Source of the DNA: Octopus sinensis
Taxonomy: Eukaryota
Direction: 5' to 3'
Assembly (NCBI RefSeq): GCF_006345805.1
Contig: NW_021832385.1
Span: 1 to 64,000, forward strand
Length of the DNA stretch: 64,000 nucleotides
Translations under genes and position numbers: made by a program
Shown: in pieces, positions 1 to 64,000 of the stretch
Layout of the letters: every line of letters starts with the position of its first letter
How positions within the stretch are numbered: the stretch's first letter is position 1
Notes under the pieces: model-generated
Databases searched by the model: none
The model's input: only the letters and a program-made list of their open reading frames with translations
Told to the model about the DNA's origin: nothing

Positions 1-141
1 CATGCATACACGTATACACACATGTATATATACACACACGACCACACATACATATACGCACAGAAAAATATATATACACATACACACACACATACTCACA
101 TACACCATACACACACATATCCACACACACATGCACACATG
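1..141. repeat. (CA)/(TA)-rich compound microsatellite
   Basis: Degenerate CA/TA dinucleotide run. Confidence 0.9.
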
Positions 142-1295
142 TGTGGTACGGGTAATAAATGAGGTTTTTAAGTCGAGGGTGACATCAAGGAAGTTAGCTT
201 AGTTAAGTTGGATTCTAAGGTAATCCTAAGCCCTAGTTTTTAAAGAAGGTGTAAAGATTTTCCGGAACCCATCCGTGGTCCTGGGGTTTATTTTGTGGAG
301 GGCGAAAAGGCCGTCATCGCGGTAAAGACTACCGGAGAGGCCTGTGAATAGGGTTTTCAGCCTATGGAGGATGAAAAGGCCCACTAGGTCACTTATTTCA
401 GCAGAGTCGTTAGCACCCATGCTGACGTCGAAGGGGTCACAGATTTTTTGTTGATCCAGTGGGATCCGTCATAGAAAAGAAAAGTCTTACGTGCGTGGAG
501 GATCACATCTTGCTCGGCCTCGGTGGAAGACCTCCTGGCGAAGTTAATCGCGTCGATCAGCAAGCTCTCCGATATGGAGGCGTAGTAATCCTCGATATCC
601 AGTTGTAGGAATCGGGTGTTGCTTTTATCAGGTAAATCCCGGAACCAGGTTATTGCCTCGGAGGTCCTATTCCAGAGTGGAAGGGGTGAAGCTTCACGCA
701 TTTTTGGTAAAATCCTGTCCAGGATCTTCTTGCTGACGGATCCGATGTCAGACTTGGTTGGGTTAATCAAACGGACCGACGGTTTATTTTCGAAATGGTC
801 TTTGTGGTCTTTCAGGGTGAAGTGTGGGGACTTCACCCTCAGGGGTTCGGTTCGGTCATCGATTTTAAGGGAGGTGGAAATCTCTTTCCCGGCTAAATTG
901 GTTTCAGTTAGCGCTGCGTCGTCTACTTTCTTGTACTTAGCTGTGATGGCGTTATCGGCTAGTCTGTTGTAGGTATCCGGAGTCACCGCGTAAATATTTT
1001 TTGTCTTGTCCGAAGGGACATGGAGGTTCTGGGAGCTTTTCATTTTCGAAAGCTTCTCATTCAGTTCCGTTTGGAAAGGTAGGTTGACTCTCCTGAATTT
1101 GATGTTTTTTATCATGAGGAAGAGGTCTTCTTCAAACGGTTCAAGTAGGCTGTTGGTAGGAGGGGCCTTATTTGATTTGAAGCCGTACTTATCATTACTG
1201 GTAGATGCTACATCAGGATGGTCGAAGAAGAACGATCTCCATCGAATTCTTTTGATGAACTCATCAGTCCGTCTAATGAGGGCTTTTTGGTACTT
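142..1295 (-). mobile_element. Penelope-like element RT, truncated inverted copy of 4330-5480
   Basis: ORF 393..1355 has PLE RT motifs (SDKTKNIY, TLKDHKDHF, RLINPTKSDIG, QLDIEDYY). ORF 226..420 has MGANDSAEISDLVG and LYRDD. The stretch is the reverse complement of 4330-5480. Confidence 0.92.
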
Positions 1296-1448
1296 ATGTG
1301 TATATATGGATGCGCGCGCGCGTGTGTGTGTGTGTGTATGGGTACGCATGTACATGTGTATGTGCGTGTAGTTTGTAATCTATATGTATATGGTTGTGTA
1401 TGCGTATGTGGTGTATATATATATAGTATATATATGTGTAATATGTGA

Positions 1449-1484
<36 letters not shown>

Positions 1485-1669
1485 ATATAAAAGGGCTTAG
1501 TAAAATAAATACTTGCCGCATACTGAACTCATTAGAAATAGCAGCTAAAAAACTTTTTTAAAGCTATTTCTAATACTTAAAGAAAATCTCTCTCATATAT
1601 AGTGTTGCTTAATTCAACTCACAAAAGTTTGGGGGTAAGGACATCGAAAAATCAAATGCTAAGGTTATT

Positions 1670-1720
1670 TGAGAACGTACGTTCAAGATTAGTCAAAAAC
1701 AACACTTCATCATCAGCTCA
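1670..1720 (-). ncRNA. Type I hammerhead ribozyme, family A (one A missing from GAAA)
   Basis: Minus strand reads tgag-CTGATGA-stem II-GAA-CGTACG-TT-ctca. Confidence 0.65.
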
Positions 1721-2217
1721 GAAATTCCTTGGTTTGGATTTGGAAACACTGAAAATAAGAACATACCCTTTCGAGATCTGCTCGTAACTAACAGTGTCAA
1801 CAAATTCAAATAAGCAAGCGAAGAATCTCTGTTCTCGCCTTTCCACCAGCGTGGGTTAAAATCATCAAACACTATGCTTATTTCGGTAAAATCCGAAGCA
1901 TTAATCAGAGGAGAGATTAATTATAATTTCAACAATTGAGGGCAAAATTATTAATTATTAATCAATGTAATATTTCACCAGTGTTTCAAGTATGCAAAGG
2001 GACCATTCAAGGCGAATTCAAATTATTACATTATATAAAAGGGCTTAGTAAAATAAATTACTTTGCCGCATACTGAACTCATTAGAAATAGCAGCTAAAA
2101 AACTTTTTTAAAGCTATTTCTAATACTTAAAGAAAATCTCTCTCATATATAGTTTGCTTAATTCACTCACAAAAGTTTGGGGGTAAGGACATCGAAAAAT
2201 CAAATGCTAAGGTTATT

Positions 2218-2270
2218 TGAGAACGTACGTTTCAAGATTAGTCAAAAACAACACTTCTATCATCAGCTCA
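2218..2270 (-). ncRNA. Type I hammerhead ribozyme, family A
   Basis: Minus strand reads tgag-CTGATGA-26 nt-GAAA-CGTACG-TT-ctca. Stem I is tgag/ctca and stem III is the palindrome ACGTACGT. Confidence 0.82.
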
Positions 2271-2762
2271 GAAATTCCTTGGTTTGGATTTGGAAACACT
2301 GAAAATAAGAACATACCCTTTCGAAGATCTGCTCGTAACTAACAGTGTCAACAAATTCAAATAAGCAAGCGAAGAATCTCTGTTCTCCCCTTTCCACCAG
2401 CGTGGGTTAAAATCATCAAACACTATGCTTATTTCGGTAAAATCCGAAGCATTAATCAGAGGGAGATTAATTATAATTTCAACAATTGAGGGCAAAATTA
2501 ATTAATTATTAATCAATTTCACCAAGTGTTCAGTATGCAAAGGGACCATTCAAGGCGAATTCAAATTATTACATTATATAAAAGGGCTTAGTAAAATAAA
2601 TTACTTTGCCGCATACTGAACTCATTAGAAATAGCAGCTAAAAAACTTTTTTAAAGCTATTTCTAATACTTAAAGAAAATCTCTCTCATATATAGTGTTT
2701 GCTTAATTCAACTCACAAAAGTTTGGGGGTAAGGACATCGAAAAATCAAATGCTAAGGTTAT

Positions 2763-2815
2763 TGAGAACGTACGTTTCAAGATTAGTCAAAAACAACACT
2801 TCTATCATCAGCTCA
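2763..2815 (-). ncRNA. Type I hammerhead ribozyme, family A
   Basis: Same motif as 2218-2270. Confidence 0.82.
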
Positions 2816-3356
2816 GAAATTCCTTGGTTTGGATTTGGAAACACTGAAAATAAGAACATACCCTTCGAAGATCTGCTCGTAACTAACAGTGTCAACAAAT
2901 TCAAATAAGCAAGCGAAGAATCTCTGTTCTCCCCTTTCCACCAGCGTGGGTTAAAATCATCAAACACTATGCTTATTTCGGTAAAATCCGAAGCATTAAT
3001 CAGAGGGAGATTAATTATAATTTCAACAATTGAGGGCAAAATTAATTAATTATTAATCAATTTCACCAAGTGTTCAGTATGCATAATTAATGTATTAATT
3101 AATTAATTAATTAATGTATTAATTAATTAATTTTGCCCTCAATTGTTGAAATTATAATTAATCTCCCTCTGATTAATGCTTCGGATTTTACCGAAATAAG
3201 CATAGTGTTTGATGATTTTAACCCACGCTGGTGGAAAGGGGAGGAGAGACAGATTCTTCGCTTGCTTATTTGAATTTGTGACACTGTTAGTTACGAGCAG
3301 ATCTTCGAAAGGGTATGTTCTTATTCAGTGTTTCCAAATCCAAACCAAGGAATTTC

Positions 3357-3407
3357 TGAGCTGATGATGAAGTGTTTGTTTTGACTAATCTTGAAACGTA
3401 CGTCTCA
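3357..3407 (+). ncRNA. Type I hammerhead ribozyme, family A (1-nt deletion at the cleavage site)
   Basis: tgag-CTGATGA-...-GAAA-CGTACG-T-ctca. Confidence 0.65.
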
Positions 3408-3901
3408 AATAACCTTAGCATTTGATTTTCGATGTTCCTTACCCCCAAACTTTTGTGAGTTGAATTAAGCAAACACTTATATGAGAGAGATTTTCTTTAA
3501 GTATTAGAAATAGCTTTAAAAAAGTTTTTTTTTTAGCTGCTATTTCTAATGAGTTCAGTATGCGGCAAAGTAATTTATTTTACTAAGCCCTTTTTATAAT
3601 GTAATAATTTGAATTCGCCTTGAATGGTCCCTTTGCATACTGAACACTTGGTGTGAATTGATTAATAATTAATTAATTTTGCCCTCAATTGTTGAATTAT
3701 AATTATCTCCCTCTGATTAATGCTTCGGATTTTACCGAAATAAGCATAGTGTTTGATGATTTTAACCCACGCTGGTGGAAAGGGGAGAACAGAGATTCTT
3801 CGCTTGCTTATTTGAATTTGTTGACACTGTTAGTTACGAGCAGATCTTCGAAAGGGTATGTTCTTATTTTCAGTGTTTCCAAATCCAAACCAAGGAATTT
3901 C

Positions 3902-3954
3902 TGAGCTGATGATAGAAGTGTTGTTTTTGACTAATCTTGAAACGTACGTTCTCA
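3902..3954 (+). ncRNA. Type I hammerhead ribozyme, family A
   Basis: tgag CTGATGA tagaagtgttgtttttgactaatctt GAAA CGTACG TT ctca. Confidence 0.82.
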
Positions 3955-4136
3955 AATAACCTTAGCATTTGATTTTTCGATGTCCTTACCCCCAAACTTT
4001 TGTGAGTTGAATTAAGCAAACACTATATATGAGAGAGATTTTCTTTAAGTATTAGAAATAGCTTTAAAAAAGTTTTTTAGCTGCTATTTCTAATGAGTTC
4101 AGTATGCGGCAAAGTAATTATTTTACTAAGCCCTTT

Positions 4137-4181
<45 letters not shown>

Positions 4182-4329
4182 TCAATATATACACATATAT
4201 ATAATATATATATATACACACACATACGCATACACACACATATACATATATATACACTACACGCACATACACATGTACATGCGTACCCATACACACACAC
4301 ACACACGCGCGCGCGCATCCATATATACA

Positions 4330-6370
4330 CATAAGTACCAAAAAGCCCTCATTAGACGGACTGATGAGTTCATCAAAAGAATTCGATGGAGATCGTTCTT
4401 CTTCGACCATCCTGATGTAGCATCTACCAGTAATGATAAGTACGGCTTCAAATCAAATAAGGCCCCTCCTACCAACAGCCTACTTGAACCGTTTGAAGAA
4501 GACCTCTTCCTCATGAAAAAAACATCAATTCAGGAGAGTCAACCTACCTTTCCAAACGGAACTGAATGAGAAGCTTTCGAAAATGAAAAGCTCCCAGAAC
4601 CTCCATGTCCCTTCGGACAAGACAAAAAATATTTACGCGGTGACTCCGGATACCTACAACAGACTAGCCGATAACGCCATCACAGCTAAGTACAAGAAAG
4701 TAGACGACGCAGCGCTAACTGAAACCAATTTAGCCGGGAAAGAGATTTCCACCTCCCTTAAAATCGATGACCGAACCGAACCCCTGAGGGTGAAGTCCCC
4801 ACACTTCACCCTGAAAGACCACAAAGACCATTTCGAAAATAAACCGTCGGTCCGTTTGATTAACCCAACCAAGTCTGACATCGGATCCGTCAGCAAGAAG
4901 ATCCTGGACAGGATTTTACCAAAAATGCGTGAAGCTTCACCCCTTCCACTCTGGAATAGGACCTCCGAGGCAATAACCTGGTTCGGGATTTACCTGATAA
5001 AAGCAACACCCGATTCCTACAACTGGATATCGAGGATTACTACGCCTCCATATCGGAGAGCTTGCTGATCGACGCGATTAACTTCGCCAGGAGGTCTTCA
5101 CCGAGGCCGAGCAAGATGTGATCCTCCACGCACGTAAGACTTTTCTTTTCTATGACGGATCCCACTGGATCAACAAAAAATCTGTGACCCCTTCGACGTC
5201 AGCATGGGTGCTAACGACTCTGCTGAAATAAGTGACTAGTGGGCCTTTTCATCCTCCATAGGCTGAAAACCTATTCACAGGCCTCTCCGGTAGTCTTTAC
5301 CGCGATGACGGCCTTTTCGCCCTCCACAAATAAACCCCAGGACCACGGATGGGTTCCGGAAAAATCTTTACACCTTCTTAAAAACTTAGGCCTTAGGATT
5401 ACCTTAGAATCCAACTTAACTAAAGCTAACTTCCTTGATGTCACCCTCGACTTAAAAACCTCACTTATTACCCGTACCACAAACCGAATGAATCCCTTAA
5501 ATATATAGATATTAATCCAACCACCCCCAAAATATATTAGATAACCTAGTAAAAAGTGTCTCAATTAGAATTTCTAGCCTGTCCGCCACGGAAGATATCT
5601 TTAAGGCCGCAGCCCCCTATTACAACGAGGCCCTGGCCCGCAGGCTTCAAAGATAAGATTACCTATACTAGTATAGCCCCACGCCAACCCAGGAAAAATA
5701 GACGAAGACACATTAGCTGGTACAACCGTGAGGTCGCTACACTGTAGAAAAATCTTCTTCACTCTCCTACAGAAACACTTCCCCACCCAACATAAGTACT
5801 ACACTATCCTAAATAAGAACACTATTAGACTCTCCTACTCTACCACGCCCAATCTAGCCAGGAACCTAGCCAACAACAATGTGAAAAACTTAACATATCT
5901 ACTTTTTCCGAGCCCCATCCAACGTCCGATAGCAATTGCAACTGCCCTGATAAAACCACCTGCCCCCTCAACAACAACTGCCTACAGAGGGACCTAGTAT
6001 ATACATGCGAGGTAAGATCAGGCCCTGACGATAAAAGAAAATCCTACATCGAATGACGTCAAACAGCTTTAAGACCCGTTGGTACGCACACACACACTCG
6101 TTCCGGCGACAGGAAAATCCAACCAAACTACCCTCGCCGGCACATCTGGTACCTTAAAAGGAACTCCATCCCCTTCAAGACCAAGTGGAAACTACTACAG
6201 AAGGCGCGCTCGTACACAGGAGGCCATACTGCTGTGACCTCTGCATATCGGAGAGCCTAGAGATCTTGTTCGCCAAAGGCCCTCTCTTAACAAAATCTCA
6301 GAACACTCCCAAATTGTATGCATAAGAAGTATGCGAACTACAAGAACTATAGACCTACCCGGCAACCAGA
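4330..6370 (+). mobile_element. Penelope-like element ORF (RT + C-terminal GIY-YIG endonuclease), frameshifted; possibly Hydra-type clade
   Basis: RT motifs lie across ORFs 4273, 4583 and 5239 (NFLDVTLDL). From ~5933 the DNA reads NCNCPDKTTCPLNNNCLQRDLVYTCEV...SYI.MTSNSFKTRWYAH (Cys linker + GIY-YIG). The N-terminus abuts a CA/TA microsatellite. The clade call is inference. Confidence 0.9.
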
Positions 6371-6444
6371 TTGATGACACCCCCCCCAAATCCCACCGTT
6401 CCCCTAGCACCCCCGATTACCTTTTCTCCTAAGACCTTTCACAT

Positions 6445-7224
<780 letters not shown>

Positions 7225-7239
7225 TTATTATATAGAAGG

Positions 7240-7289
7240 AGCTTCTACAGGACTAGAACTGTTTCATTCAAGAGAATCTTCAGGAAGCT
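7240..7289 (-). ncRNA. Type I hammerhead ribozyme, family D
   Basis: Minus strand reads agcttc-CTGAAGA-ttctcttgaat-GAAA-cagttctagtcctg-TA-gaagct. Confidence 0.82.
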
Positions 7290-7575
7290 AGTTAACAAGA
7301 ATTGTATTGGCATTTATACATTTAGGCAGGTTTAACGGGGTGTTGGTGGGGGACTTTTTTGGGGTAGGCATAGCGCAAAATATCATACTTGGGGGAGTGG
7401 TCAAGGAGTCAGTGTTAAATTAGATAGACGTCAAACTAATATCTAATTTAACACTGACTCCTTGACCACTCCCCCAAGTATGATATTTTGCGCTATGCCT
7501 ACCCCCAAAAAGTCCCCCACAACACCCCGTTAAACCTGCCTAAATGTATAAATGCCAATACAATTCTTGTTAACT

Positions 7576-7626
7576 AGCTTCCTGAAGATTTCTCTTGAAT
7601 GAAACAGTTCTAGTCCTGTAGAAGCT
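7576..7626 (+). ncRNA. Type I hammerhead ribozyme, family D
   Basis: agcttc CTGAAGA tttctcttgaat GAAA cag-ttctagtc-ctg TA gaagct. Stem I is 6 bp, stem III is 4 bp, and the cleavage triplet is GUA. Confidence 0.88.
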
Positions 7627-8093
7627 CCTTCTATATAATAAATTAATTTTACTCTGCTATGTATTGAGTACCTTATTTACTGTGCTTAACCCCGAATCAA
7701 CCCGGGACCTACATATATATATATATATGCATATATGTATGTGTGTGTATATGTGTATTATGTATGTGTATGTTTATATATATGTATGTATATGTATATG
7801 TATGTGTGTGTGTATATGTATATATGTGTATATATATGAGTGTACGCGAGTATGTCGATGTATATGTAGGTATGTAGAGTTATGTATGTGCAGGTATGTG
7901 AGTGTAGATACAAATTGTAGATGTGTATATATATGTATGTGTATATATACATGTATATAGGTATATGTATGTGTGTGTATATATATATATATATATATGT
8001 ATATGCGAGTATGTAGAGATATAAGTATGTGCATGTGTATATGTATATGTGTGTATATATATGTATGGGTATGTGTATGTGTATGTATGTATG

Positions 8094-8128
<35 letters not shown>

Positions 8129-8285
8129 GTATGCATATACGTATGTATGTATGTATGTATGTATATGTGTATGTATATATGTGTGTAAGTGTGTGTATAT
8201 ATGTAAATGTAAGTGTGTGTGCTTGTATGAGAATGTATGTATGTTTGCACACATGTATATATGTGTGTGTATGTGTATATGTATA

Positions 8286-8332
<47 letters not shown>

Positions 8333-8608
8333 ATGTGTATGTATATATATATGTGTATGTGTGTGTGTATACATGTGTGTATGTGTATGTATGTATGTAT
8401 ATATATGCGTGTGTATGTGTATGTGTATATGTACATATACGCGTACGCTCGTGTGTTTATGTATATGTAGGTACGTAGAGTTATCTATGTGTGTATTTAT
8501 ATGTACATGTGTGTAAGTATGTATATATATGTATATATGTATGTGTATGTGTGTGTATATATATATGTATGTATATGTGTATGTGTATGTGATGTGTATG
8601 TGTAATAG

Positions 8609-8654
<46 letters not shown>

Positions 8655-8896
8655 ATATATATATGTGTGTAAGTTTAACGTATGTATCCGTCTATATATA
8701 GGTAACTGCACGTACATATATTAATATTTATTATTTATTTTTTGAGTATGCATGTAAGTATGAATATAAGGAGGCGCGTGTGTGGGTGTGTGTATGCGTA
8801 CGCATGTACATGTGTATGTGCGTGTAGTGTATATATATGTATATGTGGGTGTATGCGTATGTGTGTATAATATGTATATATATGTGTATATATATG

Positions 8897-8942
<46 letters not shown>

Positions 8943-9346
8943 ATGTATGTAGGTGTATATGTATGTGTGTGTATTTATATTTATTGGTGTATATATATAG
9001 ACTAGCCTTCTAAGAGTGTAGACATGAATTGTAGGTACGCGTACGTATGTGTATATACGTGAATGTATGTAGATGTATGTATGTATGAATATAACGCGTG
9101 CGTGCGTGTATGTGTATGAGTGTACGAATGAGTGAGTGTACGTGCTAAAGAGTGTGCGTGAGTGAATGAGTGCTTGTTTTCCAGAGAAGAGATAAATGGA
9201 CTGGCTGTCATAGCCAGATGTTTGTGACCAAGCGGCCAAGATATAACAAAAGTAATAAACGAAGATAATAAAATTAAAATTAGGGAATGGGTCTGTATTT
9301 GTATGTGTATATATATGTGTGTATGTGTAGGTATGCATAGGTACAC

Positions 9347-9386
<40 letters not shown>

Positions 9387-9995
9387 ATATGTATGTATGT
9401 GTGTGTATATGTGTGTGTAGTGTATATATGTGTATATAGGGACTAGTGTGCTGTGTGTGCATGTGTGTGTGTGGATATGTGGTGTGTATGCGTGTATGTG
9501 AGTATGTGTGTGTAGTGTATATATATTTTTCTGTGCGTATATGTATGTGTGGTCGTGTGTGTATATATACATGTGTGTATACGTGTATGCATGTGAGTGT
9601 GTGTATGTATACATATATGTGTATGTGTAGATATGTATATGTATGTGTATGTGTAAGTGTATATTATGTATATATATGTGGTGTATGTATGTGTGTATGA
9701 TATGTATATATGTTTGTATGTGTGTGTATGTATGTATACATGTGTGCATAGGTATAAGTGAGAATCTCCTTATTTACCTAAAACTCTATTCCCCTTTTTT
9801 TTTTTATATATATAGATTTTTTAATTTTTTAATTTTTTAATTTTTTTATTTATTCTTCTATCTAATTTAACACTGACTCCTTGACCACTCCCCCAAGTAT
9901 GATATTTTGCGCTATGCCTACCCCCAAAAAGTCCCCCACCAACACCCCTTTAAACCTGCCTAAATGTATAAATGCCAATACAATTCTTGTTAACT

Positions 9996-10046
9996 AGCTT
10001 CCTGAAGATTTCTCTTGAATGAAACAGTTCTAGTCCTGTAGAAGCT
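9996..10046 (+). ncRNA. Type I hammerhead ribozyme, family D
   Basis: Identical to 7576-7626. Confidence 0.88.
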
Positions 10047-10146
10047 CCTTCTATATAATAAATATATATATATATAAATAAATAAATATATATATATATA
10101 CATATATATGATATATATATATATATATCATATATATATATATATG

Positions 10147-10182
<36 letters not shown>

Positions 10183-10219
10183 TATATATATATATGATAT
10201 ATATATATATATATATAGT

Positions 10220-10230
<11 letters not shown>

Positions 10231-10255
<25 letters not shown>

Positions 10256-11230
10256 ATTTGGCTCAAAAGCAACTAGCAAGGCCATGTCGGGGGACATGGA
10301 GCTAAGCACAGGGTGGTGTTCATGTAAAGAGTTCAGGCCACTTGAGGTCCAGGGAGGCTTTGAACAAAGCGGTCGTCGGCATCTTCACCATCTCGTCTGG
10401 CAGCTTGTTCCACGGATTCGCAACCCGGACGGAGAAAGCTCCTCTCCTTCGATTGAGATGAAATCGTCGCAGGTAGAGCTTTTCGGAATGACCCCGCAGC
10501 CGATGCTCTGGAGCAGGAGTGAAGAACAGCTCTTTCGAGAGGTTACACTTTCCGCTTATGATGTTGTGGGCGAGAATGAGATCACCACGGCGGCGGCGTT
10601 TTTCAAGAGAATAAAGGTTGAGCGTCCTCAGCCTTTCTTCGTAGGACAAATTTTTGAGACCGTGAACCATGCGGGTAGCCAGCTTCTGGACTCTTTCGAG
10701 ATGCTGTATGTCTTTGAGGAGATAAGGAGAAGAGGCTTGAATCCCATACTCAATATGGGTCTCACCAGCGTGACATAGAGTGGTAGGAATATGGCTGCTG
10801 TGAGCATTCCGAATGACCGCGAATCAAGACAGAATTCCGCGTGCTTGTTGGCAGCATGGACGCACTGAGCCGAAGGCGAAAAGGAGGAATCCACCAACAT
10901 ACCCAGGTCCTTTACCTGATCGGTCTCTCCAGCAGCAGACGACCGGCCCGAAATCAAGTTGAGTTGCAGGAGTAGAGCCGACAGGCAGATGACAGCACTT
11001 TGACACGTTCAGACACAGGTCCCAATCGTTAGACCACTTCCAAATTTGTGGAGGCATCGACGAAGATCCTCTATATTACCGCGAGGAGCGACCAGTTTGA
11101 TATCGTCGGCAAATAGAAGGGTGTGTTGTGTGAGGTCGTCGGGCAAGTCATTTATGAAGACTAAGAACAACAAGGGCCCAAGCACTGAACCTTGAGGCAC
11201 GCCACTGCTCGCACTGGAGATGTCGGACCG
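10231..11230 (-). mobile_element. 5'-truncated CR1-type LINE (RT C-terminal part, 3' UTR, (CTAA)n tail)
   Basis: [22 protein letters not shown], and LSYEERLRTLNLYSLEKRRRRGDLI...LRGH...FSVRVANPWNKLP. Tandem tail at 10231-10254. Confidence 0.92.
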
Positions 11231-11253
11231 CGAATAATATATATATATAGATA

Positions 11254-11321
<68 letters not shown>

Positions 11322-11466
11322 TATAATATATAATAATATATATTGATATATATATATGTATACATATATGATATATAATATATATATACATATATGAGAT
11401 ATATATATATATATATGATATAATATATGTATATTGATATATATATATATATTATATATATATTAT

Positions 11467-11509
<43 letters not shown>

Positions 11510-11804
11510 ATAGTTATCCGTAATAATGAAGGGTGAAATTAATTAATTTGAAAAATTATCAATTACACCAAGTAGTCTTCGGCATGTAAAAGCCTCATTC
11601 GAGGAAAATTTAAGTAATACTAAGCAATAAGGGTTTAGCAACGAGTTGCCTTACCACATACCGAATTTAGAAATAGCAGTCAAAGGTTATAGCTATTTCT
11701 TCCACTAAAAAGGGAGATCTCAGTAAAAACAGCATTTGGAAGGCAGACACAACAGGTAAGAGAGAATGAATTGACTGCAATCTATCATACATTTTTTTAG
11801 TTAT

Positions 11805-11909
11805 CCACGGACGTACGTTTCGAAATCAAGTTTTAAGGAAAGCATAAGAATTAAATATTAAATATTAAATAATTCTATCTTACCGAAACTTCTTTTCTCT
11901 TCAGCGTAG
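11805..11909 (-). ncRNA. Type I hammerhead ribozyme, family B
   Basis: Reverse complement of 12998-13102. Confidence 0.85.
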
Positions 11910-12400
11910 AATATATAATCATAAATGATTATATATTGAATTTTGAGATACCAGAAGGCACCAACTCAACTCAGTATCAGAGCGAGCTAGAATCCGCAAC
12001 TGGTATCACCGAATTCAATTTGTGAATGAAACGATTGTGTCAACAGCCCCTTCCACCCGCGTGTAGCCAAAACAAGATGCTGTGGTCATCTACTGAGATA
12101 AAATATGGTTATCCGTAATAATGAAGGGTGAAATTAATTAATTTGGAAAAATTATCAATTACACCAAGTAGTCTTCGCATGTAAAAGCCTCATTCGAGGA
12201 AAATTAAGTAATACTAAGCAATAAGGGTTTAGCAACGAGTTGCCTTACCACATACCGAATTTAGAAATAGCAGTCAAAGGGTTATAGCTATTTCTTCCAC
12301 TAAAAAGGGAGATCTCAGTAAAAACAGCATTTGGAAGGCAGACAAAAACAGGTAAGAGAGAATGAATTGACTGCAATCTATCATACATTTTTTTAGTTAT

Positions 12401-12504
12401 CCACGGACGTACGTTTCGAAATCAAGTTTTAAGGAAGCATAAGAATTAAATATTAAATATTAAATAATTCTATCTTACCGAAACTTCTTTTCTCTTCAGC
12501 GTAG
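12401..12504 (-). ncRNA. Type I hammerhead ribozyme, family B
   Basis: Reverse complement of 12998-13102. Confidence 0.85.
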
Positions 12505-12997
12505 AATACTATAATCATAAATGATTATATATTGAATTTTGAGATACCAGAAGGCACCAACTCAACTCAGTATCAGAGCGAGCTAGAATCCGCAACTGGT
12601 ATCACCGAATTCAATTTGTGAATGAAACGATTGTGTCAACAGCCCCTTCCCACCCGCGTGTAAGGCAACTCGTTGCTAAACCCTTATTGCTTAGTATTAC
12701 TTAAATTTTCCTCGAATGAGGCTTTTACATGCCGAAGACTACTTGGTGTAATTGATAATTTTTCCAAATTAATTAATTTCACCCTTCATTATTACGGATA
12801 ACCATATTTTATCTCAGTAGATGACCACAGCATCTTGTTTTGGCTACACGCGGTGGGAAGGGGCTGTTGACACAATCGTTTCATTCACAAATTGATTCGG
12901 TGATACCAGTTGCGGATTCTAGCTCGCTCTGATACTGAGTTGAGTTGGTGCCTTCTGGTATCTCAAAATTCAATAATATATTTTAGATTATAGTATT

Positions 12998-13102
12998 CTA
13001 CGCTGAAGAGAAAAGAAGTTTCGGTAAGATAGAATTATTTAATATTTAATATTTAATTCTTATGCTTTCCTTAAAACTTGATTTCGAAACGTACGTCCGT
13101 GG
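12998..13102 (+). ncRNA. Type I hammerhead ribozyme, family B (76-nt stem II)
   Basis: ctacg CTGAAGA gaaa..aagttt...gaatta...taattc...aaactt..tttc GAAA CGTACG TC cgtgg. The cleavage triplet is GUC. Confidence 0.87.
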
Positions 13103-13590
13103 ATAACTAAAAATGTATATAGATTGCAGTCAATTCATTCTCTTTACCTGTTTGTGTCTGCCTTCCAAATGCTTTTTTTACTGAGATCTCCCTTTTTAGT
13201 GGAAGAAATAGCTATAACCCTTTGACTGCTATTTCTAAATTCGGTATGTGGTAAGGCAACTCGTTGCTAAACCTTATTGCTTAGTATTACTTAAATTTTC
13301 CTCGAATGAGGCTTTTACATGCCGAAGACTACTTGGTGTAATTGATAATTTTTCCAAATTATTAATTTCACCCTTCATTATTACGGATAACCATATTTTA
13401 TCTCAGTAGATGACCACAGCATCTTGTTTTGGCTACACGCGGGTGGGAAGGGGCTGTGACACAATCGTTTCATTCACAAATTGAATTCGGTGATACCAGT
13501 TGCGGATTCTAGCTCGCTCTGATACTGAGTTGAGTTGGTGCCTTCTGGTATCTCAAAATTCAATATATAATCATTTATGATTATAGTATT

Positions 13591-13694
13591 CTACGCTGAA
13601 GAGAAAAGAAGTTTCGGTAAGATAGAATTATTTAATATTTAATATTTAATTCTTATGCTTCCTTAAAACTTGATTTCGAAACGTACGTCCGTGT
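13591..13694 (+). ncRNA. Type I hammerhead ribozyme, family B
   Basis: Same motif; the 3' strand of stem I reads cgtg. Confidence 0.82.
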
Positions 13695-14180
13695 GATAAC
13701 TAAAAATGTATGATAGATTGCAGTCAATTCATTCTCTTACCTGTTTGTGTCTGCCTTCCAAATGCTGTTTTTACTGAGATCTCCCTTTTTAGTGGAAGAA
13801 ATAGCTATAACCCTTTGACTGCTATTTCTAAATTCGGTATGTGGTAAGGCACTCGTTGCTAAACCCTATTGCTTAGTATTACTTAAATTTTCCTCGAATG
13901 AGGCTTTTACATGCCGAAGACTACTTGGTGTAATTGATAATTTTTCCAAAATAATTAATTTCACCCTTCATTATTACGGATAACCATATTTTATCTCAGT
14001 AGATGACCACAGCATCTTGTTGGCTACACGCGGGTGGGAAGGGGCTGTTGACACAATCGTTTCATTCACAAATTGAATTCGGTGATACCAGTTGCGGATT
14101 CTAGCTCGCTCTGATACTGAGTTGAGTTGGTGCCTTCTGGTATCTCAAAATTCAATATATAATCATTTATGATTTAGTTT

Positions 14181-14282
14181 CTACGAAGAGAAAAGAAGTT
14201 TCGGTAAGATAGAATTATTTAATATTTAATATTTATTCTTATGCTTTCCTTAAAACTTGATTTCGAAACCGTACGTCCGTGG
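14181..14282 (+). ncRNA. Degenerate hammerhead, family B (CTG of the core deleted)
   Basis: ctacgaagag instead of ctacgctgaagag, and an extra C after GAAA. Confidence 0.5.
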
Positions 14283-14949
14283 ATAACTAAAAAAATGTAT
14301 GATAGATTGCAGTCAATTCATTCTCTCTTACCTGTGTTGTCTGCCTTCCAAATGCTGTTTTTACTGAGATCTCCCTTTTTAGTGGAAGAAGAATAGCTAT
14401 AACCCTTTGACTGCTATTCTAAATTCGGTATGTGGTAGGCAACTCGTTGCTAAACCCTTATTGCTTAGTATATATATATTATATATATATGTATTATATA
14501 TATATATGATATTTATATATATGATATATCTATATTATGATATATATATATATCCGGTTCCGTTTTTCAACAGAGGGAGACGTATTGCCTCTTCTCTGTG
14601 AAAAAGTTTGCATAGATCGGCGAAATAACCCCTGTAGTTGCAAAACGTAAAACTCTAAGTCATAGAGATCACTACAACACTTTGGTTTTAAAAATATTTT
14701 AAATATATATATATAAATATATACATATACACAGTAATTTTCATTTTCGCCGAAACGCACATGGTGCAAAAATAACTGAATCAAGTTATCTCCTGCAAGA
14801 AAGAAAAAAGAAGCATCTCTCTGAAAAAAATCCCGTAACCAAAAAAAAATCCAGACCACATTGTTGATTAAGTATCACTTTCATCTATTTCATATTTTAT
14901 TTATTATTCTATTTTATCCTTCACTTAGGCCCACATCTTAGTTAAAGTT

Positions 14950-16650
14950 GCGATCGTCATTTTGTTTGTTTACATTTTCAATATCTGTTCTCGATATATA
15001 ATTTTTCAGATACTCTATCTTCTAATTAGCCTTAGATTAAATTAAATAACGTTAATATTACCCACACTCTAATTAATTTTTGTTTGTTTACATTTTCAAT
15101 ATCTGTTCTCGATATAATAATTTCTCAGATACTCTATCTCTAATTAGCCTTAAGATTAAATTAAATAACGTTTAATTATTGATAACGTCTAATTAGCCTT
15201 AAGATTAAATTAAATAACGTTAATATTGTTTTATATTGTTAATAATTATTGTAATTAGCCTTAAGATTAATTAATAACGTTTAATATTGTTTTAATTGTT
15301 AATAATTTTTCAGATACTCTATCTTCTAATTAGCCTTAAGATTAAATTAAATAACGCTTAATACTACCCACACTCTAATATAATTTTTGTTGTTTACATT
15401 TTCATATCTGTTCTCGATATAATAATTTTTCAGATACTCTATCTTCTAATTAGCCTTAAGATTAAATAAATAACGTTTAATATGATACCGTCAAATTAGC
15501 CTTAGGATTAAATTAATAACGTTTAATATTGTTTAATATTGTTAATAATTATGTTAATTAGCCTTAAGATTAAATTAAATAAAGTTTAATATTGTTTTAA
15601 TATTGTTAATAATTTTTCAGATACTCTATCTTCTAATTAGCCTTACGATTAAATTAAATAACGTTTAATATTACCCAACCCTTAATATAATTTGTTTGTT
15701 TACATTTTCAATATCTGTCTCGATATAATTTTTCAGAAGATACCCTATCTTCTAATAGCCTTAAGATTAAATAAATAACGTTTAATATTAATAACGTCTA
15801 ATTAGCCTTAGGATTAAATTAAATAACGTTTATATTGTTTTAATATTGTTAATAATTATTGTTAATTAGCCTTAGGATTAAATTAAATAACGTTTAATAT
15901 TGTTTAATATTGTTAATAATTATTGTTAATTAGCCTTAAGATTAAATTAAATAACGTTTAATATTGTTTTAATATTGTTAATAATTCTTCAGATATTCTA
16001 TCTTCTAATTAGCCTTAAGATTAAATTAAATAACGTTTAATATTACCCACACTCTAATATAATATTAACATTGCTAATATATTTTCAGATACTCTATCTC
16101 CTAATTAGCCTTAAGATTAAATAACGTTTTTACCCACACTCTAATATAATATTAATATTGCTAATATATTTTCAGATACTCTATCTTCTAATTAGCCTTA
16201 AGATTAAATTAAATAACGTTTAATATTACCCACACTCTAATATAATATTAACATTGCTAATATATTTTCAGATACTCTATCTCCTAATTAGCCTTAAGAT
16301 TAAATAACGTTTTTACCCACACTCTAATATAATTTAATATTGCTAATATTTTCAGATACTCCATCTCCCTTAGCCTTAAGATTAAATAACGTTTTTTTTT
16401 ACCCACACTCTAATATAATATTAATATTGCTAATATATTTTCAGATACTCTATCTCCTAATTAGCCTTAAGATTAAACAACGTTTTTACCCACACTCTAA
16501 TATAATATTAATATTGCTAATACATTTTCAGATACTCTATCCCCTAATTAGCCTTAAGATTAAATAACGTTTTTACGTTTTTTACCCACAAATTTAATAT
16601 TGTTAATATTTCTTTTTCAAGTACTCTATCTTCTAATTAGCCTTAATATC
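14950..16650. repeat. AT-rich complex minisatellite directly upstream of LINE ORF1
   Basis: Repeated core CAGATACTCTATCTTCTAATTAGCCTTAAGATTAAATTAAATAACGTTTAATATT with variable linkers. Confidence 0.92.
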
Positions 16651-16707
16651 TTCCTGTCTTCTCTCGAACATAATTAGATAGATAAACGGATAGACGGATT
16701 ATCCAGC

Positions 16708-17605
16708 ATGTCCAGAGCATGGAGACCTGACGAGCTGGATTTATTCGTACAAGCATGGGAGTGCGTCGGCGGAGATAGCCCAGCGAGGTGATTGCGGCTG
16801 CGCTGAAGAGCAGAGGCTACAAGAGGACAGCGGCTCAGATGGAGCGAAAGAGACGGGAATTCGTGCGCTCATATGCGCTTGTACGGTCGCACATTGGCGC
16901 ACTTGATGCCATCTTTGAGAACGAGCGGGGCAAAGATGGCAAGAATGGAGACGATGAAAGAAGTCACCCCCACCTGGTGGACGCCCGGGAGGAGGTTTTG
17001 AATGAGAAACCTGCCCGGGAAGTGAACCAGGTGCAAGTTCTCCAACTGGCAGCAAGGCCATGGAGACGGAGAACCCGGAAAGAGGTAGAGAGAGGAAGAA
17101 GAACTAAAAGAAGGACTGGAAGAGCTAAAGGAAAGAAAAAGCTCAAGCGACCAAGGGTGAAACAACCAGGAATAGAAGTGGAACCGCAAAGGATGGAACC
17201 AAACAGCGCACACGGTGTGTATGTTCTACCTGAGAGTCCTGCTGTCATGGAAAGGAAGGTGCAGGCTGCCGCTTTGCACATCGGGGACCCTGCCACAGAG
17301 ACACGAGGCAGATGGACAAACCATCAACACAAAGAAAAGAGATGGACCGCGCACACACTGCCCAAAGCGGAGGTACGCAGATGTTGTGCGCGCCACAAAC
17401 CGCCAACATGATGTTGTCGAAGAGCAGCTGCTGAGCACAACATCTTTTTGTGCATGGCACAAAAGATATACAGCAGCTGACCTGGCTTCATCAACCCAAG
17501 CCCGCAGGTGGGACTACCCACTATATACCAGACCACCACAGCAAACAGACACAGGATGGACACCGCCGGCAACAACATCCACCTCACCTCGATGCTCCTA
17601 CTGTA
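16708..17605 (+). pseudogene. LINE ORF1: Myb/SANT-like N-terminus, charged linker, CCCH zinc finger (frameshifted)
   Basis: MSRAWRPDELDLFVQAWEC...VIAAALKSRGYKRTAAQMERKRREFVRSY. A zinc-finger remnant CMFYLR at ~17218 is homologous to CRFYLRGTCWHGEEGAGCRFAH of copy 2. Confidence 0.75.
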
Positions 17606-20523
17606 CATCAGAGGACGCAAACACTCAGTAACAGGACAAAGATCCCGTTCCTGAGAGACTTTGTTGCATGCCAATCAAGCCTTATGCATAGCACTTACAG
17701 AAACGCACCTGAAACCGGACATAGCAGATGCGGATTTACACATACCACAGTATGCTGTACTACGGACCGACAGGAAAGAAAGGAGTCATGGAGGTGTTGC
17801 TATGTACATCCGTGAGGACCTCACACCCCAGGTCCTCTTGTCATACTCAAACTCGGTGTGTGACACACTAATTGTACATATTAGGCAACTTGATGTAGTT
17901 GTGTGTGCTACATATCGCACTCCAGATGCCCCAAGCCATGTGGGCAAGTTTGAAGACTGCCTTATAAAAATAGAAGAATTCTCTAACCACATTAGAACAA
18001 CACTATAGGTGTGCTTCTTATGGGAGACTTCAATCTGCCCAATGTCAGATGGCCCGAGGGCCTTTCTCTCCAGGAATGACAAGATGTGAACGAGGACAGG
18101 CGAGGTCCCTCCTGAACCTCATCACACCCTTGTACATGGAGCAGGTAATACTCCAACCACCAGGGCAGGTAACACACTGGATCTCTGCTTCACAAATGAC
18201 ATGGATCTCATCCATAATGTGAAAGTGACACCGACACTACTCTCGGATCACAACATGATAGAGCTGACCATGTACGGGCCAAAAGAGAGCACGGACATGC
18301 AGCCTACAAGAAACCCTCAAATCTTTCCAGCTTGAACTACCATAAGGCAAACTGGAAACAAATTGAGAAAGAGATCCTCAAACAAAACTGGCCTAAATGT
18401 CTCTCCTCGCCAGACATCGACGTGAACTTCAACAATTCATGTCTGTAATGCAAGCCATATGCTACAAATGTGTCCCAGAGAGAAAGGCCACTGTACACAA
18501 GAACAAAATCCCCAGAGAGAGGAAAATTTTAATGAGACGGCGTACGAAATTTTCAAATCGCCTAAACAAACAAATTGAAAGCAGTGAAAAGTCCCGCCTA
18601 AAATAAAACTGTTGGAAACGAAAAATGTCTGCAACTCTCCCATGAAAAAGAAAGAGCAGACAAAGAAGCCTGGGCTATAGAAAACATAAAATCTAACCCC
18701 AGAGCTTTCTACAGGTATGCCAAAGAAACAGCTACAGTGCACTGTAGAATAGGGCCACTCCTCGAAAGGATGGCACACTTACAGGAAAACCAATGAGGGT
18801 AAGTGAAATACTGAATGAGCAATTCAAGAGTGTTTTCACTGCACCCCTTGGGCATCTCCAAATCACCAATCCAACTGACTTTTTTACCACTGCAGATATA
18901 AAATCAGAGGCGGCGACGATAGATTACATCGATATAAAGGAGACGATGTAACCAAGGCTATAGATGAAATGAAAACAGACTCAGCTACTGGCCCCGATGG
19001 ATTCCCGGCAATCCTCCTAAAAGCATGTAAGAGAGTCCTAGCAAGACCACTGCAGTTCCTCTTTCAGAGCTTCCTTGCAGCTGGCAAACTTCCAGGAAAC
19101 TGAAGGAAGGTAAAATATGCCCCATTCATAAAGGAGGTAGCAGAGCGGAAGCCAAGAACTATACCTATCTCTCTGACCTCACACATCAGCAAGGTCATGG
19201 AACGAATAGTCAGAAGGAAGCTGATCACCTCCTTGAAGAGAATGACTTGCTGCCCGACACCCAACATGGTTTCCGACCAGGGAGAAGCTGTTTACCTCAG
19301 CTCCTACAACACTATGACTGGGTGCTGAAACGGCTGCTCAACCACTCAAATGTGGAAGTGATATATCTCGACTTTGCAAAGGCCTTTGATAAAGTCGATC
19401 ATGGAATGATAATGTCACAAACTGCGTGATCTCAACATAGTTGGAAAACTGGGAGAATGGCTTCATGACTTTCTGAAGGATAGAAGTCAATGGGGCCACT
19501 TCCATTAACACGCAAATAGTGAGCGGTGTTCCGCAGGGCACTGTTTTGGGACCACTACTGTTCATAATGGCCCTCTCAGACATGCCCTCAGCCACGCGGA
19601 GAGCCACGATCACAAGTTATGCAGATAATACAAAAGTTTCACAGGCAATACAGAACCCTGAGGACACTAAGCACCTGCAATGTGAGCTGGACGAATAATA
19701 CAAGTGGGCTGAAAAGAATAGCATGCAGTTCAATGCTGAAAAGTTTCAAGCTTTATACTATCAGCATGCAAAACTGATGCAATACCCAATGAATACACTG
19801 GACCCGAGGTTGCAATCCCAGAGGCACAATCAGTGCGTGACCTGGGTATTCACATGAGTGATGACGCGACCTTTCATGTACATGTTGCTAACTGACAATG
19901 AAATGTAGACGCTGCCTGGATGGATTCTTAGAACCTTTAGAACAAGAGAACAAGAAACCATGATGGTCCTCTGGAAGACACTTGTCCTAAGCCACTTTGA
20001 CTATTGCTCTCAGATATGGTCACCATCCAGTGTCAAGTTGATCACAGAACTTGAGGCGATCCAACGAAGCTACACGAAGAAGATAGCCTCTATGCAGAAT
20101 GTAAGCTACTGGAAAAGACTCAAGAGATTAAAATTATATTCCCTGGAGCGTAGGCGGGAAAGATATGCCATAATATACATCTGGAAGATCCTGGAGGGAA
20201 GTGTCCTGAACTTTGGCATCGAGAGTTACGCAAATGCCAGAACTGGGCGCCACTGCGTGGTGCCTAGGACTCCAAACCTGCCATCAAGATGTAGGACAAG
20301 ATTCTGTGATAGCCTGGGCTTCCGAGGCCCACAGCTCTTCAATATCCTCCCGAAGAACCTGAGAGACCTGCATGGGGTGGATACAGATGTCTTTAAAATG
20401 AAGCTAGATCTCTTCCTGTCAGGTGTCCCAGATGAACCAACTTCACGGCAGGAGGGGCAGATGAGGGCAGCTACATCGAACTCTCTCATGCATCAAATAG
20501 CAGTTGCTAGAAAGCCCCCATGA
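17450..20523 (+). pseudogene. LINE ORF2 (APE endonuclease + reverse transcriptase), many frameshifts, YADD changed to YADN
   Basis: ORF fragments 17661, 18397, 19247 and 19960; tatgcagataat at 19618. Confidence 0.9.
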
Positions 20524-20617
20524 AGTGAAACCAAGTAGCAACACCAAATGGCGGTGCCCCAGCATGGCCACAGCTCATAAGCTGAAACTAGAATCAATCA
20601 ATCAATCAATCAATCAT

Positions 20618-20736
20618 ATATATATATGATATTTTATATATATATGTTATATATATATGATATATATATATATATATATATTATAGATATATGATATTTA
20701 TATATATATGATATATATATATATGATATATATATA

Positions 20737-20771
<35 letters not shown>

Positions 20772-20772
20772 A

Positions 20773-20803
<31 letters not shown>

Positions 20804-21008
20804 ATATATATATGATTATATATATATTTTATCTATATATTATAAATGAATATATATATCTATATATATATATATATAGATATATATATATATATATGAT
20901 ATATATTATATGATTATATATATATAGGATATATATAATATATATATATATGATATATTATTATATATATATAGATATATGATATATATATATATAATGT
21001 ATATATTG

Positions 21009-21040
<32 letters not shown>

Positions 21041-21110
21041 ATATGTATAATATATATATATGATATATATATATATATATAATATATATATATGATATTT
21101 ATATATATAG

Positions 21111-21150
<40 letters not shown>

Positions 21151-21331
21151 GATATATATATATATGATATATATATATATATATAATATATATACACATA
21201 TGAATATATATATATAATATATATATATGTTATATATATATATTATATATGATATATATATATATAATATATATATAATATATGATATTATATGATATAT
21301 ATATATATGATATATATATATGCTGATATAT

Positions 21332-21363
<32 letters not shown>

Positions 21364-21815
21364 ATATGATATATATATATGTATACATATATGATATATA
21401 TATATATATATCAATATATGATATAATATATATATATGATATATATATATATATATGATATATATATGTATATGATATATATATATATGATATATATATA
21501 TATAATGATATATATAATGATATATATATATATATATGATTAATATATTGATATATATATATATATGATATATAATATATATGAATATATATATTATATG
21601 AATATATATATATGATATATATTATATATATATATATGATTATATATATATATATATATATGATATCTATATATATGTATATAATATATGATATATAATA
21701 TATATGATATATATATATATATATGATATATATATATGTATATGATATATATTTATATATGATATATATATATATATGATATATATACATATATATTTAT
21801 ATTATATATATATAA

Positions 21816-21869
<54 letters not shown>

Positions 21870-22016
21870 ATATATATATGAAGATATATATATATAGATA
21901 TATAATGATATATATATATATGATAATATTTATATATATATATGATATATATATATATATGATATATATATATATATATATGATATATATATATGATATA
22001 TTATATATATTATATG

Positions 22017-22047
<31 letters not shown>

Positions 22048-22290
22048 TATATTATATCATATGTATAACATATATATATGATATTATATATATAGATATA
22101 TCATATATATATTTATATGATATATATATATGATATTATATATATATATATATATATATATGATATATATATATATATATGATATATATATATGATTATA
22201 TATATATATGATATATATATATATATACATATATATATGATATATATATTTATATGATATATTTATATATATAATATATATATTTATATG

Positions 22291-22321
<31 letters not shown>

Positions 22322-22413
22322 ATATATATGATATAGTATATATGATATATATATATGATATATATATATGTATATGATGTATATTTATATATGATATTAT
22401 ATGTAATGATATA

Positions 22414-22452
<39 letters not shown>
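20618..22452. repeat. ~1.8 kb (TA)n microsatellite with TGA interruptions
   Basis: Direct reading. Confidence 0.97.
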
Positions 22453-22454
<2 letters not shown>

Positions 22455-22458
<4 letters not shown>

Positions 22459-24336
22459 GTTTAACACACTCATATATACTATATTAATATTTATTTACTT
22501 TTTTGAAAGAGTGTATTTTATAAATATGTGTATGGGATGATATGTGTGAATGTATATTTTATATATATTTTATATATATATATATTTTTATGTTTGTATA
22601 TGTATTTATTTAATCATTTATTGAGAGTCGGATTGAATATATTTGTGTATATATCGAGTTTTGTACGTATGTATATGTATGTGTGAGTGTGTATATGGTT
22701 ATGTTTGTGGGTGTGTGTACATATGTGTGTGTATTTGTGTGTATTGTGGATTTGGTAAGGTGGTTTATCTTTATATTTGTATGTATGGATTTCATTTATC
22801 ATGATTTTTTATTACGAATTTTTTAGTATTTTGTTGTTCTTGGTAGTTTTTTTATTGGGTATTGTTTTGTAGCCATTGATACGTATATTTAGATGTCTAG
22901 GAGAGTGTCCGTGAATATGCATATTATGGGTGTGTGTGCATGTGTGCGCGTGTATAAGTGCATGTGTAGATGTGGGAGTGCATGATTGCTATGTAAAAGT
23001 GTGTGCTTGTGTATGCACTTGTATACATGCATGATTGATGTGCGTGAGATTGCACCCATTTTTTTAGGGATATTTATATTTATTTATTTGTATGGGTGTG
23101 GGAGTGAATATCTTGATGTATATATCGAGGTTTGTACGTATGTATATGTATGTGTGAGTGGAGTGGGTATATGTATATGTAGTGGGTGTGTGTTTTACGT
23201 GTGTGTATTTGTGTGAGAATGTATAGATAGGGGGATTGCTATATAGGTATGTTATAGTGTTTAGTAAAGGGAGATTTTATCGTTATATGTATATATGAGT
23301 TTTCGTTTATCAAGGTAGTTTTATTAAAGAATTTGTAGTAATTTCTGTCTGTTTAAGTGTTTAACATATTATTCCATTTATTCCATTCATAATTTTAAAT
23401 AACGTTCGTTCTCCACGCGCAAAGAATTTTATAATTCCATTCTGTTCCATTCATAATTTTAAATGACGTTCGTTCACCGAGCTAAGAATTTTTATAAATA
23501 TGTTCGGTTTCTATGGTAACGTAATTTTGTTTAAAGTTATAACGGCTAGAGTTTGAATTCACTTCATAAATTAAAACAGATTAGGAGGTATGTATTTTTT
23601 TCTCCTTATGTTAATCTTGTTACTTATATGTTAATCTGGTTACTTATGGAGTATTTTATATATCGTATTATGTGTAGATATGTTGTTTTTCTTTTGAGTG
23701 TTTATGTAGGTGTGAATGTGTCTGTGTGTGCGTATTTGGTTGTGTAATTTATTTATCTATATGGGTGTGGGTGTGAATATATTGTTGTATATATCGAGTT
23801 TAGTACGTATGTATATGTATATGTGAGGGGGTATATGTATATGTTATGGGTGTGTCTTTTACGTGTGTGTATTTTTGTGTGTGAATGTATTATGGGGATT
23901 GCTATATAGGTATTATTGTGTATGGTAAAGGGTGTTTTATCATTATATGTATATATGGGTTTCATTATCATGATTGGTTTATTAATGATTTTGGAGTAAA
24001 TTCTGTATATTTACGTTGATTAAGTATTATTCCATCCATTTTTCATTCATGATTTTAAAAAAACGTTCGATCCCACGCGCAAAGAATTGTTTATTTTTCT
24101 TTTGAGTGTTTATGTATGTGTGAGTGTGTGTGTGTGTGTGTGATTGTTTGCGTAATTTATTTATCTGTATGGGTGTGGGTGTGAATATATTGGTGTATAT
24201 ATCGAGTTCTGTATGTATGTATATGTATGTGTGAGCGGGTATATGTATATGTTTATGACTGTGGGTTTGTATGTGTGTGAGGGAGTATGAATAAGTAATG
24301 TGTTGAAGTATTGGCTATTTTTTAATTTATTCATTT
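22455..24336 (+). repeat. TG-rich imperfect internal repeats, probably PLE UTR sequence continuous with the downstream pLTR
   Basis: The block tatatcgagt..gtacgtatgtatatgtatgtg recurs near 22650, 23120, 23790 and 24198. aacgttcg..ccacgcgcaaagaatt recurs near 23400 and 24062. Confidence 0.6.
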
Positions 24337-24689
24337 ATCGTTGCATAGACGTTTTTATGTGTATGTATAGATATATATATATATTGGTGTGTGAGTTAGT
24401 GTATGTATTTAGATATGGTTATATATATTTAGTTATATGTGTATGAGCATGTGTGTATATATAGTTTATTTATTTATTTTTTTATTTAAAAAATTTTTTT
24501 TTTGTACATCTTTAAATATGAGAACTTTAATAATAAGTTTCTTTATATTCAATTGTTTATAGGGTTTATTTTAGATTATATATTGATTATATATAGATTA
24601 TATATAGATTATATATATTTATATTTTTCATTGATAATTTTATTATTTTAAACTTATATTTTAATATATTGATATTTTAGATCGAAAAT

Positions 24690-24732
24690 CCACCTGACGA
24701 ATGTCATTGAAGACATGAAACGATTGTAGTGG
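24690..24732 (+). ncRNA. Type I hammerhead ribozyme, family F
   Basis: ccac CTGACGA atgtc-attgaa-gacat GAAA CGATTG TA gtgg; stems I and II are perfectly paired. Confidence 0.9.
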
Positions 24733-24966
24733 CGGTTTATTTCTTTATATTAAAAATTTTTATGTATTGATTAAGTCTTTCCTTGTTTGTTTTGCAAAGT
24801 AGTGGTTTTGTCTCGAATTAATATTATATAATATTTTACTATAAAATTGGATTTAATCCTAAATATGATTTTTCCCTGTAAATTTGGATTTATTCCCTAA
24901 TATTTATTATTATTTAATATATTGATAATTTTGTATATTGAGTGTAATACCTCAATTTCGTAAATT

Positions 24967-26532
24967 ATGGAATTTACAGGTAAGATAGAACCGCTATTTT
25001 GGGATTCATCTTTGAAAGATATTCCTATACCTTCTAGAAAGGAATTTATTTTGAAATTTATTAATAATGTTAAAGGTTTTATTTCTAGAATTAAATGGAA
25101 AGCTTATTACTATGATTTTTATTTATTTAATGATAATGATAGTAGGAATGATAATTTTACCTCTAAATTTAAATCTAGAAAGGAGCCTCCACTTAATAAA
25201 GATTTACAATTACTAGAAGATAATATATGGAAGGTAGTAAAAAATATTGAATTCTATAAATACCCAAATAGAAATAATGAATATTTGAGAAACTTAGCAA
25301 TTAAAATTAAAGATATGAGAAATATGGATGGTATTATAGTACAATCTGATAAAACTAGGAATCTATATAAATTAGATGTTAAATTATATGATAAACTCTT
25401 AGGGAAAGAAATAATTAAAAAATATAAAATTGTTCCAGATTATATACTTTATAATATTAATAAGGCCTCTAAATTAGTAATGTTAAAATATGAATTGGAT
25501 AATAAAACTGAACCTTATGTACCTTTGCACCTTAGAATTACTCTTAAAGACCATAAAGATAATTTTTATTCAGACCCTAAAGTTAGATTAATTTGCCCAT
25601 GTAAATCTGACCTAGGTAAATTAAGTAAATTTATTTTAGATAAATATATCAATAAATTAAATAAACTTAATTATTTAAAATTATGGTTTAGTAATAACAA
25701 TACATTGAAATGGTTTAATAATATTAAAGATAAAAATCGTTATAAATTTATTCAAATAGATATAGATAATTATTATTCTTCTATTAATGAAATTGTGTTT
25801 AATAAAGCACTTATTTTCGCAATGAATAAAGTGGGAATGTCAATTGAAGAAGTTAATGTAATTAAAATGGCTAGGAAATCGCTCATTAAATATAAAAATA
25901 AATTATGGTCTAGGAATGATACTAGAGATTGTTTTGATATACCGATGGGAGCACCAGATTCTGCACAAGCTACTGATTTAGTAGGTATTTTTCTTTTATC
26001 TGAACTCCAATTAGAAAATCTTAAGATAGAGGGTGGCTTATATAGAGATGATCTTCTACTAATTACAAAGAATTGTACTAATAGGAATCTAGAAGTATAT
26101 AAGAAGAAACTATATAGTTTCTTTAAAAGATATGGTTTAAGTATTACTATATATAAGGAGAATTATAATGTTAATTATTTAGATGTTAATTTTAATCTAA
26201 TTACAGGTAAAACACAACCATATCATAAAATTAATGTGAACCTTAGATATATAAATGTTAATAGTAATCACCCACATTCTATAAAAAAATCGTTGATTAA
26301 TAATATAAGTAAACGTATTTCATTACTCTCTTATGATATAGAGATTTTTAATAAACATGCTACTTATTATAATGAGGCCCTTAGAGGGGCAGGTTATAAT
26401 AGGAATATTAAATTTTATAATATTAAGGATACAGATTTAACTAATAATTTTCAAGATAATTATAATAATATATATAATCGTTGCATAGACGTTTTTATGT
26501 GTATGTATAGAGATATATATATTGGTGTGTGA
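24967..26532 (+). CDS. Penelope-like reverse transcriptase, 521 aa, uninterrupted but lacking the GIY-YIG domain
   Basis: SLKDIPIPS, SDKTRNLY, TLKDHKDNF, QIDIDNYYS, FDIPMGAPDSAQATDLVG, GGLYRDD, NYLDVNF, SNHPHSIKK. Confidence 0.92.
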   Translation: MEFTGKIEPLFWDSSLKDIPIPSRKEFILKFINNVKGFISRIKWKAYYYDFYLFNDNDSRNDNFTSKFKSRKEPPLNKDLQLLEDNIWKVVKNIEFYKYPNRNNEYLRNLAIKIKDMRNMDGIIVQSDKTRNLYKLDVKLYDKLLGKEIIKKYKIVPDYILYNINKASKLVMLKYELDNKTEPYVPLHLRITLKDHKDNFYSDPKVRLICPCKSDLGKLSKFILDKYINKLNKLNYLKLWFSNNNTLKWFNNIKDKNRYKFIQIDIDNYYSSINEIVFNKALIFAMNKVGMSIEEVNVIKMARKSLIKYKNKLWSRNDTRDCFDIPMGAPDSAQATDLVGIFLLSELQLENLKIEGGLYRDDLLLITKNCTNRNLEVYKKKLYSFFKRYGLSITIYKENYNVNYLDVNFNLITGKTQPYHKINVNLRYINVNSNHPHSIKKSLINNISKRISLLSYDIEIFNKHATYYNEALRGAGYNRNIKFYNIKDTDLTNNFQDNYNNIYNRCIDVFMCMYRDIYIGV

Positions 26533-26825
26533 GTTAGTGTATGTATTTAGATATGGTTATATATATTTAGTTATATGTGTATGAGCATGTGTGTATATAT
26601 AGTTTATTTTTATTTTTATTTTTTTTTTTTGTACATCTTTAAATATGAGAATTTTAATAATAGGTTTCTTTATATTCAATTGTTTATAGGGTTTATTTTA
26701 GATTATATATTGATTATATATAGATTATATATAGATTATATATAGATTATATATATTTATATTTTTCATTGATAATTTTATATTTTAACTTATATTTTAA
26801 TATATTGATATTTTAGATCGAAAAT

Positions 26826-26869
26826 CCACCTGACGAATGTCATTGAAGACATGAAACGATTGTGTGTGG
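26826..26869 (+). ncRNA. Hammerhead, family F, 3' copy with altered cleavage site
   Basis: Core and stem II match 24690, but ...cgattgtgtgtgg replaces ...cgattgtagtgg. Confidence 0.7.
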
Positions 26870-26975
26870 CGGTTTATTTCTTTATATTAAAAATTTTTAT
26901 GTATTGATTAAGTCTTTCCTTTCCTGTTTGTTTTGCAAAGTAGTGGTTTTGTCTCGAATTAATATTATATATATG

Positions 26976-27027
<52 letters not shown>

Positions 27028-27140
27028 ATATATATATATATATGATATATATATATATACATATATATACATATATGATATATATATATTATATATATAT
27101 ATGATATATATATATATGATATTATATAATATATACATAT

Positions 27141-27191
<51 letters not shown>

Positions 27192-27194
27192 TGA

Positions 27195-27289
<95 letters not shown>

Positions 27290-27292
<3 letters not shown>

Positions 27293-27530
27293 AGTGGGCT
27301 GAAAAGAATAGCATGCAGTTCAATACTGAAAAGTTTCAAGCTTTATACTATCAGCATGCAAAACTAAATGCAATACCCAATGAATACACTGGACCCGGAG
27401 GTATTGCAATCCCAGAGGCACAATCAGTGCGTGACCTGGGTATTCACATGAGTGATGACGCGACATTTCATATACATGTTGCCATACTGGCAATGAAATG
27501 TAGACGGCTGGCTGGATGGATTCTTAGAAA
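27290..27530 (+). mobile_element. Short internal LINE RT fragment matching ~30510-30750
   Basis: [21 protein letters not shown]...GWILRN. Confidence 0.88.
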
Positions 27531-30500
27531 TCCATCCAGGCGTTGTTTGTACGAGCCTGGAAATGCGCCGACGGAGATAGCCCTAACAATGTGATTACGG
27601 CTGCGCTGAAGAGCGGCAGCTACAAAAGGACAATAGCTCAGATAGAGCGAAAGAAACAGGAATTCATACGCTCCTATGCGCTTGTACGGTCGCACATTGG
27701 CACACTTGATGCCATTTTTGAGAACGAGCAGGGCAAAGATGGCAAGGATGGAGACGATGAAAGAAGTCACCCCCACCTGGTGGACACCCGGGAAGGGGTT
27801 TTGAACGAGAAACCTGCCCGGGAAGTGAACCCGAGTACAAGTGCTCCTACCGACAGCAAGGGCCATGGAGATGGAGAACCCAGGGAAGAAGTAGAGGGAG
27901 GAAGAACAAAAAGAAGGACTGAAAGAGATAAAGGAAAAGCTCAAGCAGGACCAAAGGGTGAAACAGCCAGGAATAGAAGCGGAACCGCAAGGGATGGAAA
28001 CAAACAGCGCACACGGGTGTGTAGGTTCTACCTGAGAGGTACCTGCTGGCATGGAGAGGAAGGTGCAGGCTGCCGCTTTGCACATCGGGGACTCTGCCGC
28101 AGAGACACGAAACGAAAACAGATAAACAAACCATCAACACAAGGAAAAGGGATGGACCACGCACCACCTGCCCCAAAACGGAGGTACGCAGATGTGGTGC
28201 GTGCCACGAACCGCCAACATGATGTTGTTGAAAGGGCAGCTGCTGAGCAAGAATCCTTTTTGTGCATGGCACAAAAGATTGTACAGCAGCTGACCTGGCT
28301 TCATCAAACCCAAGCTCGCACAATATACAAGACCACCACAGCAAACAGACCCAAGATGGACACCGCCGGCAACAACATCCACCTCACCTCGATGCTCCTA
28401 CTGAACATCAGAGGACTGCAAACACTCAGTAACAGGACAAAAAACCGGTTCTTGAGAGACTTTGTCGCATGCAATCAAGCCTTATGCATAGCACTCACGG
28501 AAACGCACCTGAAACCGGACATAGCAGATGCGGAATTACACATCCACAGTATGTTGTACTACGGACCGACAGAAAAGAAAGGAGTCATGGAGGAGTTGCT
28601 ATGTACATCCGTGAGGACCTCACACCCCAGGTCCTTTTGTCATACTCAAACTCGGTGTGTGACACACTAATTGTACACATAAGGCAACTTGATGTAGTTG
28701 TGTGTGCTACATATCGCACTCCAGATGCCCCAAGCCATGTGGGCAAGTTTGAAGACTGCCTTATAAAAATAGAAGTTCTAATCACATTAGAACAACACAT
28801 AAGTGTACTTCTCATGGGAGACTTCAATCAACACAATGTCAGATGGCCTGAGGGCCTTTCTCTCCCAGGAATGACAAGATGTGAACGAGGACAGGCGAGG
28901 TCCCTCCTGAACCTCATCAACACCCTTTACATGGAGCAAGTAATACTCCAACCAACAAGGGCAGGTAACACACTGGATCTCTGCTTCACAAATAATATGG
29001 ATCTCATCCATAATGTGAAAGTGACACCGACACTACTCTCGGATCACAACATGGTAGAGCTGACCATGTACGGGCCAAAGAGAGCATGCATGCAGCCTAC
29101 AAGAAACCCTCAGAATCTTTCCAGCTTGAACTACCATGAGGCACCTGGAAACAAATTGAGAAAGAGATCCTCAAACAAAACTGGCCTAAATGTCTCTCCT
29201 CGCCAGACATCGACGTGAAACTTCAACAATTCATGTCTGTAACGCAAGCCATATGCTACAAATGTGTCCCAGAGAGAAAGGCCACTGTACACAAGAACAA
29301 AATCCCCAGAGAGAGGAAAATTTTAATGAGACGGCGTACAAAAATTTCAAATCACCTAAACAAACAGATTGAAAGCAGTGAAAAGTCCCGCCTGAAAATT
29401 AAACTGTTGGAAATTGAAAAATGTCTGCAACTCTCCCATGAAAAGGAAAGAGCAGACAAAGAAGCCTGGGCTATAGAAAAATCTAACCCCAGAGCTTTCT
29501 ACAAGTATGCCAAAGAAACAGCTACAGTGCACTGTAAGATAGGGCCACTCCTTGAAAAGGATGGCACACTTACAGGAAAACCAATGAGGGTAAGTGAAAT
29601 ACTGAATGAGCAATTCAAGAGTGTTTTCACTCCACACCTCGGGCATTTCCAAATCACAAATCCAACTGACTTTTTTACCACTGCAGATATAAAATCAGAG
29701 GCGGCGACGATAAATTACATCGATATAAAGGAAGACGATGTAATAAAGGCTATAGATGAAATGAAAACAGACTCAGCTACTGGCCCCGATGGATTCCCGG
29801 CAATCCTCCTAAAAGTATGTAAGAGAGTCCTAGCAAGACCACTGCAGTTCCTCTTTCAGAGCTTCCTTGCAGCTGGCAAACTTCCAAGAAAACTGAAGGA
29901 AGGTAAAATATGACCCATTCATAAAGGAGGCAGCAGAGCGGAGGCCAAGAACTACAGACCTATCTCTCTGACCGCACACATCAGCAAGGTCATGGAACGA
30001 ATAGTCAGAAGGAAACTGATCCCCTTCCTTGAAGAAAATGGCTTGCTGCCCGACACCCAACATGGTTTCCGACCGGGGAGAAGCTGTTTAACTCAGCTCC
30101 TACAACACTATGACTGGGTGCTGAAACAACTGCTCAACCACTCAAATGTGGAAGTGATATATCTCGACTTTGAAAAGGCCTTTGATAAAGTCGATCATGG
30201 AATGATATGTCACAAACTGCGTGATCTTGGCATAGTTGGAAAATTGGGAGAATGGCTTCATGACTTTCTGAAGAATAGAAGTCAGGTGGTAGCAGCCAAT
30301 GGGGCCACTTCCATTAACACGCAAATAGTGAGCGGTGTTCCGCAGGGCACTGTTTTGGGACCACTACAGTTCATAATGGCCCTCTCAGACATGCCCTCAG
30401 CCACGCAGAGAGCCACGATCACAAGTTATGCAGATGATACAAAAGTTTCACAGGCAATACAGAACCCTGAGGACACTAAGCACCTGCAATGTGAGCTGGA

Positions 30501-31433
30501 CGAAATATACAAGTGGGCTGAAAAGAATAGCATGCAGTTCAATGCTGAAAAGTTTCAAGCTTTATACTATCAGCATGCAAAACTAAATGCAATACCCAAT
30601 GAATACACTGGTCCCAGAGGGATTGCAATCCCAGAGGCACAATCAGTGCGTGACCTGGGTATTCACATGAGTGACGACGCAACCTTTCACGTACATGTTG
30701 CTAAACTGGCAATGAAATGTAGACGGCTGGCTGGATGGATTCTTAGAAACTTTAGAACAAGAGAACAAGAAACCATGATGTTCCTCCTGAAGACACTTGT
30801 CCTAAGCCACTTTGACTATTGCTCTCAGCTATGATCACCATCCAGTGTCAAGTTCATCACAGAACTTGAGGCGATCCAACGAAGCTACACGAAGAAGATA
30901 GCCTCTGTGCAGCATATGAGCTACTGGGAAAGACTCAAGAGATTAAAGCTCTATTCCCTGGAGCGTAGGCGAGAAAGATATGCCATAATATATATCTGGA
31001 AGATCCTGAAAGGACTTGTCCCAGACTTTGGCATCGAGAGTCACACAAATGCCAGAACAGGACGTCACTGCGTAGAACCAAGGACTCCAAATTTGCCATC
31101 AAGACGTAGGACAAGATATTGTGATAGCCTGGGCTTCAGAGGCCCACAGCTCTTCAATATCCTCCCGAAGAACCTGAGGGACCTGCATGGTGTAGATGCG
31201 GATGTCTTTAAAGTAGGACTAGATCTCTTCCTGTCAGGTGTCCCGGATGAACCAACTTCACGGCAGGAGGTGCAGATGAGGGCAGCTGCATCGAACTCTC
31301 TCATGCATCAGATGGCGTTTGCTAAAAAGCATCCGTGAGGTAAAATCGTGTAGCAAACCAAATGGCGGTGCCCCAGCATGGCCACAGCTCATTAGCTGAA
31401 ACTGGAAAATCAAAATCAATCAAAATCAAAATC
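27531..31433 (+). mobile_element. CR1/L2-group LINE copy 2 (ORF1 nearly complete, APE, RT with YADD, (AAATC)n tail)
   Basis: ORFs 27543, 28469, 29215, 29992 and 30907. In-frame TGA at 29911 and 30832. Tail at 31407-31433. Confidence 0.93.
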
Positions 31434-31461
31434 ATATGATATATATATATATATATATATG

Positions 31462-31495
<34 letters not shown>

Positions 31496-31521
31496 ATGAT
31501 ATATATATATATATATATATG

Positions 31522-31556
<35 letters not shown>

Positions 31557-31564
31557 ATATATAT

Positions 31565-31613
<49 letters not shown>

Positions 31614-31624
31614 ATATTATATAT

Positions 31625-31718
<94 letters not shown>

Positions 31719-31883
31719 AGATGGCTAGCAGCAGGCTGTTTCGCCTCATACCGAAGGAATTAGAAACGGCAGTCAAAGACCGTTTTTTCCATTTTCTATA
31801 AGTGAGATTCCAAAAACGAAGCCCTTACGGCTCACATACACAAAACCGGAGTGGCAAATATACGAAAGCAATCACTTACCGTT

Positions 31884-31950
31884 ATAGCGAACACGTGTTT
31901 CTGGATCACAAACATAGAAAAAGTAGTTTGAATTCCGTCATCAGCGCTAT
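31884..31950 (-). ncRNA. Type I hammerhead ribozyme, family C
   Basis: Minus strand reads atagcg CTGATGA cgga..caaac...gtttg..tcca GAAA CACGTG TT cgctat; stem I is 6 bp. Confidence 0.85.
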
Positions 31951-32433
31951 ATTCGATAGCTTTACCAAATGCCACCAGCCCTCACTTCTGACCCAGCGAC
32001 ATCAGATAGTGGGGGGAAGTGCGCAGATGTTAAAACTAAGTAACGACTGGGAACGTAAATTTTCCCTCCAAAATCCTGCCATGCGCGCCTTCTGGGTAAT
32101 CGTAATGGAATGAGGATCCCACATGGTAATGCAATAAAATGGTAAATAATTTTCCTGTGGTTTTTCATGTAACCAACAATTATTTACCGGTAAATTTCGG
32201 TATGTAAATACGACAAATTAATTGTCAGGACCTTTGTAAGGTTCAGTAAATAGTAAAGAAAATAAGATGGCTAGCAGCAGGCTATTTCGCCTCATACCGA
32301 AGGAATTAGAAATGGCAGTCAAAGACCGTTTTTTTCCATTTTCTATAAGTGGAGATTCCAAAAACGAAGGCCCTTACGGCTCACATACACAAAACCGGAG
32401 TGGCAAATATACGAAAGCAATCACTTACCGTTA

Positions 32434-32500
32434 ATAGCGAACACGTGTTTCTGGATCACAAACATAGAAAAAGTAGTTTGAATTCCGTCATCAGCGCTAT
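32434..32500 (-). ncRNA. Type I hammerhead ribozyme, family C
   Basis: Identical to 31884-31950. Confidence 0.85.
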
Positions 32501-32983
32501 ATTCGATAGCTTTACCAAATGCCACCAGCCCTCACTTCTGACCCAGCGACATCAGATAGTGGGGGGAAGTGCGCAGATGTTAAAACTAAGTAACGACTGG
32601 GAACGTAAATTTTCCCTCCAAAATCCTGCCATGCGCGCCTTCTGGGTAATCGTAATGGAATGAGGAATCCACATGGTAATGCAATAAACATGGTAAATAA
32701 TTTTCCTGTGGTTTTTCATGTAACCAACAATTATTTACCGATAAATTTCGGTATGTAAATACGACAAATTAATTGTCAGGACCTTTGTAAGGTTCAGTAT
32801 ATAGTAAAGAAAATAAGATGGCTAGCAGCAGGCTATTTCGCCTCATACCGAAGGAATTAGAAATGGCAGTCAAAGACCGTTTTTTCCATTTTCTATAAGT
32901 GGAGATTCCAAAAACGAAGACCCTTACGGCTCACATACACAAAACCGGAGTGGCAAATATACGAAAGCAATCACTTACCGTTA

Positions 32984-33049
32984 ATAGCGAACATTATTTC
33001 TGGATCACTAACATAGAAAAAGTAGTTTGAATTCCGTCATCAGCGCTAT
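32984..33049 (-). ncRNA. Hammerhead, family C, stem III palindrome destroyed
   Basis: Plus strand has gaacattatttc in place of gaacacgtgtttc. Confidence 0.55.
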
Positions 33050-33697
33050 ATTCGATAGCTTTACCAAATGCCACCAGCCCTCACTTCTGACCCAGCGACA
33101 TCAGATAGTGGGGGGAAGTGCGCAGATGTTAAAACTAAGTAACGACTGGGAACGTAAATTTTCCCTCCAAAATCCTGCCATGCGCGCCTTCTGGGTAATC
33201 GTAATGGAATGAGGAATCCACATGGTAATGCAATAAAAATGGTAAATAATTTTCCTGTGGTTTTTCATGTAACCAACAATTATTTACCGGTAAATTTCGG
33301 TATGTAAATACGACAAATTAATTGTCAGGACCTTTGTAAGGTTCAGTAAATAGTAAAGAAAATAAGATGGCTAGCAGCAGGCTATTTCGCCTCATACCGA
33401 AGGAATTAGAAATGGCAGTCAATGACCGTTTTTTCCATTTTCTATAAGTGGAGATTCCAAAAACGAAGGCCCTTACGGCTCACATACACAAAACCGGAGT
33501 GGCAAATATACGAAAGCAATCACTTACCGTTAATAGCGAACACGTGTTATATACGTATATACATATATATAATATATATATATATTATATATATATACAT
33601 ATATATACGTATATACATATATATATATATATTATGATATATATGATATATATATATATATATTATATAATATATATATATATATATTATATATATA

Positions 33698-33742
<45 letters not shown>

Positions 33743-33760
33743 ATATACATATGATATATA

Positions 33761-34797
33761 TTTCCGTCACCGTGTTGTATACTTTCGAGGTTTTCTTCCA
33801 AGGAATCTAATGCGATTGGCTTAGATTTCCCTTGGCGGGCTGCCCAGATTGGAGCAATCTCAAGATTAATCAGCCGAAATTGCGAAGATGATCTGGTTCT
33901 TGACTGATGACTGAGAGCTTCGATAGTCCCGTCTGTGTGTTTTTTGCCGTCTTCAAATTGTTTCACGTTCTTGTCCCAGTTTGTGTTTTTTTAACGTTTA
34001 CCTATATACATGGCGGCTACGTACCCTACCCTTTAACCCTATACTGTAAGTATATTACTCTCTAACATTGGTACGACTCGACTACTCTGTCTCTTTTTCC
34101 CCCCTCTCCTACTTTTCTCTGCCTTCACCCTTTTCACTCCCCTTGTTCCGTCTCTTTCCCTCTTTTTCTTCTCCTCCCTTGTTCCCCTTCTTTCTTTCTC
34201 TCTTCCTCCGTCCCTCCTCTCCCACATTTCTCTGCCTCTCAGACCTTATACCCCACTTGACCTGTCCCTTTCCCTCTCCTGCTTCTCTCTTCATCTGTCC
34301 CTTCCTCCTTTTTGTGCTCACGTGACCAGCTAGCTACTACTGCCTTTCGCATCAAGTAGTTGGCGTGACCACACGTATGTGTTCGTGCTCCGTTTGCCTT
34401 CAGGCACTTATTCCACAGCCAGCCTATACCCTCCTCGTCCTGTCGAAAGACGCTTGTCCTGACGTCCTGGTTTTGTTATGATTGTTTTTACGTTATTTTG
34501 TATTTTTATCCGTGCTATCTTTATTGTTTTTACGTATTTTTGAATTTTTTTCGAGTAACATCGTCCGTTTTCCCGTCACCGTGTTGTATACTTTCGAGGT
34601 TTTCTTCCAAGGAATCTAATGCGATTGGCTTATATTTCCCTTGGCGGGCTGCCCAGATTGGGGCAATCTCAAGATTAATCAGCCGAAATTGCGAAGATGA
34701 TCTGGTTCTTGACTGATGACTGAGTGTTTTTTTGCCGTCTTCAAATTGTTTCACGTTCTTGTCCCAGTTTGTGTTTTTTTTAACGTTTACCTATATA
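33761..34797. mobile_element. ORF-less element with ~240 bp direct terminal repeats and a CT-rich core
   Basis: ccgtcaccgtgttgtatactttcgagg...aacgtttacctatata occurs at 33761-34008 and 34569-34797. (TA)n flanks. Confidence 0.65.
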
Positions 34798-34866
34798 TAT
34801 ATATATATATATATATCATATATATATATTATATATATATATATATATATAGATATATATATATAT

Positions 34867-34917
<51 letters not shown>

Positions 34918-35320
34918 ATATATATATATATCATATATATATATATGATATATATATATATATATATATATGATATATATTATGATATATATATGTATAT
35001 ATATGATATATATATATGATATATATATATATTGATATATACATATATATATATTATATGATATATATAATATATATCATATATATATATATACGTATAT
35101 ACATATATATATATTATACATATATATATATATACGTATATACATATATATATATATATATATGATATACATGATATATATTATATATGACATATATATA
35201 TGATATATATACATATGATATATATATATATATATGATTATATATGATATATACATATGATTTATATATATATATATGATATATATATATTTATATATAT
35301 ATATATGATATATATATATA

Positions 35321-35362
<42 letters not shown>

Positions 35363-35406
35363 TATATATATATATATATAATTATAATATATGAGATATA
35401 TATATA

Positions 35407-35464
35407 CTCTTTTACTCTTTTACTTGTTTCACCATCCGGCTGAGGCCATGCTGGGGCACCGCCC
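35407..35464 (-). mobile_element. Isolated 3' tail of a SINE/LINE related to the local LINE family
   Basis: Minus strand reads ggcggtgccccagcatggcc-tcagccggatggtgaaac-aagtaaaagagtaaaagag, matching the LINE 3' UTRs at 20550 and 31364. Confidence 0.75.
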
Positions 35465-35583
35465 TTGTTGCTACCCTCTCTAAGTCCAATATTATATATA
35501 TATTATATATATATATATATATAATATATATGAATAATATATATATATATATATATATAATATATAAATATATATTATATATG

Positions 35584-35633
<50 letters not shown>

Positions 35634-35634
35634 T

Positions 35635-35671
<37 letters not shown>

Positions 35672-35779
35672 CTATATATATAATGATATATATATATATA
35701 TGATATATATATGTATATATGATATATATATATATATATATATGATTATATATATATGTTTATATGATATATATATATA

Positions 35780-35854
<75 letters not shown>

Positions 35855-35900
35855 ATATATATACTATATATGATATATATATATATATATATTTATATAT

Positions 35901-36263
35901 TGTGAAATAGAAAGATGAATAATCTTGTTGCAGATTAATCAAAAGTTTAACCGATACCTTGGTAGCAAAAATCACAGCAGAAGACAGCACGGTTGGAGGT
36001 ACAACCATATGGTGTTGCAACCGTGCGTTGGTGCGGATAATTGAATTTTAATATTATTATTGAATTGAAGAAATTGAGTTGACGAAGATTGAACAGAAAT
36101 CGTTTTATTTCATTCTACACGTGTTTCGAAAGGCACAATTTACCAAATCCGATTGAATAATGAGACCATATTGTGTCTTTCTCTTCAGGAAGAAATAGGA
36201 AATCCGTTGGAAAAAACAAAAACAGAACAGAGCGGAGCAAAAACCAAATCGAACTAGCCTAGT

Positions 36264-36267
<4 letters not shown>
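35901..36267 (-). mobile_element. Solo pLTR-like repeat, family E
   Basis: Homologous to 52837-53139. Both copies start tgtgaaatagaaagatg at a (TA)n edge. Confidence 0.75.
36113..36191 (-). ncRNA. Type I hammerhead ribozyme, family E
   Basis: Minus strand reads ttc CTGAAGA gaaagacacaat...attgtgcctttc GAAA CACGTG TA gaa. Confidence 0.85.
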
Positions 36268-36310
<43 letters not shown>

Positions 36311-36437
36311 ATATATATATATATTATATATATATATATATATATGATATATATATATATATAATATATATATATATGATATATATATATATATGATTTA
36401 TATCATATAATATATATATATATATATATAATATATA

Positions 36438-36478
<41 letters not shown>

Positions 36479-36481
36479 GAT

Positions 36482-36525
<44 letters not shown>

Positions 36526-36716
36526 ATATATATATATATGATATATATACATATATATAATATATATATAATATATATATATATGACATATATATATTTA
36601 TATATATGATCTATATAATATATATATGATCTATATTATATATATATGATATATATATTATATATATGATATATGTATCTATATATAAATATCTATATAT
36701 ATATCTCATATATATA

Positions 36717-36786
<70 letters not shown>

Positions 36787-37707
36787 CAGCTGGACACAAT
36801 ATACAGGTGGGCTGAGGACAACAACATGCAGTTAATGCATGTAAATTCCAGGCCCTGCGCTACTGGCACACAAAGGTAAATGACGTGAAGACTGGATACA
36901 CTGGCCCAGGAAGAATTGCAATCCCTGAGTCAAAATCAGTGCGTGACATGGGCATTGACATGAGCAATGATGCATCTTTCCAAGTGCTTAATGCTAATCT
37001 GGTGATAAAATGCAGACGGCTGGCTGGATGGATTCTCCGAACTTTCAGAACAAGATAGAAGGGGACACTGATGGTCCTCTGGAAAACATTCGTACTCAGC
37101 CGCTTGGACTACTGCTCCCAACTTTGGTCACCACACAATATAAAACTAACAGCAGAACTCGAAGCACTTCAGAGAAGCTACACAAAGAAGATCGTCTGAA
37201 TGCAAAATATCAGCTACTGGGAAAGACTGAAAGTATTAAACCTCTTCTCCCTAGAGCGGAGGCGGGAGAGATATGCCGTGATATACATCTGGAAAATCCT
37301 GGAGGGTCTTGTCCCAAACTTTGGCATTCAAAGTTACTCCAACCGCAGAACGGGGCGCCACTGCATGGTGCCAAGGATTCCAACATCACCATCAAAATAC
37401 AGGTCCAGATACTGCAACAGCTTGGGTTTCAGAGGACCACAGCTCTTTAACTTCCTCCCTAAATGCCTGAGAGACTTACATGGTGTGGATGTGGGTTTCT
37501 TTAAAACTAAACTGGATCTCTTCTTGTTGGGAGTCCCAGATGAACCTACCTCACAACAGGAGACGCGGATGCAGGCAGCAGCATCGAACTCCCTTGTTGA
37601 TCAAGTGCCACGTATCAGAGGTGGATTCTCAAATTAGTGTAGCTCATTCAGCGGTGGTGCCCCAGCATGGCCGCGGCCTTCGGGCTAAAACATTTTTAAG
37701 GATTTAA

Positions 37708-37711
<4 letters not shown>
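36787..37711 (+). mobile_element. 5'-truncated LINE (related subfamily), RT C-terminus + 3' UTR
   Basis: SYWERLKVLNLFSLERRRERYAVIYIWKILEG; ggtgccccagcatggcc; (TTTAAGGA)2 tail. Confidence 0.9.
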
Positions 37712-37747
<36 letters not shown>

Positions 37748-37751
<4 letters not shown>

Positions 37752-39420
37752 GGAATTTACAAAAAAAACTAGACGAAGATGGGTGTGTAAACAACAAACA
37801 GATGTTTTACACTCGGGAAATGAGAAAATCTTTTACATTTTGAACCTACGCTCTTCGACAGAAAGGAACCCAAAAATAAACAGGGAGAGAAAATAGTTTA
37901 GTGGTTAATGATCTATCATGGCGAATGCTGGACAGAGGGGTCGCACAGGAGAGCTAGGATGAAGGGGGGATAATAAAGTAGTGCTGATCTCAAAACGAAG
38001 GTTCGTATGCATGTGTATGTGAGAGTATGTATGTGCCTGTGGAAGGGGGCTTGTTATATTGACGTGTGCATATGTAGGTGTGTGGATGATTGTATAGGTG
38101 CTGGGAAGTAGTCAGTGCTAGTGATGTGATGTAGTGTGGTGTGATGGTGTGTGGTATGGTGTGGTGGAGGTGAGAGTGGGGGAAGCAAGGGTTGGTGTCT
38201 AACGGATGGGGTAGAGTGGGATGGGATGTATAATGATGGGGGGTTGGAATGTTTAGGGGTGGATAACGAGGCACAGGGTGATGATGAAGGGAGAGGGTGG
38301 AAGAGAGAAGGTTGGTAGGAGTGAAGAGAGTAAGTAGGTGCTAGAGCAAGAGAGGAGGGGTAGGTGTGAGGGGAAGAGAGGAGAGGAGGGTTAGAGGAAG
38401 CGAGAGGAGAGTTGAGCCCATGTGGTGCAAAGGAGCGAAGGGAGTAGATTAATCCCTGCTCATGGCAAAGACGGGAATCCGGATGGACCCTGTGCAAGGA
38501 CAGTCCGAACACAGACAGGTGTTGTAAAGAGTGACCGGCAGAGCAGAAATGGCACGAGACCATCGTGTCGTTGCCGAGACGAATGTCTCGGAGGTATTCC
38601 AAGAACCAGTCAGCCAGGCGGCGTCCCGTTTCACTGATTATAGAGAAGAGAAGAGACAGCAGGAGATGCAGCAGATGATGTTGTGAGAAGTTCAGATGAA
38701 GGAGTCAGTGATATGATAAGGTCGATGATGGGAGCCTGTGAGGAGGGTGATGCTGGAGAGGTAAGGGCAAGTACGGTAGCGTGGGCCGGAGCAGGGGAAC
38801 GAGCCGGATTGGGAAGTTGGGTTAGGGAAGAAGCTGTGGACCAAGAGGTCTCGTTGTTACCACATCAGTCTGTTGCTACCATTCCTCCAGATCTTCCTCT
38901 CACTGAAGCAGGGTGCTCACTCCTCAATAGTGGTCTGCTCATCATCCCACTCACTCTATCCAGCAATGAATTTCGTGCCGATACCCACAGTTTTGTGCGC
39001 CAGGTTAGGGAAACAACAGTAGGAAAAAGCAGAAAGTACAAAAAAGTTTACAAAATTTCAAATTTCAAAAGCTTCAAACGTCATGGTGTAAAGCAACGAA
39101 TATTTTCAAAAACTAACGAAGGAAATAAGTGGATATTTTACCGGTGAGTGTCTTAGTTTATAAGGCACCAAAAGAAAATGACTCTCCCCAGACACAACAG
39201 TATGTACCTATATGTATACATAGTGAGAATTTACCAAAAAAAAACAACAAAAGACGAAGATGGGTGTGTAAACAATAAGCAGATGTATTAATTTAACGCT
39301 CGGCAAGTGAAAAAGTCTTTTACGTTTCAAGCCTACGCTCTTCGACAGAAAGGGACACAGAAATAAACAGGGAAAGAAAATAGAAAAAGGTGTAGTGGCT
39401 AGGGATCTATCATGGCGAAT
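37748..39420 (-). mobile_element. Deleted Penelope-like element: ~190 bp direct repeats flanking a GIY-YIG C-terminal remnant
   Basis: Repeats at 37748-37927 and ~39221-39420. Minus-strand 38635-38410 reads ETGRRLADWFLEYLRDIRLGNDTMVSCHF...GHS...EQGLIYSLRSFAPHGLN. Confidence 0.8.
39317..39352 (-). ncRNA. Minimal hammerhead-like variant (CUGUCGA core)
   Basis: Minus strand reads cttt CTGTCGA a gagc-gtag-gctt GAAA CG TA aaag. A more decayed copy lies at 37830-37865. Confidence 0.5.
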
Positions 39421-39427
39421 GATATGT

Positions 39428-39471
<44 letters not shown>

Positions 39472-39472
39472 A

Positions 39473-39548
<76 letters not shown>

Positions 39549-39849
39549 TATATACATAAATATATATATATATAACTACCCTGAAACATGTCTGCAGATG
39601 TCTGACCCACAAGTGAAGCGGCTGACCTCCCCTGTTCGAAGGTTGTAATGGACGCAGGTTCGTGTGTCATATAGCTAGCTAGAGGCGATGGCCTCTTGGA
39701 GCTAATCAGCGACAGCTTTAATCTTATCTTTATGGACTGCCATATTAGTTTGGCGATAACTATTAATATATAAATATATATATACATATATGTATATATA
39801 CATATATATATATGTAAATATATACATATATATATAATATCCTTAAATA

Positions 39850-40700
39850 ATTCCAAGACTGAACACTATCCCCCCCCCAGTTGTAATTGTAGGATTAGAT
39901 CAAATTGTCCGGTATCTGGTCGTTGTTCGGTCCAAAATGTAATTTATAAATGCACGATAACTTCTAACAATAGCTTTCTTTATTTCGGATGTTCAGTAGA
40001 TTTTAAAAAACGTCTCAACAATCATTTTTCCTCTTTGAGACTAAAACATAAGGCAGGTCGCACTACACTATCTAGCAAAATTTGGGAACTAAAAACAAAT
40101 AATATATGATTCAACCTAAAATGGGATATAGTTAGAAGGGCGAAACCTTATAGAAATAGTAGGGAAGGTTGTCAACTTTGTTCTATGGAAACTTATGAAA
40201 TTTTAAAGCATCGAAGTAATAAAATCTGTTGAATAATCGTCTGGAGTTGGGAGCATCTTGCATACATTCCACAACTCGAACGTTTAAATACTTTAAATAA
40301 AAATTTCAACTTTTATTATAATAATATTAAGAAATATACTATACTAGCCTTCAACTTAACTTTCATAGATGACTAGAATAACTTCACTGTAATCTTGAAA
40401 TTGGAACTCTTCCTAAATCTAATCTAGTTTAAAATTTAAAGCTGTAGTTTTGGTCAGTTAGCGACTGAACTTCACAACCTCATATGTTCTTAAAATTTAA
40501 ATCTACATCTTTATCTGTATATCTACCTTCTCTAAAATGTTACTACTTGATTTGAAAGCTTTTATATTATTGGAAAACCTATATAATTGGCTGAAGAGCA
40601 TTCAGCATCTTAAATCTGCTGTAATTCTTACAACTTTTAATAAAATGTTGTAGTACGAAACAATTGTACCAAATTACCGGAGTCATTCTTGTTGCTATTT
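39850..40700 (+). mobile_element. 5'-truncated Penelope-like element: GIY-YIG domain + 3' UTR
   Basis: From ~39880 the DNA reads CNCRIRSNCPVSGRCSVQNVIYKCTI...SYFGCS..FKKRLNNH...LSSKIWELK...W.I...KPY...CQLC..E. Confidence 0.85.
40587..40672 (+). ncRNA. Type I hammerhead ribozyme, family G (branched 59-nt stem II)
   Basis: ttgg CTGAAGA ...cagca/tgctg...tacaac/gttgta... GAAA CAATTG TA ccaa. Confidence 0.78.
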
Positions 40701-40928
40701 TTGATTATATATACGTATATCTATATATACATATATATGTATAGATATATACATATATATATGTATATATACATATATATATATGTAAATATATATACAT
40801 ATTTATATATATACATATATATATGTATATGTATACATATATTTATATATATATATATGTGTGTATATGTACACATATATTTATATATATACATAAACAA
40901 GAAAAAAGCAACAAGAATGGATTTGTTG

Positions 40929-41017
40929 TTCAGTACAATTGTTTCATACGAAGAACAGTTTTATTAAAAGCTGCAAATATTGCAGCAAATACAAGTGTCC
41001 CGTATTCATCAGCCAAA
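40929..41017 (-). ncRNA. Type I hammerhead ribozyme, diverged relative of family G
   Basis: Minus strand reads tttgg CTGATGA atacg...gctgca/tgcagc...cgtat GAAA CAATTG TA ctgaa. Confidence 0.78.
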
Positions 41018-42965
41018 ATACATATGAGTTTTCCAAACATCCTAGTGGGTGAGGCTACACTCATGAAGTTATCGAAGAGAGTTCTATAAAAAGCAAATTT
41101 AGATTGTAAGCAGACTTCAAAAGTTCTCTAATGATGCACAGATTTATAAAAGGTTTTTAAAAAGTTTGTTAGTTTCACAGAAAAGGTAAATCCATCCATA
41201 ATAATGTAGGTGTAATTTCCGGAGATATGAGGAGATATTTCATACTCAGAGACGATGAATTTATCCATAACAAAGTAGGTATAATTTCCTGATATATGAG
41301 AAGATGCTGATCACATTGTGAAATGAACAGAAATGTGATCAGCATTGAAACTTTTGTATCATCTGCATAACTTGTGATCGTGGCTCTCTGCATGGCTGAG
41401 GGCATGTCTGAGAGGGCCATTACGAACAGCAGTGGTCCCAGAACAGTGCCTTGCGGAACACCGCTCACTATTTGCATGTCATTGGAGGTGGCCCCATTGG
41501 CTACTACCACCTGACTTCTATCCTTCAGAAAGTCATGAAGCCATTCTCCCAATTTTCCAACTATGCCAAGATCACGCTTTTTTTTGACATATCATTCCAT
41601 GATCGACTTTATCAAAGGCCTTTGCAAAGGCGAGATATATCACTTCCAAATTTAAGTGGTTGAGCAGCTGTTTCAGCACCCAGTCATAGCGTTGTAAGAG
41701 CTGTGTGAAGCAGCTTCTTCCTGATCGGAAACCATGTTGGGTGTCGGGCAGCAAGTCATTTTCTTCAAGGAAGGCGATTAGTTTTCTTCTGACTATTTGT
41801 TCCATGACCTTGCTGATGTGTGAGGTTAGAGAGATAGGTCTGTAGTTCTTGGCCTCCGCTCTGCTATCTCCATTATGAATAGGGCATATTTTACCCTCCT
41901 TCAGTTTTTTTGAAAATTTACCAGTTGCAACGAAGCTCTGAAAGAGGGGCTGCAGTGGTCTGGCTAGGACTCGCTTACATACTTTTAGAAGGATTGCTGG
42001 GAATCCATCGGGGCCAGTAGCTGAGTTTGGGTTCATTTCATCTATAGCCTTTATTACATCGTCTTCCTTTATATCGATGTAATCAATCATCATTGCCTCT
42101 ATTTTTATATCTGCAGTAAAGAAGTCAGTTGGATTACTGACTTGAAAATGCCCTAGGAGTGGAGTGAAAATACTTTTCAATTGCTCATTTATCCTCATCG
42201 GATTTCCTGTGAGTGTACCATCTTTTTCGAAGAGTGGCTCTATCCTGCAGTGCACTGAAGCTGTTTATTTGGCAAACTTGTAGAAAAATCTGGGGTTAGA
42301 TTTTATATTGTCTATAGCCCAGGCTTCTTTGTCTGCTCTTTCTTGTCCATGGGAGAGTTGCAGACTTTTTTCAATTTCCAGCAGTTGTATTTTCAGGCAG
42401 GACTTTTCACTGCTTTCAATGTGTTTGTTTAGGCGATTTGAAACTTTTGTATCTGGGGATTTTGTTCTTGTGTACAATGGCCTTTCTCTCTGGGACACAT
42501 TTGCAGCATATGGCTTGCATTACAGACATGAATTGTTAAAGTTTCATGTCAATGTCCGGTGAGGAGAAACATTTAGGCCAGTTTGTTTGAGGATCTCTTT
42601 CTCAATTTGTTTCCAGTTTGCCTTATGGAAGTTCAAGCTGGAAAGATTCTGAGAGTTTCTTGTAGGTTGCATGTCCATGCTTTCCTTTAGCCCGTACATG
42701 GTCAGCTCTACTATGTTGTAATCTGAGAGTAGTGTTGGTGTCACTTTCACATTATGGATGAGATCCATATTATTTGTGAAGCAGAGATCCAGTATGTTAC
42801 CTGCCCTCATTGGTTGGAGTACTATTTGCTCCATGTACAAAGTGTTGATGAGGTTCAGGAGGGACCTCACCTGTCCTTGTTTGCATCGTATCATTCCTGG
42901 GAGAGAAAGGCCTTCAGGCCATCTGACATTGGGCAGATTGGAGTCTTCCATAAGAAGTACACATA

Positions 42966-44261
42966 CGAGGGGCGTTCAATAAGTAATGCCTCTGACCCAC
43001 TTGCAGTTGTTTGATCTAGCATTGTTTGAATTACATGTGCAATTATTTATATCTCTATAGATTAAGTGGCAAATTACAGCTCTGAACTTTTTGTGGTTTC
43101 TGAAATACAGGTGTTTGAACTGAGTCAAGTGTGAAATGGAGCCTGTTGAGTGTCGAGCAGTTATCCGGTTTTTTGTATTTGAAAGGACGCTCACCACAGG
43201 AGACTTTTGATGAAATGAAAGTAACTTATGGTGATGATGCCCCATCATATGACCTTGTAAAACGCTGGCATCGTGAATTCAAACATGGTTGGAACTCTGC
43301 GGAAACAGCTCCCAGATCTGGTCGCCCCCCTCCTGCCATTGATGAGGCATCTGTCCATCAAGTTGAGGCTGCCATTTTGGAAGATCGACGCATAACTATT
43401 CGCCAAATAGCCCATGAGGTCAAGTTTAGTACCGGGTCTGTGGAAACTATCATTCATGACCATTTGCATATGCAAAAGGTGTCTGCCAGATGGATTCCCA
43501 GGTTGCTCACACCTTTCCAGAAGCAAGAACGCGTCGAGTGCTCGAGGATGAATTTGGAGATGTGCCAAGAAGATGAGTCAAAGTTTTTCAAAAGACTGAT
43601 TACACAGGATGAAACCTGGATCCATCACTATGATCCAGACACCAAAGCCCAGTCAATGCAGTGGAAGCACCGTGACTCACCTCCTCCCAAGAAGGCAAGG
43701 GTGCAGCCCTCCGCTGGCAAGGTCATGCTCACAGTCTTCTGGGGCCAGGACGGAGTAGTGATGACAGATTTCCTGGCAAAGGGTACCACAATTACAGGAG
43801 CCTATTATGCTTCACTTTTGAGGAAATTAAGAGAAGCTATCAAAATGAAGAGGTGGGGAAAGATCAGCAAAGGCATCCTCCTCCTGCAGGACAACGCTCC
43901 GGTCTACAACTCGCGTGTTGCCAGATCAGAAGCACAGGCGTGCAGCTATTAACTCCTCCCCTATCCCCCTACTCTCCTGACCTTGCACCCTCCGATTTTC
44001 ACCTCTTCCCAGCCATGAAGTTGTTTTTGAAAGGAAAGCGTTTCCCAGATGATGCAGCCTTGATTTCTGAAGTCACGTCGTGGTTGGAGGACCAAGCTGG
44101 GGTCTTCTACAAAAACGGTCTCCAGAGTTGCATCAAACGATGGGAGAAATGTGTAACTCTGAGTGGTTCCTATGTAGAAAAAGACTAATAACTGTGCCAA
44201 GTTTCGTTGCTCTACTGCTATGGGAATTGGGTCAGGAGCATTACTTATTGAACGCCCCTCG
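42966..44261 (+). mobile_element. Mariner (DD34D) DNA transposon, ~1.3 kb, with terminal inverted repeats and TA target duplication
   Basis: TA|cgaggggcgttcaataagtaatgc ... gcattacttattgaacgcccctcg|TA. Removing it restores the LINE APE sequence. Confidence 0.96.
43136..44188 (+). pseudogene. Mariner transposase, disrupted near 43170 and 43950
   Basis: MEPVECRAVIRF..., SARWIPRLL, ITQDETW, LLQDNAP, PYSPDLAPSDFHLF. Confidence 0.93.
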
Positions 44262-45117
44262 TATGTATGGTTCTAATGTGACTAGAACTTCTATTTTTGC
44301 AAGGCAGTCTTCAAACTTGCCTACATGGCCTGGAGCATCTGGAGGGCTATATGTTGCACATATAACTACACCGAGTTGCCTTATATGTACAATTAGTGTG
44401 TCACATACTAAATTTGAGTGTGACAAAAGGATCTGAGGTGTGAGGTCTTCGTGGATGTACATAGCAACTCCACCATGACTTCTTTCTTTTCTGTCAGTCC
44501 TTAATACAACATACTGTGGTATGTGTATTTCTGCATTTGCTATATCTGGTTTCAGGTGTGCTATGCATAAGGCTTGATTGCATGCAACAAGGTCTCTTAA
44601 GAAAGGGATTTTTGTCCTGTTACTGAGTGTTAGCAGTCCTCTGATGTTCAGTAGAAGCATCGGGGTGATGTGTGTGTTGTTACCAGTGGTGTTAACCTTG
44701 GGTCTATTTGCTGTGGTGGTCTTGTGTATTGTGGATAGTCCCATCTGTGAGATTGATGGAGTCAGGTCAGCTGCTGTACAAACTTTTGTGCCATGCACAA
44801 AAAAAGATTGTTGTTCAGCAGCTGCCCTTTCAATAACATGTCGATGGGTTTGGTTTGTAGCATGCACTACATCTGCGTACCTCCGTTTTGGGGCAGGTGG
44901 TGCGTAGTCCTTTCCTTTTGGCAGGTGGCTTCTGCCCTGCTTCATGTTTATGTGGTGGGGTCGCGGGGTCTTTGGTGTGCTAAACAGAAGCCTGCACCTA
45001 CCTCACCATGCCAGCAGACAACTTTCAAGTAGAATTTACACATTCGTGTATGCTGTCTCTTTTTATCCTTTTTGTTATATGGATAGTCATGTTTACTTCT
45101 TTCCTTGGCTGTATATG

Positions 45118-45175
<58 letters not shown>

Positions 45176-45212
45176 TAGATATAAATATATATACATATAT
45201 ATATACATTATT

Positions 45213-45680
45213 TTTCTTCTGTAGTTTCAGCTCAGAGCTGCGGCCATGCCCATGCACAGCTGTTTTGCTACTCTTATATGTGGCATTTGGTGAAGAATGG
45301 ATTTTGGTGTAGCTATCCTCATTTGCACCTCTTCCTGTGAGGTAGGTTAATCTGGGACTTGTCATTCAGTGTCTCACTGATCCCAGTTGAACTGTCCGTG
45401 AAGGAACCATTCTTTTGGAAGAAGGGTCCTATCTTGCAGCGTACTTAGGCTGTGTCTTTCGTGTATTGAAAGAAGGCCTTTGAGTTTGACTTATTGTTTT
45501 TTTTATAATCTTGGCTTCTTTGTTTTCTCTCGCCCTCACATAGGATTGTTGCAGGTTTTTTAAAATCACTATCAGTATTGTTTTTAGGCGGGACATTTCG
45601 TTACTTTTGCGATGTTGGTTGAGTCGATTTGCAACCTTCGTCCGTCGTCTCTTCATCCCACTTGGAATCTTGTTCCTATG
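45213..45680 (-). mobile_element. Internally deleted LINE remnant (mid-ORF2 piece joined to the 3' end)
   Basis: RNKIPSGMKRRRTKVANRLNQH... then gatgaacctacc-like 3' sequence and catggccgcagctctgagctgaaac. Confidence 0.75.
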
Positions 45681-45744
45681 TATATATATATATATATATT
45701 TATATATACACATACATATATATGTGTGTCTATATTTATACATA

Positions 45745-45775
<31 letters not shown>

Positions 45776-45779
45776 TAAA

Positions 45780-47660
45780 AATGAGTGAAAAAACTACAGA
45801 AGGCTTGTGTTATAAGGTTAAAGAATATATTTAAGTCGTTATGTTAGAAAAGTGTTATAAAAAGTTTTGTATAGTAACATAGTTTTTGGAGAAATAACCG
45901 GTTTCGTATTTTCTTTTCAAAGTTCTTTATCTACACCGTGTCATGTCTTCGCTATGTAGTATGGGGTTCCATGCAGGGGAAGGTAATCAGGGATTTCTTC
46001 CGGTATAAGGGAGATAATCGCTTTATATTTTTTCAATGAGATGAGTTTCCTTGTTTAAAAATGTTAGAAATGGTTAAGTTTTGGCTTATATTTTTTAATG
46101 AAGAATGTTTCCTTGCTTAATCTAACTTGTGTTGGTGTTCCAATAGCACATTGATAGAATGGAAAGATTAAAAATCGTGGTAGTAGTTGCTTTGCGCATT
46201 TCTCAATGTTTACTAAAGTGTATCATTCTGTATTCTGGGAATGCAATCTATTGTCGATGCAGAGTGCATCTGCGTCTGAGCGATAATACCATGGACCCTA
46301 TGTAGTTTTGGTGGCAGCCCGAGTATCTTAGCTTTTCTGAAGCTCAAGTAAAATTAGATTTGATCTTGAATTTTTGTCCCTCTTTGAAGAGGAATTCTGA
46401 TCCTTCTAGAAGGTTTGGGCATCTTGCGCAGTTTGGTCTACCACATTTTTTGACTTTTGCATCCGTTATTTCAGAAAACAATTTTGCCTTTGTGAGGATC
46501 TTTTTTAGTGATTTAGGTTGTTTGTAGCTTTTAATGGTTTTATGTATGTTTAAAATTTCCTTTAATTTGGGGTCCTTATGAAGCATTGGTAAATTCTGGG
46601 TGATGATGGTGAAGGCTTCTTTGTTTCTGGGGTTGTATGTGGATATGTAAGGCAGTATTTTCGGGGAATGTGTGTTGCTGTGTTGCACTTTTTAAAGTTT
46701 CTATGTTGATCTCTGTTGCACGTCTGATTCCATCCTCTATGAGTTGAACTGGGTAGTGTCTGTCAATTAGGGTGTTTTTGAGTTCTTGTAGTCTAAAGTT
46801 TCTGGTATTTTGTTCTGACACTATTGTGCATATCCTTCTTGCAAGGTTGAAGGGGATGTTTGTTTTAATGTGTTTTGGGTGGCATGAATCAAAAAGTAGG
46901 TACTGTTTGGCATCTGTGGTTTTGTAAAATATGTCTGTTTCTATTTTTAGGTTAATTTTTTAAGAATGGAAGCTCCTTTTGGTAGTATTTCATTGTGAAC
47001 TGTATGTTTGGGTTGACGCCGTTCAATAGGTTTTTGAATTTTAAGAGTTTATCTGTGTTTTCATTCCAGAATATAAAACAGTCGTCTAGGAATCTTTTCC
47101 ATTTCTCTTTTATGTATTGGGAAAGGGGGTTTCCAAAGGTCGATAAAGATTCCTGGTATATTATTACCTTCAGGTAGCCCATTGTTAGGTTTGCAATGAC
47201 TGGTGCTGCCCTTGTACCCATAGCAATTCCGGATTTTTTACGGTAAAACGTATTGTCAAACATGAAGTGGTTATTTTGTAGGATGAATGCAACCAATTTA
47301 GTAATGAATTCTTTACTGATCCTTTTTGATATTTCTTCCAGAAATTGGTCCAGCCAGAACTGAATTGCCTCTAGTCCATAATTATGAGGTATACTGGTAT
47401 ATAAATTAACTACATCAAATGAAACCATGGTTGTTTCTTCCTTGACTTTTTTGGAAGGTGACATAACATATCCAAGTCATCTCTGATATGGCTATCGATG
47501 TGTTTAAGGAAGGGTTTCGGGAGGATGTCCATAAATAGACTTAGTCTGTGTGTTTCATAGGCTGGGCCAGCTACAATGGGTCGTAGTTTTAGGTTCCCCG
47601 GGTTTGGTGTATGTATGTACGTCTTTGGTGATTTTTTAATGGTTTCATTTATAATCTGGT
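45780..47660 (-). mobile_element. 5'-truncated Penelope/Poseidon- or Neptune-type PLE (RT + GIY-YIG), degenerate
   Basis: LRPIVAGP, SFDVVNLYTSIP, GIAMGTRAAPVIANLTMGY, RFLDDCF, CGRPNCARC. A different clade from the GLYRDD-type PLEs in this window. Confidence 0.9.
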
Positions 47661-47836
47661 TTATGTGTATGCATATTATTATGTATATACTTATATATAT
47701 GTATATTTAGGTGTATATACACTTATATGTATATGTAAATATGTACATATGCATATTTTTGTATATGTGTACCTTGTTTAATATTCATATTTGCATTTTA
47801 TATCTTCATTTTATATCTTTATAATTGTACTTTATA

Positions 47837-47962
47837 ATTTCTGACGAGGCCTTGAGATATATATATAAGTAACTCATTTTTAATTGCATATTACCTCAAT
47901 ACATCTGACTAATATGGGCATAATGAGATACTCTTATCTACAGGCTGAAATAGCTGTAAGAT
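47837..47962 (+). ncRNA. Type I hammerhead ribozyme, family H (99-nt stem II)
   Basis: attt CTGACGA ggcct...aggct GAAA TAGCTG TA agat. Confidence 0.78.
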
Positions 47963-48441
47963 CCATTTTATATGTATTATTCTTATGTTATTATCTTACT
48001 TATTGATGTATATTGTTATATTGTTTTATTCTGTCTTATTCTGCTGGATTTGTATGTTCCTATTTAATCTAAAAAATTAGTTAATAAATTATATGAATTG
48101 GTATTATCTGGAAATTGAGGACTGAAAGAAATCTATTCCTCCATTTTCTTACTTTGTATAATGAATTTGAGGTAAAACATTTTACCTTCCCCATATAATA
48201 CAATAAATCAATTAATTGCATTGCAATTCTTAGCATTTATGTATTAGCCTTCTGGGTACTTTACTGGCAGTATATTGGATAAATGATATCCCATAGTGGG
48301 TTACACTCATAACCCCTATCTCACTTTGTACTTTTAAGTTATTTTTCTGAGGAATTTGAATTGCTAATACTTATGTACATGAAGTATCTACTCAGATGGT
48401 ATAAGTGAATGCATCCAAGTATAGTACATCAATTCCACAGG

Positions 48442-51232
48442 ATGATTACTGCTGGTAAAACGGAGAAGATCCTGATCAATTCATCAATGAAAGATGTACC
48501 CATTCCAACTAAGGATCACTACACTAAAGAGCTTATTTAGAGAATAAACGATTTTATACGCAGGATTAGATGGAAAGTATTCCACCATGAAAAAAATATT
48601 AGAAAAGTGAACCAGGAAGGAAGTAATGACCCCAACCGTAATGGAACAAGAAGTAACTATGAGGAAGCAATTAAACTAACGGGAAACACCTTCAAATCTA
48701 AGAAATCACCACCACCAAACAAACATCTGGAAAACTTCGAGCAGGAATTATGGGACACCATCAGAAATATTAAATTTAAAAACCACCCATTGAGGAACAA
48801 TCCGTACCAAAGAAAATTAAAGGAATTAATAAGAACTCTTAAGGGTAAGAATGGTATATTAACCCATTCTGACAAAACTAGTAACATTTACAATATTGAC
48901 ATTCTTACATACCACGAATTATTGCATAAAGAAATTACGAAGAAGTATAAGATTGTACCCTTTGATACACTCAGAAAATTAAACTTAGAGGCTAAGGAAA
49001 TCATGTTTGGTTACTATCTAGAAGATAAAACTGAACCCTATACTCCCATTAGACCGAGAATTATAATTAAGGATCACAAGGATAATTTCCTTGGTAATAC
49101 ACAGGTTAGACTGATTTGTCCTACCAAGTCTGACTTAGGTAAATTAAGCAAACTAATCCTTGACAAATACTTACCAACTATACGAAACAAAATTAAGCTG
49201 TCTTTGGAAAAATATACAGGGTACACTGGATTGGTTCTCTAGCATTAAGGTTAGTAATGATAGTAACAATAAATTTATCCAACTAGATATACAGAACTAT
49301 TACTCTTCTATAAACCCTATTATACTGAACCAGGCTTTAATTTTTGCTAGGAGACACACTATCATAAGTATGAGGGAAATCAAGGTTATTTTAACGGCTA
49401 GAAAAACAGTAATAGAATTTGATAAATTATGGGCTAGGAAGGACACACCCAACTTATTTGACATCACTATGGGATCGCCGGATTCAGCGGAAGTGACAGA
49501 TTTAGTAGGGATGTATTTACTAGATAATTTAAATAAGGAATTCCCTGAATTGAAGGGCGGCCTATATAGAGACTATGCTTTGTTTTTAGTTAAGAATAAA
49601 TCTAATAGAAGACTAGATTTACTGAAAAAACGACTGCACAAATTTTTAAAGAGTTTTGGTTTATCTATAATTATTGAAAATGAAAATTACTCTGTCAATT
49701 ATTTATATGTTAATTGCAACCTTACAAATGGGATACATGAACCTTATTTTAAACCTAATTCTAATTATAAACTACTCTAGCAATCACCCCCCTCAAATTA
49801 AAAGGTCACTTTTGCTTAGCATTAGTCAGAGAATCTCTTATCTATCCTCGAACGCGGATATATTTAATAGACATAGTGAAAAATATAACTCTGCATTACA
49901 TAAGGCAGGTTATACGGGTAAAATTAAGTATATACCTAGTAACAACCTTAGGAATAGAAGTAGATCTACTACTACAATACAAATGGATTGGGCAGGGATA
50001 ATGGCAACTCTAGGGTAACGAGCAATAAGGTATATAATATTGTGAATGGTAATAATACAAGTAACGGTGTAAACAGAGCTAATGATCTTATATTAAATAA
50101 CTTAGCACATAACATTAATATTAATAATAATAATATTAATAATAATAAACATAAAAATAATATTAATAATATTTACGGAAATTGAAAAACTTGTTTACAC
50201 CATAGTAACAATACCAATTATGACAAGGATTTTAGTCATAATTTTGGTAATATAAATCATAGAAAGTGTAGGGGAAGTAAGAGGAATAGGGTATTTGTTA
50301 ATAATAGGAATTTGATAGGTAACCCACATAGTGGAAATGATGCACTATGGCTGATAATTCCATATGCTATGCAAATTAAAACTGACATAGTTGGAATTAT
50401 CCATAGTTTATTGTACAAGCATTTTGAGAAGGGAAAGAATAAATATTGTAACATAATTAATAATAATTAAACTATTAGAATAGGATACAGCCTTACTCAT
50501 AATTTAGCCACCATTATATCCTCCTTTGATAATAGAAAATTAGACCATTTCTATAGTGATAGAAAGATAAACATGGGTAGCAGTAATGTGCCTCACTACA
50601 ACTTGAGATTTAATAATTTTAACATTGCGAGTGTGAGTAGCCCGTACGGAGGTAATAATAGCGCTATTTCTGTAGCGATGAATAGCAACTTGGTTGATGA
50701 TATTGGTATTTGTAGTAGTAGTTCTAACGATTTGAATAATATTAATAATGTTAAATATAGACCACCGTTGAATATAGGAATAAGTATTGAGAATGATGTT
50801 AACATTATCAATAATAATATTGATGCCGAGAATCGTAATAAGGTTAAACTTTTTCAATCAGATAACAGCTGCAATTTCAGAATTAAAGACAACTGTGTGT
50901 TCAATAATGAATGCTTGAAAAAAGAGGTGGTTTACCAATGTATTGTGAGTACACAATATGATAGTAGGGTATATATTGGTGCTACTAAAAATAGTAGGAA
51001 TAGAAATAGGATTAATTCTACAGGGTTAAGTACATATATTTGGGAGCTTAAGAGCAAGAGTATAGATTGGAAAATACTTACTTCTGCATCAGCGTATAAT
51101 AATAGAACTAGAAAATGCTCTTTATGCATCAATGAAATTTTCTTTATTATCAAAGCTAATTTACCTATTATTAAGGAGCGTAATGGGTCTTGCCTTCATA
51201 GGCTAGCGTATACTTTCTCTAGATTTAAATAG
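48442..51232 (+). pseudogene. PLE RT + GIY-YIG ORF with stops/frameshifts, YRDD changed to YRDY, Asn-rich inserts
   Basis: SSMKDVPIP, SDKTSNIY, KDHKDNF, FDITMGSPDSAEVTDLVG, CNFRIKDNCVFNNECLKKEVVY, VYIGAT, CSLCINE. Confidence 0.9.
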
Positions 51233-52427
51233 CACTTAGTTTTAAATCAGTAATTTTAAATGACCTAAATAGCTGTTATAGACTTATTACTGTTTTATCT
51301 AGGAATACTAATTCTGCCATTAATCATGGGCATTCTAATTTTATATTTCTATGTATAAGTGTTTTGTTTTATTTTGTTTTTGAATATATCTGTATATTTT
51401 GATATATATATATATATTTTTATCCACATCGAATTTTCTACTGGTCTCGCACATATACGTACACCATATCATATGCATTTAGTTTGGGACTTCGGTGTAT
51501 TGATCTGTACTTAGTTTGGGTCTATATATTAAACACATGGTGTTCACCTTTAGATGCGTACATGTGTATACATACATATGTAAGTGTGTACGTATATCTA
51601 AATTTCATGTAGGTCTTTGTATGAATCCACTTGGTGGTCTTCAATATTAAGTTTTTTTTATGTATATTTGTACTTATTTGTACTTTTTTGTTTTTGTACT
51701 TTTTTTATTTACTGACACTCGATAATTTATAATTTATAATTTATTATAACATATATATGTATATGTGTACATTTGTGTATGTGTATGCCTGAGTGTATGT
51801 GTATGTGCATGTGTAGGCGTGCATGTATATCTGTATTTATGATTGTGCATGTAAGTATGTCTGCGTATGTTTGTATGTATGTGGATATATAGGTATGTCT
51901 ATTCTAGTAGGGTGTATGTATGTATTTGAATGTATGTATAAATGTATATATGTATAGGTGTGTGTGTATGCATAAATATATTTTTATATATATGTATGTA
52001 GCTATGTATATGTTTATATATATGTATGTATATATATGTTACTTATATGTATGTATATTTATGTGTGGGTATATAAGCACATATGTATGTGTGTATGTAT
52101 GAACGTTCTTGTCTGTGTATACATGCTTATTTGTTTGTATATTGTATATGTATAGTATGCATATATGGGGATGTTTGTAGGTCTGTATGCACGCGTGCAT
52201 GAGGATCTTTATATACATATATGAGTGTATATATGTATGTGCATATATATATTTACTTATGTTCCTCTACCTATATTGGATTCAGACTTTTGTTGCATTT
52301 TACAGGTTTATTGGTATTGGGTGGACTGTATATTTATTTGTTTAGTTTTAACTAAGTAAGTACCTTGTTTAATATTCATATTTGCATTTTATATCTTCAT
52401 TTTATATCTTTATAATTGTACTTTATA

Positions 52428-52553
52428 ATCTCTGACGAGGCCTTGAGATATATATATAAGTAAATCATTTTTAACTGCATATTACCTCAATACATCTGAC
52501 TAATATGGGCATAATGAGATACTCTTATCTACAGGCTGAAATAGCTGTAAGAT
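52428..52553 (+). ncRNA. Type I hammerhead ribozyme, family H
   Basis: atct CTGACGA ggcct...aggct GAAA TAGCTG TA agat; stem I is a perfect 4 bp. Confidence 0.82.
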
Positions 52554-52763
52554 CCATTTTATATGTATTATTCTTATGGTATTATCTTACTTATTGATGT
52601 ATATTGTTATATTGTTTTATTCTGTCTTATTCTGTTGGATTTGTATGTTCCTATTTAATCTAAAAAATTAGTTAATAAATTATATAAATTGGTATTATCT
52701 GGAAGTTGAGGATTGAAAGAAATCTATTCCTCCATTTTCTTATTTTATATATACATATATATA

Positions 52764-52836
<73 letters not shown>

Positions 52837-53049
52837 GTGAAATAGAAAGATGAATAATCTTGTAGTAGATTAATCAACAGTTTAACCGATACCTTAGTAG
52901 CAAAAATCACAGCAGTAAACAGCACGGTTGGAGGTACAACCATCTGGCGTTGCAACCGTGCGTTGGTGCGGATAATTGAAATTAAAACATTATTGGTGAA
53001 TTGAAGAAATGGAGCTGAACGCAGATTGAACAGAAATCGTTTTATTTCA

Positions 53050-53129
53050 TTCTACACGTGTTTCGAAAGGCACAAATTACCAAAATCCGATTGAATAATG
53101 GGACCATATTGTGTCTTTCTCTTCAGGAA
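53050..53129 (-). ncRNA. Type I hammerhead ribozyme, family E
   Basis: Reverse complement of 53152-53231. Confidence 0.85.
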
Positions 53130-53151
53130 GAAAAAAGGATTTCCTTTTTTC

Positions 53152-53231
53152 TTCCTGAAGAGAAAGACACAATATGGTCCCATTATTCAATCGGATTTTG
53201 GTAATTTGTGCCTTTCGAAACACGTGTAGAA
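53152..53231 (+). ncRNA. Type I hammerhead ribozyme, family E
   Basis: ttc CTGAAGA gaaagacacaa...ttgtgcctttc GAAA CACGTG TA gaa. Confidence 0.85.
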
Positions 53232-53318
53232 TGAAATAAAACGATTTCTGTTCAATCTGCGTTCAGCTCCATTTCTTCAATTCACCAATAATGTTATATA
53301 TATATATATTATATATAT

Positions 53319-53370
<52 letters not shown>

Positions 53371-53389
53371 CATATATTATATATAATAC

Positions 53390-53422
<33 letters not shown>

Positions 53423-53566
53423 CACATATATATATACATATATATATATACATATATATATACATATATATATATACATATATATATACATACATATATA
53501 TACATATATACATATATATATATTATACATATATATATATATACAAACATATATATATATATACAT

Positions 53567-53601
<35 letters not shown>

Positions 53602-53672
53602 ACAAACACACACACATATATATATAAATATAGAAACATATATATATATATATGTATATATATATACAAACA

Positions 53673-53704
<32 letters not shown>

Positions 53705-53783
53705 CACATATATATATATACACATATATATATATACATATATATATACACACATATATATATACACATATATAAATATATAT

Positions 53784-53920
53784 TAGAGGGAATGAGACAC
53801 TCAGAAATCAGGATGGTTTTATATTTACAGTATTTTATATTTATTAGTATGTTACATGTTTATATAAATCATATATCATATATTAGTGATTTCGTCCACT
53901 CTAATAGAGTTTTCAATTTT
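53784..53920 (-). repeat. Short repeat, diverged inverted partner of ~56357-56492
   Basis: ctcagaaatcaggatggttttatatttacag...ttcgtccactcta versus tagagtggacgaaa...ctgtaaatataaaaccatcctgatttctgag. Confidence 0.8.
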
Positions 53921-56340
53921 TTTTCTCTAGTTTCAGCCCAGAGCTGCGGCCATGCTGATGCACCGCCGTTTTGTGCTACACAGTTACTTCGAAGAACCTC
54001 GTCTAATATGTGGCACTTGGTGAAGAATGGAGTTTGATATAGCTACTCTCATTTGCACCTCTTGCCGTGAGGTAGGTTCATCTGGGACTCTCGAGAGGAA
54101 GATGTCCAGCTTTAATTTAAAAACTGCTACATCTACTTTGTGCAAGTTCCTCTGACTCTTTGGGAGAATATTAAAAAGCTGTGGGCCCTTGAAACCCAGG
54201 CTGTTGCAGAAGCTGGTCCTGAAGCGTAATGGCATTGCTGGGATCTTTGGTGTAGCTTACAATGCCAAAATTTGGCACAATTCCTTCCAGGATCTTCCAG
54301 ACATATATTACTGCATACCTCTCCCGTCTTCTCTCCAGGGAGTAGAGTCTTAGCAGTTTCAACCTTTTCCAGTAGCTGAGCTGTTGCAAAGATACGATCT
54401 TCTTTGTGAATCTTCTCTGGATTGCTTCAAGGTTCGCTGTTAATTTTACACTGGTGGGTGACCATAGCTGTGAGCAGTAATCCAGGCGGCTGAGGACGAA
54501 TGTCCGCCAGAGAACTATCATGGTTTCCTTATCTCTGGTTCTGAATGTTCTTAGGATCCACCTAGCCAGTCGTCTGCACTTTGTCGCCATCCTGGTAATG
54601 TGCACTTGGAAAGAGGTATCATCACTCATGTCGATACCCAGGTCCCTCACAGACTTAGGCTCTGGGATTGAAATTCCCTGTGGACCGGTGTATCCTGTAA
54701 GTTTAATATTCAGTTTTGGATGCTGGTAGCACAGGGCCTGGAATTTTTCAGCATTAAACTGCATATTATTATCCTCAGCCCATCTGTAGATTGAGTCCAA
54801 CTCCCGCTGCAGGTGTGCAACATCGCTGGGGTTCTGCATTTTCTGCGAGACTTTCGTATCGTCTGCATAGCTGGCCAGAGTGGCTATCCGGGCATTTGAG
54901 GGCATATCTAAGAGGGCCACTATAAAAAGCAGTGGTCCCAAGACAGTGCCCTGTGGAACACCGCTCACTATTTGTGCGTATTTCCATTAACCACTACTGC
55001 CTCACTCCTATCTTTCAGGAAGTCATGTAACCACACTCCAAGTTTTCCATCTATGCTGAGGTCACGCAGTTTGTGGCATATCATACCATGATCCACCTTG
55101 TCAAAAGCTTTTGCAAAATCAAGGTAGATTACGTCCACATTTGATTTGTTGAGTAACTGCCACAACACCCAGTCATAATGTTGTAAGAGCTGGGTCAGGC
55201 AGCTCCTACCTGGTCGAAAACCATGCTGGGTATCACTCAGCAAGAAATTTTCCTCAAGGAATACGATTAGTTTCTTTCTGACTATCCGTCCCATGACTTT
55301 GCTGATGTGTGAAGTCAGAGAGATAGGCCTATAGTTTTTGGCATCTGCTCTACTTACCCCTTAATGTATTGGGCATATTATTCCCTCCTTCAACTTGCTT
55401 GGCAGTTTGCCATTCGCAAGAAAGCTCTGGAAGAGAATCTTGAGGGGTTTTGCCAGGGCATGCTTACACGCTTTGAGGAGGATGGCTGGGAAACCGTCTG
55501 GACCAGCAGCTGAGTTTGTGTCCACTTCATCTATGGCTAGTAGGACATCTTTTTCGCTAATGTCGATACATCCTATTGTAACCGCCTCGCTGGTTGTAGG
55601 TGAAGCGGCAAAGAAGTCCACTGGTTCGTTCACTTGTCTGTGTTCCAACGGGGTGGTAAAGACACTTTTGAACTGGTCATTCAGCATCTCATTGATCTTA
55701 GTTGGACTGTCTGTGAGGGAGCCATCCTTTTGGAGGAGGAGTCCTATCTTGTAGTGCACTGAGACTGTTTCTTTCGCGTAATGAAAGAAGGCCTTTGGGT
55801 TTGATTTAATATTTTTTATAACCCAGGTTTCTTTGTCTGCTTCTCCTTGCAGCCTTTTTTCGATCTCCATCAGTGTTGTTTTTAGGCGGGACATTTCGCT
55901 ACTTTTGGGATGTTGGTTGAGACGATTTGTAACCTTCGTCCGTCGTCTCATGAGGATCTTCCTGTCTCTTGGAATCTTGCTCCTATTTGTTTTGGCCCTG
56001 TGCTCTCGGACATATTTCTGGCATACGGCTTGTACAGAAGACATGAAACATTCTAGTTTCATGTCAATGTCTGGTGTGGAGAGACATTCCGGCCAGTCCT
56101 CTCTGAGGATCTCCTTTTGTATCGATTTCCAATCTGCTTTGTGGAAGTTCAGATTGGAGAGATTTCGGGTGCTTCCTTTAGGCTATATGTCTCTGGTTAC
56201 TTTTGGCCCAAACATAGACAGCTCTATTCTGTTGTGATCCGAAACTGATGTTGGTGTCACTTTCACATCATGAATGATGTCCATATTGTTCGTCAAGCAG
56301 AGATCCAGAATGTTATTCGCCCTAGTTGGCTTGAGTATGA
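53921..56340 (-). mobile_element. 5'-truncated CR1/L2-group LINE (end of APE, RT with YADD, 3' UTR)
   Basis: ORFs 55361, 54968, 54171 and 53984; catggccgcagctctgggctgaaac at the 3' end. Confidence 0.93.
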
Positions 56341-56535
56341 ATAAGTCATTGAAGAGTTCAATTTGAAGACTCCACTAGAGTGGACGAAAGCGATATTATA
56401 TGATATATGATTTATAAAAACATGTAACATAATAATAAATATCTGTAAATATAAAACCATCCTGATTTCTGAGTACCTCATTTCTTCTAATATATAAAAC
56501 CTGTACATCATCTCCAAAATTTCGAATATAAATAA

Positions 56536-56588
<53 letters not shown>

Positions 56589-56812
56589 ATATATATATAA
56601 TATATATATATATAATCTATAACTACAAAATTAGAGAATGGAGAAACATACTTAAATCAATAAAACATCACTATCCGATGATACCCAATCAATACTTTAA
56701 TACACCATACATATGAGTAAAGGCATTATACAAAATGAGATATACAGTAATAGAAAAAGATAAAGAGATATAAGGTAAAAAATTTCAAATATAATATGCA
56801 ATTAAATCAAAA

Positions 56813-56919
56813 CTGACAGCTGTTTCGGCAGTGAGGGCAGTCATACCTCATTTAACCTCTAAGCCATAAAGGCAGGTATAAATGAGGCATTAACAAGGAT
56901 GCCCCACGGCCTCTTCAAG
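56813..56919 (-). ncRNA. Hammerhead, H-related family, core with a 1-nt defect
   Basis: Reverse complement of 58272-58379, but tcttcaag replaces tcttcagag. Confidence 0.55.
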
Positions 56920-57889
56920 AATTAAATTAAATTTGTTATAATTGTGAAAAATATTATATAACCATATACATATAAATATAAAATTATAAAAATGTAAAAT
57001 ATAAAAACTTATACATCATAAGCTACACTTATATAATATAATACTCATTGGTACAATAAAGAAGGTAAACAGAACAAAATAACAAAATATATATCAGTGT
57101 ATATATTAATATTAATAAGTACCGATATATTACATATTTGGCTAATAGTTTTTTTAAAAACCTAACACATAGGAGATGAAAAATAATATTAAAACTGTTC
57201 AGTCATAAAATTCTAAAGCTATGAAAGTTAATAAAAATTACTATTAATATTAATAATAATAATAATAATAAAAATAATAATAATAATAATAGATACAGTT
57301 AAGTTTGCACCAAGTCCATCCTTTCAAGATCGAAATAACTATGAGTTTAGAAATGCTGATCACTAGGTAAAGAAAATTTGATCAGCATTTCTAAACTCAT
57401 AGTTATTTCGATCTTGAAAGGATGGACTTGGTGCAACTTAACTGTATCTATTATTATTATTATTATTTTTATTATTATTATTATTATTAATATTAATAGT
57501 AATTTTTATTAACTTTCATAGCTTTAGAATTTTATGAACTGAACCATGGTTTTATTATTTATTTTTCATCTCCCTATGTGTTAGTTTTTTTAAAAAAACT
57601 AACACATAGGGAGATGAAAAATAATTAAAACCATGGTTCAGTTCATAAATTCTAAAGCTATGAAAGTTAATAAAAATTACTATTAATATTAATAATAATA
57701 ATAATAATAAAAATAAAAATAATATAATATAGATACAGTTAAGTTTGCACCAAGTCCATCCTTTCAAGATCGAAATAACTATGAGTTTAGAAATGCTGAT
57801 CACTAGTAAGAAAATTTTGATCAGCATTTCTAAACTCATAGTTATTTCGATCTTGAAAGGATGGACTTGGTGCAAACTTAACTGTATCT

Positions 57890-57920
<31 letters not shown>

Positions 57921-58271
57921 TTATTATTATTAATATTAATAGTAATTTTTATTAACTTTCATAGCTTTAGAATTTTATGAACTGAACCATGGTTTTAATT
58001 ATTATTTTTCATCTCCCTATGTGTTAGTTTTTTTAAAAAAACTATTAGCCAAATATGTATAATATCGGTACTTATTAATATTAATATATACACTGATATA
58101 TATTTTGTTTTATTTTGTTCTGTTTACCTTCCTTTATTGTACAATGAGTATTATATTATATAAGTGTAGCATTATGATGTATAAGTTTTATATTTTACAT
58201 TTTTATATTTTTTATTTATATGTATATGGTTTATATATATTTTTCACAATTATAACAAATTTAATTTAATT

Positions 58272-58379
58272 CTCTGAAGAGGCCGTGGGGCATCCTTGTT
58301 AATGCCTCATTTATACCTGCCTTTATGGCTTAGAGGTTAAATGAGGTATGACTGCCCTCACTGCCGAAACAGCTGTCAG
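58272..58379 (+). ncRNA. Type I hammerhead ribozyme, H-related family (85-nt stem II, weak stem I)
   Basis: ct CTGAAGA ggc-c-gtggggca...tgccctcac-t-gcc GAAA CAGCTG TC ag. Confidence 0.72.
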
Positions 58380-58741
58380 TTTTGATTTATTGCATATTAT
58401 ATTTGAAATTTTTTATTATATCTCTTATCTTTTTACTATTACTGTATATCTCATTTTGTATAATGCCTTTACTCATATGTAATGGTGTATTAAAGTATTG
58501 ATTGGGTATCATCGGATAGTTGATGTTTTATTGATTTAAGTATGTTTCTCCATTCTCTAATTTTGTAGTATTAATTTACGGTAATATTATTACCTTTACC
58601 CATATAAATACAATAGATGAACTGATTGTTTGACAATTTTAACATCTATGTATTAATCTTGTTGGGTACCTATCTGGCAGTATATTGGATATATATTATC
58701 CCATGGTGGGTTGAATTTTCAACCCCTATCTCATTTTATAA

Positions 58742-58787
<46 letters not shown>

Positions 58788-58827
58788 CATAAATATGTAC
58801 ATATATATATATATTTATATTTTATAT

Positions 58828-59047
58828 TTCATCTAGTTTCAGCTCAGCCATTCAGTGTTGCTACATGATTTTACTTCACGAATGCTTTTTAGCAATTGCC
58901 ATTTGGTGCATGAGAGAGTTCGATGCAGCTGCCCTCATCTGCACCTCCTGCCATGAAGTTGGTTCATCTGGGACACCTGACAGGAAGAGATCCAGTTTTA
59001 TTTTAAAGACATCTGCATCCACCCCATGCAGGTCTCTCAGGTCCTTC
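58828..59047 (-). mobile_element. Short LINE 3' fragment
   Basis: DLRDLHGVDADVFKIKLDLFLSGVPDEPT...SNSL. Confidence 0.88.
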
Positions 59048-59072
59048 ATACATATATATCTATACATAAATA

Positions 59073-59110
<38 letters not shown>

Positions 59111-59212
59111 AATATGTACATATATATATATATATACACAAATAAGTACATAATATAATATACTATATATATATATATATATATACACACACAAATATGT
59201 ACATATATCTAA

Positions 59213-59251
<39 letters not shown>

Positions 59252-59332
59252 TATATATATACTTAAACTATATATATATATAAATATATATTACTTAAAC
59301 TATATATATATATAAATATATATATATACTTA

Positions 59333-59881
59333 ATCACCCCAGAGGGCACTCACTAAACGAATTGAAGGCATGGCTGTTCTCAATTATTGGGACCGCCTTA
59401 AATCCTTGAAACTCTACTCTCTCCAGCGTCGCCGCGAGCGGTACATCATTTGTACGATTTGGAGAACATACCACCAACTTTGCCCAAATGACCAGAACAT
59501 TAGCTTCAAGGTTCATCCAAGACTGGGACCACGGGCCATATGTTCCCTGCCCAATTCAGGATCACAGCATACATGTACACTGCAACATAATTTCTTTTCC
59601 TCAACAGGTCCTGCCCTATTTAACATTGTCCCGAAAGAGATCAAAGAGGAAAAGGATCCCATCAACTTTAAACAGAGTCTGGATAGATTCCTTCAAGGAA
59701 TGCCAGATAAGCCACCCATAATTGGATACAACTCACCCAACAAGAACTCACTACTTGAATGGACCATAAACAAAACTTGACTTAAACAGGATTTAGATAA
59801 TCCTATCAGGTGGTGCTATTAAGTTAGACATGGCCTGGACCAATCTTTGGTCGAAACATATCTAACTTTTATCTAACTTTT
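59333..59881 (+). mobile_element. 3' fragment of a more distant CR1/L2-group LINE, (ATCTAACTTTT)2 tail
   Basis: NYWDRLKSLKLYSLQRRRERYII...GPALFNIVP...FKQSLDRFL..PDKP...NSL. Confidence 0.88.
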
Positions 59882-59884
59882 ATG

Positions 59885-59916
<32 letters not shown>

Positions 59917-60028
59917 TATACATATATATAGATAGATATAGAGATATATGTACATCCATATATATGCATACATATATATATACGTATATATACATACATA
60001 TATATATATGCATATGTATATATCAATA

Positions 60029-60149
60029 TATGGCCTGCTCGCTTAGCCAGCGGGGTGGCGTCATTCGATGGCTAAAACAATGCGAACGCATTGTGACCAG
60101 CGATGTGTAACAACATCTGATGGTCTGGTCGGTCACGTGATCACGTGAT
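60029..60149 (+). mobile_element. Probable SINE/LINE 3' end fragment with (CACGTGAT)2 tail
   Basis: GC-richer island in (TA)n ending in a short tandem tail; family not identified. Confidence 0.45.
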
Positions 60150-60689
60150 ATATCAATATATATATACATATATATAAATATATATACACAGAGATATATA
60201 CATATAAGTATTTATATATATATATATATATACATGGATATATACGTATATATACGTAAATAAATTATTTGTAATAATACAAATAAATACAGAATATTTT
60301 CGCTTTTGATGTAGTATATGCAACTAAAACATATCTCACGAACAACCGAGCACATGTGCTAAAGCCACGTTTTTTGAAAACCCCTAAAAAGCTACTACCT
60401 GATATCGGAATCGCTCAAATATTAAATTCGCAAGCGGATCAAAGCATAAAAAACAAACCATAAAATATTGCATCTACGAACATTGGAACTCTATTCTTTT
60501 CTTTTGTTTACAAAATGCAAGTAAAGAAAAAATATTATTTATTATTATTAATAATCGACGATCTTACTGTTCTAAGATCGCCTAATAATACATCGATATA
60601 ATCGCATTATAGATATAAAAAATATACGCTAATTTTATTTTTAAACGCGCGTCTGTTTGTATATAAATTCGTCCATGATACAGTGTGTT

Positions 60690-61590
60690 TCCTTCTCTCA
60701 ATCCTGACTATCTGTGTAACCTGCCTTACTCTTTCTATCTTTTTCTTACAATTCTCCCCTCCTTATCTGTCTCTCCATCCCTCAGATCCTCTTTTCCGCT
60801 CTCTGTCTTTCTCTCTCCCTCTCTCTGCCATCGTTTCTCTTTCTGCATCTCTCCCCCCCCCCCTGCTCTCTCTCAGATCAACTTTCTCACATCTCATCCT
60901 CCCTCTCTGTTCCTCTACTTCACTCATTCTCTCTTGTATCTCTATCCCGCCCTCTCTCTCTCCCTCTCTCTTTTTCTCTCTCTCACTCTCTCTCTCTGTT
61001 ACTCTCTCTGCCTATCTTCTCTCCGCTCCTTCTCAGGTTAAACCTCTTTCTCTCTTTTCCTCCTTCTGTCCCCTTATTTCTTTCTCTAAACCACCCTCCC
61101 TGTCCCTTTACTACACTCTCTTGCACCTCTATCTCGCCCCCTCTTTCCCTCTCCCCTTTTTCTTCCTACCTTTCCTCTCCCTGCTCCCTCTAAGGTTCAC
61201 CCCCTTGTCTCTTTTTTCCTCTCTCTCTATCTCCTTCTTTCTCCACACCACCCTCTCTGTTCCTTTACTTCACTCTCTGGTACATCTATCCCGCCCTCTC
61301 TCTTCCTCTCCATTTTTCTCTCTGCCTTTCTTCTCCCTGCTACCCCTAAGGTCCATCCCCTTGTCTCTCTTTTCCTCCCTGTCCCTTTACTTCCTTTCTA
61401 CCACACATCTATCCCACTCACTCTCTCCCTGCTGACCTGCCATTCTTTCTCTCTTCTCTCAGGTCAATCCCCTTGTCTCTCTCTCTATCCCCCCTGGCTT
61501 ATCTGCCACCAGCTTTTCTCTTCTCTCCTCTCCCTCTCAGGTCAACCATCTTATCTTTCCTTCTCTCTCTGTTCCTATATTTCACTCTCA
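60690..61590 (+). repeat. Polypyrimidine (CT-rich) imperfect repeat upstream of LINE ORF1
   Basis: Recurring tctcaggtca.c / ccccttgtctct / tctatcccgccctct blocks. Confidence 0.85.
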
Positions 61591-61597
61591 GGAAAAA

Positions 61598-64000
61598 ATG
61601 TCAAAGAACTGGTCTGCGAGGGAGTTGCAATTGTTCGTCCACGACTGGAAGATTGCCGAGGGTGACTCGCCAAACAATATCATTGCAGCGGCGCTAAAGA
61701 GCAATGATTTTTCGAGGACCACAACCCAGATAAAGCGAAAGAAACGAGAATTCCTCCGTTCATACGCTCTAATCAGGCAACACATGGACACTCCTAGGGG
61801 TGACTTCACCAAGGAAGACCAAAAGAATGGAGAAAACATCCAGGACCCAACAAAAGACACAACCGAGAAACCTAGAACAAAGGGAAACAATGGCATATGT
61901 CCAGTTCCCAACACAACTGAAGACCAAAGAGGTGCGATGGCCGCAAAAAGGAAAGCACCCTAAAATTGATGGAAAACAAGAAGTAAAAGACAAGAAATCT
62001 AAAACAAACACTGTTCAGAAAAAACAGAAGAACCCCAGCAAGAACTATGAGGGCAAAACCAGAAACATCTGCAAATTTTACCTGACGGGAGACTGCTGGC
62101 ATGGCGTCGAAGGTGCACACTGTCGTTTTGCTCATGAGAGGCCTTGCCAAAACCGCATGGACACAAGACAAAAATCCCTCCCACGGGGAGAACAAAAAGA
62201 TAAAGAAAAATATAGAGGAAGGAAAATGGCGCACTGACCACTCCTGAAAGACGATATGCGGGTGTATTGCGCGGTAGCCCAACAAATGGCCAGCTTCACC
62301 CAGATGTGTGAAGGTCAGCAGCTGAACAGCAATCTTTTTTGTGCATGGCACAAAAAAATGTTCAGCAGCTGACCTGGCTACAAGCACAAAGCTGGAACTA
62401 CCACCACATAAGGCACCACCAACAGATGCAGGATTGCCACCACAGACACCAACACACACACCACAAAAATATTTCTACTGAACGTAAGAGGGCTGCTTCA
62501 CGGCAACTGTAAAAGGAAAATCTCATTCCTGAGAGACCTTGTGACATGCAATCAAGCTATATGCATGGCACTCACAGATACGTATCTTGGACCCGATATG
62601 GGGGATGCAGAAATACACATTCGGCAATATGCAGTCATACACTCAGATAGAAAAGGGAGGAGCCATGGTGGAGTTGCAATGTACATCCGAGATGATCTCA
62701 CGCCCCAGGTCCTGCTGTCATATTCAAACTCAGTGTGTGAAACTCAAATTGTACACATAAGACAACTGAATATCGTCATATGTACTACATATCGCCCACC
62801 AGATGCCCCAAATCACTCAGGCATGTTTGAAGACTGCCTAACAAAGATATGAGAAGTCTTCACCAACCTTGAACAACACAACAGTGTATTCTTCATGGGT
62901 GACTTTAACTTCCCCAATGTGGAATGGCCTGGGAGGGGGCAGATGCTCCCAGGGATGACACACCATCAGCAGAAACAGGCAGAGTCCCAGCTTCATCTCA
63001 CAAATGCCTCTTTCATGGAGCAAATAGTTCTGCAACCAACAAGGGCAGATAATATACTGGATCTCTGCTCCACAAACAATATGGATATTATCCATAATGT
63101 TAAAGTGATGCCGATAATGATCTCGGATCACAACATAATAGAGCTGTCTATATATGGATCAAAAGCCCCCGCAGACACACAGCCTATACGAAGCATCCAC
63201 CATCTCTCCAACTTAAACTTTCATAAAGCAAACTGGAAGTTGATTTAGAAAGAGATCCTCAAACAGGATTGGCCTAAATGTCTCTCCACACCGGACATTA
63301 ACATGAAACACAAACATTTCATGTCTATAATACACGCCATATGTGACAAATATGTCCCTGTGTGCAGGGCCAGCACACACAAAAACAAAAACAGGATCCC
63401 TAGAGAAAGGAAGATTCTTATGAAACGACGGACAAGGATTGCGAAGCACACCAAAAGTGGTGAGAAGTCTCGGCTCGAGAGAATGCAAGTGGAAATTGAG
63501 AAAAGTCTGCATCAGTCTCATGAAAAGGAGAGAGCAGATAAAGAAGCTTGGGTAATAGAATATATATATAGAATAAACCCTAAAGATTTCTTTAAGTTTG
63601 CCAAAGAGACAGTCACAGTGCACCAGAGAATAGGACCCCTCTTCCAAAAAGATGATTCTCTCACAGAAAATCCCACGAGGATAAGTGAAATACTGAACGA
63701 ACAGTTCCAAAGTGCGTTCACTACACCTCTAGGACACAGGCAAGTAAACAACCCAGAAGAATTCTTTGCCACTTTACCTCCGGCCAAAGAGGCAAAAATT
63801 GAGTACACCAACATTGAAGATGATGGTATCACACTGACCATAGATGAGATTGACACAAACTCAGCTGCTGGACCTGATGGATTCCAGCGATCCTTCTAAA
63901 ACCGTGCAAGCGAGCCCTTGCAAAACCGCTACAGTTTCATTTTCAGAGCTTTCTTGCAAGTGGTAAGCTCCCAGTCAAATTGAAAGAGGGGGTAATATGC
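61598..64000 (+). mobile_element. Divergent CR1/L2-group LINE (ORF1 Myb/SANT-like + CCCH, APE, start of RT), runs off the window end
   Basis: MSKNWSARELQLFVHDWK...IAAALKSNDFSRTTTQIKRKKREFLRSY; CKFYLTGDCWHGVEGAHCRFAH; GGVAMY, GDFNFP, SDHN, SAAGPDG. Confidence 0.92.

Follow-up and report, generated by a model that had tools for sequence, protein, structure and literature searches.

A hammerhead-bearing tandem array beside a Hydra-clade PLE in Octopus sinensis as a probable non-LTR retrozyme insertion

In Octopus sinensis (NCBI RefSeq assembly GCF_006345805.1, contig NW_021832385.1), the stretch of 64,000 nucleotides analysed here (the window) carries tandem units of about 545 nt, with one hammerhead ribozyme each, directly upstream of a reverse transcriptase (RT) ORF of a PLE, and the question raised by this locus is whether these units, called array A, are multimerised pseudo-LTRs (pLTRs) of that ORF or a retrozyme-like concatemer, the two readings offered in an earlier note. 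The explanation favoured here, at a probability of about 0.65, is that array A represents one insertion of a high-copy non-LTR retrozyme that descends from a Hydra-clade pLTR and was put head-to-head into a (TA)n tract by a PLE reverse transcriptase from one template. The coordinates of the features are collected in Table 1.

Table 1. Array A, the adjacent ORF and related features of the window
Feature	Position	Strand	Remarks
Flank b	1..141	.	reverse complement of 9450-9593 in the D unit
Mirror copy of the ORF's 5' part (1.15 kb)	142..1295	-	2 substitutions and 11 indel columns in 1162
Monomer L1	1481..2026	-	outermost left; 3' end meets (TA)n at site 1; hammerhead with a 1-nt loss in GAAA
Monomer L2	2027..2569	-	543 nt, GC 0.33, hammerhead intact
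Type I hammerhead in L2	2218..2270	-	predicted cut after 2222 (GUU^C)
Monomer L3	2570..3083	-	~30 nt short at 5' end; hammerhead intact (core 2811, predicted cut after 2767)
Head-to-head junction	3084..3108	.	asymmetric, TAAT-type repeats
Monomer R1	3109..3603	+	shortened at 5' end, noisiest of the five; 1-nt losses in its hammerhead (core 3361)
Monomer R2	3604..4146	+	hammerhead intact; ends 3' at site 1, followed by (TA)n
Type I hammerhead in R2	3902..3954	+	helix I UGAG/CUCA, U·U at helix II base, palindromic helix III ACGUACGU, predicted cut after 3950
Spacer a	4147..4335	.	inverted copy of 8765-8945, mirrored at 1300-1480
Hydra-clade PLE ORF (assigned by motifs and context)	4336..6374	+	RT and C-terminal endonuclease region; many 1-nt frameshifts in this assembly
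Fragment F	6730..6942	.	older, same family, in TG/TA repeat; 130 nt antisense ending at site 1 and monomer positions ~21-97 in sense ending at site 2
D unit	7225..10063	+	~205-bp hammerhead repeat (7440-7643 = 9859-10063; inverted copy 7225-7440) around a TG/TA-rich body with a and b
Array B	11505..14471	.	related family, 593-nt unit, head-to-head 1.9 + 3.1 copies in (TA)n, no ORF; hammerhead with 75-76-nt helix II region
Array C	31716..33548	-	more distant relative, 550-nt unit, 3.3 copies, (TA)n, no PLE ORF; carries hammerheads

The head-to-tail arrangement of the monomers is real, TRF finding a period of 544 with 2.9 copies at 1482-3083 and 1.9 further copies of ~545 nt following in inverted orientation at 3109-4146. 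What had been taken for one array at 1481..4141 does consist of tandem units, but the span is a head-to-head pair, that is, two arrays facing away from each other, and 142-2518 is mirrored by 3109-5481 with 96.8% identity. Both flanks of array A are (TA)n, and the monomers have the sense of the ORF in both arms, at a gap of ~190 bp (4147-4335), as the earlier note had stated. The cleanest copies are 0-2 substitutions and 5-7 indel columns apart, L1 and R1 being noisier. Neither coding frames of at least 150 aa nor Hydra protein matches were found inside array A; the monomer is a non-coding unit whose GC content of 0.33 lies below the 50% by which non-LTR retrozymes are recognised, and the neighbours L2 and L3, with predicted cuts 545 nt apart, both carry a complete type I hammerhead, where the tandem definition of such retrozymes asks for two or more units of this kind in succession.

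Each unit contains in DNA the motif CTGATGA-[26 nt]-GAAACGTACGT-T^CTCA with a helix I of 4 bp, which is read as UGAG-CUGAUGA-[26 nt]-GAAACGUACGU-U^CUCA in RNA of the ORF sense. A hammerhead was indeed seen in every monomer: the motif is exact in three of the five copies (cores at 2266 and 2811 on the minus and at 3906 on the plus strand), and in L1 and R1 it shows single-base losses of the same type as found throughout both arms. The build is that of a type I ribozyme: helix I has 4 bp, helix II a U·U at its base and then 3 bp, the triplet is GUU, and helix III is a palindrome of 8 nt. The core CUGANGA/GAAA/UH with helices I-III, canonical for type I, is present; a G10.1-C11.1 pair with a stable helix II was not found, U·U and then 3 bp standing at that place. 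The descriptor matched the dinucleotide-shuffled monomer in 0 of 5000 cases, and in 27 of 5000 without the palindrome requirement. A search of Rfam yielded no hammerhead match to array A at the gathering threshold or at E<=10, the matches obtained being hairpin or microsatellite artefacts, and the CTGATGA at the start of the ORF (4361) was rejected as a hammerhead, being coding and without a partner.

The helix III formed as a duplex between two copies amounts to -9.8 kcal/mol, and the constrained hammerhead fold, in which an outer extension of helix I is possible, to -5.1 kcal/mol versus -10.8 for the free fold of the region, thus 5.7 kcal/mol above it. Cleavage is plausible, with a ribozyme that looks weak and dimer-dependent; any cleavage would probably be weak and would need two ribozymes paired via helix III. 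Weak cleavage, as dimers, has been described for PLE hammerheads of such build (PMC4209133), and the same helix II U·U occurs in 14 of the 25 Hydra-clade families counted from File S2 of PMC8557442. One loose end comes from a public run, in which an A replaces the helix II U and would close the pair. The core-breaking variant U4>C reaches a depth of 75,142 of 468,009 in run X1, 13.8 of 21.3 in X14 and 2,027 of 420,094 in X7, with none in X17, and, since it is common in two runs, the monomer may be able to spread without cleavage. In the variant table the hammerhead stretch seems conserved, but this was discarded as evidence, other stretches being equally quiet among the rows listed. The circular fold of monomer A, 64% paired, has a z of -3.7 in sense and -3.6 in antisense (30 shuffles), and this near-equality means that the fold lends no support to a circle.

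The adjacent ORF matches 76 proteins (525-2000 aa, 32-42% identity), up to residue ~699 of relatives of ~705-728 aa, and carries the motifs RWR (for RWK), DKT and CNCPDKTTC (CxCX5C). By these motifs, its C-terminal endonuclease region, frameshifted in this assembly, and the (TA)n context, it can be assigned to the Hydra-clade PLEs, whose marks are an RWK-type motif, DKT and a CxCX5C linker (PMC8557442). Pfam returned 0 families for the left ORF and one sub-threshold match for the second PLE. The closest named proteins are two Octopus vulgaris models (89-91%), both partial, which supplied no intact N-terminus of a close relative. Residues 1-19 are lacking in the ORF: the matches start at residue 19-21 of five relatives, and the missing N-terminus with its conserved YSTKNIP-type motif is absent near the array and not encoded in the monomer, from which it follows that the ORF is 5'-truncated. 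The GC content of the ORF is 46%, versus 23% and 31% for the two other Hydra ORFs of the window, and its left copy is open for ~300 codons; by both features the ORF family is possibly young or recently acquired.

The spacer between array and ORF, described in the earlier note as TA/CA, proved to be no anonymous microsatellite: it is copied specifically from 8765-8945. Spacer and left flank match the body of the D unit with scores of 84 and 119 versus 35 and 42 for the next best. Reading the spacer as an intron was dropped, because no upstream exon matches the N-termini of relatives. The spacer appears to be an inverted 5' piece of the UTR of the ORF family, a layout known for PLEs, and the D unit seems to be the pLTR of that family, for which it is a better candidate than monomer A. 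The D unit is non-coding and has a 2.4-kb period; an inverted D stands at the 5' end, and the whole resembles a PLE derivative devoid of an ORF.

The monomer is thus probably not the pLTR of the adjacent ORF. A multimerised pseudo-LTR is not borne out by an ORF that is 5'-truncated, has no sense copy behind it and is preceded by a spacer from the D body. As the earlier note had observed, no intact same-sense copy follows the ORF. The sole remnants, at 6730-6942, are 129 bp in antisense (82%) and 75 bp in sense (91%); the first same-sense core behind the ORF, at 7582, belongs to the unrelated D repeat. Nor does the repeat lead into an intact ORF start, an inverted foreign spacer intervening. 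For comparison, the best 80 of 185 confirmed Hydra-like loci from metagenomes were used, all on short contigs, with hammerheads counted by a core scan, since a strict hammerhead scan missed most loci. Among these 80, a core lies within 300 nt of the ORF end in 38 of the 44 ORF ends with 300 nt of room, and of 15 ORF-to-ORF gaps 14 hold one core and one holds none, 14 of them measuring 250-353 nt; the Hydra elements thus have a single short hammerhead spacer per ORF, whereas several ORF-free tandem units are found here. No tandem array like A was detected by TRF in the same 80 loci, the sole long-period array lying inside an ORF, which is weak evidence because the contigs are short, and monomers A-D have no match there. 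The two other Hydra elements of the window possess ordinary paired pLTRs, with a core 298 and ~1200 nt after the ORF, and monomer A is similar neither to these pLTRs nor to D.

It is accordingly very unlikely that the monomer is the ORF's own terminal repeat, amplified upstream and moved with the ORF, for all that its hammerhead is of Hydra type, that Hydra pLTRs in the window can stand 298 to 1200 nt behind an ORF, and that both arms agree in the sense and the 190-bp distance and in an in-frame ATG of the spacer, 20 codons before the truncated ORF, which could stand in for the missing 19-20 codons. The arms are near-identical (2 substitutions and 11 indel columns in 1162), so that their agreement is one observation and one event; and the lacking sense copy within the window, the lost ORF start with its YSTKNIP-type motif, and the single cores of the Hydra relatives all speak against such an origin. 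A further version, in which the retrozyme array was recruited as a new leader by the 5'-truncated Hydra ORF, the spacer ATG replacing ~20 codons and both arms being RT-copied from one read-through RNA of array, spacer and ORF, is highly improbable; if true, it would mean a PLE gaining a new pLTR from a retrozyme, the opposite of the published direction. Most likely, array A landed next to the ORF by insertion and is not its own end repeat. The (TA)n tract hit would lie in the inverted UTR piece at the 5' break of the truncated Hydra ORF, so that the adjacency of array and ORF would reflect a shared target. Monomer A itself probably descends from some Hydra-clade pLTR.

The monomer is not restricted to this locus, being present whole or in part in 20 of the 24 runs listed (10 studies, 6 organisms), one of which may be the source of the window itself, and having ORF-free relatives within the window. 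Four runs from 4 studies were examined; in two large ones, 5923 and 2687 contig pieces map to the monomer, mostly at 90-99% identity, depth in these runs being no copy number. The head-to-tail joint occurs in three of the four, with several linker spellings among the rows listed. All five copies in array A have A at 3824 and G at 3794, at which the other letter dominates in all four runs (depth of G at 3824: 241,098 of 299,685; 402,078 of 403,006; 25.9 of 25.9; 101.9 of 101.9); these shared letters, a minority or absent in the runs, indicate one template for the five. The thousands of divergent contig pieces, together with fragment F and arrays B and C, three window features that do not stand upstream of an ORF, agree with the many ORF-independent copies expected of non-LTR retrozymes, and with the tandem, ORF-free relatives and the single template of the five units they uphold the retrozyme-like branch of the earlier note. 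No RNA runs are among the listed holders of the monomer; two runs guessed to be RNA cover it, one with a contig across the head-to-tail joint, but the contigs show neither ends nor strand, and these runs are taken neither for nor against expression. A 24-nt motif had 0 matches in viral contigs.

The similarity of monomer A to B has a z of 7.5, and that to C, at 3.4, is weak; in the three-way alignment only ~200 nt around the tandem joint align, and the hammerheads do not line up. Two fixed 3' ends recur among these relatives. Both A arms, the left part of F, the right part of B, and C terminate at site 1, which lies ~190 nt downstream of the predicted cut; site 2, lying 100 nt past site 1 (106 in B), ends the right part of F and the left part of B at aligned positions, and two contigs of X14 run into (TA)n at about site 2. 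The 5' ends of the A arms are at unit positions ~31 and ~60-75, far from the predicted cut at 348, a start near the predicted cut being found only in array C, 10 nt upstream. This 5' edge of array C coincides with its palindromic helix III, and the palindrome is lost in one of its three hammerheads. Array B has a GUC triplet and a circular fold z of -5.0 versus -2.7 in antisense, and makes a cleaner retrozyme test case than array A. Fragment F looks like the product of twin priming, a concept from L1 work, on one RNA, and no literature linking twin priming to Penelope was found. Since F has one arm on either side of the tandem joint, an RNA template spanning the joint would be needed.

These observations bear on another origin, in which slippage or unequal crossing-over amplified a pLTR-derived monomer with a vestigial hammerhead like a satellite, neither a unit RNA nor a circle taking part. 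The weak-looking ribozyme and the common core-breaking variant are consistent with it, local duplication also gives near-identical neighbours, and such a route to the tandem state has been proposed by Li et al. 2026 (10.64898/2026.07.22.740005), whose available text gives cleavage for only 1 of 9 tested elements. Against it stand the (TA)n setting and the fixed 3' ends shared by fragment F and three distinct arrays, two of these head-to-head, as well as the many diverged spellings in which the joint occurs and the RNA template spanning the joint that the arms of F call for; it is therefore held unlikely. Under the favoured reading of one retrozyme insertion, the Hydra RT/endonuclease would probably move the retrozyme RNA in trans: the enzyme would nick both strands of the (TA)n tract, cDNA synthesis would begin twice within the RNA, at fixed points lying ~190-290 nt beyond the cut site, and the two cDNAs, each copied through 2-3 units, would join head-to-head. 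Copying through 2-3 units on each side would imply either a circle or an uncleaved multimer as the template, the odds between them being about even. The non-integer copy number, which in the earlier note was said to fit rolling-circle reverse transcription, is not specific, agreeing with both templates, because 5'-truncated copying of an uncleaved multimer gives the same. The favoured reading is weakened by the use of site 1 in both arms of A, where B and F show one of each site, by the 5' ends of these arms far from the predicted cut, by a hammerhead that lacks G10.1-C11.1, has no Rfam match and does not form the lowest-energy fold of its region, and by the frequent U4>C variant.

The use of site 1 also bears on the mirrored ORF arm. 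On the left, this arm ends within the RT region and passes into segment b with no clear homology at the join, and the left spacer with the ORF mirror would be either a foldback duplication at the 2-kb palindrome, a known mechanism and somewhat the more probable of the two, or a long-read misassembly. The latter, a foldback of reads at the array palindrome, would concern the mirror only and is compatible with one retrozyme insertion; its likelihood falls not far short of even. The differences between the arms are error-like, with 2 substitutions and 11 indel columns of single bases, both arm ends stand at site 1, unlike the mixed ends of B and F, and the break of the left arm into segment b points the same way. 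However, the centre is asymmetric, with 2.9 versus 1.9 units and a 25-nt junction, the monomer and the joint are found in independent runs, and tail-out inversions recur in the window, where one inverted hammerhead pair is only 74% identical and so natural.

By its sequence, array A falls within the definition of a non-LTR retrozyme, a kind of element already known. The metazoan non-LTR retrozymes (Cervera and de la Peña 2020, PMC7229834; Li et al. 2026), like A, are described as non-coding tandem units of GC below 50% with one type I hammerhead each, present in many copies and co-occurring with PLEs; in array A, the U·U at the base of helix II and the helix III of dimer type recall HHR_Amex2 and HHR_Amex1 of the axolotl, and a pLTR origin for such retrozymes has already been proposed (Li et al. 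2026). However, the unit of 545 nt exceeds the 170-400 nt reported for the invertebrates studied, which tells against the favoured reading, the range in Li et al. 2026 being 51-972, and the array A family departs from the metazoan retrozymes as described in the available texts, whose sampled hosts include no octopus, by insertions that lie head-to-head in (TA)n and whose 3' ends fall at two fixed sites. The Hydra-clade PLEs (Craig et al. 2021, PMC8557442), which include Hydra-1_Obim, share with this locus the RWR/DKT/CxCX5C ORF, the (TA)n targets and the inverted 5' pieces, and the hammerhead of array A has the U·U common in the clade as well as a GUU triplet; the hammerhead listed there for Hydra-1_Obim, a Hydra family of O. 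bimaculoides, differs in sequence from that of array A.

The Poseidon element PAc of Anolis (Frangieh et al. 2024, PMC11167929) works in the way proposed for array A: its RT begins at internal points of the RNA, the tail spans the stretch between two such starts, both strands are extended, the targets are AT-rich, and hammerhead cleavage is not needed for insertion, the RT preferring uncleaved RNA. PAc, however, is autonomous and belongs to another clade; its tail measures 30-40 bp and its RT starts lie within the ORF, whereas array A has an apparent tail of ~100 nt and a non-coding unit. No report of an octopus retrozyme family was found, although the supplements of PMC7229834, PMC4209133 and Li et al. 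2026 may list one; a giant squid paper gives a count of 235 hammerheads. The mobilisation of animal retrozymes by PLEs has been proposed and, in the available texts, not demonstrated, and the array A family, beside a young-looking Hydra ORF family, bears the footprints that it predicts: a Hydra-type ribozyme, (TA)n targets, two fixed 3' ends reminiscent of the PLE tail and head-to-head insertions of several units. Thus, a concrete pair of RNA and enzyme is offered for a test in vitro, and retrozymes would be extended to octopus.

The window contains further elements with hammerheads. A Hydra-like PLE at 24337-26971 has direct pLTRs of ~495 bp with a hammerhead in each, its 522-aa open frame ending short of any endonuclease domain, and the third Hydra-like PLE, at 47769-52751, has direct repeats of 392 bp, a TG/TA-rich 3' region of ~1.1 kb and a degenerate-looking hammerhead core. 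At 56572-58618 there is a 2-kb palindrome with a 443-bp internal repeat, itself palindromic, and with a hammerhead of 85-nt helix II region in the right arm (core 58274); short inverted pairs with long-helix-II hammerheads are found at 52983-53298, 35803-36208 and 40570-41036, the last being inward-pointing and 74% identical. An AT-rich nested tandem repeat at 14960-16649, with periods of about 62, 87, 183 and 307, showed no hammerhead by scan, and the minus strand of 43119-44188 encodes a transposase split over two frames, which, by its motifs, we take to be of mariner type.

What the first reader, a model, noticed from the sequence alone, without database searches (positions are those of the whole stretch)
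11512..14469. Array B: ORF-less fold-back concatemer of ~595 nt ribozyme monomers in (TA)n
Seen: about five monomers with no coding partner. Orientation switches at ~12660 (cccgcgtgta/gtaaggcaac, sharing gta) between different phases of the monomer. The two arms point outward in ribozyme sense. Canonical GUC site. Inference: a non-LTR retrozyme-like element longer than the few-hundred-nt monomers I know of. Outward-pointing arms fit two priming events on opposite target strands joined by microhomology. Read-through transcription would give over 1 kb of dsRNA.
Basis: partly seen in the sequence, partly recalled or inferred. Interest (0 to 1): 0.78.

Follow-up and report, generated by a model that had tools for sequence, protein, structure and literature searches.

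The report
Two-armed hammerhead retrozyme, Penelope-style insertion
This is one copy of a widespread, protein-free 600-letter repeat whose hammerhead motif is predicted to cut its own RNA, and its two back-to-back arms, each ending at one of two fixed sites, likely record a borrowed Penelope-type enzyme copying a single RNA, probably a circle, from both cut ends of the DNA.

Summary
The array has 4.9 units of a 600-nt ORF-less monomer. Each unit has a type I hammerhead motif (one of five is damaged). The arms are joined head-to-head by a 3-nt GTA overlap and lie in (TA)n. The genome has 1,213 exact ribozyme-core matches. In 98 loci, 63 are two-armed and always head-to-head. In 53 of these, one arm ends about 195 nt and the other about 298 nt after the cleavage site; 1 has both ends at one site and 9 could not be scored or end elsewhere. 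Junction phases scatter. Both arms share locus-private substitutions, so one template made both. An autonomous Penelope-like element (PLE) here leaves the same one-of-each footprint with ends 42 nt apart. Best reading: a non-LTR retrozyme inserted by PLE two-site target priming, probably on an RNA circle. The class is known, and 600 nt lies within the published range. Cleavage, circles, the helper PLE and read support for this junction are not shown. An A>G (editing) bias did not replicate. The scan noted similar arrays before on other DNA of this genome.

The parts
11237..11512 (.). (TA)n target, left half
11513..12662 (-). left arm, 1.9 monomers; outer (3') end at site B (phase 300), inner (5') end at phase 343
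11800..11913 (-). type I hammerhead motif, intact; cleavage predicted after 11810
12396..12509 (-). type I hammerhead motif, intact; cleavage predicted after 12406
12660..12662 (.). head-to-head junction, 3-nt GTA microhomology between phases 343 and 158
12660..14468 (+). right arm, 3.0 monomers; outer (3') end at site A (G192, then TAT shared with the target)
12994..13107 (+). type I hammerhead motif: 6-bp stem I plus a 2x2 loop and 4 further pairs, CUGAAGA, 75-nt stem II, GAAA, 2-bp stem III with GUAC loop (palindromic ACGUACGU), GUC site after 13097
13201..13201 (+). locus-private A>G at monomer phase 108 (also 12298 on the left arm); in 5 of 5 covering units and in no other of 98 loci
13205..13397 (+). 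conserved structured domain (phases about 110-300): hairpin, multibranch stem enclosing unpaired site A, hairpin, then unpaired site B; likely the RT binding and start region
13587..13700 (+). hammerhead motif with a 1-nt insertion in stem I; site after 13689
14176..14287 (+). hammerhead motif with damaged core (probably assembly indels); site after 14277
14469..14553 (.). (TA)n target, right half

Best explanation
The array is one insertion of a dispersed, protein-free 600-nt hammerhead-bearing repeat (a non-LTR retrozyme) that was likely written into a (TA)n tract by a borrowed Penelope-like reverse transcriptase-endonuclease copying one RNA molecule, probably a circle, from both cut DNA ends. 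SHOWN here: dispersal; (TA)n flanks; head-to-head geometry; two fixed outer ends about 103 nt apart, one per arm; scattered inner junctions with short microhomology; one shared haplotype over both arms; arms that run through the cleavage site for up to 14 units. INFERRED steps: (1) an array is transcribed, the hammerheads cut out monomers (possibly as dimers through the palindromic stem III) and a host ligase closes them; (2) a PLE protein, possibly a dimer, binds the structured domain and cuts both strands of (TA)n; (3) one 3' end primes at site A, the preferred site, and the other primes at site B on the same RNA; (4) each cDNA rolls round the template for a variable number of turns; (5) the two cDNAs have the same polarity and cannot anneal, so they are joined through 0-5 nt of microhomology or a short filler and second strands are filled in; (6) if the second priming fails, a single arm ending at A results. 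Odds: retrozyme mobilised by a PLE about 0.9; both arms from one template about 0.85; template circular about 0.65.
For: 1,213 exact 22-nt core matches in G000, reversed-pattern control 0. Three locus sets, 98 loci, read partly by eye. Top-similarity set, 32 loci: 24 two-armed, 21 A+B. All contig-C1 loci listed with the core, 26 further loci: 15 two-armed, 13 A+B. Replicate, 40 loci: 24 two-armed, 19 A+B, 1 A+A. Total 53 A+B, 1 A+A, 0 B+B, 9 with one end elsewhere or unseen (53 of 54, p 3e-15). Single-armed loci: 33 of 35 end at A. All 37 junctions mapped by script are head-to-head; 16 of 37 have 2 nt or more of microhomology against 18% by chance (p 3e-4), and 11 have fillers. Arms of one locus differ at 8 of 1,365 variable-site comparisons (0.6%) against 8.2% between loci; 0 of 20,000 permutations did as well; 5 of 1,198 site-by-arm cells were mixed. 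The window's A108G is in 5 of 5 units, both arms, and in 1 of 98 loci. Internal controls: a young autonomous PLE in G000 makes fold-backs in (TA)n with one end at each of two sites 42 nt apart (at least 9 of 44 loci); a second PLE family shows the same with about 175 nt (5 loci). A purified PLE cuts both strands, prefers AT-rich DNA and starts at two internal RNA sites (PMC11167929). Short-read contigs of X1 and X4 show other head-to-head joints, and (TA)n loose ends lie at site B in X1 and at site A in X14 and X16.
Against: No autonomous PLE carrying this domain was found: not in the ORF family beside array A (30 loci), the Neptune-like family (44 loci), the window's other PLE ends or 20 loci picked by the shared motif. 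So the PLE link rests on footprint, not homology. The 103-nt spacing exceeds the published 30-40-nt tail. One locus (L240) has both ends near A and nine have an end elsewhere or unseen. Homogeneous arrays would also come from uncleaved transcripts of a homogeneous source array. Neither cleavage nor circles are shown; 8 of 9 Xenopus retrozymes tested did not cleave, and hammerhead cleavage was dispensable for PLE insertion in vitro. No listed contig bridged this locus's own junction (the list was cut and the runs may be other individuals). Covariation in the conserved domain is weak (term -0.04; 9 of 43 pairs with a two-sided change; sequences were picked by a motif in one strand).
Confidence: 0.72

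Rival explanations
1. Same PLE two-site priming, but the template is an uncleaved linear multimeric transcript of a young, homogeneous source array, and the hammerhead plays no part.
For: Unprocessed RNA was the dominant substrate of a PLE in vitro. It explains continuity through the cleavage site and shared haplotypes in both arms.
Against: New private substitutions are fixed in every unit of long arrays (13 of 13 in L236, 10 of 10 in L061 and L042), which needs a one-monomer bottleneck. Only 5 of 1,198 cells were mixed.
Confidence: 0.18
2. Arrays grew at DNA level after insertion of a short pLTR-like piece (unequal crossover or slippage), as proposed for satellite-like retrozymes.
For: Proposed in bioRxiv 10.64898/2026.07.22.740005. 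It would also homogenise units.
Against: Two inverted arms would have to expand separately yet keep one haplotype, fixed outer ends and non-integer lengths. Pieces under one unit have no direct repeat to expand from.
Confidence: 0.05
3. The inversion comes from fold-back self-priming on an antisense template, as hypothesised for rotifer Penelope elements.
For: PMC3846280 passages describe palindromes at inverted junctions. A few junctions here are nearly in phase (L079 101/105, L226 235/230, L249 86/86).
Against: Most junctions join unrelated phases, and self-priming does not predict one A end plus one B end.
Confidence: 0.03
4. The fold-back is a long-read assembly artefact (chimeric or hairpin read).
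For: Unplaced contig with indel-rich units. Own junction not seen in the listed contigs.
Against: The flanks are not mirrored, the two arms end at different fixed sites, 62 other loci share the plan, and short-read contigs show like joints.
Confidence: 0.02

Closest known systems
Metazoan non-LTR retrozymes (PMC7229834; bioRxiv 10.64898/2026.07.22.740005)
   Same: Tandem non-coding units with a type I hammerhead each, low GC (35%), dispersed arrays, short stem III with a tetraloop, PLEs in the same genome.
   Different: 600 nt (170-400 nt in the first paper; within 51-972 bp in the second); 75-nt stem II. Head-to-head two-armed insertions with fixed ends are not described: 'inverted' occurs 0 times in the first main text and once, in a reference, in the second. 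Supplements not seen.
EN+ Penelope-like elements (Neptune, Hydra, Naiad, Poseidon; PMC8557442, PMC11167929, PMC3846280)
   Same: 5' truncation, an inverted 5'-truncated copy head-to-head, (TA)n targeting, a 'tail' on one end from two RT start sites, hammerhead upstream of the start sites.
   Different: No ORF; both arms are multimers of one short unit; tail about 103 nt, not 30-40; no homologous autonomous partner found.
Non-autonomous Chlamys derivatives such as MRC1 (passage in PMC8557442)
   Same: Non-coding PLE passengers with multicopy head-to-tail insertions.
   Different: Those resemble an autonomous family at the 3' end, and most Chlamys lack canonical hammerheads.
LINE-1 twin priming (search listing only, PMC2837659; details recalled)
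   Same: Two target ends prime two cDNAs that are joined by microhomology into an inversion.
   Different: In L1 the second primer anneals at variable internal sites of a linear poly(A) RNA; here both starts are fixed and both arms can exceed one unit.

Membership tests
Metazoan non-LTR retrozyme | Type I hammerhead motif in each tandem unit | tested here: met
   3 of 5 intact, 1 with a stem I insertion, 1 damaged; 1,213 exact cores in G000; not detected by Rfam
Metazoan non-LTR retrozyme | Tandem units, no protein | tested here: met
   Longest open frame 58 aa; window PLE proteins hit 3 of 63 fetched stretches around arrays, none joined to an array
Metazoan non-LTR retrozyme | GC under 50%, no LTR pair | tested here: met
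   209 of 600 bases G+C; arrays end directly in (TA)n; PBS and PPT not searched for
Metazoan non-LTR retrozyme | Unit length in the reported range | tested here: met
   600-607 nt: above 150-450 bp, inside 51-972 bp
Metazoan non-LTR retrozyme | Dispersed, mobile copies | tested here: met
   98 loci examined on many contigs; mean pairwise identity 97.6% among 149 units including assembly indels
Metazoan non-LTR retrozyme | Self-cleavage of the RNA | not testable with these tools
   Fold only
Metazoan non-LTR retrozyme | Expression as linear and circular monomers | not testable with these tools
   Only contigs were available
Metazoan non-LTR retrozyme | Target-site duplication, when present | tested here: inconclusive
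   Not discernible in (TA)n
Autonomous EN+ PLE | ORF with RT and GIY-YIG endonuclease | tested here: not met
PLE-mobilised element (works like) | Inverted 5'-truncated copy, head-to-head | tested here: met
   63 of 98 loci; 37 of 37 scripted junctions head-to-head
PLE-mobilised element (works like) | Two fixed 3' ends (tail) | tested here: met
   53 of 63 two-armed loci have one A and one B end
PLE-mobilised element (works like) | Tail 30-40 bp long | tested here: not met
   About 103 nt; autonomous PLEs of this genome show 42 and about 175 nt
PLE-mobilised element (works like) | (TA)n target preference | tested here: met
   Nearly all outer ends run into (TA)n
PLE-mobilised element (works like) | Homology to the pLTR of an autonomous PLE | tested here: inconclusive
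   None found in the families and 20 motif loci examined; most PLE families of G000 were not examined

The most novel reading that the evidence does not exclude
A PLE enzyme performs double rolling-circle target-primed reverse transcription on one ribozyme-made RNA circle. It starts at two unpaired sites that a conserved RNA fold holds about 103 nt apart, so the RNA, not the protein, sets tail length. A whole superfamily (16,031 motif matches) has captured that fold without any surviving coding partner, and RNA-level changes in the circle, including A-to-I edits, are fixed into every unit of the new array. The circle-and-two-starts part alone is about 0.55 likely; the editing part is weak because the bias did not replicate.
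Probability: 0.2. Interest if true: 0.8.

Novelty: new variant of a known kind. Interest (0 to 1): 0.55.

Why it matters
Two questions are called open in the papers read: how PLEs make their inverted and tailed insertions (PMC8557442), and which enzyme and template spread animal retrozymes (PMC7229834; bioRxiv 2026). This family ties them together. It gives a short RNA with two mapped start sites, a strict one-of-each rule and single-template arrays, which can be tested directly with a purified PLE protein. The class itself and its proposed PLE dependence are in print, and the scan has noted the same pattern in sister families.

Tried and rejected
Rfam scan: no hammerhead hit; the miRNA hits are palindromes and microsatellites. 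Expression: no RNA holder listed; two runs guessed to be RNA (X14, X16) had contigs on the stretch but may be DNA, so nothing is concluded. Read support for this junction: none among the pieces shown, 8,247 not shown. Joints near 12270-12312 to 13197-13229 were set aside as hairpin-loop variants, not inversions. Helper search: the ORF next to array A has its own unrelated pLTR in other copies; the Neptune-like family lacks the domain; 20 motif-picked loci had no ORF joined to the domain. A-to-I write-back (lead from note e1-8807236): private array-fixed variants were A>G 13, T>C 2 of 20 in 58 loci (p 7e-4; singletons 17 vs 16). In 40 new loci they were A>G 4, T>C 5 of 13 (p 0.60), and pooled 16 vs 7 of 30 (p 0.01, four from one locus). 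No clear neighbour or pairing preference. Not claimed. Exact-match junction mapping broke at SNPs and was redone with tolerance. No pile-up of 5' ends at the cleavage site, and none convincing at the opposite start site (by eye; histogram). Fine end mapping crashed and gave no result. Literature: searches listed no paper on two-armed retrozyme insertions; subscription papers and supplements were not covered.

Full report
Observation. The array is as described. A minus-sense arm (11513-12662, 1.9 units) and a plus-sense arm (12660-14468, 3.0 units) overlap by GTA and are flanked by (TA)n. No frame exceeds 58 aa. Each unit has a type I hammerhead motif: 6-bp stem I, CUGAAGA, a 75-nt stem II, GAAA, a 2-bp stem III with a GUAC loop, and GUC. 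Three of five are intact, one has an extra base in stem I and one has a damaged core. Rfam reports none of them. ACGUACGU in stem III is palindromic, which would allow dimeric cleavage as reported for amphibian retrozymes (PMC7229834 passages); this is inference.

Family. The window is the start of an unplaced contig of a 2.72-Gb genome, G000. Earlier notes call it probably octopus; I did not test this. A 22-nt core pattern has 1,213 exact matches, control 0. Its 93 matches on contig C1 fall in 27 loci, which suggests about 350 core-bearing loci (my estimate), plus shorter stubs without the core. Units are mostly 600 or 607 nt, 97.6% alike on average including assembly indels (149 units). The run search listed 20 rows from 12 studies holding the stretch or part of it; I laid four.

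Architecture. I examined 98 loci in three sets: 32 best matches including the window, the 26 other C1 loci with the core, and 40 picked from two further searches with other haplotypes. Classification was by BLAST phases read by eye. Two tiny second arms (L086, L091) were recognised by eye, and three extra neighbouring pieces in L069, L078 and L079 were left out of the count. 63 loci are two-armed, all head-to-head. Outer ends cluster at site A (phase about 190-204, mostly 195) and site B (about 287-305, mostly 298). 53 loci have one of each, 1 has both near A (L240), none has two B ends, and 9 have one end elsewhere, cut by a contig end or not fetched. Of 35 single-armed loci, 33 end at A. The window's array is B (left) plus A (right). 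Inner junction phases cover the whole unit. Of 37 scripted junctions (sets 1 and 2), 16 have 2-5 nt of microhomology, 10 have 0-1 nt and 11 have fillers; chance expectation for 2 nt or more is 18%. Arms reach 14 units and pass through the cleavage site, so the template was a ligated circle or an uncleaved multimer, not a cut linear monomer.

One template. At 50 recurrent variable sites, the two arms of a locus differ in 8 of 1,365 comparisons (34 of 37 loci had enough shared sites; 7 of the 8 are at one site in an AT repeat that aligns poorly). Between loci the figure is 8.2%. Private substitutions are fixed in all units of long arrays and in both arms. The window carries A108G in 5 of 5 units; it is in no other of 98 loci, and nearly all short-read depth at 12298 in X1 and X4 shows the other letter. 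Polishing would erase, not create, such locus-wide private letters (inference). A one-monomer bottleneck fits rolling-circle copying best, but a homogeneous source array cannot be excluded.

Link to Penelope-like elements. PLEs are described as having inverted 5'-truncated copies, a 30-40-bp tail at one end and (TA)n preference (PMC8557442 passages; PMC3846280 passages). A purified PLE cuts both strands of AT-rich DNA and starts at two internal RNA sites that define the tail (PMC11167929, parts 1-2 of 4). In G000 a young autonomous PLE (long RT frames; labelled Neptune-like from a recalled linker motif, no tree made) gives fold-backs with one end at each of two sites 42 nt apart in at least 9 of 44 loci, two pairs of which overlap. 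A second family (Hydra-like, label also recalled) shows ends about 175 nt apart in 5 loci. So the one-of-each rule is a PLE footprint in this genome, and tail length varies by family. No homologous helper was found.

Start-site domain. Phases about 110-300 fold into a hairpin, a multibranch stem whose 27-nt unpaired stretch holds site A, and a further hairpin followed by unpaired site B. Array A and the array at 31716-33548 share it. A 17-base gapped motif from it has 16,031 matches, control 7. Nine diverged members keep the fold, and the seven genomic relatives, picked by eye for reaching past A, run into (TA)n near site B. Covariation is weak, so the structure is conserved but not proven.

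Against and unresolved. No cleavage, circle or expression data. Own junction not seen in the listed contigs, although other head-to-head joints appear in short-read contigs of X1 and X4 and (TA)n ends at A and B appear in X1, X14 and X16, which argues against a long-read artefact for the family. The A>G bias seen in the first 58 loci (13 vs 2) failed in the next 40 (4 vs 5). 23 of 30 pooled private variants are A>G or T>C, which polymerase wobble errors could also give (inference).

Comparison. The element meets every testable feature of metazoan non-LTR retrozymes (PMC7229834: passages and the whole Discussion; bioRxiv 10.64898/2026.07.22.740005: parts 1-3 of 5 and a term search). It works like a PLE passenger but is not an autonomous PLE. 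Those papers propose PLE mobilisation and tandem cDNA from circles but do not describe two-armed insertions with fixed ends in the text I read. Their supplements were not seen and could bear on this. Six searches listed no such description. Earlier AI notes on sister arrays in this genome reached the same reading; my main reading was written down before the first look-up, and those notes are not independent evidence.

Verdict. Real, of a known kind, with an unusually clear mechanistic footprint: new variant of a known kind, interest 0.55.

Noticed in passing
window 142-5481 (array A, 1490-4140): Both arms of array A end at site A, and the inversion extends through the flanking microsatellite and PLE ORF at the contig start. 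This differs from the A+B rule and may be a palindromic duplication or an assembly artefact. The ORF has its own unrelated pLTR in other copies.
   Followed up: partly
window 6725-6942: Small fold-back of an array-A relative in (TA)n, with one end at each site.
   Followed up: no
window 24337-26971, 31716-33548, 40570-41036, 47769-52751, 52983-53298, 56572-58618: At least six more hammerhead-bearing families, with (near-)palindromic stem III and often fold-back form. The 56572-58618 array is 73% like the pLTR of the PLE at 47769 over 210 nt.
   Followed up: partly
L154, L155 and window 45772-47700 (-): Young Neptune-like PLE family with long open frames, a 42-nt tail and no hammerhead found by my pattern.
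   Followed up: partly
window 48160 and 48333; loci: Autonomous Hydra-like PLE with two ends about 175 nt apart, far above the published 30-40 bp.
   Followed up: partly
L204:3387 onward: A retrozyme-domain arm runs at site A directly into the hammerhead-bearing pLTR of the ORF family beside array A: a template switch or an insertion at site A.
   Followed up: no
L060: Four private A>G changes within 70 nt (phases 132-201), fixed in all covering units, resemble an editing cluster.
   Followed up: partly
L043 flanks; L042 5' flank: L043 has a short inverted copy of its left flank on the right. L042's 5' end joins inverted sequence resembling the array-A family.
   Followed up: no
run X1, joint 12405 to 12496: One contig skips 90 nt covering almost exactly the hammerhead core.
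   Followed up: no
window 43119-44188; 14998-16576; 10257-11230: A mariner-like transposase fragment, an AT-rich satellite with 87, 183 and 307-bp periods, and a LINE fragment left of the array; labels by eye from translations.
   Followed up: no

What the first reader, a model, noticed from the sequence alone, without database searches (positions are those of the whole stretch)
31716..33548. Array C: 3.3 x 550 nt ribozyme monomers whose 5' end sits at the ribozyme
Seen: near-identical head-to-tail monomers with no credible ORF. In ribozyme sense the array begins at the palindrome AACACGTGTT (33539-33548), 10 nt upstream of the predicted cleavage site, and ends just after the shared 3' motif. 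One monomer has lost its stem III palindrome. Inference: both ends are set by RNA signals, as expected for a cDNA of a processed or circular RNA. The 10-nt offset is unexplained and could be chance.
Basis: partly seen in the sequence, partly recalled or inferred. Interest (0 to 1): 0.72.

Follow-up and report, generated by a model that had tools for sequence, protein, structure and literature searches.

The report
Hammerhead retrozyme with Penelope-style insertion ends
This is one of a few hundred scattered copies of a protein-free repeat carrying a predicted self-cutting RNA motif; its start near the ribozyme is chance, but the fixed far ends and back-to-back copies across the genome suggest it is likely pasted in by the enzyme of a Penelope-type jumping gene.

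Summary
The anatomy is real: 3.33 units of 549-550 nt, no ORF, three complete type I hammerheads on the minus strand, one with a lost stem III palindrome, inserted in (TA)n. The headline claim fails. In 64 other insertions (97 arms), 5' ends are scattered: 6 of 97 lie within 10 nt of the cleavage site (3.5 expected, p=0.14) and none at Array C's offset. Genome-wide, 2 of 231 units start there (1.3 expected). What is fixed is the 3' end: 84 of 96 arms stop at one of two sites, about 190 and 310 nt past the cleavage site. Array C itself stops 9-15 nt short of the first. 33 of 64 insertions are head-to-head, and all 22 with two canonical ends use one of each. This is the Penelope-like (PLE) footprint. 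Autonomous Hydra-type and Neptune-type PLEs in this genome show two fixed ends in (TA)n too, but no partner with shared sequence was found. Verdict: a non-LTR retrozyme, likely PLE-mobilised; cleavage and circularity untested. The scan already reported this pattern for other families in this genome.

The parts
31716..33548 (-). Array C: one non-inverted insertion of 3.33 head-to-tail units of a non-coding hammerhead element
33539..33548 (-). 5' truncation point: stem III palindrome AACACGTGTT, without the upstream catalytic core; a chance position
32990..33538 (-). unit 1 (549 nt, cleavage site to cleavage site)
32440..32989 (-). unit 2 (550 nt; reference for numbering, position 1 = 32989); folds at z -4.49 against shuffles
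31890..32439 (-). unit 3 (550 nt)
31716..31889 (-). 3' partial unit ending at position 177, 9-15 nt short of fixed end E1; three single-base deletions here look like assembly errors
32984..33049 (-). type I hammerhead 1 (stem III altered to AATAATGTT, palindrome lost)
32434..32500 (-). type I hammerhead 2: stem I ATAGCG/CGCTAT, core CUGAUGA and GAAA, C.A mismatch at the base of an extended stem II, palindromic stem III
31884..31950 (-). type I hammerhead 3
32844..32869 (-). motif shared with arrays A and B (unit 2 copy); its last 9 nt pair with 32747-32755
32747..32755 (-). 3' strand of the conserved 9-bp long-range helix that encloses E1
32798..32804 (-). position of family fixed 3' end E1 (positions 186-192) in unit 2; 44 of 96 census arms end here
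32676..32685 (-). position of family fixed 3' end E2 (positions 305-314) in unit 2; 40 of 96 census arms end here
31434..31715 (.). (TA)n target microsatellite, left flank
33549..33761 (.). (TA)n target microsatellite, right flank

Best explanation
Array C is a 5'-truncated, non-inverted copy of a dispersed non-coding hammerhead element (a non-LTR retrozyme) that is likely inserted by the RT/GIY-YIG protein of a Penelope-like element acting in trans. Shown: (TA)n targets, two fixed 3' ends about 120 nt apart, scattered 5' ends, frequent head-to-head arms using one end each, and covarying hammerhead stems. Inferred: the borrowed protein nicks (TA)n, binds a structured site 120-310 nt downstream of the ribozyme, starts cDNA internally at E1 or E2, copies through one or more units and stops at a more or less random point, which is joined to the target or to the second cDNA, often through short microhomology. 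In Array C synthesis would have begun near E1 (left end), run 3.3 units and stopped by chance 10 nt past a cleavage position. The ribozyme would act earlier, cutting multimeric transcripts to unit length (probably as a dimer through the palindromic stem III) for possible circularisation; it does not mark insertion ends. Circular against linear multimeric template: about even odds.
For: 394 exact copies of a family 22-mer, 0 control. Census of 64 insertions: 3' ends E1 44, E2 40, other 12 of 96; 87 of 96 run into TA repeats; 33 of 64 head-to-head; 22 of 22 with two canonical ends are E1+E2 (p 2e-7; 22 of 23 without one manual correction). Inversion junctions overlap by 1-18 nt in 17 of 33. These match published PLE traits: 5' truncation, partial tandems, inverted copy, tail at one end (PMC8557442 passages; PMC3846280 passages), and two internal RT start sites that make the tail (PMC11167929). 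In this genome a Hydra-type PLE with RWK/DKT motifs and a 727-codon frame has two ends 71-74 nt apart, and a Neptune-type PLE has two ends about 40 nt apart, both in (TA)n. Hammerhead stems: 6 pairs with changes on both sides in 24 variants, 0 of 500 shuffles as high. Units of one insertion differ by a median 0.65% against 4.2-4.3% to other insertions. Families A, B and others share the motif (15,149 matches, 2 control) and the same two-end pattern in the loci read.
Against: No autonomous partner was found: a covariance model of the shared region gave no consistent hit next to ORFs in 48 Hydra-type and 35 Neptune-type loci, and blastn found no pLTR homology. Array C's own 3' end (177) is not E1 or E2, and it has no inverted arm. 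The 120-nt spacing is longer than the published 30-40 bp tail. The ribozyme has a C.A mismatch at the base of stem II in nearly all variants, and 29 of 76 units carry core changes (U4C 25, C3U 4), so cleavage may be weak. Rfam finds nothing at gathering threshold. Array C is mosaic at two sites (155 and 190) between a private and the family letter, which one pass round a single circle does not explain. Within-insertion identity beats the nearest other insertion in only 15 of 31 tandem and 14 of 23 inverted loci.
Confidence: 0.83

Rival explanations
1. One reading: both ends are set by RNA processing; the array is a cDNA whose 5' end marks the ribozyme cleavage site.
For: Array C and one census copy (L055, -6) start just upstream of the site; 5 further arms start at +2 to +9.
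Against: 6 of 97 within 10 nt against 3.5 uniform (p 0.14) and 3.4-4.0 smoothed (p 0.10-0.21); 6 against 5.3 within 15 nt; 0 of 97 at -12 to -8. 2 of 231 genome-wide, 1.3 expected. TA-joined starts just inside the site: 4 loci, all joined within the TATTA stretch, against 2 at a control position. A cleaved linear RNA lacks the upstream 10 nt.
Confidence: 0.04
2. Same PLE-type insertion, but the template is an uncut linear read-through transcript of a source array; the hammerhead is inherited and largely dispensable.
For: PAc hammerhead mutants insert normally in vitro (PMC11167929). Subfamilies with U4C or C3U cores have spread. Array C's mosaic sites fit a heterogeneous multimer.
Against: Stems I and II keep pairing through compensatory changes and most stem III variants stay self-complementary, which points to selection on the ribozyme fold. 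38 of 97 arms exceed one unit and units within an insertion are nearly identical, as a circle predicts.
Confidence: 0.35
3. A short piece was inserted once and the 3.3 units arose later by local tandem duplication or unequal crossover (satellite model, as discussed in 10.64898/2026.07.22.740005).
For: Units 1 and 3 share a private change at 190 that unit 2 lacks.
Against: Arm lengths form a smooth series from 46 to 2114 nt with fixed 3' ends; multi-unit arms occur on both sides of inversions (L113, L098, L058); copies are dispersed over many contigs.
Confidence: 0.1
4. SINE-like or transduced sequence mobilised by the adjacent LINE (27543-31433).
For: Adjacency; the LINE also ends at a (TA)n run.
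Against: Opposite orientation, 280 nt of TA between them, the 91% identical LINE copy at 16741-20616 has no such array, no tRNA head, no poly(A) or AAATC tail; paired outward-facing fixed ends are not a LINE footprint (own knowledge).
Confidence: 0.02

Closest known systems
Metazoan non-LTR retrozymes (PMC7229834: part 2 of 6 and passages; bioRxiv 10.64898/2026.07.22.740005: parts 1-3 of 5)
   Same: Tandem non-coding units each with a type I hammerhead, GC under 50%, strongly self-paired, PLEs proposed as mobiliser; axolotl HHR_Amex2 also has a mismatch at the base of stem II.
   Different: 550 nt is above the 170-400 nt of the first paper but inside the 51-972 bp of the second. The parts I read do not map insertion ends, inverted arms or (TA)n targeting. 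Cleavage and circles are shown there and untested here. No pLTR homologue was found here, unlike 24 of 57 Xenopus families with a TE match.
EN+ Penelope-like elements, Hydra and Neptune clades (PMC8557442: abstract, section 11, passages; PMC3846280: passages)
   Same: 5' truncation, partial tandems, inverted copy with a tail at one end only, hammerhead in the repeat, (TA)n targeting.
   Different: No ORF; tail about 120 nt rather than 30-40 bp; no sequence match to the autonomous families sampled.
PAc (Poseidon, Anolis) internal initiation in vitro (PMC11167929: parts 1-2 of 4)
   Same: Two internal RT start sites matching genomic ends, AT-rich cleavage on both strands, predicted dimer, ribozyme cut site not at insertion ends.
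   Different: Start sites lie in the ORF and close together; autonomous element; no rule of one end per arm is described in the parts read.
Non-autonomous Chlamys such as MRC1 (PMC8557442 passage)
   Same: Non-autonomous PLE partners forming multicopy head-to-tail insertions.
   Different: They generally share 3' sequence with an autonomous family, and most Chlamys lack canonical hammerheads.
pDo500 cricket satellite with hammerhead (PMC2837043; search listing only)
   Same: Hammerhead-bearing satellite repeat; a unit of about 500 bp is recalled, not read.
   Different: Described as satellite DNA; insertion anatomy not compared here.

Membership tests
non-LTR retrozyme | type I hammerhead in each tandem unit | tested here: met
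   3 complete units with intact core and stems; covariation in 24 variants; no Rfam hit at gathering
non-LTR retrozyme | no protein coding, GC under 50%, strongly self-paired unit | tested here: met
   longest ATG frame 59 codons, GC 40%; fold z -4.49
non-LTR retrozyme | dispersed, mobile multi-copy family | tested here: met
   394 exact 22-mer hits; the first 100 form 64 insertions
non-LTR retrozyme | self-cleavage of the RNA | not testable with these tools
   C.A mismatch at stem II base and core variants make activity uncertain
non-LTR retrozyme | abundant unit-length linear and circular RNA | not testable with these tools
   only assembled contigs of runs not on record as RNA were offered
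non-autonomous Penelope-like element | variable 5' truncation and partial tandems | tested here: met
non-autonomous Penelope-like element | inverted 5'-truncated copy with a tail at one end | tested here: met
   family: 33 of 64 inverted, 22 of 22 E1+E2; tail 120 nt, not 30-40; Array C itself is not inverted
non-autonomous Penelope-like element | microsatellite (TA)n target as in Hydra, Naiad, Neptune | tested here: met
   87 of 96 3' flanks
non-autonomous Penelope-like element | terminal sequence shared with an autonomous PLE | tested here: inconclusive
   none in 48 Hydra-type and 35 Neptune-type loci; these sample only some families, Naiad and Poseidon were not searched
canonical type I hammerhead | paired base of stem II directly joining the core | tested here: not met
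   1 of 24 variants pairs at that position; G-C follows one base further in, with an extra base on both sides
tRNA-derived SINE | tRNA-like head and LINE-like or poly(A) tail | tested here: not met
   ARAGORN 0 genes in 31000-34500; ends run straight into TA

The most novel reading that the evidence does not exclude
A dimeric Penelope-type protein loads on one circular retrozyme RNA at a conserved structured site and primes two cDNAs, one from each nicked strand of a (TA)n target, at two start sites 120 nt apart; each runs round the circle and they are joined head to head. The genomic arms would be a direct record of two-ended rolling-circle reverse transcription, and the shared motif (15,000 genomic matches) would be a portable in-trans signal for a still unidentified PLE.
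Probability: 0.35. Interest if true: 0.7.

Novelty: new member of a known kind. Interest (0 to 1): 0.4.

Why it matters
How animal retrozymes are copied into genomes is open: the papers read propose PLEs from co-occurrence and pLTR similarity only. Insertion footprints (two fixed 3' ends, one per arm) are independent, mechanism-level evidence, and they name the RNA positions at which a purified PLE protein should start cDNA, so the idea can be tested in the published in vitro system. The specific claim of this finding, a 5' end set by the ribozyme, is wrong, and the scan had already noted the footprint in other families of this genome.

Tried and rejected
Rfam at gathering threshold: no hit in the window. 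Pfam: no informative hit for the four Hydra-type frames; RVT_1 for the Neptune-type and LINE frames. Partner search: tblastn of PLE proteins against family loci gave only unrelated neighbours; array A lies beside a Hydra-type ORF in the window, but an A-like piece lies near that ORF family in only 1 of 28 other loci, so adjacency is incidental; a weak motif-like hit in L172 was AT-rich noise; covariance-model hits near Neptune-type copies occurred in 2 of 35 loci. RNA: no RNA holder listed on record; contigs of guessed-RNA runs carry diverged family pieces at low depth, which shows neither strand, level nor circularity; no contig bridged Array C's left junction, so the short 3' end could not be checked. 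RNA-editing signature: private changes shared by all units of an insertion were A>G 5 against T>C 9, so no excess. A cluster of 7 5' ends at 176-181 was seen after the fact and not tested. The long-range 9-bp helix has essentially one covarying pair (4 sequences), 10 of 500 shuffles as high: suggestive only. Sequence look-up in earlier findings: nothing. Literature: 'retrozyme'+'octopus' (term taken from earlier notes) gave 2 papers, neither on such a family by title and abstract; searches listed no paper on retrozyme insertion ends; supplements of PMC8557442 and of the bioRxiv preprint were not seen and may list related families.

Full report
Observation. The stretch 31716-33548 lies between two (TA)n runs. 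On the minus strand it holds 10 nt, three units of 549, 550 and 550 nt counted from cleavage site to cleavage site, and a 174-nt partial. Units are about 98% identical, 40% GC, with no ATG frame above 59 codons. Three complete type I hammerheads are present: stem I ATAGCG/CGCTAT, core CUGAUGA and GAAA, an extended stem II, a short stem III and a GUU triplet. Rfam does not find them at gathering threshold. The first unit's stem III is AATAATGTT, not seen in 76 other units. The array starts at AACACGTGTT, 9-10 nt upstream of a cleavage position, but without the catalytic core. Positions below count from the first base after cleavage in unit 2 (32989).

Is the ribozyme real? Among 24 variants chosen from the 41 distinct ones found plus two window copies, 6 of 18 named pairs show changes on both sides, 0 of 500 shuffles reach this, and slid controls pair 25-43% of cells against 93.5%; related sequences can inflate such scores. 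Stem III varies (CACCGTG 23, CACGGTG 22, CATATG 13, CACGTG 11, CATG 5, two single others, of 76) yet is nearly always self-complementary, as in hammerheads proposed to work as dimers (PMC4209133 passages). Array C's perfect 10-nt palindrome is a minority form. Against strong activity: the base of stem II is a C.A or A.A mismatch in 23 of 24 variants, and 29 of 76 units have U4C or C3U. A U.U mismatch at that place occurs in a weakly cleaving axolotl ribozyme (PMC7229834 passage). Cleavage is untested.

The decisive test. A 22-mer of the family has 394 exact genomic matches and 0 control matches. The first 100 listed, in position order over C1-C4 and part of C5, form 64 insertions; all were fetched and mapped. 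They give 97 arms after dropping one 70%-identical tail-in neighbour (L108). One arm ran off its locus (L113, 3' end unknown) and three ends were corrected by eye (L051, L086, L097). 5' ends are spread over the unit: the best 20-nt window holds 13 of 97; 6 of 97 lie within 10 nt of the cleavage site (3.5 expected, p 0.14; smoothed nulls p 0.10-0.21), 6 within 15 nt (5.3 expected), none at -12 to -8. Genome-wide, of 231 exact copies of the 16 nt after the cut, 2, including Array C, have a TA flank within 14 nt upstream; 1.3 are expected from the census rate. TA-joined starts just inside the site occur at 4 loci, all within TATTA, against 2 at a control position. The 5' start of Array C is therefore ordinary truncation. 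The census is conditional on holding the 22-mer at 125-146, which favours starts upstream of it but not the cleavage site in particular.

What is fixed. 3' ends fall at E1 (186-193) in 44 and at E2 (305-314) in 40 of 96 arms, 12 elsewhere; 87 of 96 run into TA repeats. 33 of 64 insertions are two arms head to head with 3' ends outward. All 22 with two canonical ends pair E1 with E2 (p 2e-7; 22 of 23 if L086 is left uncorrected). Junctions overlap by 1-18 nt in 17 of 33. Array C is single-armed and ends at 177, 9-15 nt short of E1; three single-base deletions in that last partial are contradicted by short-read contigs of the family, so local assembly error is possible, but no contig bridges the junction.

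The signal region. The motif before E1 is shared with arrays A and B and further families: 15,149 matches against 2 controls. Loci read show the same two-end pattern. A 9-bp helix encloses E1 in all 13 aligned representatives, with one pair covarying in 4 of them; the region folds at z -3.1 and the unit at z -4.5. Its role as the protein-binding site is inferred.

Mechanism. Truncation, partial tandems, an inverted copy and a tail at one end are the described PLE footprint (PMC8557442 passages and section 11; PMC3846280 passages). In vitro, a PLE protein cuts AT-rich DNA on both strands and starts cDNA at two internal sites that match genomic ends, and the hammerhead is not needed for insertion (PMC11167929 parts 1-2 of 4). 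In this genome a Hydra-type element (RWK, DKT, 727-codon frame) has two ends 71-74 nt apart in (TA)n, mixed in the three clear inverted copies L175, L180 and L193, unclear in L190; a Neptune-type element has two ends about 40 nt apart. I infer in-trans mobilisation by a PLE (0.83). The partner is unknown: blastn, tblastn and a covariance model found no consistent link in 48 Hydra-type and 35 Neptune-type loci; other clades were not searched.

Circle or linear multimer. Units of one insertion differ by a median 0.65% (31 tandem, 23 inverted loci) against 4.2-4.3% to other insertions, but beat the nearest other insertion in only 15 of 31 and 14 of 23. 38 of 97 arms exceed one unit. This fits one template per insertion and does not prove a circle. 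Array C's full units differ by 0.8-1.1%, against 1.8-2.0% to the nearest other locus; they share a private change at 365 but are mosaic at 155 and 190, which suggests a mixed template, conversion or polishing artefact. Public runs offered only contigs not on record as RNA, so expression is open.

Comparison and novelty. The element meets the sequence-level definition of a non-LTR retrozyme (PMC7229834 part 2 of 6 and passages; 10.64898/2026.07.22.740005 parts 1-3 of 5); cleavage and circular RNA could not be tested. Searches listed no paper mapping retrozyme insertion ends; supplements were not seen. Earlier notes of this scan describe the same two-ended footprint for other families in this genome. 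I had reached the E1/E2 reading before opening them (note); they prompted the within-array and editing tests and two papers. The organism label in those notes was not checked here. Verdict: new member of a known kind, headline claim refuted, interest 0.40.

Noticed in passing
window 1479-4147 and 11505-14471: Arrays A and B are further hammerhead families sharing the motif; both are head-to-head. B ends at its E2 (11505) and E1 (14471). A ends at E1 on both sides, inside a larger inverted duplication (142-2518 against 5481-3109) that may be an assembly foldback.
   Followed up: partly
window 6725-6942: Short head-to-head insertion of an A-like subfamily with one arm at E1 and the other at E2.
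   Followed up: partly
window 4333-6400 (+), 393-1289 (-), 24337-26971, 47769-52751: Frameshifted or truncated Hydra-type PLE copies (RW[KR] and DKT motifs); the last two are flanked by direct pLTRs, and the one at 24337 has a compact hammerhead at 24694 and 26830.
   Followed up: partly
window 7225-7712, 9859-10063 and 40570-41036: pLTR fragments of two Hydra-type families (matching L154/L161 and L184/L185), with hammerheads, as inverted insertions in (TA)n.
   Followed up: partly
window 35803-36195 and 52746-53298: Another hammerhead family with extended stem II and a CACGTG stem III; no autonomous partner looked for.
   Followed up: no
window 45780-47600 (-): Broken copy of a very abundant young Neptune-type PLE (9,102 first-look candidates); no hammerhead was looked for in its 3' repeat.
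   Followed up: partly
window 16741-20616 and 27543-31433: Two 91% identical LINE copies (RVT_1) ending in AAATC repeats followed by (TA)n; more relatives at 41346-45071, 53930-56338, 62310-64000.
   Followed up: no
window 56572-58618: 2-kb palindrome with an internal 443-bp repeat and a hammerhead-like core at 58274.
   Followed up: no
census loci L054, L025, L075, L082, L090, L093, L098: Seven 5' ends fall at positions 176-181, just before E1 and at the position where Array C's 3' end lies; could be a stall or microhomology hot spot.
   Followed up: no
L143 (G000:C1:2552923 and 2553847): Two same-strand copies of the shared motif 924 nt apart, longer than the 540-600-nt units of the other families.
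   Followed up: no
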